This document shows positions 1 through 64,000 of a stretch of 64,000 bases of DNA, piece after piece. This stretch comes from a virus, in the IMG/VR virus record IMGVR_UViG_3300034520_000378; one strand, 5' to 3'. Position numbers and translations under genes: made by a program. Under the pieces are notes generated by a model. It saw nothing but the letters and a program-made list of their open reading frames with translations. It was not told the DNA's origin and did no database searches. How positions within the stretch are numbered: position 1 is the first letter of the stretch; each line of letters begins with the position of its first letter.

Positions 1-963
1 ATGTCAAGGGGAAGAAAGCCCAAAGATCCGGGGCGCACTTTTGCTTCTCTGTATGAGACGTTCATCAACTTCAAGCAGGCAGAGGGTTGTCGTGAGCGTA
101 CCATCGCGGACTATCGTTCTACGTTCAAGGACTTTGCCAAGTTCTTCGATGTCAACCTGCTCATCACTAATCCTAAGCTGTATGATGCTTTGATCGAGTA
201 CTTCAAGTCTAAAGCGGACAAGCAGCCGGCTACTTATAACAGGCCGTACTCTAACCTGCATGCGTTCTTTGAGTACTGTGTAGCGCGTTCATACCTGAAG
301 TCAAATCCGCTCAAGGATCTCGGCCTGAAGAAGCGCAGGGATGACGATGAGACCATCCGCCACGTGGATGAGTCAGCTATCGATAAGTTGCTGAATGCTA
401 TCGACAAAAGGACGTATACGGGCCTGCGCGACTATGCTCTTATCCTTCTTACTCTGGACACCGGGATACGTCCCAAAGAAGCATTCGCCCTAACACTCAA
501 TGATGTTGACCTGGAGAAGCTGACGGTGCGCGTTCGCAAAGAAGTCTCCAAGGTGAAAAAAGAGCGGATCCTGCCTATAACTCCCATCACAGCTGCTGCG
601 CTCAGTGAACTGATTAACAACACCCCGGAGGAGTGGGGCGACCTCATATTCTATTCCACTACCGGCCTTCCTATGACGACGCATATGTGGACAAAGAGGA
701 TGGAGAAGTACAGTGAGAAGATAGGCGCCAAGATAACGCCGTATTCTCTGCGCCACACATTTGCCATCATGTATCTCCGGAATGGCGGCAACCAGTTTGC
801 CCTGAAGTACGAGATGGGGCACAGTACAATGACTATGACGTCGCGCTATGTAAAGCTCGTGCAAACGGATGTTGAGACTCAGCACAGGATCGCTTCGCCG
901 GTTTATAAGCTGGTGCGGCGCCGGAGTCGCGGCATAAAAAGAGGCCCAGCCGAGACTCAATAA
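1..963 (+). CDS. Tyrosine recombinase/integrase (XerC/D-like, with SAM-like core-binding and catalytic domains)
   Basis: Catalytic motifs are TGIRPKE (R), YSLRH (YxxR variant of HxxR), MGH and SRY (Y). The N-terminal core-binding domain contains 'RERTIADY...PATYN'. There is no long arm-binding N-terminus. Confidence 0.93.
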   Translation: MSRGRKPKDPGRTFASLYETFINFKQAEGCRERTIADYRSTFKDFAKFFDVNLLITNPKLYDALIEYFKSKADKQPATYNRPYSNLHAFFEYCVARSYLKSNPLKDLGLKKRRDDDETIRHVDESAIDKLLNAIDKRTYTGLRDYALILLTLDTGIRPKEAFALTLNDVDLEKLTVRVRKEVSKVKKERILPITPITAAALSELINNTPEEWGDLIFYSTTGLPMTTHMWTKRMEKYSEKIGAKITPYSLRHTFAIMYLRNGGNQFALKYEMGHSTMTMTSRYVKLVQTDVETQHRIASPVYKLVRRRSRGIKRGPAETQ

Positions 964-1239
964 CTAAATCTCCAGCTGGACCTCCTTACTCCTTAGCGAC
1001 CTATTGCCTTTTCTATCAAAGCTGGTCATTACAAAATAGTGCCTACCAGTATCCATGTTAGGAACGGTGTACTGGTAGGCTTTTTTGTCGCGTACTATAT
1101 CGAGTCTGTAGTATGGTCCACCGGCCAGGCGACTGTGCCATATCTCATAGCCGCTTGTATCAACCGCCCTTGCAGGGCGCCATGTGATCGTAATGTTGTA
1201 TGTGTTCAGGAGGTACCACTGCGCTGCGTTTTCAAACAT
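964..1239 (-). CDS. Small fibronectin type III domain protein
   Basis: FN3 pattern 'ITITW...GYEIW...YTV...HYFVMTSFDRKGNRS'. Start refined to ATG 1239, which has GAGGTG upstream; the ORF track gives 1257. Confidence 0.7.
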   Translation of the reverse strand: MFENAAQWYLLNTYNITITWRPARAVDTSGYEIWHSRLAGGPYYRLDIVRDKKAYQYTVPNMDTGRHYFVMTSFDRKGNRSLRSKEVQLEI

Positions 1240-1462
1240 ACCGTACCTGCACCTCATCCCCGGTTTTCGTCATGAAGTTGAAGAACAGGTACCCGTCTTC
1301 TATTGTGTAGTCAGTGTTTGGCGTCAAGAGCATGCCGTTTACCGATACCAGAGGTATGGAACCGTGAAGCGGTCCTGAAAGCTTAAAGCCGTTCTCACCG
1401 TCCACGATAACGACAAACGTCTCATACAGCGGTTCACGCCAGAGTATGCTTACCTGTTCCAT
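1232..1462 (-). CDS. Small virion-type beta-sandwich protein (VNG...DY...F...GD-V-V-Y module)
   Basis: 'VSVNGMLLTPNTDYTIEDGYLFFNFMTKTGDEVQVRY' matches modules in the tail-fibre and structural ORFs of this window. RBS GGGGGAG. Confidence 0.6.
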   Translation of the reverse strand: MEQVSILWREPLYETFVVIVDGENGFKLSGPLHGSIPLVSVNGMLLTPNTDYTIEDGYLFFNFMTKTGDEVQVRYV

Positions 1463-1477
1463 CGCTTGATCTCCCCC

Positions 1478-3325
1478 TTAGGATGCATATGCTGCATATA
1501 TGCAGGATGTGTTGAGATCTTTCTTCCCTTCTACCGGCACTATGATCGGCCTCCCATCTTCTGTAGCTATCACACCCAGTTCTAACAGAGCCTGAATAGC
1601 GGGGTATTTGGCCCAGCCCAGCTCGCTGTCTATTCCCTCATAGTCCCCCGCAGCGACAGCTGTATACACCAGCTCAAGGCTCTGCCTGGTCAGGGTCACA
1701 CTGGGTGCCGCTGCTTTGACTATACCCTGGACATCGCGCCTGCCGTTGTACTCGTTTATGCTGAGCTCAAGCGCTATGTCCAAAGGCTGCTGGATATTGT
1801 CATAGTACCGTGCTCCGTCAAACCATACCGTCCACAGGTTTCCCACTTTCATCCTGATATGCTTTCCGTCTGCTGTCCGGGTGCTACAGGCGGGGTTTAC
1901 GCCGCGCATCAAAAAGACGGGGACGGGATTGCCGCACCCGAACGGCTCAAGCATGGCAAGCTCGGCTATATCCTCGGGCGTGATCACTTCATCCGCATTC
2001 AGGATAGCGTCGATATCGCACACCGCCGGCGCGGGCGGCGGCACCACCTTGGTTAAGGCGTCTACAAAGTCGTGCAACTTGTCCTTCTGAATCGTTATAC
2101 CAATCGCTGTCTTGTGCCCGCCGTAGACGGTGATGTGTTCCTTTACCTTACCAAGCATGCCAACAAGGTCGTACCCCTCCGGTGCGCGCCCGGAGCCTTT
2201 AAGCGTCTCCCCTTCGTCGGAAAACACTATGGTGGGCAGGCCGAATCGCCGCGATATCTTTCCAGCAACGATCCCCGCAACACCGTGCTCCAGGTTTTCG
2301 TCCGCTACGATTATGATTCTGGTATCGTCATCCACCTTTACTTTGGCTAGCGCAACTGCTTCGGCACTGTCGGTTGCTTCCTGTCTGTCCTGATTGAACC
2401 TGTTGATGGCCGCTGCAAACTCTGCTGCTTCGTCCTCGCTCTCCGCTATAAGGAGCCTGAACGCGTCATGCGGGGTGCTGAGTCTGCCAGGGGCGTTAAG
2501 CCGCGGGCCTATTGCAAAACCAAACAGGGTAGCGGTCGCGCGGCTCACTCCAGCGCTCTTCTTAAGCGCCTTTATCCATGGTACTTCAGAGGCATTCCAT
2601 AACTCTATTCCCCTTGATACTATGTACCTGTTCTCGCCTATCAGGTCACACACATCGGCTACAGTGGCCACAGCCGCCAGAACGTATAGATCGTGCTCTA
2701 TATCCTTGCCCGTGCTCAAGGCGAGGCCTTCTACGAACTTCAGCGCAAGCCCGGCTGCACAGTAGTAGTTATCCCTATCGCCGTAGTATTTGGGGTTGAC
2801 GAGTGCTGCAGCGGGCGGCCTTCCACTCAGCGGCTCGTGATGGTCTATCACTATGACGTCAATTCCGGCGCCTTTTGCCTTTTCGCATACCTCTATATCG
2901 TTTGTCCCGCAGTCAAGAGCTATTATGAGCCTTCTGTCTTCCGCCAGAGCCTTATCTATAGCCTTCTCCTTAAAGCCATAGCCGTCTTTTCGAACAGAGA
3001 GAAGAAAGTCCACATCGCTCCCCAGCGACCTGAGGTATTTGTATACCACCGCCGCCGAACACACGCCGTCCGCGTCATAGTCGCCGTACACCAGAACCCT
3101 GCTGCCGTTCTTCAAGTGCTTCATCGTGAGCTGTACGGCTTCCCTCATGCCGGATATGGAATAGGGTGCGACATGTGTGTAGCTGGTCATAAAGCTTATG
3201 GCAGCGTCACACGTCTCAAACCGTCCCGCCGCCACGGTACCAAGCAGTCTGCCGCACCCTATCTCGCGTACAAGGTCGGCCGGGTCAAAGTTAAGCCGCC
3301 TTGCTCTCCAGATTGGATACCTCAA
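1478..3325 (-). CDS. recJ: RecJ-like ssDNA exonuclease (DHH/DHHA1)
   Basis: Motifs GDYDADG, LDCG, IDHH, TVADV, GPRLNAPGRL, GSGR, GGH and LEPFG-GNP. The likely start is TTG 3325 after GGGGGA; the track extends to 3373. Confidence 0.93.
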   Translation of the reverse strand: MRYPIWRARRLNFDPADLVREIGCGRLLGTVAAGRFETCDAAISFMTSYTHVAPYSISGMREAVQLTMKHLKNGSRVLVYGDYDADGVCSAAVVYKYLRSLGSDVDFLLSVRKDGYGFKEKAIDKALAEDRRLIIALDCGTNDIEVCEKAKGAGIDVIVIDHHEPLSGRPPAAALVNPKYYGDRDNYYCAAGLALKFVEGLALSTGKDIEHDLYVLAAVATVADVCDLIGENRYIVSRGIELWNASEVPWIKALKKSAGVSRATATLFGFAIGPRLNAPGRLSTPHDAFRLLIAESEDEAAEFAAAINRFNQDRQEATDSAEAVALAKVKVDDDTRIIIVADENLEHGVAGIVAGKISRRFGLPTIVFSDEGETLKGSGRAPEGYDLVGMLGKVKEHITVYGGHKTAIGITIQKDKLHDFVDALTKVVPPPAPAVCDIDAILNADEVITPEDIAELAMLEPFGCGNPVPVFLMRGVNPACSTRTADGKHIRMKVGNLWTVWFDGARYYDNIQQPLDIALELSINEYNGRRDVQGIVKAAAPSVTLTRQSLELVYTAVAAGDYEGIDSELGWAKYPAIQALLELGVIATEDGRPIIVPVEGKKDLNTSCIYAAYAS

Positions 3326-3327
3326 TT

Positions 3328-3636
3328 TTATCCCCCCAGTATTGTTCCTTTGAAGTGATGCGTGCCAGGGCATTCGTGATACACACGCAGGGATACGACC
3401 GTGGTTTCAGGCAGCCGGGTTCCCCTATCAGCGACGTATGCTGTTCGAGAGTACGGCGATGTTTGAGCGACGTACCATGGCTCAGGATCGTTGCCCACGT
3501 ACAGCCTGAACTCAGCGGAGCAAGTGCCAGTAGCTGTAAAGCCAACCATATACCTCAACCCATCGGATACCCATCTGCATATTTCGGTCTCGGTCCCTGG
3601 TTCAGCGGGTATCCCGATGTTGTTCCGTGCAAGCAT
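3328..3636 (-). CDS. Hypothetical protein
   Basis: Fills the gap between the sigma factor and recJ. AGGAGAG lies upstream of ATG 3636. Confidence 0.6.
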   Translation of the reverse strand: MLARNNIGIPAEPGTETEICRWVSDGLRYMVGFTATGTCSAEFRLYVGNDPEPWYVAQTSPYSRTAYVADRGTRLPETTVVSLRVYHECPGTHHFKGTILGG

Positions 3637-4453
3637 CGGCCACTCTCCTTGACCATAGCTTCTTTCTGGCACTACTCCTTATCCTTACCACCCTGTTCTT
3701 AGGCACGCCGAGCATTGCGCTTATCTCATCATCGTTATACCCATTCTCATAGTACAACACGAGCACGCGCCTTTCAAGGGGGGTTAAGCTGCAAAACATC
3801 TCCGAGCATGTGAAACCCATAATCCAGTTCTCACCCAATTCCTTGTCGATTTCGTCCTCGGTTATGATGATCCTGTCCACTTCCGCCTCAATCTCGCTCA
3901 CGGCATCCGGCTGTATGTACAGGTCGCTGTTTTCCTCGCTGTCCAGACAGGCGGCGCTGCGCATTGCAAGCGCAGCCGGATCGTTAATGAGCCGTATGAC
4001 TCTTTTGTATGCCCTGTAGTGGAAGGCTTTACTGACGTACGTGTGGAAGAAGCAGCCGCGGTCGTTGCGGTACCGCTTGGCCATGGCGAGCAGCTCGCTT
4101 ACAAGCTCGCTCCACAGGTCCTCCTCGTCAACCATGGCAAACTTACGTGCGACGTTTGCTGCGTGATAGTACATCACCTGCAGTCCTTTACCGCTCTTTC
4201 TGCTGCGTATCCGCATTATTCTCTGTCTGTCCTCATACTCTTTCACGAACAGACAAAGGAATTTCCTCATGTTCTTGTTGTAGTAGTCTATGTGCCCGCT
4301 CTTGAGCAGCTGTATGTAGTTCTTTAGGTAGCCCTTAAACGCGTCTATCAGCCCCAGGGCGGCATTGTTATCACCTGCTTGGTATGCTTTAACAAAAGCA
4401 TCAACCTCTTCATAGGTGTACCTTTTGGTCTTATCCCTGTGCGGCATGTTCAA
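3602..4453 (-). CDS. Phage sigma-70 family RNA polymerase sigma factor
   Basis: Region 2-like 'EEDLWSELVSELLAMAKRY...FHTYV' and region 4 HTH 'LTPLERRVLVLYYENGYNDDEISAMLGVPKNRVVRIRSSARKKL'. Confidence 0.85.
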   Translation of the reverse strand: MNMPHRDKTKRYTYEEVDAFVKAYQAGDNNAALGLIDAFKGYLKNYIQLLKSGHIDYYNKNMRKFLCLFVKEYEDRQRIMRIRSRKSGKGLQVMYYHAANVARKFAMVDEEDLWSELVSELLAMAKRYRNDRGCFFHTYVSKAFHYRAYKRVIRLINDPAALAMRSAACLDSEENSDLYIQPDAVSEIEAEVDRIIITEDEIDKELGENWIMGFTCSEMFCSLTPLERRVLVLYYENGYNDDEISAMLGVPKNRVVRIRSSARKKLWSRRVADACTEQHRDTR

Positions 4454-4934
4454 CGGCTCCTCTCCCGTACAGAACTAGGTATGTATGACCCAAAGCAACT
4501 GCGTCTGTGATATCGTCTATGTACCTGCCTGCTGCGCCTGCTGTGATGTTGCCGTACATTGCAAGTACGGCTGCAGCGACTTGTTGCTTTGTTGCATTGC
4601 CTACCCCGCAGCACACCTTCTTTACTATGCTGGGAGGTAGGGTGACTGTTTTCACCCCTTCAAGTCCTGCAGCCGTCAGGATTGCCCCGTGAACCGCACT
4701 CAAGTAGTATGCCGTTTTCGCATTCCGTGCCGTATAGCACCCCTCTAGCACCACCACGTGTATAGCCTGGTTCCTTATCACATCAGTCACTTTGCTGAAT
4801 ATAGCGGAGAGCTTTTGTGGAAGATCGAGCTTGGACGGGACGGTGTAGACACCGACATCGCACACCGTCCCGTCCTTGAAAATACAGTAGCCAGTGTGGT
4901 TAAGTGCGGCGTCCAGCGCAAGGATGTTCTCCAT
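4431..4934 (-). CDS. ruvC: RuvC-like Holliday junction resolvase
   Basis: Motifs ILALD..LNHTGY, VVLE, 'VKKVCCGVGNATKQQV' and 'DITDAVALG'. Confidence 0.9.
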   Translation of the reverse strand: MENILALDAALNHTGYCIFKDGTVCDVGVYTVPSKLDLPQKLSAIFSKVTDVIRNQAIHVVVLEGCYTARNAKTAYYLSAVHGAILTAAGLEGVKTVTLPPSIVKKVCCGVGNATKQQVAAAVLAMYGNITAGAAGRYIDDITDAVALGHTYLVLYGRGAVEHAAQG

Positions 4935-5101
4935 CAGCTCACCTTCTTCTTACCCCTGCTCTTGCTCTTTGCCGCAGCTTTCTTACCCACCTCAATGATT
5001 ACCCCAACCAGGTTGAATGCAGCGATGAGCACAGCTGCAGCCGCGAGCAAGGCGTTTACCACACCAGTGGTTATCCAAAACGCTGTCCAGTATGGGTGCA
5101 C
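4934..5101 (-). CDS. 55-aa single-pass membrane protein, below the ORF-track cutoff
   Basis: Manually translated as MHPYWTAFWITTGVVNALLAAAAVLIAAFNLVGVIIEVGKKAAAKSKSRGKKKVS. It has a GGAGG RBS and a GTG start, and its TGA overlaps the ruvC ATG. Confidence 0.7.
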   Translation of the reverse strand: MHPYWTAFWITTGVVNALLAAAAVLIAAFNLVGVIIEVGKKAAAKSKSRGKKKVS

Positions 5102-5116
5102 TGCACTGCCTCCTCT

Positions 5117-5758
5117 CTATACAACCATAGCAATGAGCTGGCGCCAGTCCTCGCCGAAGTGCATGACCATCTCCTCGTCCGTATAAGCCTCGTTCTTCAG
5201 CTTGGGCGGCTCCATGTCCATAGCTCTGTAATGCTTTGCCATGTGATCATATGCAGCCTCAACACCGGATGGTCTTACCTTCAGCAAGAATGCCATTGCA
5301 GCTATTGTCCCCTTTTTGTGCACGCAGAGTTCATTGTTCCTCACGTCATGATGCGGATACTTGTACGACCCGAAGTTCTCAGGATCTCCGTCAATTATCA
5401 GGAACCCCTGTGAGAACTTACCCCAGTTCATCTTCTCTTTCTTGCCCGAGCCGTCACTGCTCGCCCATTTGGCCATTCTCTTTCTTGCAGCACTGGCATC
5501 CCATATATCGCTGTCTATGACGGGGCCGCCTTTGTATGGAACCACCTTCTCAACAGCGAGCTCCTCTACCAATTCGCCTTCCTCTATTTTCCGTACCAGC
5601 TCCTCAAGCTCTTCCTTTGTCGGTATCCTGCCCGAGTCGCCGCTTACCGATTCAAGCAGCTTCTTCATTTCATTGGACAGCACCTTTATCGTACCGTCCT
5701 GGTACTCCTCCATGATAACCTCGCCAGTGTTGGGGTTTACTATCCTGATATAGCTCAT
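5117..5758 (-). CDS. Hypothetical protein with a domain I recognise from fusions to phage prohead proteases
   Basis: 'WDASAARKRM...YKYPHHDV...LCVHKKG..AA...HMAKHY...EPP'. No protease catalytic domain is evident. Confidence 0.55.
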   Translation of the reverse strand: MSYIRIVNPNTGEVIMEEYQDGTIKVLSNEMKKLLESVSGDSGRIPTKEELEELVRKIEEGELVEELAVEKVVPYKGGPVIDSDIWDASAARKRMAKWASSDGSGKKEKMNWGKFSQGFLIIDGDPENFGSYKYPHHDVRNNELCVHKKGTIAAMAFLLKVRPSGVEAAYDHMAKHYRAMDMEPPKLKNEAYTDEEMVMHFGEDWRQLIAMVV

Positions 5759-6525
5759 GACCTTTCATCCCCCTTCTCAGATGGTAGTTTTGGTACATAC
5801 TCCAGCAGCCAGTGACCGCTGGTGCACAGCGCCCTGTACGGGCATCCTCTCTGGCATCCGCCTATGGACGGATAGAATATGCTTTCTGATATGGCCCTGG
5901 CGATGGACCTTACTATGTGCTCCATAGCTTTGTAGTCCCGGCTCTGTATTGCCGCCTCGCTGCTTGTTCCCGTGCTAAGGTAAAACACCGTAGCTCTTGT
6001 GACCGGTCTTGACACTACGCTCCTGCACGCCGTCCATGCTGCTATTACTTCAATATCACTTGACAGCGGCAGGTCGGGGTTGGCCGGGTTTTCGTCGGAG
6101 AACATCAGCAGCTCCAGCTCGCCGGTGGCATTCCTGCATATCGCATCCACCCTGCCGCTTATCTTCACCCCTTCAACCTGTATGCTGTACTTCTGCCCAA
6201 CAACTAAGGGATACAGCGTTGTCTGTTTGAGAAACTCGTGGATTGCAAGGCTCTGCTCAAGCCCTCTTGCAATTGACTTTGGGGAGAAGCTCCTAAGTCT
6301 CTTCTTCCCGACCACCGACTTCAGTACGGTATTGTATGCATATCGCACATCAGCCCTTGTCGGGAACCTGTCCTGTGCTGCATACAGGATGAAGTCTCCG
6401 ACCTTGCGGATGCACAGCCTGAGCAGCTCATCCGCGCCCGGACTGGCATCTATGTTCTCTATATGTTTGAACCTGTAAAACAGCGGGCATGTGCAGTAGT
6501 CCTTCAGCTGCTTGATGTCCAGCAC
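5755..6525 (-). CDS. PD-(D/E)XK nuclease family protein (Cas4/RecB/AddB-like, 4-Cys staple)
   Basis: N-terminal 'YCTCP', central 'ISGRVDAI' and C-terminal 'CQRGCPYRALC'. The start is uncertain (GTG 6525; the track gives 6630). The (D/E)xK motif is not clearly intact. Confidence 0.75.
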   Translation of the reverse strand: MLDIKQLKDYCTCPLFYRFKHIENIDASPGADELLRLCIRKVGDFILYAAQDRFPTRADVRYAYNTVLKSVVGKKRLRSFSPKSIARGLEQSLAIHEFLKQTTLYPLVVGQKYSIQVEGVKISGRVDAICRNATGELELLMFSDENPANPDLPLSSDIEVIAAWTACRSVVSRPVTRATVFYLSTGTSSEAAIQSRDYKAMEHIVRSIARAISESIFYPSIGGCQRGCPYRALCTSGHWLLEYVPKLPSEKGDERS

Positions 6526-6535
6526 CAGCTGTTGG

Positions 6536-6703
6536 CTATTTCCTTGGTTCAACGCCGGGCGTGCTTCTGTCGAGTATGTCTTCGATTGTGTTGCGGACGC
6601 ACTCCCAGTGGACGCTCCATTTCTTCTCATAGGCTGCTATCCTCGGGTTACTGTTGTACGTGAGTATTTCCTTGTTGCATACGATGCAGATTTGCTTGTT
6701 CAA
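6536..6703 (-). CDS. Small zinc-finger protein (CxxC...HxxC)
   Basis: 'ICIVCNKEI...VHWECV', with a TTG start after AAAGGGGGG. Confidence 0.6.
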   Translation of the reverse strand: MNKQICIVCNKEILTYNSNPRIAAYEKKWSVHWECVRNTIEDILDRSTPGVEPRK

Positions 6704-6866
6704 ACCGCAGTCCCCCCTTTCTGCTTGCCAGCGTGAGCTCAATATAGTCCCTGCAGTTGTTCATAAGCCAGCGTATTATCCTGTGCTCAGACATGGGCCT
6801 TTCACCATAAACATCACACACCTTTATACCAGGCGTGCTCAGGTAAAGCTCTATGTCGTCAAGCAC
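6648..6866 (-). CDS. Hypothetical protein
   Basis: GGAGGTGG RBS before GTG 6866. Fits the tightly packed operon. Confidence 0.45.
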   Translation of the reverse strand: MLDDIELYLSTPGIKVCDVYGERPMSEHRIIRWLMNNCRDYIELTLASRKGGLRFEQANLHRMQQGNTHVQQ

Positions 6867-7507
6867 GACTGCCCCACCTCCAGCAGGTCCCACCACTGCC
6901 ACCGCGGCATTATGGCCAGCAGCTCAGCCCTGGGCTTTCGTCTTACCACCATGCATTTGATATCATCACTCTCAAGGCCGGATGTTACAGTTATGCCGTA
7001 CGGATAGCTGATGCTGCTTATAATCCCGCGGTGGAATGTAAACAGAGTGCTCTTGCTGTGTGATGACGTTATCAGGTATACATCCTCAAGCGGCTCAATA
7101 ACCGTACTCGTATCCGGGTGGTATAGACTGTACGCTTCAGGATAGTTAATCTCATCGGCCAGCCTGATCAGCGCAAGCGCGTAGCCGTCCACCACTTTGT
7201 CACCTATACACTCTATGGTGCCCGGAACGCTGTGGACGTGGGTAAGCAGGCCTTCACCGCTCGGCTCGTACCGCACCATCCACAGGTTAACGCGCTCGTC
7301 GCGTATATCATCCGGTTCCACTTCGCACAATGCGTAGGTGGTGTAGCCAACCTGTCCGGGGCTCTGTCTTGAGCTTATCACAGCGCCCTTCCACTTCATG
7401 TCAACCATTACGGCGGGGTATATGAATCTCTTGTATGCTGCGTCCTGCAGCTGTACTGTGTTGTCCACTACAAGCTTTGGCCTTCTGCCACTACCTGGTC
7501 CGCCCAA
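6851..7507 (-). CDS. Hypothetical protein
   Basis: 218-aa ORF within the operon, with a GGAGG RBS and an 'MGGPGSGRR' N-terminus. Confidence 0.7.
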   Translation of the reverse strand: MGGPGSGRRPKLVVDNTVQLQDAAYKRFIYPAVMVDMKWKGAVISSRQSPGQVGYTTYALCEVEPDDIRDERVNLWMVRYEPSGEGLLTHVHSVPGTIECIGDKVVDGYALALIRLADEINYPEAYSLYHPDTSTVIEPLEDVYLITSSHSKSTLFTFHRGIISSISYPYGITVTSGLESDDIKCMVVRRKPRAELLAIMPRWQWWDLLEVGQSCLTT

Positions 7508-7526
7508 TTACTCATCACTCCTCCTA

Positions 7527-7769
7527 TTACTGTGTACTCAGCGGAAACTTGGGTGAGAAGTTTTCGCGCCTTATCATTAGCTCACGGTCACGCTCCGAGT
7601 GCTGGCATAGCGGTATCGGACAGTCCTGACACTTTACAAACAGGTGTGAGGCCTTCACCATGCACTTATAGCATATTGGGCATGGATGATAGCGCGGACA
7701 GTTGCGCTTTCTAGCCTCCTCAGGCCACACGTTCCTGTATGACACTATGGTGAACTCCTCACTGCTCAT
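7527..7769 (-). CDS. Small Cys/His-rich zinc-binding protein
   Basis: 'CPRYHPCPICYKC...HLFVKCQDCPIPLCQH', with a GGAGGTG RBS. Confidence 0.7.
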   Translation of the reverse strand: MSSEEFTIVSYRNVWPEEARKRNCPRYHPCPICYKCMVKASHLFVKCQDCPIPLCQHSERDRELMIRRENFSPKFPLSTQ

Positions 7770-7790
7770 AATGCGTGTTACGCACCTCCT

Positions 7791-8768
7791 CTACTTGATA
7801 TCGTGATGCACGATGTCGAGGTACTTCCTGTGCGTTGCGTCATCCGGCTCCTTCATGAGCGACAGCTCGGGTATAAACTCGAAACAGAGCCGCCCCTTGA
7901 AGGAGTTGTACTTGTTCTTTGCGACGTGTACCTCGAATACAGGATAGCGTGCAAAGTCGTTCGGTGGATACCAGTAAAGGTTGCTCTGCTCACCCCGTGC
8001 ACCAAGGTCGTTGTAGCAGAGCATTATCGACTTTGCCTCGTACCTTATCTTGATTGATTCCCTTATGTCATCAAGCTGCGGGCGCCTTTGGCCGTTCAGC
8101 TTCCGCAGCTCGGCTGTGCACACAATCGGTATATCAAGCTCGTTAGCAAGGTCGGACAGCGCCTGGGCTATGTACTCGTATCTTCCGTTCTCGCTGTTTA
8201 TCCTCACATCCGGCAGTACGTCATGGAAGCTGTCCACAAACACGACCAGCTGCCATTCTTCACCCAGCGTCCCTAAGTCCACCTTTCTCTGCCTCACTAT
8301 TTCACACAGAGAGCTGATCATGCCTGCAGCAGCACCGTCCAGTATCTCGTACTTCAAAGCGCTGTTCTTGATCGTGTCTATAGCCTCAACCACCTTTTTG
8401 TACACGCCGGGGTTCTTTTCCCAGTTCACACCCGCCTGTTTGACTGTGTTTATCGGCAGCCCGGATATGTGTGCTGCAAGACGGCATACCTTTTCAAACT
8501 TGGTATCGTCCAGCGTTATGTCGATCACGTGCACATACTCGTTGTTCTTCACTATCTGCCACGCGAGCTGGCTTGCGAAGGCCGTCTTACCCATGTTGGC
8601 CTCCCCGGCTATGATGTGCAGTCCGGGCTGCAGGCCATGCAGCGCAGCGTCCAATCGCTTAAAACCCGTAGTAAGCCCTTTTCTGCCGCGCTCGATTATC
8701 GCCATTATCGCGTCCAGTTCCGCTATTGTTTGCTCTATCCATGGAAACTGCATTTCGGTAGTGTTCAA
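7791..8768 (-). CDS. DnaB-like replicative helicase (C-terminal ATPase domain only)
   Basis: Motifs GLTTGF..LD, Walker A GEANMGKT, Walker B VFVDS, 'CTAELRK', 'IRES' and 'VAKNK'. TTG 8768 follows GGAGG. Confidence 0.88.
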   Translation of the reverse strand: MNTTEMQFPWIEQTIAELDAIMAIIERGRKGLTTGFKRLDAALHGLQPGLHIIAGEANMGKTAFASQLAWQIVKNNEYVHVIDITLDDTKFEKVCRLAAHISGLPINTVKQAGVNWEKNPGVYKKVVEAIDTIKNSALKYEILDGAAAGMISSLCEIVRQRKVDLGTLGEEWQLVVFVDSFHDVLPDVRINSENGRYEYIAQALSDLANELDIPIVCTAELRKLNGQRRPQLDDIRESIKIRYEAKSIMLCYNDLGARGEQSNLYWYPPNDFARYPVFEVHVAKNKYNSFKGRLCFEFIPELSLMKEPDDATHRKYLDIVHHDIK

Positions 8769-9768
8769 TTTCGCATCCCTCCGGTTCACACAGGTCTAGG
8801 CTCTTAAACGTCCTACACCCGTACGCGTACTGGTTTCTGTATGCTGATCTGACGGTGGCTTCAATCTCATCGCCGTTCATCGGCGGGCTGCACTTGTTTC
8901 TACCCCAGTCAAGCAGTATCTGCAGCGCTTCTCCATACTCCATACCACACTGGTAAAAGTAGCTTGCCAGCGCTATTGCCGTGTTGTTTCGCCTGCCGAG
9001 CACCGCGCCTTCAGCAAGCGCCTTCTTAACGCACGGCGCTTCGTACTTAAACTCCTTCCTTCTGTCCCGCTGCTCTATTGTCATGCTCGACACCTTTGCT
9101 TTTGCCTTTGGTGATACAGGCACACGGTCCGGCAGCGGGTTCGGCCGCGGCTGTCCAGCCAGCTCGATTATCTCTCTGTACGAAAGGTTTCTGATCTCGT
9201 CATAGTACAGCCGCACCTTGTACAGTCCCGTTGCTTCATGCATAGTGTTTGGCAGCCTGAGCAGCCGTGACCTGTCGTATATCGCCGTGTCGATACTGAC
9301 TATCTTCCTGCTTTGTGCCGTTGACGCTATCTCCTTAGCCAGCAGGCGAAACACCTCGTTTATGTTCTCAGAGGGCTCCAGTCCAAAAATGCGGGTGGGC
9401 ACCAGGATGGTGAGCCCTTTTTTGCCGGAAAAGTAGCTCAGTACGTAGTCCTTCCTGATGCCGTAGAACGCATCCAGGATGTTGCATACAAACAGGTAGT
9501 CCCTCCTGATTTCCACCCATGCAGCCTCGGTAACATCCGGATCGCTTGACGTCAGGTTGCTGTTGTCAAGATCGATGTAGAAGTACGGCGCGTACATTGC
9601 ACCAGACTTGTCCTTGCTCTTGTATATGTACGCCGTTGCAAACATGGCCTTTGGTCCGTACTTCCTTATAAACCATGCGGCTTCTTTTCTGCTGCCTGCC
9701 GTGAAGCGTATGAACTTGCCGTCATCTGTCTTGTGTGCAAGCTCGATGTACCTGAACTCTTCATTCAT
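8659..9768 (-). CDS. DNA primase (archaeo-eukaryotic primase-like, with PriCT domain)
   Basis: Motifs YIDLD, YFSGKKG, 'RLLRLPNT' and the PriCT-type 'PCVKKAL..G..GRRNN..LASYF...W...PPM..EI..TVRSAY'. Confidence 0.85.
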   Translation of the reverse strand: MNEEFRYIELAHKTDDGKFIRFTAGSRKEAAWFIRKYGPKAMFATAYIYKSKDKSGAMYAPYFYIDLDNSNLTSSDPDVTEAAWVEIRRDYLFVCNILDAFYGIRKDYVLSYFSGKKGLTILVPTRIFGLEPSENINEVFRLLAKEIASTAQSRKIVSIDTAIYDRSRLLRLPNTMHEATGLYKVRLYYDEIRNLSYREIIELAGQPRPNPLPDRVPVSPKAKAKVSSMTIEQRDRRKEFKYEAPCVKKALAEGAVLGRRNNTAIALASYFYQCGMEYGEALQILLDWGRNKCSPPMNGDEIEATVRSAYRNQYAYGCRTFKSLDLCEPEGCEIEHYRNAVSMDRANNSGTGRDNGDNRARQKRAYYGF

Positions 9769-9810
9769 GCCCGAGCCCCCTGTATGGCCCAGCGATTTCC
9801 TTCTATCTCA

Positions 9811-9839
9811 ATTGTATCACAAATGAGACACGGTGTCAA
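9811..9839 (-). promoter_or_regulatory. SigmaA-type promoter for the replication operon
   Basis: On the minus strand, TTGACA (9839-9834), a 17-bp spacer and TACAAT (9816-9811) with an extended -10 TG, about 43 bp upstream of the primase start. Confidence 0.8.
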
Positions 9840-9846
9840 GCAATAG

Positions 9847-9881
9847 AAAAACCAGCCCCTGCTTACTCCTGGGCTGGTTTT
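9847..9881 (-). terminator. Rho-independent terminator ending the structural operon
   Basis: AAAACCAGCCC-12 nt-GGGCTGGTTTTT, just after the holin stop codon. Confidence 0.85.
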
Positions 9882-9887
9882 ACTTGT

Positions 9888-10205
9888 CTAGCTTCTTTTC
9901 ACTGCTATGTCCCATAACACGTCCAGCTTTTCCAGCATGCGCTGTGTGAACCGTGACTGGTCCTCTATAAGCCTTTCTAGTCTGTTGAGCATGTTTGTTT
10001 GGCTATCAATGACTGCTGACAGTGCATCAAGCTTTTCAGCGAACTGTTGAATGGTGTGCTCTATGGCATTGTTGCTTTTAACCAGGGCAATGAGTATCTT
10101 TGCCAGTATGACCATTACGTATATCAGTACGGCCAGTGCTATGTAGGCGATGCCGTACTGCCCCAGCATATCGAGCGGAATGTTTGGGAACTCCACCCCA
10201 TGCAC
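9888..10205 (-). CDS. Holin-like membrane protein (BhlA/UviB-like)
   Basis: One N-terminal TM segment 'GQYGIAYIALAVLIYVMVILAKILIAL' followed by a coiled coil. Last gene of the structural operon. Confidence 0.6.
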   Translation of the reverse strand: MHGVEFPNIPLDMLGQYGIAYIALAVLIYVMVILAKILIALVKSNNAIEHTIQQFAEKLDALSAVIDSQTNMLNRLERLIEDQSRFTQRMLEKLDVLWDIAVKRS

Positions 10206-10221
10206 CCCCTGTATGCTACAT

Positions 10222-11295
10222 TTAAGCTCCGGAACTGTCTTGGTACTGCAGTGTTATTCCCGACACGACGGGTCGCAGCAGCTCATCCTCCGCTTCTACC
10301 TCCAGTATGACCTTTATCTTGCCGGACTGGACTGTAGCCGGGAGTGCGCTGCTTGGCAGCGTCTGTGTCCCGTCGCTTATGCTCACTGCAGCCTTCCCGC
10401 CGTTTTTCACGTCCACTGCTGTGGACAGTATCCTCCACGGCCCGTTCCCCTGCAGCTCAACTTCAGCGGTGAACACCGCCGGTTCAGTTGCAACCACTGC
10501 TCTTTCCACGGCCAGCACCGCCAGCCCGAGATGAAACTCCGGCTTGCCGTCCAGCCATACGGGGTTCTTTTGTATAAGCTCGACACGCACGGCATCCGCC
10601 GCTGTGGGCCTGGTGGTTATAAACACTGCACCATCTGTTGGAAGAAGGTCCGTATGGATGGGTATCCACTTGGACTTGTGCCTGTATTCAACTGTGTTTA
10701 TGGTAACGCCATAAAGCGGGAACGGCACTATCCTGAGCTGATTAAACTCCGGCTTTTCCAGGATGTTTACCGGCAGCTCTACGGTGTACACCGCCCTGGT
10801 ACCGCTGTCGGAGCTGTACGGCACGGTCCTCCACCATGGTCTGTAGCCGTAAAGCGCCCCTTCGGGCGGCGTCTCCCTTATCGTCTTTCCATCGGCAGCG
10901 GGCTCCACGCTTACCTTAACACTGGCAGGCAGTATCTCGCGTCCGTCTTCCGCCTCTATCGTGATGCATGGCAGTGTCTTCTTCGCCATCACGCTTCCCA
11001 TGTTAAAGCGCGGCATGATTATTCCGCTCCCCGCTGCAGTGAACCTGTCAATGCTTATGCGCTGCTCCCAGGTGCCGTCAGCTTTTCTCTTGGGCGCATT
11101 GAGCAGGCTCATCAGCTCTGCTATCTTACCGGTTATGGCTATCTCCTGCAGCCTTGAAGCGGTAATCAGCATGTCCGTATCCGCACTTATACTGTTGTAC
11201 ATCTTGTAGAGCTGCTCTATATCACTAGCCGTACTCTTGATGAAGTCGTTCAAGTCCTGGCTGTTACTGCGATACGGTATCAGTCTTTCGTGCAT
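10222..11295 (-). CDS. Virion structural protein (paralogous baseplate/fibre family)
   Basis: N-terminal coiled coil, beta-rich body and C-terminal 'IKVILEV...RPVVSGITLQY'. Confidence 0.6.
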   Translation of the reverse strand: MHERLIPYRSNSQDLNDFIKSTASDIEQLYKMYNSISADTDMLITASRLQEIAITGKIAELMSLLNAPKRKADGTWEQRISIDRFTAAGSGIIMPRFNMGSVMAKKTLPCITIEAEDGREILPASVKVSVEPAADGKTIRETPPEGALYGYRPWWRTVPYSSDSGTRAVYTVELPVNILEKPEFNQLRIVPFPLYGVTINTVEYRHKSKWIPIHTDLLPTDGAVFITTRPTAADAVRVELIQKNPVWLDGKPEFHLGLAVLAVERAVVATEPAVFTAEVELQGNGPWRILSTAVDVKNGGKAAVSISDGTQTLPSSALPATVQSGKIKVILEVEAEDELLRPVVSGITLQYQDSSGA

Positions 11296-11476
11296 TTATG
11301 AATTCCCCCATGACTATAGACTTCGCAAGCGTGTCGATCATCAGGGCCAGCTCGCTGGCGAAACTCTCTAGCCTCTCAATATCACAGCGTATGTCGTTCA
11401 TCATCTGGTTAACCTTGCGGCTTTCCATTGGTCCCCTGTACCTATGATTGACAAGTCTCATGACCGGTACTGCCAT
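11264..11476 (-). CDS. Small coiled-coil structural protein
   Basis: 'RYRGPMESRKVNQMMNDIRCDIERL', with a GGAGGT RBS before ATG 11476. Confidence 0.65.
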   Translation of the reverse strand: MAVPVMRLVNHRYRGPMESRKVNQMMNDIRCDIERLESFASELALMIDTLAKSIVMGEFINARKTDTVSQ

Positions 11477-11481
11477 GGTTT

Positions 11482-13269
11482 TTACCTCCATAACAATGAA
11501 CAGCCGTAGAGAATCGGGCTTGCTTCGCCTGTCACGCTCTTCATCTCAATCATGGCCCTGACCATGAAATCATTTCCTCTATTCGTATAATACCTGCACA
11601 GAAACCTTAAGGGACCATCGGCTGTTCTGTCCTGTTTGATGTAGAGAGAACTGCCGTCAAATCCTATGCTTTGCTCAGCGGAAACATCACCGTGGATCAG
11701 TGTGCGCATGTCTACAACATTGAGGGGACCGCGGAAGCCGCATACCATTCCGTCAACAATGTCGACGGGAAAGAGCAGGCCAAACACGCCATCCGCCGCA
11801 GGCTTTACAATAACCTCAAGCAGGTTCCAACCTTTCTTTAACCGTAGTGTATAGACTCCGTCCTGCGGCACCTGCTCTATTAAGTTCAGGTAGACTGAGG
11901 CTGGCACACCGGCCGGCTGTGGCGCCCATGACTCAATGACGCAGCCGGTATCGCTGGTGACGAAGATGTGCGTTGAAAGCCTGTAGATTCGCCCTGCCCG
12001 GATTTGAAGTACTGCATCCGCATCGATGTAAGCGCGGTCCGCAGTACCCGCCGTCTCGTACCAATCCCTGAGCGTGCAGCCATCATGCTCTGCCTGTTTG
12101 GATTCGACAACAAACATCCGGTATGCGCTGTATACCCTTATACTGTTTCTTATTGGCCGTTCACTGAACTCGTATATCCTGTGGATGCCTTCCTGGTCTG
12201 TCGCGGTAAACAGCACTTCTTCCTGCAGCTCCTCGTCCAGCTTATGGAGCTTCATCCACGCTCCGCTCTCCGCTTTGTACCACTCTACCCTTTTCCCGCT
12301 TTGATAGCCGATGTACATATCCGCACTGCAACCAGGGGGTAGGGCGATATCGGGTTTGATGCACACCTCCGCGCCCTTGGGCGGAACTGCTGGCGTCACA
12401 TATATCCCGCTGCGTGAATACCTGTTCAGATAAGCGGCGATGCTGCGTATGAACAGATAGTTAGCCATTGAGTTTTCATCGTCGTAACCGGTCTTCCTGA
12501 ACACCACCTGCAGTTTCTTGACGGCTTTCTGCGGGAACACGAACAGAGATGAGTGCTTATCAGTGGCGCTTACCTTACTGTCATCGACATATAGCGCCAC
12601 ATCGTCTACTTTGCCGCTGTACTCCACCGCGATAGCGTTGCACTCTACGGCAGTCTTAAACTCCACGTCGACCGTCAGTGTTATATCGCTCGACCCGGCA
12701 ATTGTCACAGCCCAGCCGTCCGAGTCTTCCTTTACTATGCTGCTGAAGTCGCCCGTTTGCTTTACTGTGCAGGTTCTGGGGTTCACCTGCCAGTAGACCG
12801 ATGCGCTGCTTATGTCAAGCCTGGCGCACCAGCCGTTCTCCTGCTTCACCGTTGCGCACTGCTTGAGGTAGTCTATCTCACATGTCGTCTCGGGTAGATT
12901 TTCTATGTCACGCTCGAATAAAAGCGGCTCGTAACTGAATGTGAATACATCAGCATCCACTGACGCGCTTGCCAACCTGGCCACGGCCTCCCTTGACTGC
13001 AGCTTCAGCTCGGCTTTCTTCAGCACACTGTTGCCCAGCAGCTCTTTTACATCCGTCACGCTCTTTTGTACTGCCTCTATCCAGAGGTTAAGGGCGTCTA
13101 TTGCCTCCTGCCATTCAGCGGGGGATGCAACTTCGCCCGGTGTTATAGCCGGCGGATGGAACGCAGCTGGAGCGGGGGCTGTCTCTTTTCCCGGCGGCAG
13201 CCCTCGCCTAACAGCCTCTACCCTTTTCCGGGCATCACTGATCACTCTTGCTGTATGCCTGACGCTCAT
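11482..13269 (-). CDS. Virion structural protein (paralogous family)
   Basis: 595 aa, coiled coil plus beta domains, ending 'VRAMIEM...SPILYGCSL'. Confidence 0.6.
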   Translation of the reverse strand: MSVRHTARVISDARKRVEAVRRGLPPGKETAPAPAAFHPPAITPGEVASPAEWQEAIDALNLWIEAVQKSVTDVKELLGNSVLKKAELKLQSREAVARLASASVDADVFTFSYEPLLFERDIENLPETTCEIDYLKQCATVKQENGWCARLDISSASVYWQVNPRTCTVKQTGDFSSIVKEDSDGWAVTIAGSSDITLTVDVEFKTAVECNAIAVEYSGKVDDVALYVDDSKVSATDKHSSLFVFPQKAVKKLQVVFRKTGYDDENSMANYLFIRSIAAYLNRYSRSGIYVTPAVPPKGAEVCIKPDIALPPGCSADMYIGYQSGKRVEWYKAESGAWMKLHKLDEELQEEVLFTATDQEGIHRIYEFSERPIRNSIRVYSAYRMFVVESKQAEHDGCTLRDWYETAGTADRAYIDADAVLQIRAGRIYRLSTHIFVTSDTGCVIESWAPQPAGVPASVYLNLIEQVPQDGVYTLRLKKGWNLLEVIVKPAADGVFGLLFPVDIVDGMVCGFRGPLNVVDMRTLIHGDVSAEQSIGFDGSSLYIKQDRTADGPLRFLCRYYTNRGNDFMVRAMIEMKSVTGEASPILYGCSLLWR

Positions 13270-14726
13270 AGCAGCGCATCCCTACCTTCCGCATCCCTCG
13301 CCTCTTCAACAACGACTGTGTACCCCGTAACTATGGGCGAGACGTATTCGCCGTGTTCAATGTCCGGCCGGCGCAGCTTTATCCTTACCCTGAACGAGTC
13401 AGCGGTCTTTGGTATGTATATAGCGCTTTTATCCATCAGAAAGTCCGGTGTATACCCTGACAGGACAATCTTGCGCGCAAGCCCGAATACCGCCGCTTCT
13501 TCGTCGTTTCCGGCTATACGGTGCCATGTGGCGCCATCGTCAAAGCTTATCCCCACTTCGGCCAGTCCGTCCCTCTTCAGCGCCTCGGGGATGATATACT
13601 CAACATCTACGCTCAAAGACTTGATGCCGCCGTCAATGTGGTACGGCTTTGACACGTATTCAGATTCCTCAGCGTATGTGTTTGCAAACAGGGAGATGTC
13701 TCTGATTCCTATGCTGTACCTTAGGGCGGGCAGTATCTCGGCGGCGGGCTGAAGAAACAGCTCGTCTATAACTGCCTGCTCGTCGAGCGATTCCTCACCT
13801 TTTATGTACTCCGGTGGTCTTATGTCGCCAGTGGCGGGGTCGTACCTCATGCCGAGCTTGCTTACGGAGTACACCTTATCGGGAAGCCCTATGGCTACGC
13901 TGTAGGGATAGGCTTGCTTTATCCGCATCCTTACCTTTTTGGCGTACTGCGGCAGGCACGGCACCATGATTTTGTCGCTTAGTCTACCTCCTTGCAGGCT
14001 CTGCCGTAGACCTTTGCAGTCGTCCAGTGTGGCTGATACAAGGTACGGCGGCCTGTACCACGGTGCCGCCGGTATAAACGGGTTGACTATCATACCGCTC
14101 ACAATCTCCGGCGCTTCAAGCTCCATCTCGATATCGAGCACCAGCGGCTCCTGGTCAAATGATAGCCAGTACAGCCATTCCGAAAAGCTGGTGTTCCTGT
14201 ACTTGTACCCCTGCAGGCCAAACAGCCGTTCATACTCGAACCATGTATCGCTTTTCCCATCAACCATGTATTTCGGATCAGCGTGTAGACCGTCTTTGGC
14301 ATGGTACAGCCCGCTTTCTTCATATACAACATGCGAGTTTCCGGGCAGGCCGTTACCTGCTATTCTAACAGAGGATATTGACAGCTCGGTGCTGGATAGC
14401 CTGCGCAGCGAGAGCGCGCCGATGTGCGACACAATCTCCGCCGGCTCACCCGCTATGGCGTCATAGTCCATGCTGCTGGTATCTACAAAAGGCTCCCTGA
14501 TTACCGTTAGAAAGCCGCTCCTTAAGCCATCATAGTCCACGGAGCTGCTCCTTAAACTGCTTATACGGGCATACATCTCCTTCAGCTTTACTGCCACCTC
14601 GGCGTTCCTTACAGCGATAAGCTCTTTGATGCCGTCTATTTCGTCTATAATGCTGTCCATCCTTTGCTTTACTTCTGCTAGAAAGGCTTCGAATTCGCTG
14701 GCAAGCGGATAGTCGTAAAGACGCAT
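13266..14726 (-). CDS. Virion structural protein (paralogous family, discoidin-like segment)
   Basis: 'MVDGKSDTWFEYE' and C-terminal 'FRVRIKLRR...SPIVTGYTV'. AGGAGG RBS, with ATG 14726 overlapping the upstream stop. Confidence 0.6.
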   Translation of the reverse strand: MRLYDYPLASEFEAFLAEVKQRMDSIIDEIDGIKELIAVRNAEVAVKLKEMYARISSLRSSSVDYDGLRSGFLTVIREPFVDTSSMDYDAIAGEPAEIVSHIGALSLRRLSSTELSISSVRIAGNGLPGNSHVVYEESGLYHAKDGLHADPKYMVDGKSDTWFEYERLFGLQGYKYRNTSFSEWLYWLSFDQEPLVLDIEMELEAPEIVSGMIVNPFIPAAPWYRPPYLVSATLDDCKGLRQSLQGGRLSDKIMVPCLPQYAKKVRMRIKQAYPYSVAIGLPDKVYSVSKLGMRYDPATGDIRPPEYIKGEESLDEQAVIDELFLQPAAEILPALRYSIGIRDISLFANTYAEESEYVSKPYHIDGGIKSLSVDVEYIIPEALKRDGLAEVGISFDDGATWHRIAGNDEEAAVFGLARKIVLSGYTPDFLMDKSAIYIPKTADSFRVRIKLRRPDIEHGEYVSPIVTGYTVVVEEARDAEGRDALL

Positions 14727-16471
14727 TAAAACGTCAGCCTCCTGTTGGCTAAAATGCATATCTTATTCACAATGGGCGTCATGGATGCTGCGCGGGCCGT
14801 GCCCGTTCCGTACAGGACAGCCCTTACCCTGACAACTTCCGGTAGGGCGCGGTACGTGACTGATATCTTGTTAAACTCGTTGAGGACGGTATCAAACTTG
14901 AGCACTTTGCCGCTGACTGTGTAGTTTATACTGCCGCTCCCGCTCTGATGCCCCTCTCTGTACGGGGTTTGATTGTAAATACCGGGCTCCCCGGGGTACC
15001 GCGGCTGTGTCAGAAGTTTCCCGTCAGCAGTGTGGATTGACACCCTGATGGGAACATAGCCTGAACTTAAAACCGATGGATCCCAGTCCGGAGGCATGCT
15101 CTTCACGGTATTGCGGTCAACATACGGCATTCGACTGAGGTACACAGCCCCGCTTTCGTCGGTACCGCTGAACTCCTCCGTAACCTCTGTTATAAACCCA
15201 AGTGCGGGCGCTTCGTATGCGGTCTTTTCCGGGACGTATACGGCAATAATTGGACCTTTGGGCGTGCGCTTGAACGTTATTCTCCTGTTTGACGACAGTA
15301 CATAATCCGTACCGTACTGAAGGATGCTGCCCTCTGCATACAGCACCAGGCCGTGCTCAACGTTAAACCTTAAATCAGCGACAGGGCTGCCGCTCTCGAT
15401 ACGCATTTTCACGCGCTCGCGCACACTGGCATTGCCGTCGGGCACTATCGGCAGCCACGTCCTGCCATCAAATGAAACGTCGTATTCCACCACGTCAGAC
15501 GCACCGGAGAGGACCTCTTCTGTGCGGAGCTGTACAGCAATGGTATCATGGGGAAGTTCTATCGGAGCGGATATCCACTCTGCCGATGTGGCATATCTGT
15601 TTAAACCCACAAACATCCTTCCTATAGCATACTCGTACTCGTACCATACCTTCCTCAGTTTAGCGCTCTCCACGCGTCTGTAGTGTCTCTGGTTTATGAC
15701 AAACTTGAGCTTTCTGGCATATACTAGCGGAAAATGTAGCGTCGTCCTGCCTGATACGAGCATGCTGCCACCGGCAAGGCCCGTGCCGTCGGGGGAGACC
15801 ACGGCTATCACTTCGCCTGCCGTGTTCAGGCACTCCACGACGACAAGATCCATTGGCAGCGCTGAATATGACTCAAGGCTGATGGTATTGACCGGCTGCG
15901 GCACCTTAAAGCTTATCGTGAAGATACAGGGCACGCCTGATGTGATATAACCGAGCTCTTTCCGTGGCTCTAGCCTGGTTATGTCGTCAGTCTTGACGAC
16001 CATTCTCCATATACCGCCATCCTCGATGTTCTGTATTCCATTGTCGGAACAGTTTCGTCCGTGAACATACTCCAAGGCTACATCCGCACTGTCGAGTGCA
16101 TTCAATGATTCTGAAACGGGCAGGGCTATAGAATCGCTGCCGAGACCGGTGCTGAATACCGGCAGTTTCGAATAAAACGCCGGTGAAAACTCTGTATTGA
16201 TAGCCGGTATAACCTCTATCACGTTACCCGACTGTACGTTGAATACCCCGGTACTGTCCATTACCTGTATAACCTTACTTGCCTCGGCAGCCGAAGAATA
16301 GTTAAAGCGCAGCACAGCCGCCTCCAGCTCGTCAACAGCCTTTATGCAGTCATTGAGCGTTGCTTCTATGCTTGCCCAGGTAGATGCCACTTCATCTACG
16401 TCTATAAGCCCGGAAAGGCGCTTTGGTGTTATCCTGTTGACAGGTGTATCTGGAAGCTGAAAATCAAGCAT
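14726..16471 (-). CDS. Virion structural protein (paralogous family)
   Basis: 'EYDVSFDGRTWLPI' and C-terminal 'VRVRAVL...TPIVNKI'. Confidence 0.6.
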   Translation of the reverse strand: MLDFQLPDTPVNRITPKRLSGLIDVDEVASTWASIEATLNDCIKAVDELEAAVLRFNYSSAAEASKVIQVMDSTGVFNVQSGNVIEVIPAINTEFSPAFYSKLPVFSTGLGSDSIALPVSESLNALDSADVALEYVHGRNCSDNGIQNIEDGGIWRMVVKTDDITRLEPRKELGYITSGVPCIFTISFKVPQPVNTISLESYSALPMDLVVVECLNTAGEVIAVVSPDGTGLAGGSMLVSGRTTLHFPLVYARKLKFVINQRHYRRVESAKLRKVWYEYEYAIGRMFVGLNRYATSAEWISAPIELPHDTIAVQLRTEEVLSGASDVVEYDVSFDGRTWLPIVPDGNASVRERVKMRIESGSPVADLRFNVEHGLVLYAEGSILQYGTDYVLSSNRRITFKRTPKGPIIAVYVPEKTAYEAPALGFITEVTEEFSGTDESGAVYLSRMPYVDRNTVKSMPPDWDPSVLSSGYVPIRVSIHTADGKLLTQPRYPGEPGIYNQTPYREGHQSGSGSINYTVSGKVLKFDTVLNEFNKISVTYRALPEVVRVRAVLYGTGTARAASMTPIVNKICILANRRLTF

Positions 16472-16474
16472 GCT

Positions 16475-17854
16475 CTAAACCCCCATCTGTATGCCTATCG
16501 TGTCAACTACGAAGTCAGCAGCTCCGAGAGGTATCAGCTCGAACTTTATACGCGGCTGGCTGCATGTAAAGTCTGTCTTGTATATCGCATAAGCCGTGGT
16601 ACCCACGTCCGCAGCGGTTATGTTAATCGACTTGATAATGCTGCTGCCCTCTTTGATGTTGAGCATTGCAATACCACCAACTGCCTGCTGCAAGGCCCGC
16701 ATTCTGATGTACAGCCTGTAGTTTCCAGGATGTACGATCTCGCCCGATGGACAGTCTATCATATTGACTGATACATTCCTTGGTATAAACGCAGCAGCGC
16801 CGGTGCATGCGTTTCCGTCCGGTATAACCTGCGCTGGCGGGATGCAGACTTCGCTTGCAAGCCAGAGCATGGACGTGACCGGTCTTCCGATTCCCTGCAT
16901 GTTCTTGTATTCAATTGTGCCGTCAACCTTGAGGTTGCCTTTTATGCTGACTGCACCGCCCGCACCGTCAACCATTACGCCGCCCAGGTTCAGGCTGCTG
17001 GTGCCCAGCATATCAACCACGTTGAGCCTTCTGAACTCAAAGCTGGCACTTGAATCAATGTGCTCTGGCTTGATAGCACCGCGCTTTATCGCCGTACTGT
17101 CAACCTTTATTGCCGTCTGTACAGGAGTGGAAACCTCGTCCACTTCATCTGTAAGGTTTACTCCTATGTCGTAATAGCCGCCATATTCCCTGTTGCATAT
17201 GATGAACTGCACCGTGTTCCATCCGGTATTAAGGTGCAGCACTACCGTCTCGGCTGGTCCGGAAGTGTTGTTGCCCGACATTGCCTTTACAAGGTTGCCG
17301 TTGAGGTAGACCACAAAATAGTCGTCGTGCAGCACGTTGAGGTACACGTCTTTTTCGGAGCTGACAAACAGCTGGATTGTGTACCGCTTGATAACGCCCG
17401 GCCTGCATGTTTGGTCGGGCCACTTCCTCAGTCTCGCGCCCTCAAAGTGCTCATATCCTACAAACACTCTTTTGTTCTGTTCGGATTCAAACAGGAGGTT
17501 GGTGGGCATTGTATATGACGCCTCAACCTCTTCAACGAGGAACGCTGGCAGCAGCTGCTTTACGTAATCGGCGGATACCCCGCTGTCGGTCCCGTTATCA
17601 GCCGGTGACAGGCTGCTTATTTCCCGCTCCAGTGCCTGTATCTGCGTGACAATATCGCTTATAACGGCATTTGCCGCGTTTATTGCCGCTGCAAGCTCGG
17701 CTGCCGTCTTGGCAAGCTTTTGCTGTTGGCCGTACAGCTTGTAGCAGAACTCTATTCGCTCCTTCTCCTCTTTAAGCAGCCTCTCAAACAGCTTGCTTTC
17801 TACCGGCGAAAGCACCTTTACAAACGAGTTCTCGTTAAGCTGCTGTACACGCAT
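16475..17854 (-). CDS. Fibre/adhesin-like structural protein with PA14-like and CBM-like domains
   Basis: Coiled coil, PA14-like 'HDDYFVVYLNG...VLHLNTGWNTVQF', and a C-terminal jelly-roll 'PGNYRLYIRMR...FVVDTI'. Confidence 0.55.
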   Translation of the reverse strand: MRVQQLNENSFVKVLSPVESKLFERLLKEEKERIEFCYKLYGQQQKLAKTAAELAAAINAANAVISDIVTQIQALEREISSLSPADNGTDSGVSADYVKQLLPAFLVEEVEASYTMPTNLLFESEQNKRVFVGYEHFEGARLRKWPDQTCRPGVIKRYTIQLFVSSEKDVYLNVLHDDYFVVYLNGNLVKAMSGNNTSGPAETVVLHLNTGWNTVQFIICNREYGGYYDIGVNLTDEVDEVSTPVQTAIKVDSTAIKRGAIKPEHIDSSASFEFRRLNVVDMLGTSSLNLGGVMVDGAGGAVSIKGNLKVDGTIEYKNMQGIGRPVTSMLWLASEVCIPPAQVIPDGNACTGAAAFIPRNVSVNMIDCPSGEIVHPGNYRLYIRMRALQQAVGGIAMLNIKEGSSIIKSINITAADVGTTAYAIYKTDFTCSQPRIKFELIPLGAADFVVDTIGIQMGV

Positions 17855-17857
17855 ACT

Positions 17858-18949
17858 CTAACGCACCTCTACCCTTTGAATATCTACGCCTGCCACAACA
17901 GTGTCCGTGGTACCGTCTGCGAACGTGTATTCCTGCCAGTCAAGCACTGTTTTTACACTGCTCTGTATTGCACCGTCCGCAAAATGCTGCACGTAGACTT
18001 CCTGTAATCTCTCGCCGCTGTACACCAGGTCTGCTGTGAACCGCTCGCCTTCCACCCTCACTACTCTATCCTCCTGGGCGGAATCGCGGAGGAGTCTGAT
18101 ATATCCCACTCCGGGTAGGAGCTCGACAGGTAGGTGTTCCCACCACAGGACGTTCTTGACTTCTGATACAAGGTCTATCTTGTCGTTTTCACCCGGTTCG
18201 CCGCTGTGGCGGTGTATCTTTGGGTGATGGTCGTCGGGCCCAATCTCCAAAAGCTCGCTGTGCTTAAGCTGCGGCTTTATCTCGGGCGGCTGCGGCGGGG
18301 GCGGCAGCTCGAGGTCTTCATAGTCGATGACCACGTCCGGCTTTCTGTCAAGGTCTACAGCTATCGTCTGGTCAAAGTAGAGGACCGCCCATGCATATAT
18401 CCTCGGCCCTGTACCTTCGGCTGTTCTCGAGAGCCTTGCCCTGAAATAAAGCCAGCTCCCGTCAGTCCTCAGTTCAACCACCTTGCCGCTGTTCGCCTCT
18501 ACTGTCTGAAAATCGAGGCCATTGTTGGATACCTCGAATACCACTTCGTCGCCCTGGTCGGCGAAATAGTCAACGAACAGCAGCACCTTCTTTATGTTGC
18601 AGCCGCTGCTTGGCTTGTACCCTTTTGATGTGACAAAGCCGCGAAAGCTGCCCGGCTTTAGTACCACACTCCGCTCATCTTCGCTGTACTCAATCCCGAG
18701 GCTATTGTTCATGTCAATCTTGCTTCCGTCGGGTAAAAGCTCGAGCCACATAGCGTTCACGTCGGGATGATGCTCGAACGCGTCAATGGCCATCCTGAGA
18801 AAGTCTTCATCCTGCTGGCGGAACGCCTCGCGCTGTAGCTCAAGCGCTATCTCCCGCAGCACGTTTATGTCTTCGGCAGATATTACCTGTCCTATATTGT
18901 CAATTGTGGGGATCAGTTCACGAAACCTTTCAAGTCTCTTTATATCCAA
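17858..18949 (-). CDS. Virion structural protein
   Basis: 'FEVSNNG..F', 'FRARLSR...PRIYAWAVLY', and the fibre-type His motif 'HSELLEIGPDDHHPKIH'. Confidence 0.55.
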   Translation of the reverse strand: MDIKRLERFRELIPTIDNIGQVISAEDINVLREIALELQREAFRQQDEDFLRMAIDAFEHHPDVNAMWLELLPDGSKIDMNNSLGIEYSEDERSVVLKPGSFRGFVTSKGYKPSSGCNIKKVLLFVDYFADQGDEVVFEVSNNGLDFQTVEANSGKVVELRTDGSWLYFRARLSRTAEGTGPRIYAWAVLYFDQTIAVDLDRKPDVVIDYEDLELPPPPQPPEIKPQLKHSELLEIGPDDHHPKIHRHSGEPGENDKIDLVSEVKNVLWWEHLPVELLPGVGYIRLLRDSAQEDRVVRVEGERFTADLVYSGERLQEVYVQHFADGAIQSSVKTVLDWQEYTFADGTTDTVVAGVDIQRVEVR

Positions 18950-18973
18950 CTTGGCTGCACCTTCCTTTCGGGA

Positions 18974-20110
18974 TTAGCTGTACTCAACATTGATTATCTC
19001 CGGTGCGTCGGGCGGTACTATATCGTCCGTGTTCACCTCTATTGTTACGGGCTCTGATTCGTTGCCAAGACAGTCGACCGCCGATATGCTGTAAGTGTAT
19101 GTCTGATATGCCTCGACGCTTGAGTCGGTAAATGATGTGCTGGCCGTCTCGCCCAGTACCACCGTGGTACCGTCCGGGTTCGTACGTCTCACTATATACT
19201 TCACCGCAATCCTGGGCACTTCAATCGGGCCGACTGCGTCCGACGGGTCAGAATACGCTCCGAGCGCCGAACGGGTTATAACCCTGTACATACCGCTTAT
19301 GCCAACAGCAGTGTCCGGCCCTTCCAATGATATAAGTACTGCACCGCCATGCTCACCATCTGCGGGGATTATCTCCGCCGCTGCGCTCTTCGGTGGCGGC
19401 ATCGGACCGGCAAATGATGGCGCATCCTCGAAAAACAGCTCCATTGTCTCGCCTATAACTTCCCATGTCGTTCCGCCATCCGTGGACTTTTGTATGATGA
19501 ACGGCACGTCGTCCAGTGCCTGGTCCAGTATTACCGTGCCTATCTCCGACGGCCACGACCTGTTACCATACCTGTCTGCCGCAACGACGTAGTATCTATA
19601 GGTGGTGCCTGCGGTGAACGGCGGCAGGTCATATTCTATCCCGACATAGCCGGTGCTCATGTTCGTTGACAGGCGAATATTTCTAACAGCAAGAGGTGGG
19701 GAGTAGTCTACGGCGGGCGGGGCCATCGGTGTTACCCCGCTCTGCTCTACACTTGAGTCAAGGAACTCCACACCGTCGTAGTAGTATGATGCCACGACCT
19801 CGCTTCCCTCCGGTGGGACCGGGTCGAGTTGTATAACTCCATCGACGTAATTGATACTGACTGGGATAACCTGCTCACCGTTTACGAACACCTTGATATC
19901 CCGCGTTTGTATTATGTTGCCGTGTGTGGTGTAGAACACGTCACCGACCCTGGTTAGGAAATCTCTTTCCACGTATATCGGGTTTTCTTCCGCAGGCTGC
20001 TTGACGATATATGCAAGCACGGGGTCGGCAGAATTCATTGCTCTGTAGACCAGGTAGTGCTCGGTTATGCTGTCCCTGTTTCGGTCAAACGATATCTTTA
20101 CGCGCTGCAC
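18974..20110 (-). CDS. FN3-domain structural protein
   Basis: 'TTYRYYVVAADRYGNRS' and 'FTDSSVEAYQTYTYSISAVDCLGNES', plus a 'KVFVNG' module. Confidence 0.7.
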   Translation of the reverse strand: MQRVKISFDRNRDSITEHYLVYRAMNSADPVLAYIVKQPAEENPIYVERDFLTRVGDVFYTTHGNIIQTRDIKVFVNGEQVIPVSINYVDGVIQLDPVPPEGSEVVASYYYDGVEFLDSSVEQSGVTPMAPPAVDYSPPLAVRNIRLSTNMSTGYVGIEYDLPPFTAGTTYRYYVVAADRYGNRSWPSEIGTVILDQALDDVPFIIQKSTDGGTTWEVIGETMELFFEDAPSFAGPMPPPKSAAAEIIPADGEHGGAVLISLEGPDTAVGISGMYRVITRSALGAYSDPSDAVGPIEVPRIAVKYIVRRTNPDGTTVVLGETASTSFTDSSVEAYQTYTYSISAVDCLGNESEPVTIEVNTDDIVPPDAPEIINVEYS

Positions 20111-22854
20111 TTACTGCTGACCTCCTTTACCAGCACCTTTTCAAGCACAAGGTGCTGCGGCGGATAGAGTTTGTCGCCGTCATCCGTCTCAACAAGGCTC
20201 AGCACCACATGCCTTACCCTGCCGGGGTACACCTCGTCGCCGTCCCAGTATTCGTACAGGAAGTACGTACCGGCGGCTTTGTACCTTTCCGCCTGCTTCT
20301 TTATGAACTCCTCGCTCCAGCCCCTTTCCTTGAGCCGGTTCGGCAGGAACACCCTGACGAGGCCGTTCCTCTGGAAGGGCTCGCCATCCAGATAGCCTAT
20401 GTCCCAGTAGTGCCTGCTCTCGGGCTCTATCTCGAACGCCCTGGCCATCAAGCTCTCTTTTACGCCACCGCCCCTTGACCGTGCGTCCAGGAGCTTTACA
20501 TCGCTGTGCGAGTAGGGGAACCCGATCCGTACCACGGCAAGCGCGAGGTGTGCCGGGTCCTGCGGCATCCTCAAGCTGTGATACACCTTCGACTCCAGCC
20601 TCTGTTCGATAGCAGGAGTTTTGGACATGTAGTAGTAGTCAACAAGGTACCGCTCTTCCAGCCTGCCGAACGGATCTATCTTGGCAGAAGGGTCAACTAT
20701 GAGTATCTCCCTCGTGCTGCCGTATACTTCCGTCCAGTAGGCCTCACTGCCGCCGAGCATCATACCGTCGCGCGCCCTGTATACCGCAATGCCGCGCTCT
20801 TTCAGGTAGTCGTTCTTCAGCCTCATCCTGAACGCCAGCCTGCCGCTTACACGCTCATAGCCCACGAATGCCAGCTCTTCCTGTTCGCTCCGCTTTACGT
20901 AGCTCACCACTGCCGCCGGCGTGATGCATATGTATACGTCCTTGCCAATCAGCGCGGAAGACGGTAGTTCTTCCATCGCATAACCTGGGAACATGCAGCT
21001 GTGCCCTCTGGCAGGATTAAGGTCCAGCCTGTAAAACCTGTCTCCCTCTTCAAACCCGCTGTAGTCAACTGAATCGGGCAGGTAGGAGTACTCGATTACT
21101 GCACCTTCCCCGGGAAACGGATCCCGAAACTTCACGATACCCGTGAACACGTCGACATAGTCTATTGCCAGCTCTCTGTCACCAGCAACCGCCCTTATAC
21201 CGGCTATGCTTCCGTCCGTCTTCACACTTGCGCAAACAGGGCTCTTTGCAAGCTTTACAGTGAAGCCGTCAACTGCAGCAGGGCTCGTTTCTGCCGTCTT
21301 CACAATGTTCGGGCCAGATATCGTGTATGCGTAGTACCGCCCATCATCCGCAGCTTCGATGTTTACCCCGCGCCTTATGCTTATGTGCCACGGCATATGT
21401 GCCGGTTTGTCACTGATGCATACATCAAGCGAGCGCCGTGTAAGCTTCACCGCATAGCTCTTTACAAAACATGAGGGGATGAACGTTTCTTCAATCTCGA
21501 CCACCATACCGCCGTGCGCGATGATCTCCCCGACGGTGCTGGCGATGGTACCGGCCGGCGTTATACATTCCTGTCCTCCTACCGTGCCGCGTATGTTAAC
21601 GTACCTCGTCTGTTCGGCGGGCTCTACTGTCACGGTCGCATCTTCCGGCATCCCGGCAAGGTCAACAGGGCTTATCGTCTTCACAGTTTTGCCGAACCCG
21701 TACCCCTCAGCGGCTTTGATGACGGTCTCGTATATCGTGCTGCCGTCTTTTTCCACCGTGAGCCGCAAGGCAGTAACTCTTCTGGGCGCCCTCAGGCCGA
21801 GCATGGCCAGGTTTTCGTTGGTGTAGGGGATCACCCTCCACTTCTTCCTTGAGTCAACCAGCAGCGGGTTAGGCGCGCCGGTGTCCACGCTTGTGCTGGC
21901 ATATACAGGGCTCTGCCCGTCAGAACGACAGCTGACCGCAACTTTGGGGTTATCCGATTCCGCGCTGTACCGCACCAGCGCATTTGCTGGTATATCCTTA
22001 AACAGGCTTTTGATAATGATCTCGCACTTTTCACCGGTCAGCACTTTCCTGCCGCCTACATACCCTTCCTGTTCGAATGGATAGAGGGACCTGCTGTTGT
22101 ATACATAGTCGCTTTTCCACGTGGTCATGTACGTCTTTACGGTCCCGTCCGGCAGTACCGCTTCGGCCTTTATCCTGTACCTGAAGAGCATGGGCGCCCT
22201 GTCATCAAACACCACACCGTCGTCCACGATTATCCTGCGCAGACCTATCTCGGACGCCTCCGCTATCCGGTACGTAAACCCTGCGATACCGGCCACCTGG
22301 TCATGAAGCATGAGCCCAACGGGATAAGGGCACAGCGTTTCGGTAACACGTTTTGTTTTGCCATCGTCGTCCACAGCATAGTAGGATACCGTGTATTCAT
22401 CATCCATCCTGAAGTTGGTGTATATAAAAGAGCGGTAGTACCGGCCGTCGGGCTCCATCACGATCATGACCCGGTGGTCGGATGGTAGCTGTCTCCCGTC
22501 CGCTGCTGATATGCTCACGCTGTTCGGATCGCGACTTGCGCACCTCTCTTTGCATACGTACACGTAAAACATTGGCTCGTCGCCGGCAAAGACATCGGTT
22601 ACCTCCACTGCTGCGAATTCATGGGCGTCGTTCCAGTTTTCGTCACACAGCACGCCGGCGGGGTTGGGGAACATCACGGTCAGCACGCAGTCCTCACTGT
22701 CGGTTACCGTGACAGGCTCAACTGATACTACGTCCGTTGTCTTAAGCTCCGGCGCTTCAAAGTAGCTTAAAACGACTTCGTCTTCGGCCTGCGCAGAAGT
22801 GCTGGTGATAAGCATCACCTTGGGCTCGGCATCATGGGGTCTTGTCGGCTGCAT
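20098..22854 (-). CDS. Large baseplate-associated structural protein
   Basis: 918 aa with C-terminal 'LDLNPARGH', 'DARSRGGG' and 'YWDIGYLDG' blocks, within the structural operon. Confidence 0.55.
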   Translation of the reverse strand: MQPTRPHDAEPKVMLITSTSAQAEDEVVLSYFEAPELKTTDVVSVEPVTVTDSEDCVLTVMFPNPAGVLCDENWNDAHEFAAVEVTDVFAGDEPMFYVYVCKERCASRDPNSVSISAADGRQLPSDHRVMIVMEPDGRYYRSFIYTNFRMDDEYTVSYYAVDDDGKTKRVTETLCPYPVGLMLHDQVAGIAGFTYRIAEASEIGLRRIIVDDGVVFDDRAPMLFRYRIKAEAVLPDGTVKTYMTTWKSDYVYNSRSLYPFEQEGYVGGRKVLTGEKCEIIIKSLFKDIPANALVRYSAESDNPKVAVSCRSDGQSPVYASTSVDTGAPNPLLVDSRKKWRVIPYTNENLAMLGLRAPRRVTALRLTVEKDGSTIYETVIKAAEGYGFGKTVKTISPVDLAGMPEDATVTVEPAEQTRYVNIRGTVGGQECITPAGTIASTVGEIIAHGGMVVEIEETFIPSCFVKSYAVKLTRRSLDVCISDKPAHMPWHISIRRGVNIEAADDGRYYAYTISGPNIVKTAETSPAAVDGFTVKLAKSPVCASVKTDGSIAGIRAVAGDRELAIDYVDVFTGIVKFRDPFPGEGAVIEYSYLPDSVDYSGFEEGDRFYRLDLNPARGHSCMFPGYAMEELPSSALIGKDVYICITPAAVVSYVKRSEQEELAFVGYERVSGRLAFRMRLKNDYLKERGIAVYRARDGMMLGGSEAYWTEVYGSTREILIVDPSAKIDPFGRLEERYLVDYYYMSKTPAIEQRLESKVYHSLRMPQDPAHLALAVVRIGFPYSHSDVKLLDARSRGGGVKESLMARAFEIEPESRHYWDIGYLDGEPFQRNGLVRVFLPNRLKERGWSEEFIKKQAERYKAAGTYFLYEYWDGDEVYPGRVRHVVLSLVETDDGDKLYPPQHLVLEKVLVKEVSSKCSA

Positions 22855-22857
22855 GCT

Positions 22858-23868
22858 TTATACCCCCGCTCTCCAGTGCTTGCTGTACGTGGTTATATCA
22901 AGCAGGTGCAGTACTGTATCACTCATTCCAAGCATGTGCAGTCCGCACCAATGGAACTGCCCAAGCAGCCGTGGCTCTGGAAAGGTTATATCCTTTCTGT
23001 ACAGTACCGATACGCCGTTGCCGTTCTCAGTATCGTATGCAAACCTTATATCCGTTATCGTCTTTACACATACCACCGCCGTGCTTGAACCGTACGTGAC
23101 ATCTACGCAGTAAGCAGGCCCGAACGAAGGGAAGGCATTGGTCATTTCATCCACGGCCGTCCGGATAGTCCTGGCGACGGCAGGGCTCACAACAGCACTG
23201 TCAACTACCTCGCTCGTGCCGCCTACTCTCTCAAGCACTATATTCCCCGCCTGAGGGCTGTACGTTACTTTGTAGCAGTCCACAGCGTCTGATTCGGAGA
23301 ACCTGACCGCTACCTGTGAAGCGCTGCTCAGGCCACTGGTATCGTCAAACGAAAACACGAACACCAGCCTGACCGAATCATCAGTCTCATTCTTGTACAG
23401 CGGTGTGAATGTCATGTTAAGCTCCGATGCCATGACTATCTTAAGTCCGCCGTATATCGTGTCGCCCCTGTCCAGTACCCCGCTCAAGGCGGTGACCATT
23501 CTGTCCGGGCCGGCAAACAGCAGCGCTGCATCGCTCAGCGAAGGTCTGATGGAGTAGACAGACCGCGGTTCCGACCCCTGCCCGGCGGCTATCAGCGCGT
23601 CTACCTCTGCTCTGGTATAGTACCGGTCGTCGTGGTTATGCTCAGCAGCGGCCAGCTGCTCCGCTCTAAGCCCGCCCACCATCTCGGCATTCAGACCAAC
23701 CTGAAGGCTGCCGTCCTTGGCAACGTGAACGGCGCTGCTGCTTACATGCTCTCCGATTGCACTGTCTATCTTGTCCCAGTTTTCGTTGAAGCTGGTGGTA
23801 AGCGTTGCCTTAACAAGGTCTTTCGGCTCGGCCTTGTTAAGGCCGAGCATGTTCGTCTTCGTTGCCAT
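22858..23868 (-). CDS. Tail fibre-like protein
   Basis: Fibre N-terminal anchor 'TNMLGLNK...FNENWDKID', plus 'LNAEMVGG' and 'HNHDDRYYT'. Confidence 0.65.
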   Translation of the reverse strand: MATKTNMLGLNKAEPKDLVKATLTTSFNENWDKIDSAIGEHVSSSAVHVAKDGSLQVGLNAEMVGGLRAEQLAAAEHNHDDRYYTRAEVDALIAAGQGSEPRSVYSIRPSLSDAALLFAGPDRMVTALSGVLDRGDTIYGGLKIVMASELNMTFTPLYKNETDDSVRLVFVFSFDDTSGLSSASQVAVRFSESDAVDCYKVTYSPQAGNIVLERVGGTSEVVDSAVVSPAVARTIRTAVDEMTNAFPSFGPAYCVDVTYGSSTAVVCVKTITDIRFAYDTENGNGVSVLYRKDITFPEPRLLGQFHWCGLHMLGMSDTVLHLLDITTYSKHWRAGV

Positions 23869-23883
23869 CTAAACTAGACCTCC

Positions 23884-26800
23884 TTACAACAGTTCTGGCG
23901 GCGTGGTGGCAAGGGTATCTATCGTGTACCTTGCGCAGTCATCGATGGTAAGACTATCCGATAGGTCCTGTATACGGTTGTTAACAATTCCGCTTATCGG
24001 CGCATCGCCGCCTATGAACACTGCAGCTACCGCCTCTTCAAACAGGTTGTCCGGCGATGTTGCCCTGATAATATCCCTGACATTCTGCGTGTTCGACGCC
24101 GTGTACTTCGTGACAAACTCGCCATAGGGGTTTGTCACGCCAAATGGCTGTTCTATGGTCCCACAGTCTGAGGTTACGACCACCCGTGCTCCGCTCACGG
24201 GCAGGCCGTTTTTCAGCACGCGCACCTTTACATTCGTGCTCCATCCCGGCTCGAGCTTGTCACTGTCCACTTCTGCTATGCATACAGCAGTAGGTGCTGC
24301 ATCGGTTACGGGGATGTTGATATTAACTGTTCCGGTATCGCATGATACGGATATACCGCCTTCTATTTCCCATAACGGCAGATAGAGGCTTGCGTTCCCG
24401 CCAAGGTCGGTGGTTACCGTGCTTACGCCGTTTCGGGTTGTTATGTCTATTGTCGTGCCAGCGGCCGGACTCCCGTCGGCATAGCATGCATGAATGTGGA
24501 TATACGCTTCCCTGTCTCGACCCGGCGTTACTGCACTGGGTGCTATGTTGATCACAAGCCGCTTTGCACCGAGCTCCACATCAGTTCTCTTAATCTTCAG
24601 GAAACCCTTGCTGATGTACAGATCGAGGGGATTGAGGCTTACCTCATCCCAGGCATGCAGTCCGTCATGCGACGTCTCATAATGCACAATTACCGGGTCG
24701 CCGGGCTTTGCCTTTTTGCTGTGCACCTTGATGGTAGCCCCGCCTTCGGGCGCTGTCGGGTCTATTGTGAAGGAGTCCATGACCCTGTACGATACTTCAA
24801 CGATGTCATACTTCAGCACCCTTACAGGGAGTATGAGCATGTTTGCACACAGCCTGAACCTGCTTATCGAGAACCATCTCTCGCTTCTGTCAGGCTTAAA
24901 CCTTATACTGACCGTATCCGGGTCTATATCCGGATACGCGAGGTAGACGTACTGCTCACCAAACCCTCTTATCGTCTCTACGCAGTCAAGGGAGAAGTAG
25001 TCATCACCGTTCTTGAACCTCACATACTTAAGCGGTGTGCCGTCCTGAAGCATGGCAGTAACGGGAGCCAAGCCCTGCGGCGTCGGGTACACCACGGCTG
25101 TCATGTTATCCCCGAGGAATGCAGTGTTCCTGGACACGATACCTCTGACAATGCATGCCTCGATATATCCCGTTCCACCGGAGCTGCATCTTACGAGCGC
25201 TACACCTTCAGGATACACACGTCCGACGGCGAACTCTGATATGCGCTCGGTTTCATCGCTTGATATGAGTCCATACTTGATAAACGCATCCAGGCATATA
25301 TCATCCAAAAGCCTGTGCCATTCTCCATCAGCGGGGACTGTGCCGCAGAATGCCATACTCCTTTCTTCCGCTGCCTCGCCGGTACTGATTACTGCTCTAA
25401 CCTCAGCATACACGGGTATTAATGGTACACCTGATTCGCTGCCGGACACGTCACTTCGACCGTACAGAAAACGCTCTTCACCGTTCACATAGTAGAACCC
25501 GTTCTTGGATGTTGGTATCCATTTGTGCGCTTCCGGAGCGTCTACAACAGCGGTGGCGTCTATTGCCACAAACGGCGTGCCGGGTATGTCAGCCACTCTG
25601 TTCACCCTTATTTCGATTCCAGCACCAAGCGGCAGACATGCGTATGAGTCGGCTTCCCAGTTCGGTTTGAAACCAATCAGCTTTATGGGCTCTTCTGCGG
25701 ATGGAAGCTTTACTTTCTGGACAGCTGGCGGCCCGTACAGCTCCGTATAGCTCTTCACAACCACCGTCTTGTCGTATGACAAAACCAGCACGTCGTCTTT
25801 GTCGGTTGTTGTGCTGCCGCCGCTGTTTTTGAACCTGGCATCAACTGCCGGGTTGTCCACCTCGAAGAAGTACTCGCTCACCTGCGCACTGTCGGGTAGC
25901 ACAAGGTCAACAGGCAGTTCTGCCGTGCCGCATATGTCAATGACTTTGTACGGTCCGCGCCATGTCCGCTTGCGCGGTACGGCATAGCTTTCGGCAAGGA
26001 CGGTTACATACCCGTCAGCTGCTGCAAACTCTGCCATACTGCCGCTCCATATTTCTATCCCTGCCGGCGACAACTCAGCATAGACGTTCGGATCACCGTT
26101 CAGTTCGGCTACTATGACGAACTTACTGTAGCGGTCTATGTCCGGAAAAGCAGCCCTTGCTCCTATGCTCGTCGGATAAGCTCTACTAGCCCAGCCCTGG
26201 AAGCTTTTCACCAGCTCCGCCTCATAGCTTGCTACCACCCTGTCGCCGGTTGAAGCTGTGTCGGATGCGGAATTGAGCCATCTTACGGTTGCACCTTCGG
26301 TAATGCTGTTCACGGTCAGCTTCCACGTCACATCGCTTCCGGTATAGACATTCCCATCGCGACCCAAAGGCTGAAGCTGTGCTGTATCGGCTATCACTTT
26401 CAGGCCGTCGCGCTTGTAGACCGTATCGTCGAAGTGCCATGTGGTGGTTGTGGTAAAAGGCACTAGCGGATAAGCGTAAATGGGCGAGACACCGCAGTTT
26501 ACTGCGTACACCGCGCTTCTTTCGTCTAGCGATACAACCTCTACCTGTTCGAACAGATGATAGGAGTTAGGACTGACAAGCGCTTCGAGCTTTGATACGG
26601 CAGCCGGAGTGACGTTGTTCAGCCCTGCAAAGAAGTCCAGGTGGACGTCCCCGTATACGCTCTCCACCCTTACGGTATGCACCGTCGAGCTTAAGCCCCA
26701 GATCAGAACGAAGTTATCACCGGTATCCTTGGTGTAGAATTCGCCTACCTTCACATCGTCCACGTATATTACAGCAAAACCGTCATTGTGGTCGCTGCCT

Positions 26801-29800
26801 CTGAACTGGACGGCAACACTCGTGGATGGCACTGAAAACGTGGCTTGTGCGTATGATAAAGGTCTCATCCATACCACTTTGCCGTCGGGTGACAGGTAAC
26901 ACCCGGAGCTTTTTTGTACGGTATCCGATTTTGCATCCACCTTTTCGCTTACCGTCCAGTCTATATACCCTTTTACGTGGAACGCATGCGGTGGAGAGAC
27001 CGATACAGATGAGTCGACGCCCTGCGGGTTTGACTGGGAAGCTGTTCTGTCAAGCTCGGCTATGCTGAACTCGCTAGTGGATAGGGGGACGGTCGATACG
27101 GTAACCTGCCCGCTTTTCGCTACGACCATATCGCCGTGTACCTCAGCGTATACATTACTGCCGCTCTTTATCACTACTTCATAGCCCTGTATGGTGTAAT
27201 AATCGGCTGTCAGGAAGTCCTGCGGCAGCTCCGTGCCGCCCTGTGCGATGTAGTCGGCTATTATTTGGTCCACTGTCTTCGCATCTGCGGGCTGGTATTC
27301 AAAGCCACCTTTTGCAGTGCCGATCAGGCTGGGTATCGTACCCGTCTTGATTACGCTCCGCCTTATATCCTCTACAACGGCTATAAGATTGGAGCCCCAA
27401 TCGCTGTTTGTTATGTTAAGCGTTATACCGCCCGTCTCCTGAGCTATCTGGGAATACGGATTACAGTCATTCGGGTTTATTATGCCGGTGAGTATCACAC
27501 CGCTGGCCTTCAGGCTGCTTATCAATGCCGGGATGTCGTAACTGCCCATATCCCGCGCGCCTTCGTCGCTGACCAGCACAAAATACTTGACCGCCCCGTC
27601 CCTGAACTGGTAGTTGGTCAGCGCAAAGTTAATGGCATTAATCCCGTTTTCCTCGCCACTAGTCACCGACACAGTGCTCTGGACCATTGCCTGGAAGCTA
27701 GCGCTGTCGGTTGCCCAGTCCTTGCCATTGTACAGTACTTTCTTTGCATCGGCCAGGTACTTGACGACGCCGAGTCTGTAGTCTATATTCTTCTGGGTTA
27801 GCGTGTCCGTAAATAGCTGGGCATTGCTGGCTATGTTCGCCACGTCGTCGTCCATAGACCCGCTGACATCAATGATCCAGATGATGTCGGCCGGCGCTAT
27901 CACGCTGGAGTCCTGATACGTTACCTTGAGGTCGTACGTGAACTGCTGGTCGACAAACTCGGCATATCTTACAGAGCCATTGACCTTCCATCTGGCCGGT
28001 ATGGGCTCGTACACTTCCGCAGAGACGCTTACATCCACATCGGCACCTGGCTGCAGCTTCAGGTCGAGCGAGTATGCCCCGTAGTCGCGCTCGGCCATCT
28101 CTATCCCTCTGGCGCCAAACCTTACGGCGCATTTGGCACTCCCGGGAACTTCTTTTACCTCTTCGACCCTTTTGACAGCCCTCGTTATTACTACTGCCTC
28201 AGGCTGAGCAGGCTTTATGAAGGTTTCAAGGTCGGTGCCGTCGCCTATACCGCTTGAGAAGCCAGGTATAAACCTCGGGGTATCTTCCGTGTAGACGTTG
28301 CATTCTATCTCGGAGAACTCGTCGCTCAAGGTCACTGACGCCATAACCGGCGCGCTCTTGTATCCGCGCCTGTCTATGGCAACCAGGATGCGCGTATAGG
28401 TCTTGCCTGGCTCAAGGTTGTACTCTATATAGTCCCTGCTGTCAGCCGACAGCCGTGCTATTTCCGTCCCGGCGGTGTCGTACAGAATGAAGCCGCTGAC
28501 CGTACCGTAATGATCCCAGGTCCACCGCACTACTCTTGGCGAGAGTGCCGTTCCTTCAAACAGAACGGGGATCTCGATGTTTACCAGTCCAGCGGCGCCA
28601 AAAGTCTCCGCACTTGCGTATACCACCGGGCTGGCCGTGCCTTTTCGCATCGCTCTGATACCGCGCGTGTAAAGCGTCCCGGGCAGTAAGCCTTCTTCAA
28701 TATAGCTGGTAACACCTTGAGGCAGGATTGCAATGACGTTGCCCTGCTCGTCTATTAGCTCGTAACTGTCAGCCAGCCCGACAGAAGACCATACCCACTT
28801 GATACTGCTTATGTTCAACGCCTGGCCTTCAAATGACGAGGGCGGATAAGGCGTCTGTATAGGCACAAACACACTTGCCTCAACCGGTTGGGACTCGCCC
28901 ACGTTGTTTGCAGCGGTCAGCCTGCGTGTGACCGTTATACCGTCGTCAGTTATGGGCTCGGTGTAGAGTGTCGTGTTTGCAGGCAGTGCGGCTATCCTGA
29001 CGCCGGAGGCGTTATACACGAAATACGAGGTCTCAATCGCGCTTACGTCATTCCAGGTCCACTCTATGTAGCCGTTTTTGACCGTGCCTTTGAAGTTGGT
29101 CGGCACTTCCGGCGGGCGCGGTGTGCTCTTTAAGTATGCCCATACATAGCAGTTACCGGTAGTGGTGTAGACTACCGGTTCGCTCAGCTTAAAGTACGGC
29201 TGTACAAAGATGTCCGCTGCTCTTACGGTGTAAGCGTAGACGATGAATTCATCCTGGGCCGCACCGAGCGCTGCAGCTCTTTGGTCCACGTACGGCTTCA
29301 TCATGTTATAGACAGTGGTTGAGCTCACGGGCTGGCTGTTTGCAAGGTCCGTGGCTGACGTGTCGAGCGTACCGGTAAACGAAGCCTCAACATCCGTCTG
29401 CAGCACGGCTTCTCTGTATACTCCGGCAAACCTTACGCCGCTGCCCTTGATCGTGGCAACACCGTACGAGCCGTTCAGTATAGGCGTGTCAGTATCGGTA
29501 TAGTCAAATACCACACTGCCATTTGCCTCTATCCTTATCCTGTTTGATACAAGCGTGACTTTGATAAGGACGAAATCGCCGCTCCTTACAGGCACGTTGG
29601 TCTCAGCAAGCACCCGCGGAGTGTTGTTCGTCACCTTTATAAGCCTGGTGTTTTGCTGCCAGCCGAGCGCGCCGTCATCCAGCAGGAAACAGTAGTAATT
29701 GGATGCATCAGCCACGCGAAACGCTATACCAACAGCACCTGACTTGAGCTGCGGTATTATAACGGGAACGGTGACTGAATAGTCCATCAGCTCGACAGCA

Positions 29801-29991
29801 GTGGTGTCGTAAAGCCCGCCGAGCGCTTCGGAGCCGTCACTGCAGCTCAACCAGCCGTTGCTGTCGACGATAAAAGACGGCTGGCCCTGTCCAAACCGTC
29901 TCCAGTAAAGCAGGATGCCAGACGGCAGCCCGAGTGCGTCCTTCATCCTATAGCATTTTGCGGTAACGGTATATGTAAACGAATAGCTCAT
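23884..29991 (-). CDS. 2,035-aa multidomain virion protein (LamG-like, 3 x FN3, vWA, CBM-like, Ig-like)
   Basis: FN3 units 'IEWTWND', 'IKWVWS' and 'VRWTWD'. vWA MIDAS motif 'DIIWIIDVSGSM...LVSDE'. C-terminal Big-1-like 'GLPVSGARV...TNPYGEFVTKYTA'. Confidence 0.75.
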   Translation of the reverse strand: MSYSFTYTVTAKCYRMKDALGLPSGILLYWRRFGQGQPSFIVDSNGWLSCSDGSEALGGLYDTTAVELMDYSVTVPVIIPQLKSGAVGIAFRVADASNYYCFLLDDGALGWQQNTRLIKVTNNTPRVLAETNVPVRSGDFVLIKVTLVSNRIRIEANGSVVFDYTDTDTPILNGSYGVATIKGSGVRFAGVYREAVLQTDVEASFTGTLDTSATDLANSQPVSSTTVYNMMKPYVDQRAAALGAAQDEFIVYAYTVRAADIFVQPYFKLSEPVVYTTTGNCYVWAYLKSTPRPPEVPTNFKGTVKNGYIEWTWNDVSAIETSYFVYNASGVRIAALPANTTLYTEPITDDGITVTRRLTAANNVGESQPVEASVFVPIQTPYPPSSFEGQALNISSIKWVWSSVGLADSYELIDEQGNVIAILPQGVTSYIEEGLLPGTLYTRGIRAMRKGTASPVVYASAETFGAAGLVNIEIPVLFEGTALSPRVVRWTWDHYGTVSGFILYDTAGTEIARLSADSRDYIEYNLEPGKTYTRILVAIDRRGYKSAPVMASVTLSDEFSEIECNVYTEDTPRFIPGFSSGIGDGTDLETFIKPAQPEAVVITRAVKRVEEVKEVPGSAKCAVRFGARGIEMAERDYGAYSLDLKLQPGADVDVSVSAEVYEPIPARWKVNGSVRYAEFVDQQFTYDLKVTYQDSSVIAPADIIWIIDVSGSMDDDVANIASNAQLFTDTLTQKNIDYRLGVVKYLADAKKVLYNGKDWATDSASFQAMVQSTVSVTSGEENGINAINFALTNYQFRDGAVKYFVLVSDEGARDMGSYDIPALISSLKASGVILTGIINPNDCNPYSQIAQETGGITLNITNSDWGSNLIAVVEDIRRSVIKTGTIPSLIGTAKGGFEYQPADAKTVDQIIADYIAQGGTELPQDFLTADYYTIQGYEVVIKSGSNVYAEVHGDMVVAKSGQVTVSTVPLSTSEFSIAELDRTASQSNPQGVDSSVSVSPPHAFHVKGYIDWTVSEKVDAKSDTVQKSSGCYLSPDGKVVWMRPLSYAQATFSVPSTSVAVQFRGSDHNDGFAVIYVDDVKVGEFYTKDTGDNFVLIWGLSSTVHTVRVESVYGDVHLDFFAGLNNVTPAAVSKLEALVSPNSYHLFEQVEVVSLDERSAVYAVNCGVSPIYAYPLVPFTTTTTWHFDDTVYKRDGLKVIADTAQLQPLGRDGNVYTGSDVTWKLTVNSITEGATVRWLNSASDTASTGDRVVASYEAELVKSFQGWASRAYPTSIGARAAFPDIDRYSKFVIVAELNGDPNVYAELSPAGIEIWSGSMAEFAAADGYVTVLAESYAVPRKRTWRGPYKVIDICGTAELPVDLVLPDSAQVSEYFFEVDNPAVDARFKNSGGSTTTDKDDVLVLSYDKTVVVKSYTELYGPPAVQKVKLPSAEEPIKLIGFKPNWEADSYACLPLGAGIEIRVNRVADIPGTPFVAIDATAVVDAPEAHKWIPTSKNGFYYVNGEERFLYGRSDVSGSESGVPLIPVYAEVRAVISTGEAAEERSMAFCGTVPADGEWHRLLDDICLDAFIKYGLISSDETERISEFAVGRVYPEGVALVRCSSGGTGYIEACIVRGIVSRNTAFLGDNMTAVVYPTPQGLAPVTAMLQDGTPLKYVRFKNGDDYFSLDCVETIRGFGEQYVYLAYPDIDPDTVSIRFKPDRSERWFSISRFRLCANMLILPVRVLKYDIVEVSYRVMDSFTIDPTAPEGGATIKVHSKKAKPGDPVIVHYETSHDGLHAWDEVSLNPLDLYISKGFLKIKRTDVELGAKRLVINIAPSAVTPGRDREAYIHIHACYADGSPAAGTTIDITTRNGVSTVTTDLGGNASLYLPLWEIEGGISVSCDTGTVNINIPVTDAAPTAVCIAEVDSDKLEPGWSTNVKVRVLKNGLPVSGARVVVTSDCGTIEQPFGVTNPYGEFVTKYTASNTQNVRDIIRATSPDNLFEEAVAAVFIGGDAPISGIVNNRIQDLSDSLTIDDCARYTIDTLATTPPELL

Positions 29992-31058
29992 GCTTCAACA
30001 GACCTCCAGAAGCCATGCGTTGCTGCGTCGTATATGTTCTCGAGCAGGGAATACGCCCCTGCATCCCAGAACGCATCGCCCCATATAAAGTGTCCCCACT
30101 TGACCGGGACGGCGCGGTCTATCTCTTCCTTCAGCCGCACCGCATTTTCGGATGGCGTACCATCCTTCTTGTAAAGCAGTGCGACAACTTCGGGATCGTC
30201 ATTGGTTGATAAGTCCTGCAGTTTAACACCGTAAGCGTATAAAACGTGCCTTTGTTGGCCAGCGTACTCCTCTCTGCCGAGCAGGCATACTTGACCGTTG
30301 TCTCCAACTATGAAGTCGCCTTCCTCAACCGGCTCATAGTCCACCATTATCGTTTCCGGGAGCACGTACCTGTGCGGGATGATAAAGTCAGTCCCGCCAT
30401 CATGCCATGTAGCTTCGGTATACAGTCCCAGTTCCTTCGCAATGCCTCTTAACAGCCCGCGTTTCGAGGCGTCATGACTTAGCCGCGATGCTGCATACAA
30501 CCTCAGTCTGTACGAATGATTGTCTTCACCGGGAAGCCTGGGGGTGGAAAGGAGAATGCCGAGCTCGTCAAGCGTGTTCCACAGCTGCTGCTTGGAAAGC
30601 GTGATGTCTACCGAGGCAATCTGGCGTCCGTCAGCATTGGTTATAAGCACGGTCAGCTTGTTGTCATATGGCGCCATCGTGTAGACCGCCCTGTCTGCGC
30701 GATCCACGTATGCAATATCGTGCGTGTATAGGTGTGGTGTACTAAGCTCCGGTACGCTGGACACGAGGAAGGTCCATATATCGTCCACGACCCTTAAAAC
30801 TCTGCCCTGGCCGTGCAGAGTAAACTTAAAGTCGGGCTCAAAGCACACGGCTGGCAGTCGGCCCATATAACACACGTACGGCTGGTTATCCGGAGCGGTC
30901 TTTAGGTACTTTGACAGCGCAGCGTATTCAGCAGTGGATTCATACTCGTCCAGTATGCTGCCGAACACGTCTATCAACTGCCAGCCGGCACTGTTTTTGT
31001 CATACCTCATCCTAAACCATGACGGAAGCTTGGCGCGTATCTTGTCAGCTGTGGACAT
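29988..31058 (-). CDS. Baseplate wedge-like protein
   Basis: 'LPSWF' and 'WNTLDELG...RLPGEDNHSYRLRL...GLLRGIAKELG'. Confidence 0.6.
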   Translation of the reverse strand: MSTADKIRAKLPSWFRMRYDKNSAGWQLIDVFGSILDEYESTAEYAALSKYLKTAPDNQPYVCYMGRLPAVCFEPDFKFTLHGQGRVLRVVDDIWTFLVSSVPELSTPHLYTHDIAYVDRADRAVYTMAPYDNKLTVLITNADGRQIASVDITLSKQQLWNTLDELGILLSTPRLPGEDNHSYRLRLYAASRLSHDASKRGLLRGIAKELGLYTEATWHDGGTDFIIPHRYVLPETIMVDYEPVEEGDFIVGDNGQVCLLGREEYAGQQRHVLYAYGVKLQDLSTNDDPEVVALLYKKDGTPSENAVRLKEEIDRAVPVKWGHFIWGDAFWDAGAYSLLENIYDAATHGFWRSVEA

Positions 31059-31091
31059 ACCGGCAATTCTCCTTTCCTGAAGCGTGTTTGA

Positions 31092-31445
31092 TTATGGACG
31101 GAAGACCTGGCCTATTGCTTCATGCACATTGCTTGCGATCTCCCTGCCGTAATCTTTAATTGCCGAACCAATGTTGCGCTTAGCCAGAGCGGCTGCATCG
31201 CTCAACAACATTCGCTTTACCTGTCCTCCAGGTTGCGGTACGTTAATTACTGTAAAGCCATTAACCCTCCTAGGATCCGCAAACTTCCATGCGCCGCCTA
31301 TTGCAGCGCCAGCACCAGCACCCAATACAGCGCCTGTGACAAAACCGCCAAACCTGTGTCCCTCTCCAGCGGTTAAGGCGCCAATGGTACCGCCGGCTAT
31401 GCCGCCTATGATGGCGTTTGCGGCTATCACGTTTAGCCTGGCCAT
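31092..31445 (-). CDS. Glycine-zipper membrane protein, paralog 3
   Basis: 'MARLN..AIIGGIAGGTIGALTA..FGGFVTGAVLGAGAGAAIGG'. Confidence 0.75.
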   Translation of the reverse strand: MARLNVIAANAIIGGIAGGTIGALTAGEGHRFGGFVTGAVLGAGAGAAIGGAWKFADPRRVNGFTVINVPQPGGQVKRMLLSDAAALAKRNIGSAIKDYGREIASNVHEAIGQVFRP

Positions 31446-31493
31446 CTCCTTACCCCCTTTGCTGTGCTAAGGCATAAGCCCCTTCTCTTATCG

Positions 31494-31502
31494 TATATTA
31501 CC
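31494..31502 (-). promoter_or_regulatory. Candidate phage late promoter motif GGTAATATA
   Basis: One of three intergenic copies of GGTARTATA. It lies downstream of a hairpin and about 49 nt upstream of a start codon. Confidence 0.5.
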
Positions 31503-31510
31503 TGTTAAAG

Positions 31511-31542
31511 CACAAACAGGAGAGCCGTTGCGACTCTCCCGT
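31511..31542 (-). terminator. Rho-independent terminator
   Basis: Minus strand reads ACGGGAGAGTCG-CAA-CGGCTCTCCTGT-TTGTGCTTT. Confidence 0.65.
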
Positions 31543-31635
31543 CTGCGCTGCACCTGTTTAATCCTACCAATGTTGAGTTTATATCATTCCCGCCTGCTTT
31601 GCCTGATTCAACACATTAGGGTTTATGGTTACCTT

Positions 31636-31881
31636 TCAAAGCGGTGTCGTGCCAATAACCTTGTTTGCTGCGCTTCCACGGCCTGCCAGCACGCTCTTGC
31701 CTACACCGTACAGGTATCCACCTATGCCGCCCATGATTGCGCCAGCCATTGCACCGCCTGCAAAGCCGCTGAGCCTTTCGCCGGGCTGTGCCGTCAGCGC
31801 GCCTATCGTGCCAAGCGTCACGCCACCAATCAAAGCACCAAGCACGGTCTTGTTAGCGGCTATCTTGTTGAGTGCTGCCAT
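31636..31881 (-). CDS. Glycine-zipper membrane protein, paralog 2
   Basis: 'MAALNK..VLGALIGGVTLGTIGALTA..FAGGAMAGAIMGGIGG'. GGGAGGG RBS before ATG 31881. Confidence 0.75.
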   Translation of the reverse strand: MAALNKIAANKTVLGALIGGVTLGTIGALTAQPGERLSGFAGGAMAGAIMGGIGGYLYGVGKSVLAGRGSAANKVIGTTPL

Positions 31882-31907
31882 TAGCGTACCCTCCCGGTGG
31901 GAGCGCC

Positions 31908-32111
31908 TTAAGCCGCGTTGTGGAGGAAAACCAGGAACGGCCCGACCATCGCACCACCAACAGCGCCGTACCCGAAGTACTTCCACCGATTTTCCGGCTC
32001 GTCGCCGATTTCTGCACCAATCAAGCCTATTGTGCCATATATAGCACTGCCTGCTAGCGCGCTTAACAGGTATTTGTATGTGTTGGACGATATACTATTG
32101 AGCGATGCCAC
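31908..32111 (-). CDS. Glycine-zipper membrane protein, paralog 1
   Basis: 'MASLN..LAGSAIYGTIGLIGA..FGYGAVGGAMVG'. AGGAG RBS. Confidence 0.7.
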   Translation of the reverse strand: MASLNSISSNTYKYLLSALAGSAIYGTIGLIGAEIGDEPENRWKYFGYGAVGGAMVGPFLVFLHNAA

Positions 32112-32127
32112 CCGGCGCTCCTCTCTC

Positions 32128-34188
32128 CTATGCTACGCAGTATGATACAAGTATCACGGAACCCGGCCCCGGCGCCACGTTGAACGTTATGGTCCGGCCG
32201 CTCATTGTGTAGTCATTGTCAGCACCTTTGTTCATGAGCAGGCCGTTCACGAACACTTCCTCGCTGTCCTCAACTATGTCTTCAGGCAGGGTGAATACAT
32301 TGTTTACGCCGTCTATAACCCCGTCCGGTTTCACTCTTACCCTCCTGTTTACACTGCTGCTACCGGTTGCTTTGAGGATTACCCTCTTGTTAGTACTATC
32401 TACCTCTACCTGCATGCCATCACCGATGACTATCTCCAGCACGTCGGTTTTATTGGCCGCCTGTATGACATAGTTTCCTATCTTGACAGCAGAGAACGCG
32501 TTCTGGTTGGGTTCAGCATAGGTTTGGACAGTATCGAGCTTGGCTTTGTCGATGGCAGACATCAGCCCTGCAGTCTGGGATGTTGCAAGTCCTGGGCGAC
32601 CCTGTATTTCTTCCCACTTGACGTTATCCCAGCCTATACTCCCGGGCGTGCTCCCCGCTTTCAATACCTTGCCGCCGTTTGTAGTGCCGGTAGCGGGAAC
32701 GTGCAGATATCCATCACCTGTCGGGTGCTCATACTGATAAGAACATACTTTGTGCGTTGGGTGAACGTACCTGTTTGCGCCAAACTCTATGCTGTCGAGC
32801 TTGGCTTTGTCCTGGGGCGACATAAAGCCCGCCATGCTCTGAGTAGCTGTTGCGTGAGCGTTTCCGTTTGTTCCGATGTGCTCTACAGGCGCAAATCTAC
32901 CCTGCGCCCACTCCCGGGTAGCGAGGGTCTCTAAGCTTTCCCCTATGCCCAGCTTGAACTTGTCGTCGGATTCGTCAAACAAGAGCTTGGCGTCTTCAAG
33001 CTGGCCGCGGTCGACAGCTATCCCCGCAGTGCCTGCCGTTACGCCTTGACCCTGCTCACCTTCGTTTAGTATAATGGTGTTGTCGGATGTTGTTACGGTT
33101 TCCGTGTTAACCTGGAATACGGTACCCTGGAATGTGGCGTCACCGTTGACAACGAGATTGCCTACTGTAGCAGTCCCGGTAATGTTTGCGTTGCCGGTAA
33201 CATTAACACCCGGCGCTGTGATGTTTATCTCTTTCTGTGATGCCAGGTTTATCTTTGCGTTAGGCCCGTCTGTGTGAATATCAATGTTTGCATCTGTATA
33301 CTCCGGGGTGTATATCTCTACATGCGCCTCGGAGCTTATTTTTGTCTCGCCGGCGCCGGTCGTCTTTATGTCTATCGTCTGGTTCGGCTCAGCCTGTACC
33401 TTTACCTTTGCCTCTTCAGTTCCGAGTATCGGCGTGGAGCCTATATACAGCGTGTTTGTGGACAGGTATGCCTCTTCGACGTATATTGCCTTGAACTTGG
33501 CTGATGGACTACCAATGTTCTGTACACCGTTTTGCGCTGGTAGGATGTCTCCGGTGACGGTCAGGTTACCCTGCACGCCCAGATCGCCTTCCATTGTGTC
33601 GCCGGCTTTGTTGAGCGGCGTGAAGTTCATCTGCGTCAGCTCGGCGATCTTGTTCTTCTCCTCGGTCGTCACAAACCTGTGCTGGTCGTCCTCTTCAATC
33701 ATCGATGCAGGATGTGTGGGCGGGTGAACGTATTTGTTAGCCCCGTATTCGACCGACGCAAGCTTTATCTTCTCTTCGTCTGTGAAGGTGTTTGTGTTGG
33801 GGTTTGCTTCGTAGAGCGCCTTGACCTCGGCCGGAGAAAGCAGACTGTCGCCGCTGTTGATGGTCACAAACCCCGCCCCGGCACCTTCAATCCTGAGGAT
33901 TACTTCGTCCCCCTTCTGCAGAGGCTCGTTAAACATGATTGTCGTGCTGTTTAGCTCGATGTAGCCGCCATCCTCGCCCGCTCTCTGCAGGACGCCGTTG
34001 ACGAACACTTTAAGCTGACCAGAGCCAGTGGTGAACGGCTTTTCAACTGTAATCATTCGCTGCCCGTCGACTGCTTTTACTATCTGCTGGAAGGGCTGCG
34101 ACATTCCCGTCAGCTGTTCGCCTAAGTGCTCATAATCAGGGGAACTTGCCTTGATCTGTTTTAGAGGAATCTTGCCTATCTTTGCCAT
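32128..34188 (-). CDS. Tail fibre protein
   Basis: Fibre motifs 'YVHPPTHPASMI', 'LNKAGDTMEG', 'DNTIILN...GIAVDRG' and 'AGFMSPQDKAKLD'. VFVNG modules at both ends. Confidence 0.8.
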   Translation of the reverse strand: MAKIGKIPLKQIKASSPDYEHLGEQLTGMSQPFQQIVKAVDGQRMITVEKPFTTGSGQLKVFVNGVLQRAGEDGGYIELNSTTIMFNEPLQKGDEVILRIEGAGAGFVTINSGDSLLSPAEVKALYEANPNTNTFTDEEKIKLASVEYGANKYVHPPTHPASMIEEDDQHRFVTTEEKNKIAELTQMNFTPLNKAGDTMEGDLGVQGNLTVTGDILPAQNGVQNIGSPSAKFKAIYVEEAYLSTNTLYIGSTPILGTEEAKVKVQAEPNQTIDIKTTGAGETKISSEAHVEIYTPEYTDANIDIHTDGPNAKINLASQKEINITAPGVNVTGNANITGTATVGNLVVNGDATFQGTVFQVNTETVTTSDNTIILNEGEQGQGVTAGTAGIAVDRGQLEDAKLLFDESDDKFKLGIGESLETLATREWAQGRFAPVEHIGTNGNAHATATQSMAGFMSPQDKAKLDSIEFGANRYVHPTHKVCSYQYEHPTGDGYLHVPATGTTNGGKVLKAGSTPGSIGWDNVKWEEIQGRPGLATSQTAGLMSAIDKAKLDTVQTYAEPNQNAFSAVKIGNYVIQAANKTDVLEIVIGDGMQVEVDSTNKRVILKATGSSSVNRRVRVKPDGVIDGVNNVFTLPEDIVEDSEEVFVNGLLMNKGADNDYTMSGRTITFNVAPGPGSVILVSYCVA

Positions 34189-34262
34189 AGACCTCTGCGC
34201 GACGAACGCATGCCCTCCTTCTGTAGGATTTTAGGCAGTGGATAAACAAAGTCCACGTTATC

Positions 34263-34400
34263 TCAATTATTCTCCCCTGCCAGCACTTCTTGGACCACTT
34301 CCTTCAGGTTTAAGAGCTGGGGCACCTGTTCGATGGAATACTTTCCTTCCTTTATATACCTCACCCATAACCTTACAAGAGCGCTTTCTGGTGTGAACAT
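34263..34400 (-). CDS. 45-aa tail-fibre assembly-type protein (XkdX/CD1375-like), below the ORF-track cutoff
   Basis: Manually translated as MFTPESALVRLWVRYIKEGKYSIEQVPQLLNLKEVVQEVLAGENN. GGAGGT RBS, with a TAATG stop/start overlap. Confidence 0.7.
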   Translation of the reverse strand: MFTPESALVRLWVRYIKEGKYSIEQVPQLLNLKEVVQEVLAGENN

Positions 34401-34687
34401 TATTGTACACCTCCAACTGCCATGGAAAGTTCAAGCAGCGCCCGCTCAAGCTGCTGAATCCTCTCTTCCAATGTGAGCGGCCTGTCGGCGTATTCATACC
34501 ACATTTCCTTGGTTGTAGGGTTAATGTATAGCACCGCCATTTTGCCGTCTACTTCTTGCGGTTCTGGTATTTCAGCAACTTCAATTCCCTGTTCGCGCAA
34601 CGCGGCGGGCAGTTGTTCAGGCATATAATGTATTAGAGTTACCCTGCCGCGATTTGTGTTTTCCTGTTCATAGAATACTAAAGGCAT
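34400..34687 (-). CDS. Tail-fibre assembly/chaperone-type protein
   Basis: 'IPEPQ..GKMAVLYINPTTKEMWYEY..LTLEERIQQLERALLELS'. AAGGAGGT RBS. Confidence 0.7.
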   Translation of the reverse strand: MPLVFYEQENTNRGRVTLIHYMPEQLPAALREQGIEVAEIPEPQEVDGKMAVLYINPTTKEMWYEYADRPLTLEERIQQLERALLELSMAVGGVQ

Positions 34688-34710
34688 ATATATCATACCT
34701 CCTTGTTGAG

Positions 34711-35793
34711 TTACCAGCAGTGCGGGAAGGCACCACAGAGTCCTGGATCTACTGCTACGGAGTAGACAGCGGCGCCAAGAGAATACGACCATACTTGGCT
34801 ACCACTAGGAGTGAGTTTGCGGACGAAAACACCACTACCAGCATATACATATCCATCAGGGTCTACTGCTACGGAGTTGACATTGTAGCTAGCATTATAC
34901 GACCATACTTGGCTACCACTAGGAGTGAGTTTGCGGACGTAGCTACCACTACCAGCATATACATATCCATCAGGGTCTACTGCTACGGAGTTGACATTGT
35001 AGCCAGCATTATACCACCATACTTGGCTACCACTAGGAGTGAGTTTGCGGACGAAAACACCACTACCAGCATATACATATCCATCAGGGTCTACTGCTAC
35101 GGAGTTGACATTGTAGCTAGCATTATACGACCATACTTGGCTACCACTAGGAGTGAGTTTGCGGACGTAGCTACCACTACCAGCATATACATATCCATCA
35201 GGGTCTACTGCTACGGAGTTGACATTGTAGCCAGCATTATACCACCATACTTGGCTACCACTAGGAGTGAGTTTGCGGACGAAAGTACCACTACCAGCAT
35301 ATACATAGAAATCATTAAACGAATGTACTAACCACTGTGCCCCATTCCACCAATAGCTCTTTACCCATTCCCATTCCGTGCCGGTCCGGCGCCGCACAAA
35401 GCCAAGAAATACCCAGATATCAAGAGTACTTGGACAAGAGACAGAAGCATCACCAGCAGTAGCTCCTACGAAACCGTAAAACTTGAGGTTATAAGCGTTG
35501 GTATAAGTCTCAGGTGGAGCATTCGGTGCGTCAGTATCCACCCTCTTTGGTATGAACTTGATCCAGAAGTCGCCTTCGCTTGGATCTGTCGGCTCTTCGG
35601 CTTGAAAGTATACCTTATTCGGTTGATTATCTGTACATACCCAAATGTCATACAGAGACGGATTGGGCGGTTCGGTGCTTGAGAACGTCATCTTGACAGT
35701 CCGCCCGGTAATGCCGCTTGAGGGAGGAGTAGCAGAACGCCCTCCTCCCAGCAAGCCATGAAGCATCAAATCGGGACGTGTGTGTTTAAGCAT
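34711..35793 (-). CDS. Receptor-binding protein with a 5-repeat beta-propeller
   Basis: Fibre-type N-terminus ('EPPNPSLYDIW', 'EPTDPSEGDFW') followed by five 38-aa SBBP/PQQ-like blades 'VRKLTPSGSQVW...SVAVDPDGYVYAGS'. Confidence 0.8.
   Translation of the reverse strand: MLKHTRPDLMLHGLLGGGRSATPPSSGITGRTVKMTFSSTEPPNPSLYDIWVCTDNQPNKVYFQAEEPTDPSEGDFWIKFIPKRVDTDAPNAPPETYTNAYNLKFYGFVGATAGDASVSCPSTLDIWVFLGFVRRRTGTEWEWVKSYWWNGAQWLVHSFNDFYVYAGSGTFVRKLTPSGSQVWWYNAGYNVNSVAVDPDGYVYAGSGSYVRKLTPSGSQVWSYNASYNVNSVAVDPDGYVYAGSGVFVRKLTPSGSQVWWYNAGYNVNSVAVDPDGYVYAGSGSYVRKLTPSGSQVWSYNASYNVNSVAVDPDGYVYAGSGVFVRKLTPSGSQVWSYSLGAAVYSVAVDPGLCGAFPHCW
34748..35307. repeat. Intragenic tandem repeat, about 5 x 114 bp, with ABAB (228 bp) higher-order structure
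   Basis: GGAGTGAGTTTGCGGACG recurs at 34808, 34922, 35036, 35150 and 35264. Confidence 0.97.
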
Positions 35794-36076
35794 TACGTGC
35801 TACCTCACTTTCCAGCTCACCGTCGGCATTATAGACAAGGTCGTATACTATCTCCTTCAGCAGCTCGCCCTCGGGACTGTAGTATTTGACCCTGCGTTCA
35901 GCGTATTGAGGTGGCGTACCGCCAGAAAGCTCTGACGTCTTAAAGAGCGAGCCATCTGGGCGGCGCCACTCCACCAGGGTATATACCCCATGGCTGTCCT
36001 TGTTCTGACAGATTACGCTCATTTCTTCGCCAGCTACTGTTAAATGTGTCATTAGCGATTCAAATGTGCGTGGCAT
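35786..36076 (-). CDS. Hypothetical tail-associated protein
   Basis: 'KDSHGVYTLVEWRRPDGSL...YDLVYNADGELESEV', within the fibre cassette. Confidence 0.65.
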   Translation of the reverse strand: MPRTFESLMTHLTVAGEEMSVICQNKDSHGVYTLVEWRRPDGSLFKTSELSGGTPPQYAERRVKYYSPEGELLKEIVYDLVYNADGELESEVARNA

Positions 36077-36108
36077 TATGAATCAGCTCCCGTTTGAGAG
36101 TGCGGATT

Positions 36109-36288
36109 TTACAGTTTCGGCTTCCAGCGCTGGTGTACAAATGGTACCCAGCTGAGGGGGAACTTGCGCGCAGGCCCGATATTGCCTTGTGATGGGAGCG
36201 CACCATCTTCTTTAGCCATTTCCGAACGCACGCCAAGGAAGTAGTCGCCTACTTTTCTAGTAGACGGCCCGGTATTAAAGATATCCAC
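36109..36288 (-). CDS. Possible 59-aa hypothetical protein
   Basis: An open frame from GTG to TAA fills most of the gap, but there is no clear RBS. Confidence 0.35.
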   Translation of the reverse strand: MDIFNTGPSTRKVGDYFLGVRSEMAKEDGALPSQGNIGPARKFPLSWVPFVHQRWKPKL

Positions 36289-36291
36289 TAT

Positions 36292-36684
36292 CTACTTGAG
36301 CTTTAAAGCCATGATTTCAATTGTAAACGACATAGCAGCAGTGGGCTTGATGCGCAGGTAAATGTTATTGCTCTCCGTAGTGCACACATATGGCAAGTCA
36401 AGTACGTCATAGAGTTCGCCGGATGCGGGCAGGGAAGCATACTCGACGCGGCCGTCAGTTTCCGCCGTCAATATCTCCACTTCAAACGTATCAGCTGCGT
36501 TGTCTGATGTAACTCTGATTGTCTTGATGAGCACCTTTTGAACGCCAGCCGGTACCGCCACTATTGATGCGGTATCAGCAGGGATTTCTTGCGTTGTGGT
36601 GTTTAACACAATCAGCTCCATATCCCCACCTCCGATTCCGGCCGCGGCCAGCTGCGCTTTGAGCAAGTCAAGCGTACGAGGCAT
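36292..36684 (-). CDS. Hypothetical beta-sandwich structural protein
   Basis: 130 aa, translationally coupled to the upstream ORF. Confidence 0.65.
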   Translation of the reverse strand: MPRTLDLLKAQLAAAGIGGGDMELIVLNTTTQEIPADTASIVAVPAGVQKVLIKTIRVTSDNAADTFEVEILTAETDGRVEYASLPASGELYDVLDLPYVCTTESNNIYLRIKPTAAMSFTIEIMALKLK

Positions 36685-36887
36685 TATCCATCAACCCCTG
36701 TTTCTTCAACCTCGATCTGTTCGTCGCTTGCCCCCATGACTAACTTCAAGAAATTCATGCACTCGTCAACGGAAGCAAAGTCTTCCCCTGTAAACGGGTT
36801 GAATTGCTGGATGAGGAACGTATTGCCGTTATCGTCAACACCATATACGACATACTTGCCGTTTTCGGAAGCTATCTGAAAAGACAT
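36684..36887 (-). CDS. Small fibre-associated protein
   Basis: 'IQQFNPFTGEDFASVDEC'. GGGAGG RBS. Confidence 0.65.
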   Translation of the reverse strand: MSFQIASENGKYVVYGVDDNGNTFLIQQFNPFTGEDFASVDECMNFLKLVMGASDEQIEVEETGVDG

Positions 36888-36902
36888 ATCTTAAAACCTC
36901 CC

Positions 36903-37433
36903 CTATCTAGGAATGAGACCGGCCGGCATGACTTCAATAGTCAGCGCCAGCTGGCTGCCGTCATCGGTGGTAACGGTGAGATAGTGAGTACCTGTAACCA
37001 GCGGCGTGCCAGTGATGTAATAGCCGTCGCTGGATATGCTTAAGGAAGTTGGCAGGGCGGGCGAAATGCTCTGAATGCGCTTTTTGTTGGCAGCACCGAA
37101 GGCGATTTGGCACGGCCGCCCCGCAACGACGCGGAAGTAGAGTTCGCCGAGACCGCCTTGTCCAAGTTTCAGCAGGTCAGTCTTAGTAACACCTGTTACC
37201 GGTATCGCTGTTGGTTGTTCTGACACCATTACCGTATCATCTCTTAGAACATATGACGTCAGTCCCGCGCTTATAGTTACAGGATATTTGACAGGTTCAG
37301 CAGCAGGAGCCGCGCACAAAGCAGCCCCTGCTTTGTGTATATATCCATCGCCCGTTTCAAGCATCCGTGCAGGTTCGGCATGACTATGACCGAAATTGTA
37401 TGTGAGACTATCCGTATCGTGAACTATCGGCAT
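36903..37433 (-). CDS. Protein with a C-terminal putative Ig (He_PIG-like) domain
   Basis: 'LPTSLSISSDGYYITGTPLVTGTHYLTVT'. Confidence 0.65.
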   Translation of the reverse strand: MPIVHDTDSLTYNFGHSHAEPARMLETGDGYIHKAGAALCAAPAAEPVKYPVTISAGLTSYVLRDDTVMVSEQPTAIPVTGVTKTDLLKLGQGGLGELYFRVVAGRPCQIAFGAANKKRIQSISPALPTSLSISSDGYYITGTPLVTGTHYLTVTTDDGSQLALTIEVMPAGLIPR

Positions 37434-37446
37434 GCGGTACTCCTCC

Positions 37447-39288
37447 TTATACGGCCGGGCTTGCAGTTACGCTCAGCATGCCGCTTCCCTTAACGATTAT
37501 CGGGACCTCCAGCGAAGCATCGGCCAACGTCTGCACTACAATCGCCTTTTGCCCGTTCGATGCAAATACGGCATTGCCATTGAGAACCAGGTGCACATAA
37601 GCAGCCACACGGTTGTTGCTGGAATCAAACGTGTCAACATATACGCTGCTTGATATATCCACGCCATTGTATGAATAGCTCTGGCTGGCAAACCTGGTGG
37701 CTATAAACATAGATACAGAGGTGTCGGGTATAAGGTCTACGCGCAGGTCATTGGCATTAGCTGAGTATACGCACCAGAGACGCTCCAGGTCGTCAATGCC
37801 GATACCGTGTACATCATCTACAATGCTCTTTGTAAGCACCAGCTTGTCATTCACGGCATCAACCGCAAACATCAAGATTCCCTTCTGGCTTGCCACGATG
37901 ACTGTCTTATAATTACCAGCCACAAACGCCGCTTCCGGCGCAGTCTTGGCATTTACATCGAAAGGTATCGAGTAAACATCGGTCAGTGTAAGCTGGCTGC
38001 CATCGTCGATGCGGAAGAGGTACATCTTTGTACCCTCTGTGCGGTAGCGGAGCGTGGCCAGTGTGTCGTTAGTAACACCTGTATAATCCACCACAGAGTT
38101 GTAGTTCACGCACGGCACGTAGCAGAGGTACTTCTTGGTGCCGTAGTCAAGGTAGAGGAGTTTGTTGACGGTGAACATGGCGGCACCGTTGGCACAGAGG
38201 TAGTAGGCGCAGGCGTTAACAGTGGCAGCCCCCGCTCCCAACTGAGTGATGCCTACCAGGCTTGTTGTCAGGCCGTTCAGGTTTACCGCACAGGCCGCGG
38301 GCGCGGAGACGGTGTTGTTAGCCAGGTCTACCGTCAGCATGGCGATGCCGAAGGTGCCGTCGTCGCCGTAGCTGGTGATAAAGTAGACTTTGCTCCCGTC
38401 CGGCGAGACCGCTGGCTCGCTGTAGAGACAGAAGGCCGATGCGGTATTAACGACCGTTGTCTGGCTGGCCGCCACGGTGTAGATGCCGGTGGCAGGATTA
38501 TAGAGCACAGCGTTGAAGACCGTCGGCGTGTAGGCCTTGCCGTTGTTTGCGCTAGACGTGCGGGTGCCGTAGGAACTGGTCAGCACCACCAGCCTGCCGT
38601 CGGCGGTGGGGCCGAGCACGCCGTGTAGGAAGCAGTAGGAGAACCACGACGGCGCAGAGGGGGAGAAGGCGCTGTTCAGCACCACGGGGTAGCCGTACTT
38701 GGGCGGGTAGAGGGCGTAATAGTTGTAGGCGCCGCTGCTATAGAAAAACCCATCCCCCCTGTACCCTACATACGGCGCCGCCGGCCCGGTGATGCTAGTT
38801 AAAGTCTCTACCCTCAACTGGTCGCGGCCGAAGGTGACCACATTGCTCCCCACCGGAATAAACTTGCTCATGCCGTGCCGGTAGGTACCCCAGGCGGTGC
38901 TGCCGGTGTAGGTATAGTTGGTCTTGAAGTTTGCATCCACCGCTACCAGAGAGAGGAGTTCATCCGGATACCCGATCCACTTGACACCGCCTACGTCCAC
39001 AGCAGACCGTAGAGGCGTGACGCTCGGCGGCAGCGGGCAGCGGTAAGCCGGAGCCGTGCCGTCGCCCAGGTAGCGGCTGTAGTAGCGGGTATTCGTGCAA
39101 ACAGGAGTAATGTTTGCCCTCGCAGAGTAAAGCGGTATCAGAGCCACGCCTTCCGGCACGGGCACCAGCGTTGCTTTGTCATACGGTCTGCCGTTGATAA
39201 ACATGTAGTCGCCGGCTTCAATAATGAGAGGGATGCCTTGAGTATTTGTGAGAGGTTTATTAGTCTTGTAGTCGAAGATAATGGCCAT
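37447..39288 (-). CDS. Putative receptor-binding/adhesin protein with mosaic composition
   Basis: 613 aa, Y/T/G/A-rich and predicted beta. The central ~1.1 kb has conspicuously higher GC at third codon positions. Confidence 0.6.
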   Translation of the reverse strand: MAIIFDYKTNKPLTNTQGIPLIIEAGDYMFINGRPYDKATLVPVPEGVALIPLYSARANITPVCTNTRYYSRYLGDGTAPAYRCPLPPSVTPLRSAVDVGGVKWIGYPDELLSLVAVDANFKTNYTYTGSTAWGTYRHGMSKFIPVGSNVVTFGRDQLRVETLTSITGPAAPYVGYRGDGFFYSSGAYNYYALYPPKYGYPVVLNSAFSPSAPSWFSYCFLHGVLGPTADGRLVVLTSSYGTRTSSANNGKAYTPTVFNAVLYNPATGIYTVAASQTTVVNTASAFCLYSEPAVSPDGSKVYFITSYGDDGTFGIAMLTVDLANNTVSAPAACAVNLNGLTTSLVGITQLGAGAATVNACAYYLCANGAAMFTVNKLLYLDYGTKKYLCYVPCVNYNSVVDYTGVTNDTLATLRYRTEGTKMYLFRIDDGSQLTLTDVYSIPFDVNAKTAPEAAFVAGNYKTVIVASQKGILMFAVDAVNDKLVLTKSIVDDVHGIGIDDLERLWCVYSANANDLRVDLIPDTSVSMFIATRFASQSYSYNGVDISSSVYVDTFDSSNNRVAAYVHLVLNGNAVFASNGQKAIVVQTLADASLEVPIIVKGSGMLSVTASPAV

Positions 39289-39292
39289 CCTG

Positions 39293-39712
39293 TTAACCCC
39301 CTATTGCAATGTAGTTGACTTGATACTTAACCTTACCTTTCCCTGAGGCACGGATAATGATGTCGTTCCTGATGACTTCAAAAGAGGCTGTGCGCCCGGA
39401 AGGGATAGAGCCTGAGTAGAGCATGTCCTGCCCGCTGTAGACTTCAAAGCTTACAGAATCAGGAGAGGCGTTTGCGATGTCGATGACGCCGTTGATGACC
39501 GCCCCCTGGACTATGCTGTACAGGGAAAAGACATCCTCTAACTGCTGGGTGTCGAACTCGACCTCTGCCGATTCAGATTTGATCTGGGTGGACATGGAGT
39601 TGAGCCTATCGGCAAGCGTTGCTTTACCGCCGCGCGCTTCGGCGATCTCATTCCTGAGCGCTTCTATCTTAAGGCTGTGTATCTGATAGTCCTGTATGCG
39701 TGTGGTTGCCAT
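39293..39712 (-). CDS. Small structural protein
   Basis: The 'EIAEARGGKATLADRLN' motif is typical of Bacillota tail/baseplate proteins. Confidence 0.65.
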   Translation of the reverse strand: MATTRIQDYQIHSLKIEALRNEIAEARGGKATLADRLNSMSTQIKSESAEVEFDTQQLEDVFSLYSIVQGAVINGVIDIANASPDSVSFEVYSGQDMLYSGSIPSGRTASFEVIRNDIIIRASGKGKVKYQVNYIAIGG

Positions 39713-39743
39713 GACGATCCTCCTTCGACCGTTCTCTATGCAT

Positions 39744-39752
39744 TATACTACC
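39744..39752 (-). promoter_or_regulatory. Candidate phage late promoter motif GGTAGTATA
   Basis: Immediately after a terminator-like hairpin and U-tract, about 32 nt upstream of ATG 39712. Confidence 0.5.
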
Positions 39753-39756
39753 CAAC

Positions 39757-39808
39757 AAAAAGAGGGCAGGGACGGCTCATGTGTTGAGGAGAATGTTCAA
39801 CTGCCCTC
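39757..39808 (-). terminator. Terminator-like hairpin with a large loop
   Basis: GAGGGCAG...CTGCCCTC followed by TTTTT, after the baseplate J gene. Confidence 0.55.
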
Positions 39809-39811
39809 CGC

Positions 39812-40642
39812 TTATCGTGCCGCGCTTACCACCCGAACGCCTACCGCTCCGTCCTCTACAAACCTTTCATTCCAACGGCACTGCTGGTCGGCTACGTCAA
39901 CCTTTCTCCCGTTTCTTGTAAGGGAAAGTATCCTGACTTCCTCTGCTGCCGGGTGTACCGCGTCTTTGACTACTGCTAACAGATCTGAGATTACCAATGG
40001 CGCGCCGGGGTATAGGGAGTTAAGATACTTTGCCGCTGAAAGCTCGGCTGCCGACCTGTAAGCTGCTTTGTCGTCATCCATCACATCGCCGCTGAACGCC
40101 ACGAAAAGCTCCAAGCCTATCGGTATCAACCTGGGGAGCAGGACTTCGACACGGGTGCCGCATGCCTTAACCTCCTCCACAGCCCACCTTACGCTCTCCA
40201 CTATGCTGTCAAACTGAGCCGGGTCGTCCGCAACCACGTACACAGCACAGGACCCGGTGCCCAGGGCATGCTCGTGGATTATGACGTCCTTAACGCCCTC
40301 TACAGACAGCGCAGCAAGCCTGATAGCGGTGGTATTAGCCGTAGCATCGGCAAGCGCCTGCTGGGATATCCTGTACCTGTACTCATCGTCCGGTTCATCG
40401 GGCAGTCGCTTGCAGTGGACTATATCGCCTAACAGATCGAGGAATTCGCCCGAGGCTGTTGAGACGAAGCTGCTGTAGTGTGCAGTGCTGAGCTGTCTGT
40501 ACAGGTCCTCCACAGCGGAATTTACAACTGCAAGCAGCAGCCGCACCACGCTGCCCGGGCCGCTGTCGCCCAACACCGTGCTCTTCAGCAGCTCAAGCGC
40601 CCGCGTCTGAAGCTCGTCTAACGTTCTAACAGGAATGAACAC
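39812..40642 (-). CDS. Baseplate J/gp47-like protein
   Basis: 'PGSVVRLL', 'TASGEFLDLLG', 'EPDDEYRYRI' and 'ALSVEGVKDV'. Confidence 0.85.
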   Translation of the reverse strand: MFIPVRTLDELQTRALELLKSTVLGDSGPGSVVRLLLAVVNSAVEDLYRQLSTAHYSSFVSTASGEFLDLLGDIVHCKRLPDEPDDEYRYRISQQALADATANTTAIRLAALSVEGVKDVIIHEHALGTGSCAVYVVADDPAQFDSIVESVRWAVEEVKACGTRVEVLLPRLIPIGLELFVAFSGDVMDDDKAAYRSAAELSAAKYLNSLYPGAPLVISDLLAVVKDAVHPAAEEVRILSLTRNGRKVDVADQQCRWNERFVEDGAVGVRVVSAAR

Positions 40643-40664
40643 GCTTGACTACCTCCCCTTTTCT

Positions 40665-41084
40665 TTACACCTGCGTCACCGTAGCGCCGCTGTTCAGGTT
40701 TAGGTCAACCTTGAAACCAACGGGATTCCACATATCGGCCGTCTTGACAAACACGAACACGTTAAGCGTCACACTGTCTATAGGTACTGCCTTGACAAAT
40801 ACATCATTTCGCGATAGCAGGCCGTCCCCCGTCAGAGTCGACACAATCCTTTCGGTTATCGCGTCAGCCGTCTCCCTGGAGTTGGGATACCCGAGAAAGT
40901 CTATGAGGTCGGCGCCGATGTGGTCGTAAAACCAGTCAACGGTCACCGATTTCAGCCTGTTTCTAACAGACTGGATAACGTATTCCGCACCTTCGGCCAG
41001 CATTATGTCGCCCACATCGTCAAGAACAATGTCACCGTCTTCTGAAAGCATGATATCGGCCACTGCACACGCCTCCCCTCTCAT
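40665..41084 (-). CDS. Baseplate wedge gp25/DUF2634-like protein
   Basis: 'DIMLSEDGDIVL..GDI...QSVRNRL..DWFY...GADL', directly upstream of baseplate J. Confidence 0.7.
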   Translation of the reverse strand: MRGEACAVADIMLSEDGDIVLDDVGDIMLAEGAEYVIQSVRNRLKSVTVDWFYDHIGADLIDFLGYPNSRETADAITERIVSTLTGDGLLSRNDVFVKAVPIDSVTLNVFVFVKTADMWNPVGFKVDLNLNSGATVTQV

Positions 41085-41590
41085 TCAAATACGTACTTGG
41101 GCGCCTTAAAGCGTATCGGTTGTGAGGATCTTATCTCAACACCGCCGTCAGAGGTGATGTTTACCTTCACCTTGCCGCTTACGGTTACCGTTCTGTCTGA
41201 GGTTATCTTCACGTTCTTCCTGCTCCTGACATCAATGTCCGAGTGACACATCACGGTGGTCTTACCTTTTATCTCCGCCTTGAGCTCTTTGTTGATATGG
41301 CTCAAGACATGGTTCAAATGATGCACCAGCCTGTCTGCGATGAAATGCATGGACTCATCAAGCGGATCAAGCTTTATGCCGCAGTCGTTTTCGACGAATA
41401 TGTCAATGGTGCCGTCATCGTGCAGCCGTACGGAGCTTTTATGCAGTGGGTGCGACAGCGCCACCTCCTGCGTTTTGGGAAACGGTACGTCCTGAAGCTG
41501 CTCTTCAATGCTCTGCAGCGGGTGCTCTATTCTCTTTGTCAGCAGCTCGTTCAATCTTTCCTGCGGACTAGGTGGAATACCGATGCTCAA
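41081..41590 (-). CDS. Baseplate spike, C-terminal-like (beta-helix) protein
   Basis: 'SVRLHDDGTIDIF' and ~8-residue periodic beta repeats ending in 'IRFKAP'. Confidence 0.55.
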   Translation of the reverse strand: MSIGIPPSPQERLNELLTKRIEHPLQSIEEQLQDVPFPKTQEVALSHPLHKSSVRLHDDGTIDIFVENDCGIKLDPLDESMHFIADRLVHHLNHVLSHINKELKAEIKGKTTVMCHSDIDVRSRKNVKITSDRTVTVSGKVKVNITSDGGVEIRSSQPIRFKAPKYVFE

Positions 41591-41593
41591 CTG

Positions 41594-41992
41594 CTACCAC
41601 CCCACAAACTGACGCGTGCTTAAAGCCTGTCTTGATATTAGTATCCCATGCTTTTGGTAGTTCTGTGAATGCCCCCTGGTTGCAGCCATGTACGCGTTAT
41701 CGACAAGCCCCACAACCATTGGCGTATTGTAGCTGCCGTTTATGAACTCCACAAGCACCTTTTGGCCGGGCATCGGACCGGCCGTCTTAACACCACCGGA
41801 TATAACCACCGGCACGCGCTCAAATAAGCTGTCGACACCCGTCCCGGGCTCGCTAATTCTGACGGATGCCAGATTGGTCTTTTCATCGTAGCTCTCGATA
41901 ACACCAATTAACGGCCGTGCCTGCGTTCGCAGCACGGGCAGCACGACCTCGTCAATCAACATCTGTTTGAATGACGACAACTTACACAGCAC
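41594..41992 (-). CDS. Baseplate spike OB-fold (GpV/gp5 N-terminal-like) protein
   Basis: 'GVIESYD...ASVRI...VPV...PMPGQKVLVEFINGS..PMVVG'. Confidence 0.7.
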   Translation of the reverse strand: MLCKLSSFKQMLIDEVVLPVLRTQARPLIGVIESYDEKTNLASVRISEPGTGVDSLFERVPVVISGGVKTAGPMPGQKVLVEFINGSYNTPMVVGLVDNAYMAATRGHSQNYQKHGILISRQALSTRQFVGW

Positions 41993-42013
41993 CCCCTAAT
42001 CCAGCAGCTATGG

Positions 42014-43963
42014 TTACGGCAGCCGCCAGGACGACGGCGGCAGGTATTCAAGCGGATCCACATGCTTACCGTTGATCCTGAGCTCAAAATGCAGATGCGG
42101 TCCGGTAGAGTTACCAGTACTGCCTTGATAGCCTATTACCTGGCCCTGATATACAGGCTCCCCTCGAGCTACAGTGACCGTTTTCATGTGCGCATACAGC
42201 GTTTCTATACCGTCGCCATGGTCGATTATGACATAGTGTCCGTAACCGTCACGGTCATAAGCTACCAGCTTTACCGTCCCGCTCGCCACAGCGAGGATCG
42301 GTGCCGGACTGTCTTTTTCGCTGAACGCCAGGTCAACACCCTTGTGCTCTCTGTAACCGCCAGATGACTTCTTCCTCTTCTCCCCAAATGCCGACGTTAC
42401 TGTACCCACCCTGTTCGATGGCGACCCAAACACCAGCACACCGCGGCTGGCTTGTATTGTTTGCTGTCCGGGTTCACCCTCCGCAATGCTGGGCGGTATG
42501 CGGTCGTTGTCATATGCTATGATATGTTTGCCACCAGTTATTCCAGCAACGAAATAGTTGCCCTTGAGGAACAGTGGGAATATCTTTATCCTGTTGAGGT
42601 TCTCAAAGAAGATACAGATCTTCCTCAGCGCTTTGTTGATGAGCTCAGTTACTAGGTATGTTATGACGAAGCTGACAATGCCTGCCGTTCCAATAGCTCT
42701 AATACCTGCTATTACACCCCGTATACCAGCTGAAATAGCTGCCACGGTTCTAGCAGTTTTAGCAGTCAGTATAGCGGCGCGTGCCGCTCTGTATGCCCCA
42801 ACAGCTGCGCTCATTACCTGTACAAGCCGTACCCTGTTCCAGCACACAAACGTACCAACCGCAAGTCCGTTCGTGATAATACGCGCCAGCGTGTTCGCCT
42901 TGCCATCCGTTGTTGTTATAAGATCAGGCTTGATAGAGGTGACAAACCCCGTCTCACCGGAAAACATGTACACCACACGCCCAACCTCGCACAGGCCGTA
43001 CATGTGGTTGACCGTGTCGTTAAGCGATATCATGTCATACGGCTTAATCCCCGGTATACCGCGCGTCACCAGCTCGCCACGGTACATGTCACGCATCCGT
43101 TCGGCCAGATAGTTGCGCCCGTATGCCAGCGCAACGTCCTCGCCCAGCGTAACCCCCAGAAAGCTGTACACCCCATCAGGGCCGAGTATGTCCTGCACCG
43201 TCCCTGAATCCACAATCTCCGTCTTCTGTAAGTCCGACCTTATGGTAAAGTCGGCGCGCACAATCGGCGATGTCTTGGGCGAGCTGCCGCGCGTGTATAT
43301 CACCGAGACGTTTGTGATAATGTCCCTCGAGCTTGCTATTACCTGGTTGTCTATGATATCGCTATGCGACGACAAGGCATGGAACTGCTGCATGGTAGTG
43401 TATACACACTCGTAGTTTTCGTATCCAGCAAACGGTCCCGATGCCTTATCGGAAACCCCTTCTATCCATTCTTTTATGTGCCCAATTGGGTCCTCGAAAA
43501 ACTCCTCTATCCATTTGTTGGCTTGGGCAGCCGGATTTGAGGGTTTATACACGTAGGCTTTAAGTTTCTGCCTGCCAAACTTAAGCGCCTCATTGCGGTC
43601 AGGAATGAATATGTCCAGTCGATACCCCTTGATAGCACCACCAGTGTCTTCGGCTATAAACCAACCCCTATTTGGCCAGTGTTGAAGCGCGGGAATGAAT
43701 ATCCTAGACCCGTAAGGGATAAGCTTTGGGTCAACCGCGATTGTACGGCCGTATGTAACTTTCGTACCTGTAGCCGTAATACCGCGCCCGTCCATCCCAG
43801 GATCATTTGCCGTATATGCCGTAACTATAAACTCAGCCTCTATATCCGCTTCTGCTATAAGCAGCTCCCAGGAGCCGCTCTTCATCGCAAGCCATACCTT
43901 TTCAAGAAAGGTAGCGGCATGTTGTGCAGTCTCTCCAATCCAGGAAGACAGCCCACCAGACAA
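42014..43963 (-). CDS. Baseplate hub/tail-associated lysin: 3D domain, hub segment and M23 peptidase
   Basis: 3D domain 'TAY...TATG...IAVDP..IPYGS...AEDTGGAIKG.RLDIF'. M23 domain 'HKGVDLA...YAHM...STGPHLHFE'. Confidence 0.9.
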   Translation of the reverse strand: MSGGLSSWIGETAQHAATFLEKVWLAMKSGSWELLIAEADIEAEFIVTAYTANDPGMDGRGITATGTKVTYGRTIAVDPKLIPYGSRIFIPALQHWPNRGWFIAEDTGGAIKGYRLDIFIPDRNEALKFGRQKLKAYVYKPSNPAAQANKWIEEFFEDPIGHIKEWIEGVSDKASGPFAGYENYECVYTTMQQFHALSSHSDIIDNQVIASSRDIITNVSVIYTRGSSPKTSPIVRADFTIRSDLQKTEIVDSGTVQDILGPDGVYSFLGVTLGEDVALAYGRNYLAERMRDMYRGELVTRGIPGIKPYDMISLNDTVNHMYGLCEVGRVVYMFSGETGFVTSIKPDLITTTDGKANTLARIITNGLAVGTFVCWNRVRLVQVMSAAVGAYRAARAAILTAKTARTVAAISAGIRGVIAGIRAIGTAGIVSFVITYLVTELINKALRKICIFFENLNRIKIFPLFLKGNYFVAGITGGKHIIAYDNDRIPPSIAEGEPGQQTIQASRGVLVFGSPSNRVGTVTSAFGEKRKKSSGGYREHKGVDLAFSEKDSPAPILAVASGTVKLVAYDRDGYGHYVIIDHGDGIETLYAHMKTVTVARGEPVYQGQVIGYQGSTGNSTGPHLHFELRINGKHVDPLEYLPPSSWRLP

Positions 43964-44003
43964 CTACAGTCATCCTCCCTTTTATCTCAAGCAGGCTCAA
44001 TGG

Positions 44004-45995
44004 TTACTTGAGCAGTGCGTTTATCTTGCTCCACGTTTGATACCCCACAATACCGTCGACCTTTAGGCCGTACCGCTTTTGGAACGCCTTGACAGCCGCC
44101 TCCGTCTTTGCACCAAAGATTCCGTCCACTTTGCCGCAGTTGAACCCCAGGCTGTTCAGCGCAGTCTGCAGGCGCGCTACCGCCTCGCCTTGGTCTCCAC
44201 GGCGCAGTGTCGGATAAGTGGACTGCTGCGTTGCGGTGCCACGACTCGACAGAGCCGCAGAAGAAGACAGCCCCACTCCGGGCAGCGCCATCCCCTTGCC
44301 GTTCTTGCGCCGGTACCTTATACACACAGGCCAGAACGGCATCCCGATAAACAGCGTTGACCTAAACTGAAATGGCAGAACTGCGGCTACATATCCATCA
44401 GCTGTTAGCGTACAAGTCTTGATAACATCCCATGGCGTCTTGTTAGCAAGGAATACGGACACATACGGCCCTGTAAAGATGGAAGTATCGCCCATGTACA
44501 CCTGAAGTGGAGGGCGCTGCGGTCCTGAAGCGTATACAGCCGCACCGCCTCTGCGCTGTGCTACACGGTCCGCTACACCCATCAACTTGTCACGCGGGTT
44601 GCCCTGCGTGCCGCCGCCCGATGAGGTGCCCATGTTTGCCGCATTGGGCGCGGACTGCGTCGCTACCTTCTTCCAGTGCTCGTTAAAGTCCGCACCAGCC
44701 AGCGTAAATGGATAGACGTTCAACATGACGTCCCATGTCTGTATCGTGCCCATCAACTGCGACGCAATCGTAAGAGGTGTCGTATGCTTTCGGACGGTCC
44801 CAAAGTGCTCTATGCCGTACGGGCTTGATGCGCCGTACTGATACTGACCCACTACATCGCCAGCCAGGGCGGAAAGTGTCCCGGGCCAGTTAAAATGAAA
44901 CCCCCAGCCACGCTTGGTCATTATGTTCCTTATGATACTGTCGGGCGTAAGGCCAAACTTGAACAGGCCGGTCTTGTCCTCGTCCGAGAAGCCGGGCATC
45001 GTGTTCATGAGTTCGTGCCCATCACCCTGTGCCACAAACGTGACTATTTCGTCAGCGTTTGCCTCAACTATTGTACCATTGAACAACACGGGCAGGCGCG
45101 ACGCCACAGCACCGTAACCCATACGTATGTGTACTCGCGTACCGGGATTTATGTTAAGCTCGTCAAGCAGTCTCTTGCGCGCATCAATGCTCTTTTTGTC
45201 TATCACTGTTGGAAGTATGTTCTTCAGCGCCTGGCCAAGCCAACTCTGATTGGTGTCAGATGTAGGTGTAAGCGGCTGACTATTCAGCGCGCCATACGTA
45301 TTCGTCACTTCTATGTAAGCAAGGTCAGCCGGATTCTTCCTGTCCTTCACTATGCTTATACCAACAAGGGAGTGGTAGAAGTAGAAGTTGTTCCACAGCT
45401 TGCGACCGCCTACCCACTCGCCTTCGTCAATGAACAGAATAAGGTACGTTGGGAACGCCTGAACCAGCCGGCCGCGTCCGCCATACGCCAGCTCATCGTG
45501 ATACATCATGTTGGATATCTGCTCCGGCGTGAACTTGGTCGGGTCTATATCGCTGTGCAGGTCGTATGCTTTCTCCTTTAACGGATGTACAAAATAGCAC
45601 GAATCCAAAGGCGCAAACCATGACGGTTTTTTGGTAGCATCAACCTGGGCACTGAGGAATGTCCCCGACGTCGACGCAGATCGTTCTGCAACAGGCTGCC
45701 CTGCTGATGTTTTTGATTCAAGTAGTTCGATTATCTTACCCCACGTCTGCGGCCCCACAATCCCGTCAACCTTCAAATTGTATGCACTTTGGAACGCCTT
45801 CACAGCAGCTTCCGTCTTGGGGCCGAATATACCGTCCACTGCTCCACAGTTAAAGCCGAGGGTATTCAAGGCCTCCTGTAGTGTCCTTACCGCTTCGCCA
45901 CGAGAACCTCTCCTCAATAGTGTTTTAGCGCTGTTGCGTAATAAGCCCACGGCACCACTGCTGCTGCCACCATCACTATGCATTGTAACAGCCAT
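44004..45995 (-). CDS. Baseplate hub-like protein flanked by two PG_binding_1 domains
   Basis: PG-binding units at both ends ('LRRG..GEAV..LQ..LN.LGFNCG.VDGIFG.KTEAAVKAFQ...LKVDGIVG.QTW') and a hub-like 'GTRVHIRMGYG...FNGTIVE...AQGDG'. Confidence 0.8.
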   Translation of the reverse strand: MAVTMHSDGGSSSGAVGLLRNSAKTLLRRGSRGEAVRTLQEALNTLGFNCGAVDGIFGPKTEAAVKAFQSAYNLKVDGIVGPQTWGKIIELLESKTSAGQPVAERSASTSGTFLSAQVDATKKPSWFAPLDSCYFVHPLKEKAYDLHSDIDPTKFTPEQISNMMYHDELAYGGRGRLVQAFPTYLILFIDEGEWVGGRKLWNNFYFYHSLVGISIVKDRKNPADLAYIEVTNTYGALNSQPLTPTSDTNQSWLGQALKNILPTVIDKKSIDARKRLLDELNINPGTRVHIRMGYGAVASRLPVLFNGTIVEANADEIVTFVAQGDGHELMNTMPGFSDEDKTGLFKFGLTPDSIIRNIMTKRGWGFHFNWPGTLSALAGDVVGQYQYGASSPYGIEHFGTVRKHTTPLTIASQLMGTIQTWDVMLNVYPFTLAGADFNEHWKKVATQSAPNAANMGTSSGGGTQGNPRDKLMGVADRVAQRRGGAAVYASGPQRPPLQVYMGDTSIFTGPYVSVFLANKTPWDVIKTCTLTADGYVAAVLPFQFRSTLFIGMPFWPVCIRYRRKNGKGMALPGVGLSSSAALSSRGTATQQSTYPTLRRGDQGEAVARLQTALNSLGFNCGKVDGIFGAKTEAAVKAFQKRYGLKVDGIVGYQTWSKINALLK

Positions 45996-46071
45996 GAGAA
46001 AACGCCATCTTAAGCCGCCGCTAAGGCGAGCAAAGACGGCTTAGACACCCCCTCTGTTCGTCTGATAATTA

Positions 46072-47781
46072 TCACAGCAGTTCATTGCTGTGGTACGAGT
46101 AGTCTATGTAAAAGTCAGGGTCGACAACAAGCGCTGGGCTGTCGTTCCACAGCGGATGCTTGTACGGCGTAAAGTTGATAGCGTTCAAGCCATAAGCCGC
46201 ACGCTGCTTGTTGATAAGCTCCATTGCATCAGCTACACGTGCATACGTCGGCAGGTCAAGATCGGGATAAAGGTCAAATACGTCTAGAATCTCCTCAACT
46301 AAGCACGCATGCTCTATCTCGGTCAGGTCTTTTAAATCGACAGTCGCTACCGCCTTGAGCACTTTGTCAATGTACTGCACGGCATGTATGCGTTCGTACT
46401 CACGCTGCATTTTGTCAAAGTCGACCATTGACAGCACTATCCTGTAAAGCCCGGCGCTCTCCGGTACGGTCTCCACCTCTATAGCATTGACGATTACGTA
46501 CCTTATCCCGAACAGGGCCGTAAGCTCGTTGTCAAATCCCAGAAAACCGCTCACAAACTTGTTCCGGTACTTTACCGAATACTCATCCGCAGTATCAATA
46601 AGCTGTTTGAGTGCCGCCACCGCATCTTTGTTTGCTGTCTCGAACGTGGCTATAACATGCTTCTCCATACCGCCTATGTACTGATGCGATGGCGTGGTGA
46701 AGGCTTGAATGTGCCCCGACGCAAACCTGTTTCCAATGGCAATAACCAGGTTCGTCAGTACAAGGTCGTCCGGCAGCGGTACGTCCACCATGTACGGGTC
46801 GGGCGACCAGCCGGGCACATCAGCCGCTATATTGCCCTTTGGAACAAGCGTTATCGTTCCCGATACCGGTTCGTAATACGTGTCATAGCCAAGGGTACTG
46901 GCAGTATCCCGTAGGGTCACAAATACTCTACCGTTGGCCGTTCTGTACGGTTTGAAGCTCCACGGGCCTATTACAATGTAGGGCGACTTCCAGTCCGTGG
47001 TAAGTCCGAGCTTCTGAGCAAGAATGCGCGCCTCAATGATGGGCTCGTCACGGCCATCTATCTTCACAATCTGATACTCGCTGCGATTAATCGTCTTCTT
47101 CGGCGTAGGACCCCGGTTGTGTGCAATCTCCTCTAAGACTTTGCTGTCAAGTATCCTGAACTTGTAGCGCGCAGTAAAATGCTCCGTCTCAACCGGTGCA
47201 AGATAATAAGCACTTTCGGGCTGCATCACCTGTTGGTAGTACCACCTGAACAGCGGCCATACAATCTTGTCAGCAAAACCGTAGTCAGGAATAAGCATGT
47301 ACGGCTCTATTGTGGTGGCGTACATTGCCAGCTTGGCCTCCAGAGCGCCAGGAAAGTTGGGCACGGTTGAGATGGTAAGCGAGTTAAGTGTCACGGTATG
47401 TATATCGTACACATCGTTAAGCGTTTCGTTGAATACTGGGACTATCGGTGCGCGCATGAAGTGCGCAATAAGGCTGCGCAGCCCGTCCATATAGTATGAC
47501 CGGCCGTCAACACCCTCAACCGCCACACCGTTTATGTCGTCCATGTCATTAAACCATAAGTCGACCCCAATCTCGGTCTGTGTGTTACCAGTCTTTGTGA
47601 TAATAGGCCCTCTCTGCCGTACACCCCATATGGTCTTATTACCGCTCACCTTTTTGACGTTTATACTGAGCGGTGGTATGCGCAAAAAACAGTCGCCCAC
47701 CTGCAGGTGGTCTGGCGAGAGCCCCACCCTGCCGGCCGGAATAAGGTCGTTACCCACCTTGATAAGCGGCTCGGAACGCAA
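46072..47781 (-). CDS. Tail/baseplate protein with an inserted copper-amine-oxidase N-terminal-like (stalk) domain
   Basis: Tube-initiator-like N-terminus 'IPPLSINV...RQRG' and an insert 'ANGRVFVTLRDTASTLGYDTYYE..SGTITL'. Confidence 0.6.
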   Translation of the reverse strand: MRSEPLIKVGNDLIPAGRVGLSPDHLQVGDCFLRIPPLSINVKKVSGNKTIWGVRQRGPIITKTGNTQTEIGVDLWFNDMDDINGVAVEGVDGRSYYMDGLRSLIAHFMRAPIVPVFNETLNDVYDIHTVTLNSLTISTVPNFPGALEAKLAMYATTIEPYMLIPDYGFADKIVWPLFRWYYQQVMQPESAYYLAPVETEHFTARYKFRILDSKVLEEIAHNRGPTPKKTINRSEYQIVKIDGRDEPIIEARILAQKLGLTTDWKSPYIVIGPWSFKPYRTANGRVFVTLRDTASTLGYDTYYEPVSGTITLVPKGNIAADVPGWSPDPYMVDVPLPDDLVLTNLVIAIGNRFASGHIQAFTTPSHQYIGGMEKHVIATFETANKDAVAALKQLIDTADEYSVKYRNKFVSGFLGFDNELTALFGIRYVIVNAIEVETVPESAGLYRIVLSMVDFDKMQREYERIHAVQYIDKVLKAVATVDLKDLTEIEHACLVEEILDVFDLYPDLDLPTYARVADAMELINKQRAAYGLNAINFTPYKHPLWNDSPALVVDPDFYIDYSYHSNELL

Positions 47782-47804
47782 GCGTAATTCCCCCTCTCAA
47801 AAAG

Positions 47805-47836
47805 TATACTACCCGCTGGTATGTAGCCAGCGGGTA
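47805..47836 (-). promoter_or_regulatory. Perfect 10-bp hairpin overlapping the candidate late promoter motif GGTAGTATA
   Basis: TACCCGCTGG-7 nt-CCAGCGGGTA followed by GTATACTTTTT. The motif lies at 47805-47813, about 24 nt upstream of the start codon. Confidence 0.55.
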
Positions 47837-47839
47837 CCG

Positions 47840-50800
47840 TTAAACCCTGGCATATCCGTACTTCAGAAGCTGAGAGAACACTTCTTTGGCATAGTCCTCG
47901 TTAAGCTGTGACGTGTCGTTTGAGAAGTTGACGTTGACGTTCACATTGCCGTTAAACGCCTCGCTTGCTATGGCGTTAATGTCATTAGCAGACAGCCGCC
48001 GTTTTGTCCTGCCGCGTATGGTTATACGCGCACCGGTGTTTTCTACCGGGACAGGCCTCTGGTATACTTCACCCTGCTCACCTTCCGACATGGCAGGCGC
48101 AACAGGGATAGGTTTCTGAGCTCTGGCGTATCTGCCGCCACTGCTCTCCGGTTCTGTGTAGTCATCCTTGTCTCGTGGCCGCAGGAGTGCCATTAAGCCC
48201 AGACTAGCCAAGCCTATTCCCGCCAGCACCTTCCAGTTGCCTATCGCCGAGCCGAGCAGACCTCCGGCTCCACCGCCCGCACCAGCGGCACCGGAAGCTG
48301 ACTTGGCAGCCGCCTTGGCCTTGATGAAGTTGTTTATCTGCTTTATATGCTGTGCACCGGGCCCCTGTTTACCGCCCGCCGCAGCAGCTTGCGCTTTTAT
48401 GGCTTGATTTATTCGCCTTACTTCCTCTGCGCCTGGCGCAGCACTGGCCGCTTCTGCAGCACGCTGTGCTATATCCTCTGCTGCTTGTTGAGTAGCACTA
48501 CGCGCCGCCTGCTGAGCTGCTGCAGCATTGGCAGCTGCTGTATCAATTACATCAGCCGCTTGTCGCGCTACTGCCGCAGTAGTGGCTGTATCAACGACGT
48601 CAGCTGCTTGTTGTACCGCCGCAGCAGCCGCTTCTGTAACAGCATCAGCTGCGCCCTGCACCTGCTGTTCAAGTGGTCGGAACAAGCTGTACAGCCGTTC
48701 TTCAAAGTCCGCGAATCCCTTGCTACTGCCACTCTGTACCTTCTGCCTCAGTCCGGAATCCTTAACAAAATCCGCAAGTCCCCTGTCATCCCGTACTCTT
48801 AGTGAATAGCTTATCTCCTGCCTGAGTTCTGGATCCTTCAGCATTTCATACAGCTGTGCCTGCAGTTCGGAAAAGTCCAGTGTCGGCCGTCTAAACACTC
48901 GCTTTTGCTCAAACCTCCGTGGCTGTAGCTGGGAGAGATCCTGTATCGGCCGTCCGGGCACTCTCTTTTCCTTAAACTCTCGCAGCAGGTCAAACAACTG
49001 TTCCTGGAACTGCGGTGTTTGCTCCAGCTCAATCAGTTGTTTGAGTCCACCAAGCCTCTCGCCAAGCTGCTGCCTCAGGTTGCGGAACCGTACCAAAAAG
49101 CTCTCCGGATCCTGCGTCTCCACCAGCATCTTATCCGGTGTCGTTAGGTCTTCAAACAGAGTGTGGATACGGCGCCAGAGCTTTTCCTGCAGCGGCAGCT
49201 CCGGCGGCTCGTGCCGCACAACCTGAACAGGGATAGAACTCTGCAGCGGCACATGCGTTCCGGTAAGAGGATCTATCCCGCTTTTGACAGCAGTACTGAC
49301 ATCCACATCCGGCTTTAGGTGCCGCACAATAGCGTCCCGGACATGCCCTTCTACCGTGTCAGCGCCCGCTCTGGTATAATACAGAGCAATTTGCTCCAGC
49401 TGTTCGGGCGTAAAATCGCCGATACGCTTGAAGAATATGTCGCCAACGCCCGGGACATTGCCGGTCAGTGGTATGCGCATGTCCGCGCCGCTGCCCAGCA
49501 TCGCCCACGTTGGCCGCCTGTCTGCCCGCAGCTCTTTCTGCAATCGACTGCGCAGCTGCTCTAGCGCATCACCCATCTCAAACAATTCCAGGTCGGACTT
49601 TGTCAGAGGAACGGCGTTTGCATTGTATGCATCGCGCAACTGCTGAAACTCGTCTATTATCTGCTGGATGTTCGCCATATCCTCTGCGGGATTGGCCGAC
49701 AGCGGCGGTATAGAAACATCCTCTGTAGGTACGTTGGTAAGCACGTCAGCCGCTTCGCCGATAGCCGGCAGTGCTGCGATGTCTATACCGGCATCCTTCA
49801 GCTCCTGTATACCCCGCTCTAGCGCGTCCAGTCGGGCGCTAATCACCGGTCTTTGGCGCAGCCATTCCATAAACTGCGCACGTCCCTGTACGCCCTGCTT
49901 CTTAGCCTCAGCTGGTATGATGAAGCTGTCATATACCCAGTCGATGAAACGTGAAGCGGTTTGTTCGTCACGTATCGCCGGGATGTGCGCAGCTTCGAGA
50001 CTGGCTGCAAACTCGTCCAGCGCACCGCGCTGTGCTGCGTTGTATATGCTCTGCGCAAGCCCGTCCAAAGTGCGTACATTCTCATCCGCAATCCCGCACT
50101 GTCTGAAGTAGTCTATGAGGGAATATACCGCTTTTTTCCGGCCCTCCGGTGTTTTAGCGCTGCGCTCAACGTACTCGCGCAGCCTGCTGTACAACTCTTC
50201 AGGCACAACGGTGGGAATATGGATTTCACCTTTACCAACCGGAAGGCCGGTAAACTTGTACAAGCGATAGGGCGTGTACCGCGATACTTCCAGCCCAAGC
50301 TTCTTGCCGGTCTCGCCCTTTATGAAACCTCTCTTAAACTTCTCCCCGATCTGGCTGTAAAGCTGTCCCGGGTCCCCTTTCAGCACGCCTGCACCGTGGA
50401 GCATGACTATGTCTTCAGCAAGCGTCTTAAAAGCCTGGCCTTCCGGGCTGGCGAGCCATTCCTGCATGTGCGGCAGCATGTGCTTGTACATTGGCGAAAC
50501 GTCTCGCGTTAAGTAGTAGCGCATCTGGTCTACGGTCTTCTTGCTTATGTCACGCGACCCGGTACTACCAAGCATGGATACAAGCAGCTGCTCACCCGGT
50601 GTAAGCTGTGCACCACTGTCCAGTTTGTGTGCCGCTTCGAGTGTTTTGTCAATGATCGGCTGAAAAGCCTCCGGTCCTGCTGCACCCTGTCCGGTATACG
50701 CTACCAGCCGGCTCAGCTGCGGCAGCGAGGTCTTAATGCCGCGCACCTCGCGAGCTGTCAAATCAAGCACATCGTCCATAAAGATGTTCTTCGCTTCTTC

Positions 50801-53800
50801 AGCCGATGGAACGTATGCAAACTGCGAGTGGAAACGTTTGGCCAGGTCGGTAAAGCTCTCCGCTGCCACCTCGTCTATTATACCGGTGCCACGCCAGCGC
50901 CCTGCCTCGTCAAGATCGAGCCGCTCAGCTAGCGCATACAGTACACCGTCCCGCTCTTCTATGCCGCGAAAACGGTAGATACCCTTGGTTGCCGTATCGC
51001 CGGCAATTGGAGTGAGGTTGCCTATAACGCGATCTGGAACGGTATGTCGGTACAACAGATCGCCTTTGCGCAGCGGTCTTATATCCGCTTCAGCCGGCAG
51101 TGCAGTTGAAATACCAGCATCAAGTACTGTAAGCGCGTCACTCTTTGCTGGCAGGTCAAACACGCTTCGTACGGTATAAGTGTCTATCTTGGGCTTCCTA
51201 AACAGGCTGGTCAAAGTGCGCTCAAACCGCGGCGCCGCTTCCGGTGCACTTGTGCGCACCATACCAACAGCCTCAGCATATGTCTTACCAAGGTCTGGAC
51301 CGGCAACATAGTCAACGCTCTGTTTAATCCTGCGTAGGTTCGCTATGGTATCGTCAAGCACCTCGTCCGGTGCAGCAGCTGCTTCCGGGACCGCGAGGTT
51401 TATAACCTCCGGTGCGCCGACAAGCTCGGAGATAATGCGGCCGTCGTCACCACGGCTGTAGCGCACCAGTTGTACATTCAGTCCGGTGGTGGCTGCGCCT
51501 TCTGCTGCCTGTACCGGCGTGATAACCGCAACTGTGTATGGCCGCCTGCTAACGTTAGCCTTTAGCCTGGTCAGCGTGCCAAGCGTCTCATCAACGGTCA
51601 CACCCCCGCTGGGCGGTGTCGCCCGCTCCAGAACAATACCGCCACCCCTGGTAAGGCGCTCATATCCCGGCGGAGTCAGATTGGGAATACCCTGTGTTGG
51701 TTTAAAGACTTCAAACTCGTCCAGCAGTCCCGCCGTCAGCTCATCCATACCGCTTACAAGATAGTGCTCACCGGTAAGCACATCGCTGGCGATTATGTCA
51801 CCGCCCGTGCCGCGCTCAAGCGTTACGGGATGCCAGACATTGCTCTGTTTGACATACGTCTTAAGCTTTACCTTGCCGCCGGACTTCTCACTTAAGTCAA
51901 ACAGAGTACTGATTCGTTCCTGGCGCTCACGCTCAGGTACGCCGGACAGGTCTATCTCGTACCTAACCGGCTGAGTGATGTCCATTGTTTCCTGAGCTGC
52001 TTGTGCCGCACTTTCGCCCGCCTCTTCCGGCAGCTCAAGCTCGTACACCAGCCCGCTGTCCACAACCTCGTCTGCTACATCTTCCACAATGCCTTCCACA
52101 CGGTTTGTGTCAAGAGTGACATCCCTACCTGCCAGCCTGCCGGTTGACGAACCTTCGGCCAGTGTGACAAGCGACTCCTCCTCAACCGGCCTTTGTTTTA
52201 GGTACCTGGCTATCTCGGCCGGCTTCATGTCTGCAATGTACTGCAGATGCTCGATACCGCTAGTGACATCACTATCGCCGGCCTCGCGAACAAGACTAAC
52301 AACAGCGTCGTGTATAAGCTTGGCCTTCTCCAGGTCGGTCAGCTCGCGCACCCTACCGCCCTCTATGACGGTAAGCCCCTTGAGCTTGCTGCCTATAGTC
52401 GCTATTGCGCTGTACTCGTCACTTGCTGCACGCAGGTCGGTAGCAAACAGCTCGCCCAACAGCGCACGACGGTAGGTCTTCCGAAATACCGCGTTCCTGG
52501 CTACCCCAGCAGGATTGTATGCATCTATCTTGCCCGCAATCGATGCGCGGCTGATCGCCCTGTTCAATGCAAGCCAGCTTGACGATACGATGTCAACATC
52601 CTCGTACTTGCCTTTGGCCCATGGCGCAACGCTCAGCGCTGTTTTGAGTAGGTACGCGTTTACGTCCTCATCCGTTAGCTGTGCAACTGCTTTCTCTGCC
52701 TCTGCTGCAGCCAGGCTCCTGATTATCTCTGCCGTGTTGACAACGCTAACTCTTCCCGGTGCTGTTGCGCCAAATACTTCGCTTACACCGCCGCCCCACT
52801 CTATGTTTCGGTATGCGCCTTTGACCTCTTTTGCGAAGAAGCGCGCCATCGCCTCACGCTGCTCGCGGGTCTGTATTGCCTCCACCGCACCGGGCTCGAT
52901 CTCAACGACTATGCGCGTCTCTGCAGGCAGTTTTTGTGCCGCCAGAGTAACGACACCCTGTTCTTCGTCGATACTTGTTATGCGGAACGGCACAGCACTG
53001 CCGGCTATCATGACCTTTTGGTCAAGGTCGCGCGCTTCAAGCCATCTCGTGCGGCGCTCGGCCAGCTTCGCAGCTGGAACTTCACGATACAGGCTCTCCA
53101 CCTGCTGCCCCTCAGCCAGGTATGCAGCACGTGCGCGCACCAGCTCTGTACCGCCACCACCCAGCTGGAGCTTTTTACCGAACTTAAGCGCTTCAACAGT
53201 CTCATCTGTTTGTGCCTGCACCTGAGCTATCTCCGCTGCTACGGCATCGCGGCCCGGCCCCTGTGGCGTGCGGTTAGAAGACAGCAGGCCTATCTTCTCA
53301 AGATACGCCACTTCTTCTTTGCTGTACGCATTGGTCATACTGAGGAAGTGCGTCTTCATTTCGTCTTCAAACTCTTGAGCAGCGGTTTTGTACGCCTCCC
53401 TCAGCACCGAACTCGTGCTCTTATAGACACCCCGCGCCCTGTTCAGCCGCAGGCGTATGGACTCGATGATATTGCGGTTTGCAACGTCCGTGCCGACCAG
53501 CGCTTCAACATCACTGAACTGCTGCGTGAGCGCCTGGAATCTCCCCTCCAGCTGCTGGAACCGCGCCAACAGGCCCGTCCTTGTCAGCTCGTCTTCCAGC
53601 TTCTTCAGCCTGTTGAAATCCTCTGGCGCAAGCGATCTTGCCGCCTTCAAGCGCTTATATGTGGCGTAGTCCCAGCTTTTTTGCTGCAGGTCTTTGAAAT
53701 CGTCCAATAACCTGCGGAGCTGGCTGTCGTATTCCCTGAGCCGCTGTATTGAGACGCCACGCTCAATCTCGGCACGACCAATTACATCAATACCGCCTTC

Positions 53801-54121
53801 TACCAGTTCCTGCAAGAAGCTTTTCGCCCGACCCACATGGATCGGTTCTATCAATATGTCTTCAAACGATATCTCGCCCGGCTTGTATCCAGCGCGCTCA
53901 ATCAGCTTCCTTGTTTCCTCCTGTATAGCTTGTATCATGCTAACAGGATGGGGATTGACCTTTGTGCGGAGCGTCTCGAAGAACTCATCAGCCACTTCAT
54001 CGCTGTGCACAAAGGATAAGACGCGGACGGCGTCCAGCACGCTGCTAACCAGCGTGCTTGCATACTTCTCAGATACCTGTTCGAGATATTGTGGGTTGAA
54101 TATGTGCGGGTTCAGGCGCAA
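47840..54121 (-). CDS. 2,093-aa giant helical virion or ejected protein of unknown function
   Basis: Long ORF in the tail operon, with an A/Q-rich repeat region and one TM helix ('WKVLAGIGLASLGLMALL') near the C-terminus. Confidence 0.75.
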   Translation of the reverse strand: MRLNPHIFNPQYLEQVSEKYASTLVSSVLDAVRVLSFVHSDEVADEFFETLRTKVNPHPVSMIQAIQEETRKLIERAGYKPGEISFEDILIEPIHVGRAKSFLQELVEGGIDVIGRAEIERGVSIQRLREYDSQLRRLLDDFKDLQQKSWDYATYKRLKAARSLAPEDFNRLKKLEDELTRTGLLARFQQLEGRFQALTQQFSDVEALVGTDVANRNIIESIRLRLNRARGVYKSTSSVLREAYKTAAQEFEDEMKTHFLSMTNAYSKEEVAYLEKIGLLSSNRTPQGPGRDAVAAEIAQVQAQTDETVEALKFGKKLQLGGGGTELVRARAAYLAEGQQVESLYREVPAAKLAERRTRWLEARDLDQKVMIAGSAVPFRITSIDEEQGVVTLAAQKLPAETRIVVEIEPGAVEAIQTREQREAMARFFAKEVKGAYRNIEWGGGVSEVFGATAPGRVSVVNTAEIIRSLAAAEAEKAVAQLTDEDVNAYLLKTALSVAPWAKGKYEDVDIVSSSWLALNRAISRASIAGKIDAYNPAGVARNAVFRKTYRRALLGELFATDLRAASDEYSAIATIGSKLKGLTVIEGGRVRELTDLEKAKLIHDAVVSLVREAGDSDVTSGIEHLQYIADMKPAEIARYLKQRPVEEESLVTLAEGSSTGRLAGRDVTLDTNRVEGIVEDVADEVVDSGLVYELELPEEAGESAAQAAQETMDITQPVRYEIDLSGVPERERQERISTLFDLSEKSGGKVKLKTYVKQSNVWHPVTLERGTGGDIIASDVLTGEHYLVSGMDELTAGLLDEFEVFKPTQGIPNLTPPGYERLTRGGGIVLERATPPSGGVTVDETLGTLTRLKANVSRRPYTVAVITPVQAAEGAATTGLNVQLVRYSRGDDGRIISELVGAPEVINLAVPEAAAAPDEVLDDTIANLRRIKQSVDYVAGPDLGKTYAEAVGMVRTSAPEAAPRFERTLTSLFRKPKIDTYTVRSVFDLPAKSDALTVLDAGISTALPAEADIRPLRKGDLLYRHTVPDRVIGNLTPIAGDTATKGIYRFRGIEERDGVLYALAERLDLDEAGRWRGTGIIDEVAAESFTDLAKRFHSQFAYVPSAEEAKNIFMDDVLDLTAREVRGIKTSLPQLSRLVAYTGQGAAGPEAFQPIIDKTLEAAHKLDSGAQLTPGEQLLVSMLGSTGSRDISKKTVDQMRYYLTRDVSPMYKHMLPHMQEWLASPEGQAFKTLAEDIVMLHGAGVLKGDPGQLYSQIGEKFKRGFIKGETGKKLGLEVSRYTPYRLYKFTGLPVGKGEIHIPTVVPEELYSRLREYVERSAKTPEGRKKAVYSLIDYFRQCGIADENVRTLDGLAQSIYNAAQRGALDEFAASLEAAHIPAIRDEQTASRFIDWVYDSFIIPAEAKKQGVQGRAQFMEWLRQRPVISARLDALERGIQELKDAGIDIAALPAIGEAADVLTNVPTEDVSIPPLSANPAEDMANIQQIIDEFQQLRDAYNANAVPLTKSDLELFEMGDALEQLRSRLQKELRADRRPTWAMLGSGADMRIPLTGNVPGVGDIFFKRIGDFTPEQLEQIALYYTRAGADTVEGHVRDAIVRHLKPDVDVSTAVKSGIDPLTGTHVPLQSSIPVQVVRHEPPELPLQEKLWRRIHTLFEDLTTPDKMLVETQDPESFLVRFRNLRQQLGERLGGLKQLIELEQTPQFQEQLFDLLREFKEKRVPGRPIQDLSQLQPRRFEQKRVFRRPTLDFSELQAQLYEMLKDPELRQEISYSLRVRDDRGLADFVKDSGLRQKVQSGSSKGFADFEERLYSLFRPLEQQVQGAADAVTEAAAAAVQQAADVVDTATTAAVARQAADVIDTAAANAAAAQQAARSATQQAAEDIAQRAAEAASAAPGAEEVRRINQAIKAQAAAAGGKQGPGAQHIKQINNFIKAKAAAKSASGAAGAGGGAGGLLGSAIGNWKVLAGIGLASLGLMALLRPRDKDDYTEPESSGGRYARAQKPIPVAPAMSEGEQGEVYQRPVPVENTGARITIRGRTKRRLSANDINAIASEAFNGNVNVNVNFSNDTSQLNEDYAKEVFSQLLKYGYARV

Positions 54122-54132
54122 TACTATCCCTC

Positions 54133-57100
54133 CTAATCAGCAAGCAGCATTGCGGGATCTCTGTTGATGTATTCAACCAGGTCACGCGACATGTCATAGC
54201 CCATATGCATGTTGACTTCTATGCCGGCCTTGTCGCTCGGCTCAACATTCACGTCTATGTCTTCTACACCAGCAGCGGAGAGCAGCCTGCGCAGCCGCTC
54301 GGCAATCTCACCAGCATTACCGGGCGTGCGCATATTCATCTTGGGCACGCGTACCGGTACCTGCTGCGCTCTCAGCTTGTCTTCCTCCCAAATGTCAAAC
54401 TCGCCTGGGTCAAGATGCATTTTGTCCACCAGCTTGACGCGCACCGCTTCAAGGTCTACATCCGGACGCCAGCCTTCCCAGGACTCGTCCGGTAGATAGT
54501 GCGTCTTAAAGTATTCCTCAAGCTTGGGCTTCTTTGGTGCTTTATCACCGTGCGCAGGCGCAAGGCCGTAGAACAGCCATTCCGGTGCAACCTTCTTGAG
54601 CTTTTTGTACTCCCACTTGGGCATCTTGAGGAAGTAGCGGAAGTAGCGCCGCTCCTTCTTGGGCAGCGCGACGATAAAGTCACCCAGCGGTTCGCCAGGC
54701 TCGTAACCATACATCGTCTGCTTCATCTGCCTGTAGTAGGCAATCGCCCTTCGCGCCCGCGGTGGTAAGTCCTCTTCAGACACCTCTGGAGACGTCTTCA
54801 GACTGGCAAGCTCGGCATTAATGCTCTTTATGGCGAGCTTCTTCAGCTCGTCCAGCGACCGCTGCACTCTCTTTGCCTTTTCCTTTTCGTCAGCTTCTTC
54901 AGCCTGCGCTCTTGCAAGCTCGTTGGCCTGTTTTATTTCCAGTGCTGCGGTTTCTTGTTCTGTCCTCTTAACAGCTTTGCGTGCCTTTTTCTTGTCATCC
55001 TCTACAGCAAGACGTATGTTATACTTCCTGAGTATCTCAAACAGTTCATCTGTTTGATTGCCCTTCAGCTTCTGTATGGCGCGCTTTGCCTCCATGAGCG
55101 CCCTTTTACGCGCCTTCACGAGCTCCTTGTGCTTGTCCCGCGCTTCAAAGTACTTCTGTACATCAAAGCCCTCTTCTTCAAGCGCACGCTTGCGTTCATG
55201 CTCATACAGACGTCTGTACTTTACGTACTTGAGAATATCAACGTATTGCTCCAGCTCCCACTCGCGCCGCCTCCTGGCCGGAATCCACTTCTTGCCCGTT
55301 ACAACTTGATATGCGGTAGTATACAAGGCCCCGGCACCAACAGTGGCAGCGCCAATCGCCGCACCTATTACCCTGGTCGCCGGTCTTCTCCCGAATAGAG
55401 CACCTATACCCGCACCTAAAAGCATCGCAATAGGCAGGGGCTTAGAGATGAACGACTGGTATGTCGGTATGAGAAAGTCCCTTATGGGGTGCTCCCAGCT
55501 CTGAAAGTTCTTGCCGTATACCTCACGCCTTACCCAGTCCTCATATGCACTGCGCACCTGGAGAAACTTGGTATGAATGGGCGTGTCAAGGTGGGAATTA
55601 TGGACAGCGCATACAAGAGTTGTATAGCTATGATTATCCTCTACTGTGAAGTCGTACACCAGTTTACCTTCGTATTTGACTTCTTCTACTTCTTTAATCC
55701 TGGCGAAGAGAACTCCATCCTGAATAAATGCCCAGCCATTAGTCTCTCGTTTTGATGAAGGTATCTCTTTGCCAAGCAGTTTGGCTAGTTCTCTACCCTG
55801 TTTCCCACCAATGTGCAACATATACCGTTTCTTATGGATGGTGCCGCTTACATCCTTACGAGCCTCCGCTATATGCAGACCCGGTATGAATCCTAAATTC
55901 AGCAACACCATCCTCATAGGAATGATTATGTTAGGCTGGACAGAAACACAGGATACAGTTTCACCTATATGGCCATCGCCGCGGAAATAGCCAACCACCA
56001 ACCCCTTTAGAGCCTCTAAGTCATCAGTAAGTGCTTCCGTGCTAAGCCGTTTATCGACAGTACGCCCCAAAAGTGCATTAAAGAACTCGGTTACTATAGA
56101 ATTCCCAAGGTGCACTATCTGCACATTACAACTGGGCTGATAATGAACAGTGCAACTTACCCCAAACACCTTGCGTGCGCACTCAATAACCTCATTGGCG
56201 TATTCAGTTTCGTTAATGTGAAAAGCAAACTGAACAGCTACAGGTTTGCCTCGCTGAAGCTTAATATGTCCCTCGCTTAGATAGTAACCGAAAAGTGTAT
56301 ACAGCTCACGGGAAACCGGAATGTAGCGATCGACTGGGACACTACTCTTTCTAATAGCGTTTGGATTAAATCCTCCTACTTTAAGGTAGATTTTGTCGTC
56401 GATCACAACCTTGTTGCTTAGGTCAATATAGTCAACAAGGTCAAAAACACGCCTCTTTGGAAGCTTCGCAATAGGCATACACACCCAGTCGTCCTTGCGT
56501 AACTCCTCGGCCTTTATCCATGTTGGTTTATAGGCCGCAGGACAGCCATCACGACATATACTTCGACCAGGAGCACATACGCCGGGCCGGCACCCATTGG
56601 AACCCTTCACAAAAGGACATGACTGCGCTTTGGCGGCATACACCTCATGATTGCCGGTTAGTACTAATGCGTCACTAGTCATCCATGTCCGAATGCGGTA
56701 AACTTTCTCTGATTCGGCTAGCGGACGCTTATGAACACAGACTACCTTATGCCAATTGCCATCCGTAGTGAGCACCAAATCGCCCAGTTTCACTTCCTTA
56801 GCCTGTTTTAGATCATCGTGAGTTACAATTAGCTGGTTTTCGCTGACGCAGAACCGCTCCCATGCCTTACCGAAGGCCCTCTCAAGCCGGCTGAAGCGCG
56901 CCATCACGGCAGCAGGTGAGTAGTCCTTCTCTTTTTCCTTGGCAACCTTCTCCTTAAGCAGGAGCCTGTTGATGTTCTCGCCCTTCACGTATACAACCGC
57001 TTTGATGGGGCTGTAGTCCTTCCTGGCTTTTCTTTCATCATCCGGTTCGTAGTAGATCACTATCTTGGTACCGGGCTTCAGCTTGCTCTGCAGGAGCTCC

Positions 57101-60100
57101 GCTGCACGCTGCGCAGCTTTGTCATCCTTCGCACCGGCAACGTGTATGCCAGCAAACTTTATGGGGATATTAGGCAGTTCCTTGACAAAGATGGTATTGT
57201 TGTCAGCCAGGGACTCTACTGTTACAACACGCTTTTTCAGCTCACGCTCGGCACCAACAAACCTGTAGGGATATATCCTGAGTGGCTCCTTCATCTTGCG
57301 GACCATTTCGCGGATCCGCTTTACCTCTTCCTTCTGCTCGGGCGTGAGCTTTATCTTGCTCATCAGCTTGCTGTACTCTTTGTACTCTTTGCTGTATGGC
57401 GCAACATGTGCTAAGATACGGAACCTGTCCAGAGGGCCGTACAGTTCATAGCGGTTTATGACGCCTTTCTTGTGGAGCTCAATAATCTCAGGATGCTCCT
57501 TGAGGAACCTGGTAAAGTCCTTGTTGTACAACGCCTCATAACCGCCACCGGGAAGCAGCATCTCGCCGTGAGGTAAATACGAATCGCCAGTATGGAAGTC
57601 TATATAATAGTCACGCGGCAGCCACGATGGCATGCGATTGGGAACCGGATTAAACATCTCGCCCCATTTCTCTCTTCTGCCGATAAAGCGCCGCACAATC
57701 TCGTTTACGTTACCGCCAAGCCCGCCCAGGTTTTCCTCCCAGAACCGCCGCCTAATGGAGTATATACCGCGCGCCTCTGCAATGCGTACTTCCTTGTCCT
57801 TGGGCACGTCCTGCGATATACCTGTCGCAGTTTCGGCAAGGAAACCGTAGAAGCCCGCAACCTCGGTAACACTCGACCAAAAGGCCCGCGCTACATCCCT
57901 CGCACTCCCGGGAGCTGTATACTTGCGTCCGTACTCGTCAACTATGTCGCCCTCGGGTGTGATCTCTACACGTACACCACCGGACGTGATGTAGCCACCT
58001 TCAGTGGTCTCTTCTTCGGGCTCTCCAGCCGTTTCGTGTCTTTCAGCTGTCCCTTCCGGCTGTCCAGCTGCACCCTCTAGCCCTCCAACTGCTCCGTATC
58101 CTCCCGATGGCCCGGCTGCTGCCCCGCCACTGGCAGGCGGCTCCACAACTAGGTACTCTCCCTCAGGCAGTTCTCCCTCTGGCCGCCCCTCAAGCTGCGC
58201 CCAAACCTCGGGATGCATCTTCTTCCTCGGCTTTATAAGCCTGCTCACGGCTGTGAGGAGAGGGCCTATAATCGGCAGCTCAACCAGTTCGGGATAATCA
58301 CCAGTGTAGAGGTATGGCCTCTCGTAATAGTGTTTTTCTTCCAGCCAGTACCTGTCCGTCACATATCGCTTAATTGGCGCGGTAGGATAGCGCGGCGTGG
58401 GGATAGGAGCATGAGCAAAGTATTCATCCTCGCTGCCGTACAGGACATCCGTGTACTTCCACTTGGACTTCAGCCGTCGGTACCAGTTGGGTCGCCACGC
58501 CTGGATGCGCCCACCAGTAAAGGGAGTATTTCCCAGCGGCCAATAGCGCCCTTTCCTGACGGGTTCCTCGCCGCTCTCAAACCATTCCTCCATCTCCTCA
58601 GGCGTCTTGGTCATCCAGATGGTGGCATCCTTGACAATCGGCAGCTCGAGGATCTGGTCAGAACCGGGCGTGAGCTGTTGCAGCCTGTCCATAAATCCGG
58701 TCAGGCCGATAGCACTGCTGAGCCGTGACAGTGCAGTCATGGTATACCGATAGGCGTCTGCCAGCAGGAATTCCGGCCTTACACCGGTCAGCTTCTCCAT
58801 CTCGTAATTCAGATAGTGCCATCCGAAAGCAAGGCCGCCAAGCACGAGTGCGCGGCGCAGGAACAGATTGGTGAAGAGGCTGAGCGTGTCACCGGTATGC
58901 TTGGACGATAACCCTAGCCGCGCTTTACCAAGTGAAAGATCCATCCGACCCACGCCTATGTACGGTATGAGCGTTAGCGTGGACACATCCTGAAGTCTGT
59001 GCCGCCCCGCAGTCAGCTGCTTCCAGATCGAACCTAACGAGCTGAAGTCGGCAGCATTAACATAGACCCATGGTTGTTCAATAAAACGCTTTGTGGCCGG
59101 TGGTATGTGGCTCGCACGCTCGGGCCCCAGTGCGTCTATAATCTTACCTATACCGGCCTCCATTGCCTCGAACAGCGGGTTTTCCGCCTCTTTTCTACCA
59201 AGAAACCCTAGCCTTGGATCGTCCCACAGGAATGTGTCCTGGTAGCCTATGTCGAGGGCTCTAAACAGCGGGTCCAGTAAACCTCTCACACCACCGCGCT
59301 TTGTATACTCGTTCATCTCCAGACCCGCCATAGTGCGGATATACTGCAACTTTACGTTACCCAAGCCGTGTATCAAATAGCCCAGCCCTTTGTTTACCTT
59401 TACAAGATCGTCCAGCTTCTGCGGGATGTTCCCTACATCAAACACTTCGCCGCCGATGAACAACAGCTGTCGCCCCAGCTCGTCTATATTACCGGTAAGC
59501 AGCGGCTGACGCTCTGTCACATCAAACAGATAGGTGAATGGACTCCTGTTGATGCCAAGCACGTCGCTCAGGTGCAAAAGTCCAAGGGGATTAAAGTTGA
59601 CTATCGGGATCTGGATATCTTTCTCCAGCCGCTGTATGAACTTTGTAAGCTGTTCGCTCATGCCGCGCATGTCAATCAGTTCGCCGGCCTCATTTATGAA
59701 CAGCGCCGGGTCGACAATAATATTCCCACCGGACAGGCCATAGATCTTTGCAAGCTGTTTCAGCCTGGCAAACTCGGGGACATTAAGCTGCATGATATCG
59801 TCCAGTACTGCATACCTAACCCCGGCAACCTTCTGCATCATGCTCTGCAGCTTGGCATTCGGAGTGAGACGCTTTTGGATCTGCTCCACAATCTTGGCTT
59901 TAACAACGTCCACACCTTGATCGATTGCAGTCTGTGTAACCCCATGCTGCGCGCCCCACGAACTCTTCAGATCGTCAAGCACATCCCGTGATTGTCTCAA
60001 TATCTCTTCCAGATAGAAGTGCGGTTTTTGAGTGCCGTGCTTGTTTTTCACAGCGCTTACAACATACCTTTTTAGTTCTGATGCCTTTCCAAGTGCGGAA

Positions 60101-60360
60101 AGATTCTGCCCCTGCCCCTTGGTGACGTAGTGCTCCCACTGGTATACTCCTTCTATAGCACGCGCAACAGGGCCGGGCTTGTATTTGCTGCTCAGCACCA
60201 TCGTCTTTTGAACGGATGCCTTTAAAAGACCGGTGCGCCAAAACAGGTATCCCCCGGCCAGCAGCCCGCCAACAAGCAGGGCCGTGTTGACCGCCGAACC
60301 TTTTTCCTGCTCCTTTTCGCTGTAGTAGTATGCGTCCTCCCGTTTCCTGTACTTTGCCAT
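54133..60360 (-). CDS. Giant tape-measure-like/ejected membrane protein with an SNase-like domain and an intein
   Basis: Lies after the chaperone-like ORFs and has several TM/glycine-zipper segments. Likely start ATG 60360 (the track gives 60375). Confidence 0.75.
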   Translation of the reverse strand: MAKYRKREDAYYYSEKEQEKGSAVNTALLVGGLLAGGYLFWRTGLLKASVQKTMVLSSKYKPGPVARAIEGVYQWEHYVTKGQGQNLSALGKASELKRYVVSAVKNKHGTQKPHFYLEEILRQSRDVLDDLKSSWGAQHGVTQTAIDQGVDVVKAKIVEQIQKRLTPNAKLQSMMQKVAGVRYAVLDDIMQLNVPEFARLKQLAKIYGLSGGNIIVDPALFINEAGELIDMRGMSEQLTKFIQRLEKDIQIPIVNFNPLGLLHLSDVLGINRSPFTYLFDVTERQPLLTGNIDELGRQLLFIGGEVFDVGNIPQKLDDLVKVNKGLGYLIHGLGNVKLQYIRTMAGLEMNEYTKRGGVRGLLDPLFRALDIGYQDTFLWDDPRLGFLGRKEAENPLFEAMEAGIGKIIDALGPERASHIPPATKRFIEQPWVYVNAADFSSLGSIWKQLTAGRHRLQDVSTLTLIPYIGVGRMDLSLGKARLGLSSKHTGDTLSLFTNLFLRRALVLGGLAFGWHYLNYEMEKLTGVRPEFLLADAYRYTMTALSRLSSAIGLTGFMDRLQQLTPGSDQILELPIVKDATIWMTKTPEEMEEWFESGEEPVRKGRYWPLGNTPFTGGRIQAWRPNWYRRLKSKWKYTDVLYGSEDEYFAHAPIPTPRYPTAPIKRYVTDRYWLEEKHYYERPYLYTGDYPELVELPIIGPLLTAVSRLIKPRKKMHPEVWAQLEGRPEGELPEGEYLVVEPPASGGAAAGPSGGYGAVGGLEGAAGQPEGTAERHETAGEPEEETTEGGYITSGGVRVEITPEGDIVDEYGRKYTAPGSARDVARAFWSSVTEVAGFYGFLAETATGISQDVPKDKEVRIAEARGIYSIRRRFWEENLGGLGGNVNEIVRRFIGRREKWGEMFNPVPNRMPSWLPRDYYIDFHTGDSYLPHGEMLLPGGGYEALYNKDFTRFLKEHPEIIELHKKGVINRYELYGPLDRFRILAHVAPYSKEYKEYSKLMSKIKLTPEQKEEVKRIREMVRKMKEPLRIYPYRFVGAERELKKRVVTVESLADNNTIFVKELPNIPIKFAGIHVAGAKDDKAAQRAAELLQSKLKPGTKIVIYYEPDDERKARKDYSPIKAVVYVKGENINRLLLKEKVAKEKEKDYSPAAVMARFSRLERAFGKAWERFCVSENQLIVTHDDLKQAKEVKLGDLVLTTDGNWHKVVCVHKRPLAESEKVYRIRTWMTSDALVLTGNHEVYAAKAQSCPFVKGSNGCRPGVCAPGRSICRDGCPAAYKPTWIKAEELRKDDWVCMPIAKLPKRRVFDLVDYIDLSNKVVIDDKIYLKVGGFNPNAIRKSSVPVDRYIPVSRELYTLFGYYLSEGHIKLQRGKPVAVQFAFHINETEYANEVIECARKVFGVSCTVHYQPSCNVQIVHLGNSIVTEFFNALLGRTVDKRLSTEALTDDLEALKGLVVGYFRGDGHIGETVSCVSVQPNIIIPMRMVLLNLGFIPGLHIAEARKDVSGTIHKKRYMLHIGGKQGRELAKLLGKEIPSSKRETNGWAFIQDGVLFARIKEVEEVKYEGKLVYDFTVEDNHSYTTLVCAVHNSHLDTPIHTKFLQVRSAYEDWVRREVYGKNFQSWEHPIRDFLIPTYQSFISKPLPIAMLLGAGIGALFGRRPATRVIGAAIGAATVGAGALYTTAYQVVTGKKWIPARRRREWELEQYVDILKYVKYRRLYEHERKRALEEEGFDVQKYFEARDKHKELVKARKRALMEAKRAIQKLKGNQTDELFEILRKYNIRLAVEDDKKKARKAVKRTEQETAALEIKQANELARAQAEEADEKEKAKRVQRSLDELKKLAIKSINAELASLKTSPEVSEEDLPPRARRAIAYYRQMKQTMYGYEPGEPLGDFIVALPKKERRYFRYFLKMPKWEYKKLKKVAPEWLFYGLAPAHGDKAPKKPKLEEYFKTHYLPDESWEGWRPDVDLEAVRVKLVDKMHLDPGEFDIWEEDKLRAQQVPVRVPKMNMRTPGNAGEIAERLRRLLSAAGVEDIDVNVEPSDKAGIEVNMHMGYDMSRDLVEYINRDPAMLLAD
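55597..56850 (-). mobile_element. Intein (418 aa) with a LAGLIDADG homing endonuclease
   Basis: N-junction F|CVSENQLI, block B 'LTGNH', LAGLIDADG blocks 'LFGYYLSEG' and 'VVGYFRGDG', and C-junction 'VYDFTVEDNHSY...VHN|S'. Visibly more AT-rich than its flanks. Confidence 0.95.
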
Positions 60361-60376
60361 ATAAAAAGACCGCACC

Positions 60377-61249
60377 TTAAATCTGTTCAGGATTCAGGTG
60401 CGGTTCTCTCCCCTCCTTTGCCGCATCAACACTGCTCATCTGTTCTGTTTGCTCTTGCTGTTTTGCAGCGTTAGTACTGGAATACACGCGCCAGCTGCCC
60501 GGACCGGTTATAAGCATATCGGGCATCATCTTGGGACGTAGGTCTGCAGGATCAAGCAGTAGCATCGGGTCAATGCCCTGCTCTCTAAGCGCATTCGGGT
60601 CTATCTTCTTGCTGTCCGTATCAGCCGTGTCGTTCAGCAGGTCGAATCTTACCGGCAGCCCGTACAGCACATTGGCCAGCCACTCCGCCCTGACCGCATA
60701 ATCAAGAAGTTTGGCTATCGGCCAGTTGCGCATCTCCTCTATCCGGATGGCGGGAAACATGTGTGCGATGAGCGTTTCAGCCTGGCGCTCAAAACCCTCC
60801 ATCAGCGACCTGAAGCTCTCAAGCTCCTCTGTTAGACGCTTCGGATTCGGCAGGGCGGACATGCGCCATATATCGTCAGCCAGCCGCGTCACCACGCCAG
60901 CAGGAAACGTAGTATAGTCAAAACCGCGGGGATATACCACCGCAGTCTTGCAAATATCGTATACTACATCCTCGCCATTCTGCTTCCTGAGAACAAACTT
61001 GTAGTACTCACTCCTGGCGAGCGGCCGCCATATGAAGAGAATACCATTCAGGTACGAAGTGTATATGTACTCATGCTGCTCCGCCAGGCGCTCTATAAGC
61101 CTGTCGAGAGCATTTACAGCATTATCGGCGGCTCGTAGTTTTCTACGAATCCGCTTGCTTCCATTATTTGTTGTGCCAGAAGCGCTGGAACTCCCGCTTT
61201 GTCCTTTGCCATCTTCTCGTAATTGTATCCCATCGGCCATAATACGCAT
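60377..61249 (-). CDS. Tail assembly chaperone-like protein 2 (start uncertain, possible frameshift extension)
   Basis: Paralogous to the upstream ORF ('FIWRPLARSEY...IC..V.YP...AGV..LA'). Overlaps it by 136 bp in the -1 frame. Confidence 0.65.
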   Translation of the reverse strand: MRIMADGIQLREDGKGQSGSSSASGTTNNGSKRIRRKLRAADNAVNALDRLIERLAEQHEYIYTSYLNGILFIWRPLARSEYYKFVLRKQNGEDVVYDICKTAVVYPRGFDYTTFPAGVVTRLADDIWRMSALPNPKRLTEELESFRSLMEGFERQAETLIAHMFPAIRIEEMRNWPIAKLLDYAVRAEWLANVLYGLPVRFDLLNDTADTDSKKIDPNALREQGIDPMLLLDPADLRPKMMPDMLITGPGSWRVYSSTNAAKQQEQTEQMSSVDAAKEGREPHLNPEQI

Positions 61250-61506
61250 GTCTCACATATTATCTCCTCTCTCTGGAGTGGATCGGTATTAGGCAGGTTC
61301 ACTATCTGTTTGTACTCATAACGGTTAAGCGTGCGCCACACGTAGTAATCATTGCCTATCCTGGATACGTATATCTCGCCTTCCTTGATGATGTTACCTT
61401 CTTCATCAGTGATGGCAAACTGCTTCTTCCAGCTGTCAATCTGACTCTTTAGCGGCCCGCCTGGGAAAATGGGGCCATCGTTACGTTCAATCTTTTCCTT
61501 GGACAT
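61114..61506 (-). CDS. Tail assembly chaperone-like protein 1
   Basis: 'IDSWKKQF...YVWRTLNRYEYK...ICETCVLWP...AGVPALLAQQIMEASGF', between the tube-like and tape-measure-like genes. Confidence 0.7.
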   Translation of the reverse strand: MSKEKIERNDGPIFPGGPLKSQIDSWKKQFAITDEEGNIIKEGEIYVSRIGNDYYVWRTLNRYEYKQIVNLPNTDPLQREEIICETCVLWPMGYNYEKMAKDKAGVPALLAQQIMEASGFVENYEPPIML

Positions 61507-61520
61507 ACATCAACCTCCGT

Positions 61521-63581
61521 TTAGTCAATGTCTCTGGCTATAAATTCGTATACCTCTTCAATCGGCTTCCCCGTGGGATCCAGCACCTGCGTACAGCCCG
61601 TAAGCTGTACGCCTCTTATAGCCTTGACCGTGGTATTGTAGCTTACCATACCGGGGAGCGTATTGCCCCTCTTCTCTACATCGTAAGGCAGCGGTCCGTA
61701 AACTATGTATATATCAAACCCAGTCTCCTGCAGCGCCTTTGAATATTCGCCGCTGTAGAAGAAAGGCTTATAGTGCCGGCTTTGTGCGCGTTCCGGAACG
61801 AACGGATCGCCCCATATCTCGTTCTCATAGTCACTCATGGCTTTATGAGCTCCAGAACTGCCCGATGTTCCGCCTGTTGTACCAGAACCAGTGCTGGAGC
61901 TGCTGCGCGAATTGAGCAGTTCGTTGATCTTTGCCCACGTCTGCGGCCCGACAATGCCGTCTACCACTAGGCCGTACTTTTTCTGGAATGCCTTGACCGC
62001 GGCTTCGGTCTTGGGACCAAATATTCCATCTATGGGCCCCGGATCAAAACCAAGCCGTTTCAGAGCCTCCTGCAGCCTTCTTACATCCTCACCACGAGAA
62101 CCTCGCTTGAGCAGCGGCATTCGTGTGGATTGCCCTGCAGGCGCCGATGAGCTGAGTAGCTCGTTTATCTTACCCCACGTCTTAGGTCCCACAATACCGT
62201 CGACCACCAGGCCGTACCTCTTCTGAAACTCCTTAACTGCAGCCTGAGTCTTGGGGCCGAAAATGCCGTCTACGGCGCCACAGTTAAACCCCAGCTTGTT
62301 CAATGCAGTCTGCAGCCGCTTTACATCCTCGCCGCGGGAACCAAGCTTGAGCAGCGGTGTCGAGGTTGAAGCCGACTGTCCCGCCGAAGACGGCGCCGTC
62401 GGCGCTCTTGAACCCAGCAGCTCGTTTATCTTACCCCACGTCTGGGGACCGACAATGCCATCAACCTTCAATCCATACTTCTTCTGAAAGGCCTTAACAG
62501 CAGCCTGAGTCTTGGGACCAAAGATACCGTCGGCCGCACCACAGCTGAAGCCCAACTGGTTTAAAGCGTTTTGCAACCGCTTTACATCTTCACCGCGGGA
62601 GCCAAGCTTGAGCAGTGTGGCTTGGATCTGCATCGCCCCGCGACCGCTCATTGATGCTCTGTTCAGCAGTTCACTTAACTTTCCCCACGTCTGAGGACCT
62701 ACAATGCCGTCGACTTTTAAGCCGTACTGCCGTTGAAATGCTTTAACAGCAGCTTCCGTCCTGGGCCCAAAGATACCATCGATAGGGCCAGGATCGTGGC
62801 CCAGCTGTTTCAAAGCTGTCTGCAACCGCTTGACATCTTCGCCGCGGGAACCACGCTTCAAAAGCGGGCCAGTACTGGATATCGTTGAGACCGTCTTTGT
62901 ACCCAGCAGTTCGTTTATCTTACCCCATGTCTGAGGGCCTACAATACCGTCAACTTTCAAGTTGTGCGCCTTTTGGAACGCTTTCACAGCAGCCTCTGTT
63001 TTAGGTCCAAATATACCGTCTATAGGCCCCGGATCGAAACCAAGCTGCTTTAAAGCCGTCTGCAGTCTTTTAACGTCCTCACCACGGGAGCCCCTTTTCA
63101 ACAGCACGGTTTTTGAAGGCTGTACTGCTGAAGACTGCACAACCGTCGAAGAAGATTGCACTGCTGGCTGGCTGCCGGAATTAAGCACGTCCTCTATCGT
63201 TCGCAGCGCATCCCTGTGCCATTCCGGTACCGGCTGGTCGCTTAACATATAAGACAATGCAGGGGCATCGCGATTGCCCCCAAGCTCACCTATATGCTCG
63301 AGTACGTTGTAGAGATACCCCGCCTTCCTGAAGGCTATACTAAAGCGGCCCTGTACTAAGCGGGAACCACGCTTGACAGCGTCGTACGTGTACGAAGCGT
63401 AACCATATATGGGCCGCACTTGCTCAACAAGCGTAAACTGGAGGCTGGTGATATCCGCAAGCCACACGTCGCCGAAGTATATGACCACATCGGCCCCGCT
63501 GAAGAACTCCTCCGGAAAGTGCTGATATTCAATTTGCTGTCTTGTATATGCCACACCGGCCGGCGTTTCGTGCGAAGCCAT
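61521..63581 (-). CDS. Tail-tube-like protein with five inserted PG_binding_1 domains
   Basis: Tube-like N-terminal half 'FFSGADV..F...PIYGYAS...G.R.VQG.F.I.F', five PG-binding repeats, and a C-terminal half 'FDIYIVYG...I.GVQLT...PIEEVYEFIARD'. Confidence 0.8.
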   Translation of the reverse strand: MASHETPAGVAYTRQQIEYQHFPEEFFSGADVVIYFGDVWLADITSLQFTLVEQVRPIYGYASYTYDAVKRGSRLVQGRFSIAFRKAGYLYNVLEHIGELGGNRDAPALSYMLSDQPVPEWHRDALRTIEDVLNSGSQPAVQSSSTVVQSSAVQPSKTVLLKRGSRGEDVKRLQTALKQLGFDPGPIDGIFGPKTEAAVKAFQKAHNLKVDGIVGPQTWGKINELLGTKTVSTISSTGPLLKRGSRGEDVKRLQTALKQLGHDPGPIDGIFGPRTEAAVKAFQRQYGLKVDGIVGPQTWGKLSELLNRASMSGRGAMQIQATLLKLGSRGEDVKRLQNALNQLGFSCGAADGIFGPKTQAAVKAFQKKYGLKVDGIVGPQTWGKINELLGSRAPTAPSSAGQSASTSTPLLKLGSRGEDVKRLQTALNKLGFNCGAVDGIFGPKTQAAVKEFQKRYGLVVDGIVGPKTWGKINELLSSSAPAGQSTRMPLLKRGSRGEDVRRLQEALKRLGFDPGPIDGIFGPKTEAAVKAFQKKYGLVVDGIVGPQTWAKINELLNSRSSSSTGSGTTGGTSGSSGAHKAMSDYENEIWGDPFVPERAQSRHYKPFFYSGEYSKALQETGFDIYIVYGPLPYDVEKRGNTLPGMVSYNTTVKAIRGVQLTGCTQVLDPTGKPIEEVYEFIARDID

Positions 63582-63595
63582 ACAGCGCAACGCTC

Positions 63596-64000
63596 CTATC
63601 GCGAATATTTGTCCTTAAGCTCAGAGATACTGAACTTGAGAAGCTGGGTGGGATTGAGAAATGTCGTGCTGTTGGTAACCGGAAACATCGGCTCCAACAT
63701 ATAGTCGTTGTACTCGAGCAGGATTATGTCGCGAGCCATGTAGCTCCACACATTCTCCGTGATTATATCGTCTATGGACATTACCTTGCCTTCTTCGTAC
63801 ACCGTAGCGCCGTATATGACCAGCCTAGAGGCGCGCCCGTATTCCGAAGCCATGGTGATTATGATATCGAAAGGCGGCAGCTCGTCCGTCTTAAGCCTCC
63901 CCATCTTGTTCAGGTACTCCACCTGTGCCCTGAGATTGTTCAGCTCGTGCTGCTCAAGGACGGTGAAGATGATTGTGCCTGCCACGCGCCTTTGTCCGCG
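63596..64000 (-). CDS. Tail-tube-like virion protein (partial, runs off the window)
   Basis: 'RRVAGTIIFTV...DELPPFDIIITMASEYG...IYG....G.VMSIDDIITE..WSYMARD', the same fold pattern as the downstream gene. Confidence 0.7.
   Translation of the reverse strand, partial: RGQRRVAGTIIFTVLEQHELNNLRAQVEYLNKMGRLKTDELPPFDIIITMASEYGRASRLVIYGATVYEEGKVMSIDDIITENVWSYMARDIILLEYNDYMLEPMFPVTNSTTFLNPTQLLKFSISELKDKYSR

Follow-up and report, generated by a model that had tools for sequence, protein, structure and literature searches.

Does a giant tail protein of a phage carry a piece of a sigma factor? The question is raised by a 64,000-nucleotide stretch of viral DNA (IMG/VR record IMGVR_UViG_3300034520_000378; hereafter the window). 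A preliminary description made from the sequence had picked out by eye a segment resembling sigma regions 2 and 3 inside a virion protein, and had suggested that this protein is ejected at infection and delivers a sigma-like module to the host RNA polymerase. On the best explanation of the data, the phage is a Bacillota jumbo myovirus of the 0305phi8-36 type, the open reading frame (ORF) encodes its gp146-type giant tail protein, and aa 463-644 make up a compact helical insert that is conserved and has two lobes. According to the structural models, the first lobe (aa 463-567) is most likely a real sigma-2-type four-helix fold, reached by very remote descent or by convergence. The evidence below supports the preliminary reading in part: a sigma-2-like fold, and not a demonstrable sigma factor, lies in a tape-measure-type protein.

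The segment and the protein that contains it

The plus strand of positions 52105-52680 is riddled with stop codons, and the open frame lies on the minus strand only. The ORF and its parts are as follows.

47840-54121, minus strand: giant virion-module protein of 2,093 aa (P0001)
52421-52735, minus strand: lobe 1, aa 463-567, a predicted four-helix domain with a sigma-2-like fold
52190-52417, minus strand: lobe 2, aa 569-644 (the "region 3" of the preliminary description), predicted as a helix, a beta-hairpin and three helices
51962-52189, minus strand: acidic linker, aa 645-720, with low confidence in the model and poor conservation
47843-48238, minus strand: C-terminal module, aa 1962-2093, the most conserved block of the family

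The strings on which the sigma proposal was based are present on the minus strand at aa 488-671 (window 52109-52660, within 52105-52680), embedded in the 2,093-aa ORF, and the plus strand is closed; the original sequence observation was therefore correct. As to the transmembrane anchor mentioned with it, the C-terminal module has a hydrophobic stretch of 16 residues (aa 1965-1980; window 48182-48229). Lobe 1 is predicted to consist of four helices (aa 463-475, 484-498, 508-528 and 544-567) and a further short one (aa 537-542). The acidic linker, which includes the quoted "EEE...VTLD", is 25% D+E, and the pLDDT of the segment model is below 50 from model residue 206 onward, in the linker. The 2,093-aa protein matched no family in Pfam or PHROG, and these searches detected in it no array of enzymatic or anti-defence domains, the hallmark of injected polyvalent proteins.

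The family is rare. When 1.84 billion representative proteins were searched exhaustively by HMMER, with aa 440-720 as the query, only three true relatives emerged, P0002, P0003 and P0004, which share 49%, 34% and 31% identity with P0001; all three are about 1,900-1,960 aa long and are encoded in the same gene order as P0001 on metagenome contigs. P0005, also returned by the exhaustive search, was discarded because it is a cellular protein with SdrD repeats whose genomic surroundings are not those of a phage. Whole-protein tblastn against 50,697 phage records gave no match, a scan of IMG/VR with the domain alignment gave no relatives, and a word index queried with aa 440-720 and with aa 1940-2093 gave P0002 only. 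The cluster of the 2,093-aa protein was found on a contig of 213,643 bases. Across the four family members, the segment lies within one of the better conserved blocks; P-W at aa 500-501, D510, I511, S515, W516, A518, Y550, L554, L555 and F559 are invariant, and conservation drops after about aa 644, leaving the linker poorly conserved.

A distant counterpart of gp146

The ORF is part of a minus-strand virion module. In the order of transcription, it is preceded by genes for a 689-aa protein with five PG_binding_1 repeats, a 290-aa protein and a 2,080-aa giant with an intein; it is followed by genes of 569, 663 and 649 aa and then by gpV-like OB-fold, gp25-like and Baseplate_J genes. Through the 569-aa neighbour, the phage is connected both with Moorella phage MTATph1 and with the jumbo Bacillus phages of the 0305phi8-36 group. 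The flanking genes have the following counterparts.

54133-60375, minus strand: 2,080-aa giant, orthologue of 0305phi8-36 gp145 (BLASTP E 7.6e-84 and 2.5e-77)
42014-47781, minus strand: three genes (569, 663 and 649 aa) that jointly correspond to the gp147 hub/lysin of 0305phi8-36

Genes of tail-chaperone size stand before the gp145 orthologue. Positions 128-337, 911-1153 and 1282-1466 of phrog_20474 (1,954 positions) match the three downstream genes in order; these genes carry PG_binding_1, 3D and Peptidase_M23 (Pfam), and tblastn gave a match to ORF147. The gp147 of 0305phi8-36 is a single gene of 1,903 aa, and the window has three separate genes. In 0305phi8-36 (EF583821), the order is chaperonins gp143/gp144, gp145, gp146, the gp147 hub and the gpV-like gene. 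With the gp145 orthologue upstream and the hub/lysin downstream, the 2,093-aa ORF occupies the gp146 slot.

EF583821 annotates gp146 (ORF146) as "hypothetical tape measure protein", and both gp145 and gp146 are flagged in this GenBank record as virion proteins by mass spectrometry. In the study of Hardies et al. (PMC2147016), orf146 received the tape-measure role mainly because it correlates with tail length, and conservation among relatives was confined to its last 60 residues; the family of the 2,093-aa ORF repeats this pattern, its C-terminal end being the best conserved. Profile comparison (hhalign) of the ORF with the gp146 family gave three matches.

ORF aa 359-526 with gp146 609-816, P 8.5e-5
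ORF aa 989-1316 with gp146 1690-2004, P 1.6e-4
ORF aa 2029-2091 with gp146 2475-2534, P 3.6e-3

These matches are co-linear, and the one at aa 359-526 takes in the first half of lobe 1. BLASTP pieces against gp146 fall in the same co-linear order, the domain HMM (A1) matches gp146 aa 775-817, and the C-terminal module of the ORF can be aligned to the final 60 residues of gp146. The domain HMM had no match to the domain in the gp146-slot proteins of WH1, KLEB27-3 and MTATph1. Judged by these alignments, the relation between the ORF and gp146 appears weak, yet consistent. From the gp146 slot and the co-linear matches together, it follows that the ORF itself is a distant, syntenic counterpart of gp146, the assigned tape measure of the 0305phi8-36 lineage. 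The preliminary description had placed it next to a tape-measure-like gene; it is the ORF that stands in the tape-measure slot, and the giant upstream is the gp145 orthologue. The product of the ORF would likewise be a virion protein; the detection in virions by mass spectrometry is that of gp146 itself. That the ORF might be a paralogue of the neighbouring 2,080-aa giant was rejected by BLASTP.

The gp145 orthologue, a virion structural protein, is split by an intein of about 417 aa (window 55597-56847, minus strand), which is recognised by Intein_splicing and LAGLIDADG_3 (Pfam) and by a jump of the BLASTP query from 1176 to 1594 at gp145 residue 1489. On the contig of P0003, the giant in the gp145 slot (3062-8905; 1,947 aa) has a Peptidase_S8 domain, and the copy in the window is without it. 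In the region 7742-15098 of MTATph1 (OR602862), the gp146-slot gene has just 1,309 aa and is followed by a transposase gene, two short ORFs and then the hub/lysin gene, so it is possibly a gp146-type gene that an insertion sequence has interrupted.

Sequence similarity to sigma factors

Profile similarity to sigma regions 2 and 3, the check that had been proposed together with the sigma reading, was not found. The segment of all four orthologues gave no Pfam match to Sigma70_r2 (PF04542), r3 or r4 at E<=10, a PHROGs search of the segment gave no match, and a PDB search with the single sequence and with the four-sequence profile matched no sigma chain. A sigma HMM run without filters (--max) on the 422 ORFs of the window had no match to the giant ORF at E<=10; the same HMM found one sigma, the ORF at 3602-4453 (E 1.2e-10). 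Shallow RpoE-only and FliA-only profiles were uninformative, since even the positive control, FliA against RpoE region 2, was missed; they were replaced by a diverse sigma profile, built from RpoE and FliA sets together with sigma genes taken from three genomes. Against this profile, hhalign gave the segment a score of 16.4 and a probability of 0.3%; scores of 12-18 were obtained for nineteen further 200-aa stretches of this protein, and the phage's own sigma, entered as a single sequence as a positive control, reached 89.5%. BLASTP showed the segment and this sigma to be unrelated. As far as sequence statistics can tell, the match seen by eye is no better than chance.

The features that distinguish a sigma factor are also not recognisable. 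In sigma factors, region 2.2 binds the clamp helices of beta', and the -10 element is read and melted by aromatic and polar residues of regions 2.3/2.4. A single alignment register, without statistical significance, was obtained for the segment; in it S-S replaces the polar Q-E pair of region 2.2, the acidic D is kept, and the aromatic W-W pair of region 2.3 is absent. The region 3 half of the proposal found no support: it has no Pfam match, and within the segment model lobe 2 (model residues 120-204) resembles generic helical bundles only, with no sigma chain listed among its matches. For region 4, the helix-turn-helix that recognises the -35 element and binds the beta flap, neither Sigma70_r4 nor r4_2 was matched in Pfam, and both confident structure and conservation end at about aa 644. 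The phage meanwhile encodes a sigma factor elsewhere in the window.

3602-4453, minus strand: conventional phage sigma, 283 aa (Pfam Sigma70_r4, E 3.1e-9)

Pfam region 2 gave no match in this protein. Its gene adjoins genes for RuvC, a PD-(D/E)XK nuclease, a DnaB-like helicase and a primase. No recognised sigma factor was reported for 0305phi8-36 (PMC2147016). With no region 4, no recognisable region 3, no profile similarity and no recognisable Q-E or W-W pair, and with a sigma of the phage's own at hand, lobe 1 is probably not a working sigma factor.

Predicted structure of the segment

In the ESM Atlas, the nearest clusters to the 200-aa segment are small viral (phage) and Bacillota proteins (score 0.94), in which Sigma70_r2 occurs in 10-29% of the members, and the Sigma70_r2 family set is found on 25 of the 30 named neighbours; of the 256 features only 134 are shared, as is usual for distant relatives or chance hits. 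The comparison of models with known structures, also part of the original proposal, gave a divided result. The model of the whole segment had no clear match in the PDB (Foldseek, VIA-align), and a clear sigma signal emerged only from a separate, confident model of lobe 1 (aa 458-572; pLDDT 83, pTM 0.77). For this model, sigma domain 2 accounts for about 22 of the 50 best rows among 48,161 PDB representatives, and these rows span groups 1-4, SigI and T4 gp55 (sigma28, SigE, sigma70, sigmaA, pro-sigmaK, sigma32, SigI, several ECF sigmas, SigB, sigmaS and T4 gp55). A second look at the Foldseek candidates for lobe 1 gave sigma factors in all 50 rows. The alignments cover 73-77 residues at 2.5-3.0 Å, the sigma domain itself having about 75-80; one example takes in sigma70 residues 376-446, nearly the whole of sigma domain 2. 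They also fit the register proposed by eye, in which regions 2.1, 2.2 and 2.3/2.4 correspond to aa 484-498, 508-528 and 544-567, respectively.

The strength of these matches is limited: Z is at most 6, below the level deemed reliable for helical domains, the Foldseek E-values are at least 1.5, and the models of lobe 1 and of the segment were built on four sequences. Nor are AlphaFold2, ESM and the reading by eye independent of one another, because all draw on one sequence pattern. The top PDB row for lobe 1 was the Set2 SRI domain (48,161 representatives), which reportedly resembles sigma domain 2. The best match in BFVD was A7KUS0_1, a 1,268-residue piece (E 0.047, probability 0.82) that, going by its accession range, may be a protein of 0305phi8-36. 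The sigma-2 signal of the modelled lobe 1 thus appears specific but modest. Of the two sigma-like regions originally described, region 2 survives as a predicted likeness of fold, and region 3 is unsupported; every sequence test for sigma membership was negative for both.

The likeness could also be spurious. Lobe 1 may be an ordinary helical stretch of a long, mostly helical tail protein, bearing no relation to sigma, and the resemblance may come from a common small helical arrangement and from networks exposed to many sigma structures. The segment would then be an ordinary conserved block of a fast-diverging tape measure. We regard this explanation as unlikely, if still deserving of weight. 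Chance poorly explains why a single domain should fill about 22 of the 50 best rows from 48,161 representatives and all 50 rows of the second look, and the likeness extends over nearly the whole domain at 2.5-3.0 Å. Sigma domain 2 is, moreover, the domain that had been predicted beforehand from the sequence.

Comparison with known systems

The closest known protein is gp146 of 0305phi8-36, which shares the slot, the giant size and three co-linear matches, including that at aa 359-526 with its A-P-W motif, and whose last 60 residues match the C-terminus of the ORF. The two differ in length (2,537 aa in gp146 and 2,093 aa here), and their identity is below 25%, so that the relation is seen by profile or position only; a sigma-like domain is unreported in gp146. 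The tape-measure role of gp146 itself comes from a length correlated with tail length (PMC2147016).

Compared with domain 2 of sigma-70 factors (sigmaS 7f0r_F, SigE 8b3z, sigma70 1sig_A and Taq sigmaA 3ugo/3ugp), lobe 1 has longer loops at aa 499-507 and 529-545 and lacks profile similarity, and the residues that typify regions 2.2 and 2.3 are unrecognisable. Unlike in sigma-70, the domain sits inside a 2,093-aa virion protein, without region 4 and with region 3 unsupported. T4 gp55, a late sigma, is essentially one sigma-2-like domain, but it is a free protein made during infection that works with gp33 and the sliding clamp, outside the virion.

Folded modules embedded in tape measures are a known kind, as are transcription proteins delivered by virions. 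The tape measure of mycobacteriophage TM4 carries an Rpf-like motif, and T5 pb2 carries a peptidase. As in the present case, a folded module lies within a tape measure, and in TM4 and T5 it is active after expulsion; these modules, however, target peptidoglycan and not the transcription machinery. Two further comparisons are virion-delivered transcription proteins, such as the N4 vRNAP and the virion RNA polymerases of phiKZ and AR9, and injected polyvalent proteins (PMC7598289, PMC5312081, PMC7824862). They are alike in that pre-made proteins enter alongside the DNA and take over early events, but those systems consist of polymerases or enzyme arrays carried for the most part in the head, whereas no enzyme domain was detected here and a single sigma-2-like fold is predicted. 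No description of a sigma-2-like fold in a tape-measure-type protein turned up in a non-exhaustive search of the literature. If the fold is real, it would be, to our knowledge, the first sigma-like domain within a virion tail protein.

Possible role of the insert

We tentatively favour a gp146-type giant tail protein whose insert has a genuine sigma-2-type fold and serves as a docking module, not as a sigma factor. The protein would sit in the tail tube and contribute to tail length. Upon contraction of the sheath, it would be the first to exit, and its C-terminal hydrophobic stretch would go into the membrane. The helical insert may dock a protein partner, either during assembly of the tail or after ejection.

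The partner could instead be the host RNA polymerase itself. After ejection, lobe 1 would bind the clamp helices of beta', as sigma domain 2 does, and act as a decoy or competitor that blocks the host sigma; alternatively, it would serve as a specificity factor with a sigma-2 domain only, comparable to T4 gp55. This is the delivery idea of the preliminary description, restricted to region 2. If the sigma-2 fold is real, it would suggest that some Bacillota jumbo phages bring an RNA-polymerase-binding module into the cell with their DNA, a third route to seize host transcription besides injected polymerases and early-expressed factors. It would also give the first functional handle on the gp146-type giants, which are conserved across the 0305phi8-36 lineage and have no known domains. 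Weighing against binding to the polymerase are the absence of profile similarity to every sigma region, the replacement of Q-E by S-S and the loss of W-W in a statistically insignificant register, the missing region 4 and unsupported region 3, and the phage's possession of a conventional sigma of its own; moreover, no part of a myovirus tape-measure-type protein is known to reach the cytoplasm. A predicted complex of aa 484-644 with B. subtilis beta' 190-360 scored 0.10 (mark 0.32), which counts as no answer and speaks neither way. Taken together, we consider binding to the polymerase improbable. The fullest form of the idea, that a diverged sigma domain 2 is expelled at the start of infection and grips the beta' clamp helices before phage gene expression, thereby displacing the host sigma or priming the polymerase for phage promoters, is more improbable still.

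Other features of the window

A third giant in the window, of 2,035 aa (23884-29991, minus strand), has domains of the von Willebrand factor A and fibronectin type III kinds; its PHROG match is phrog_21285, a virion structural protein. Under orf164 of 0305phi8-36, a von Willebrand factor domain has been described (PMC2147016). At the edge of the window, a tyrosine integrase is encoded (1-963, plus strand; Phage_integrase E 1.2e-28) in what otherwise looks like a jumbo genome of the lytic type.
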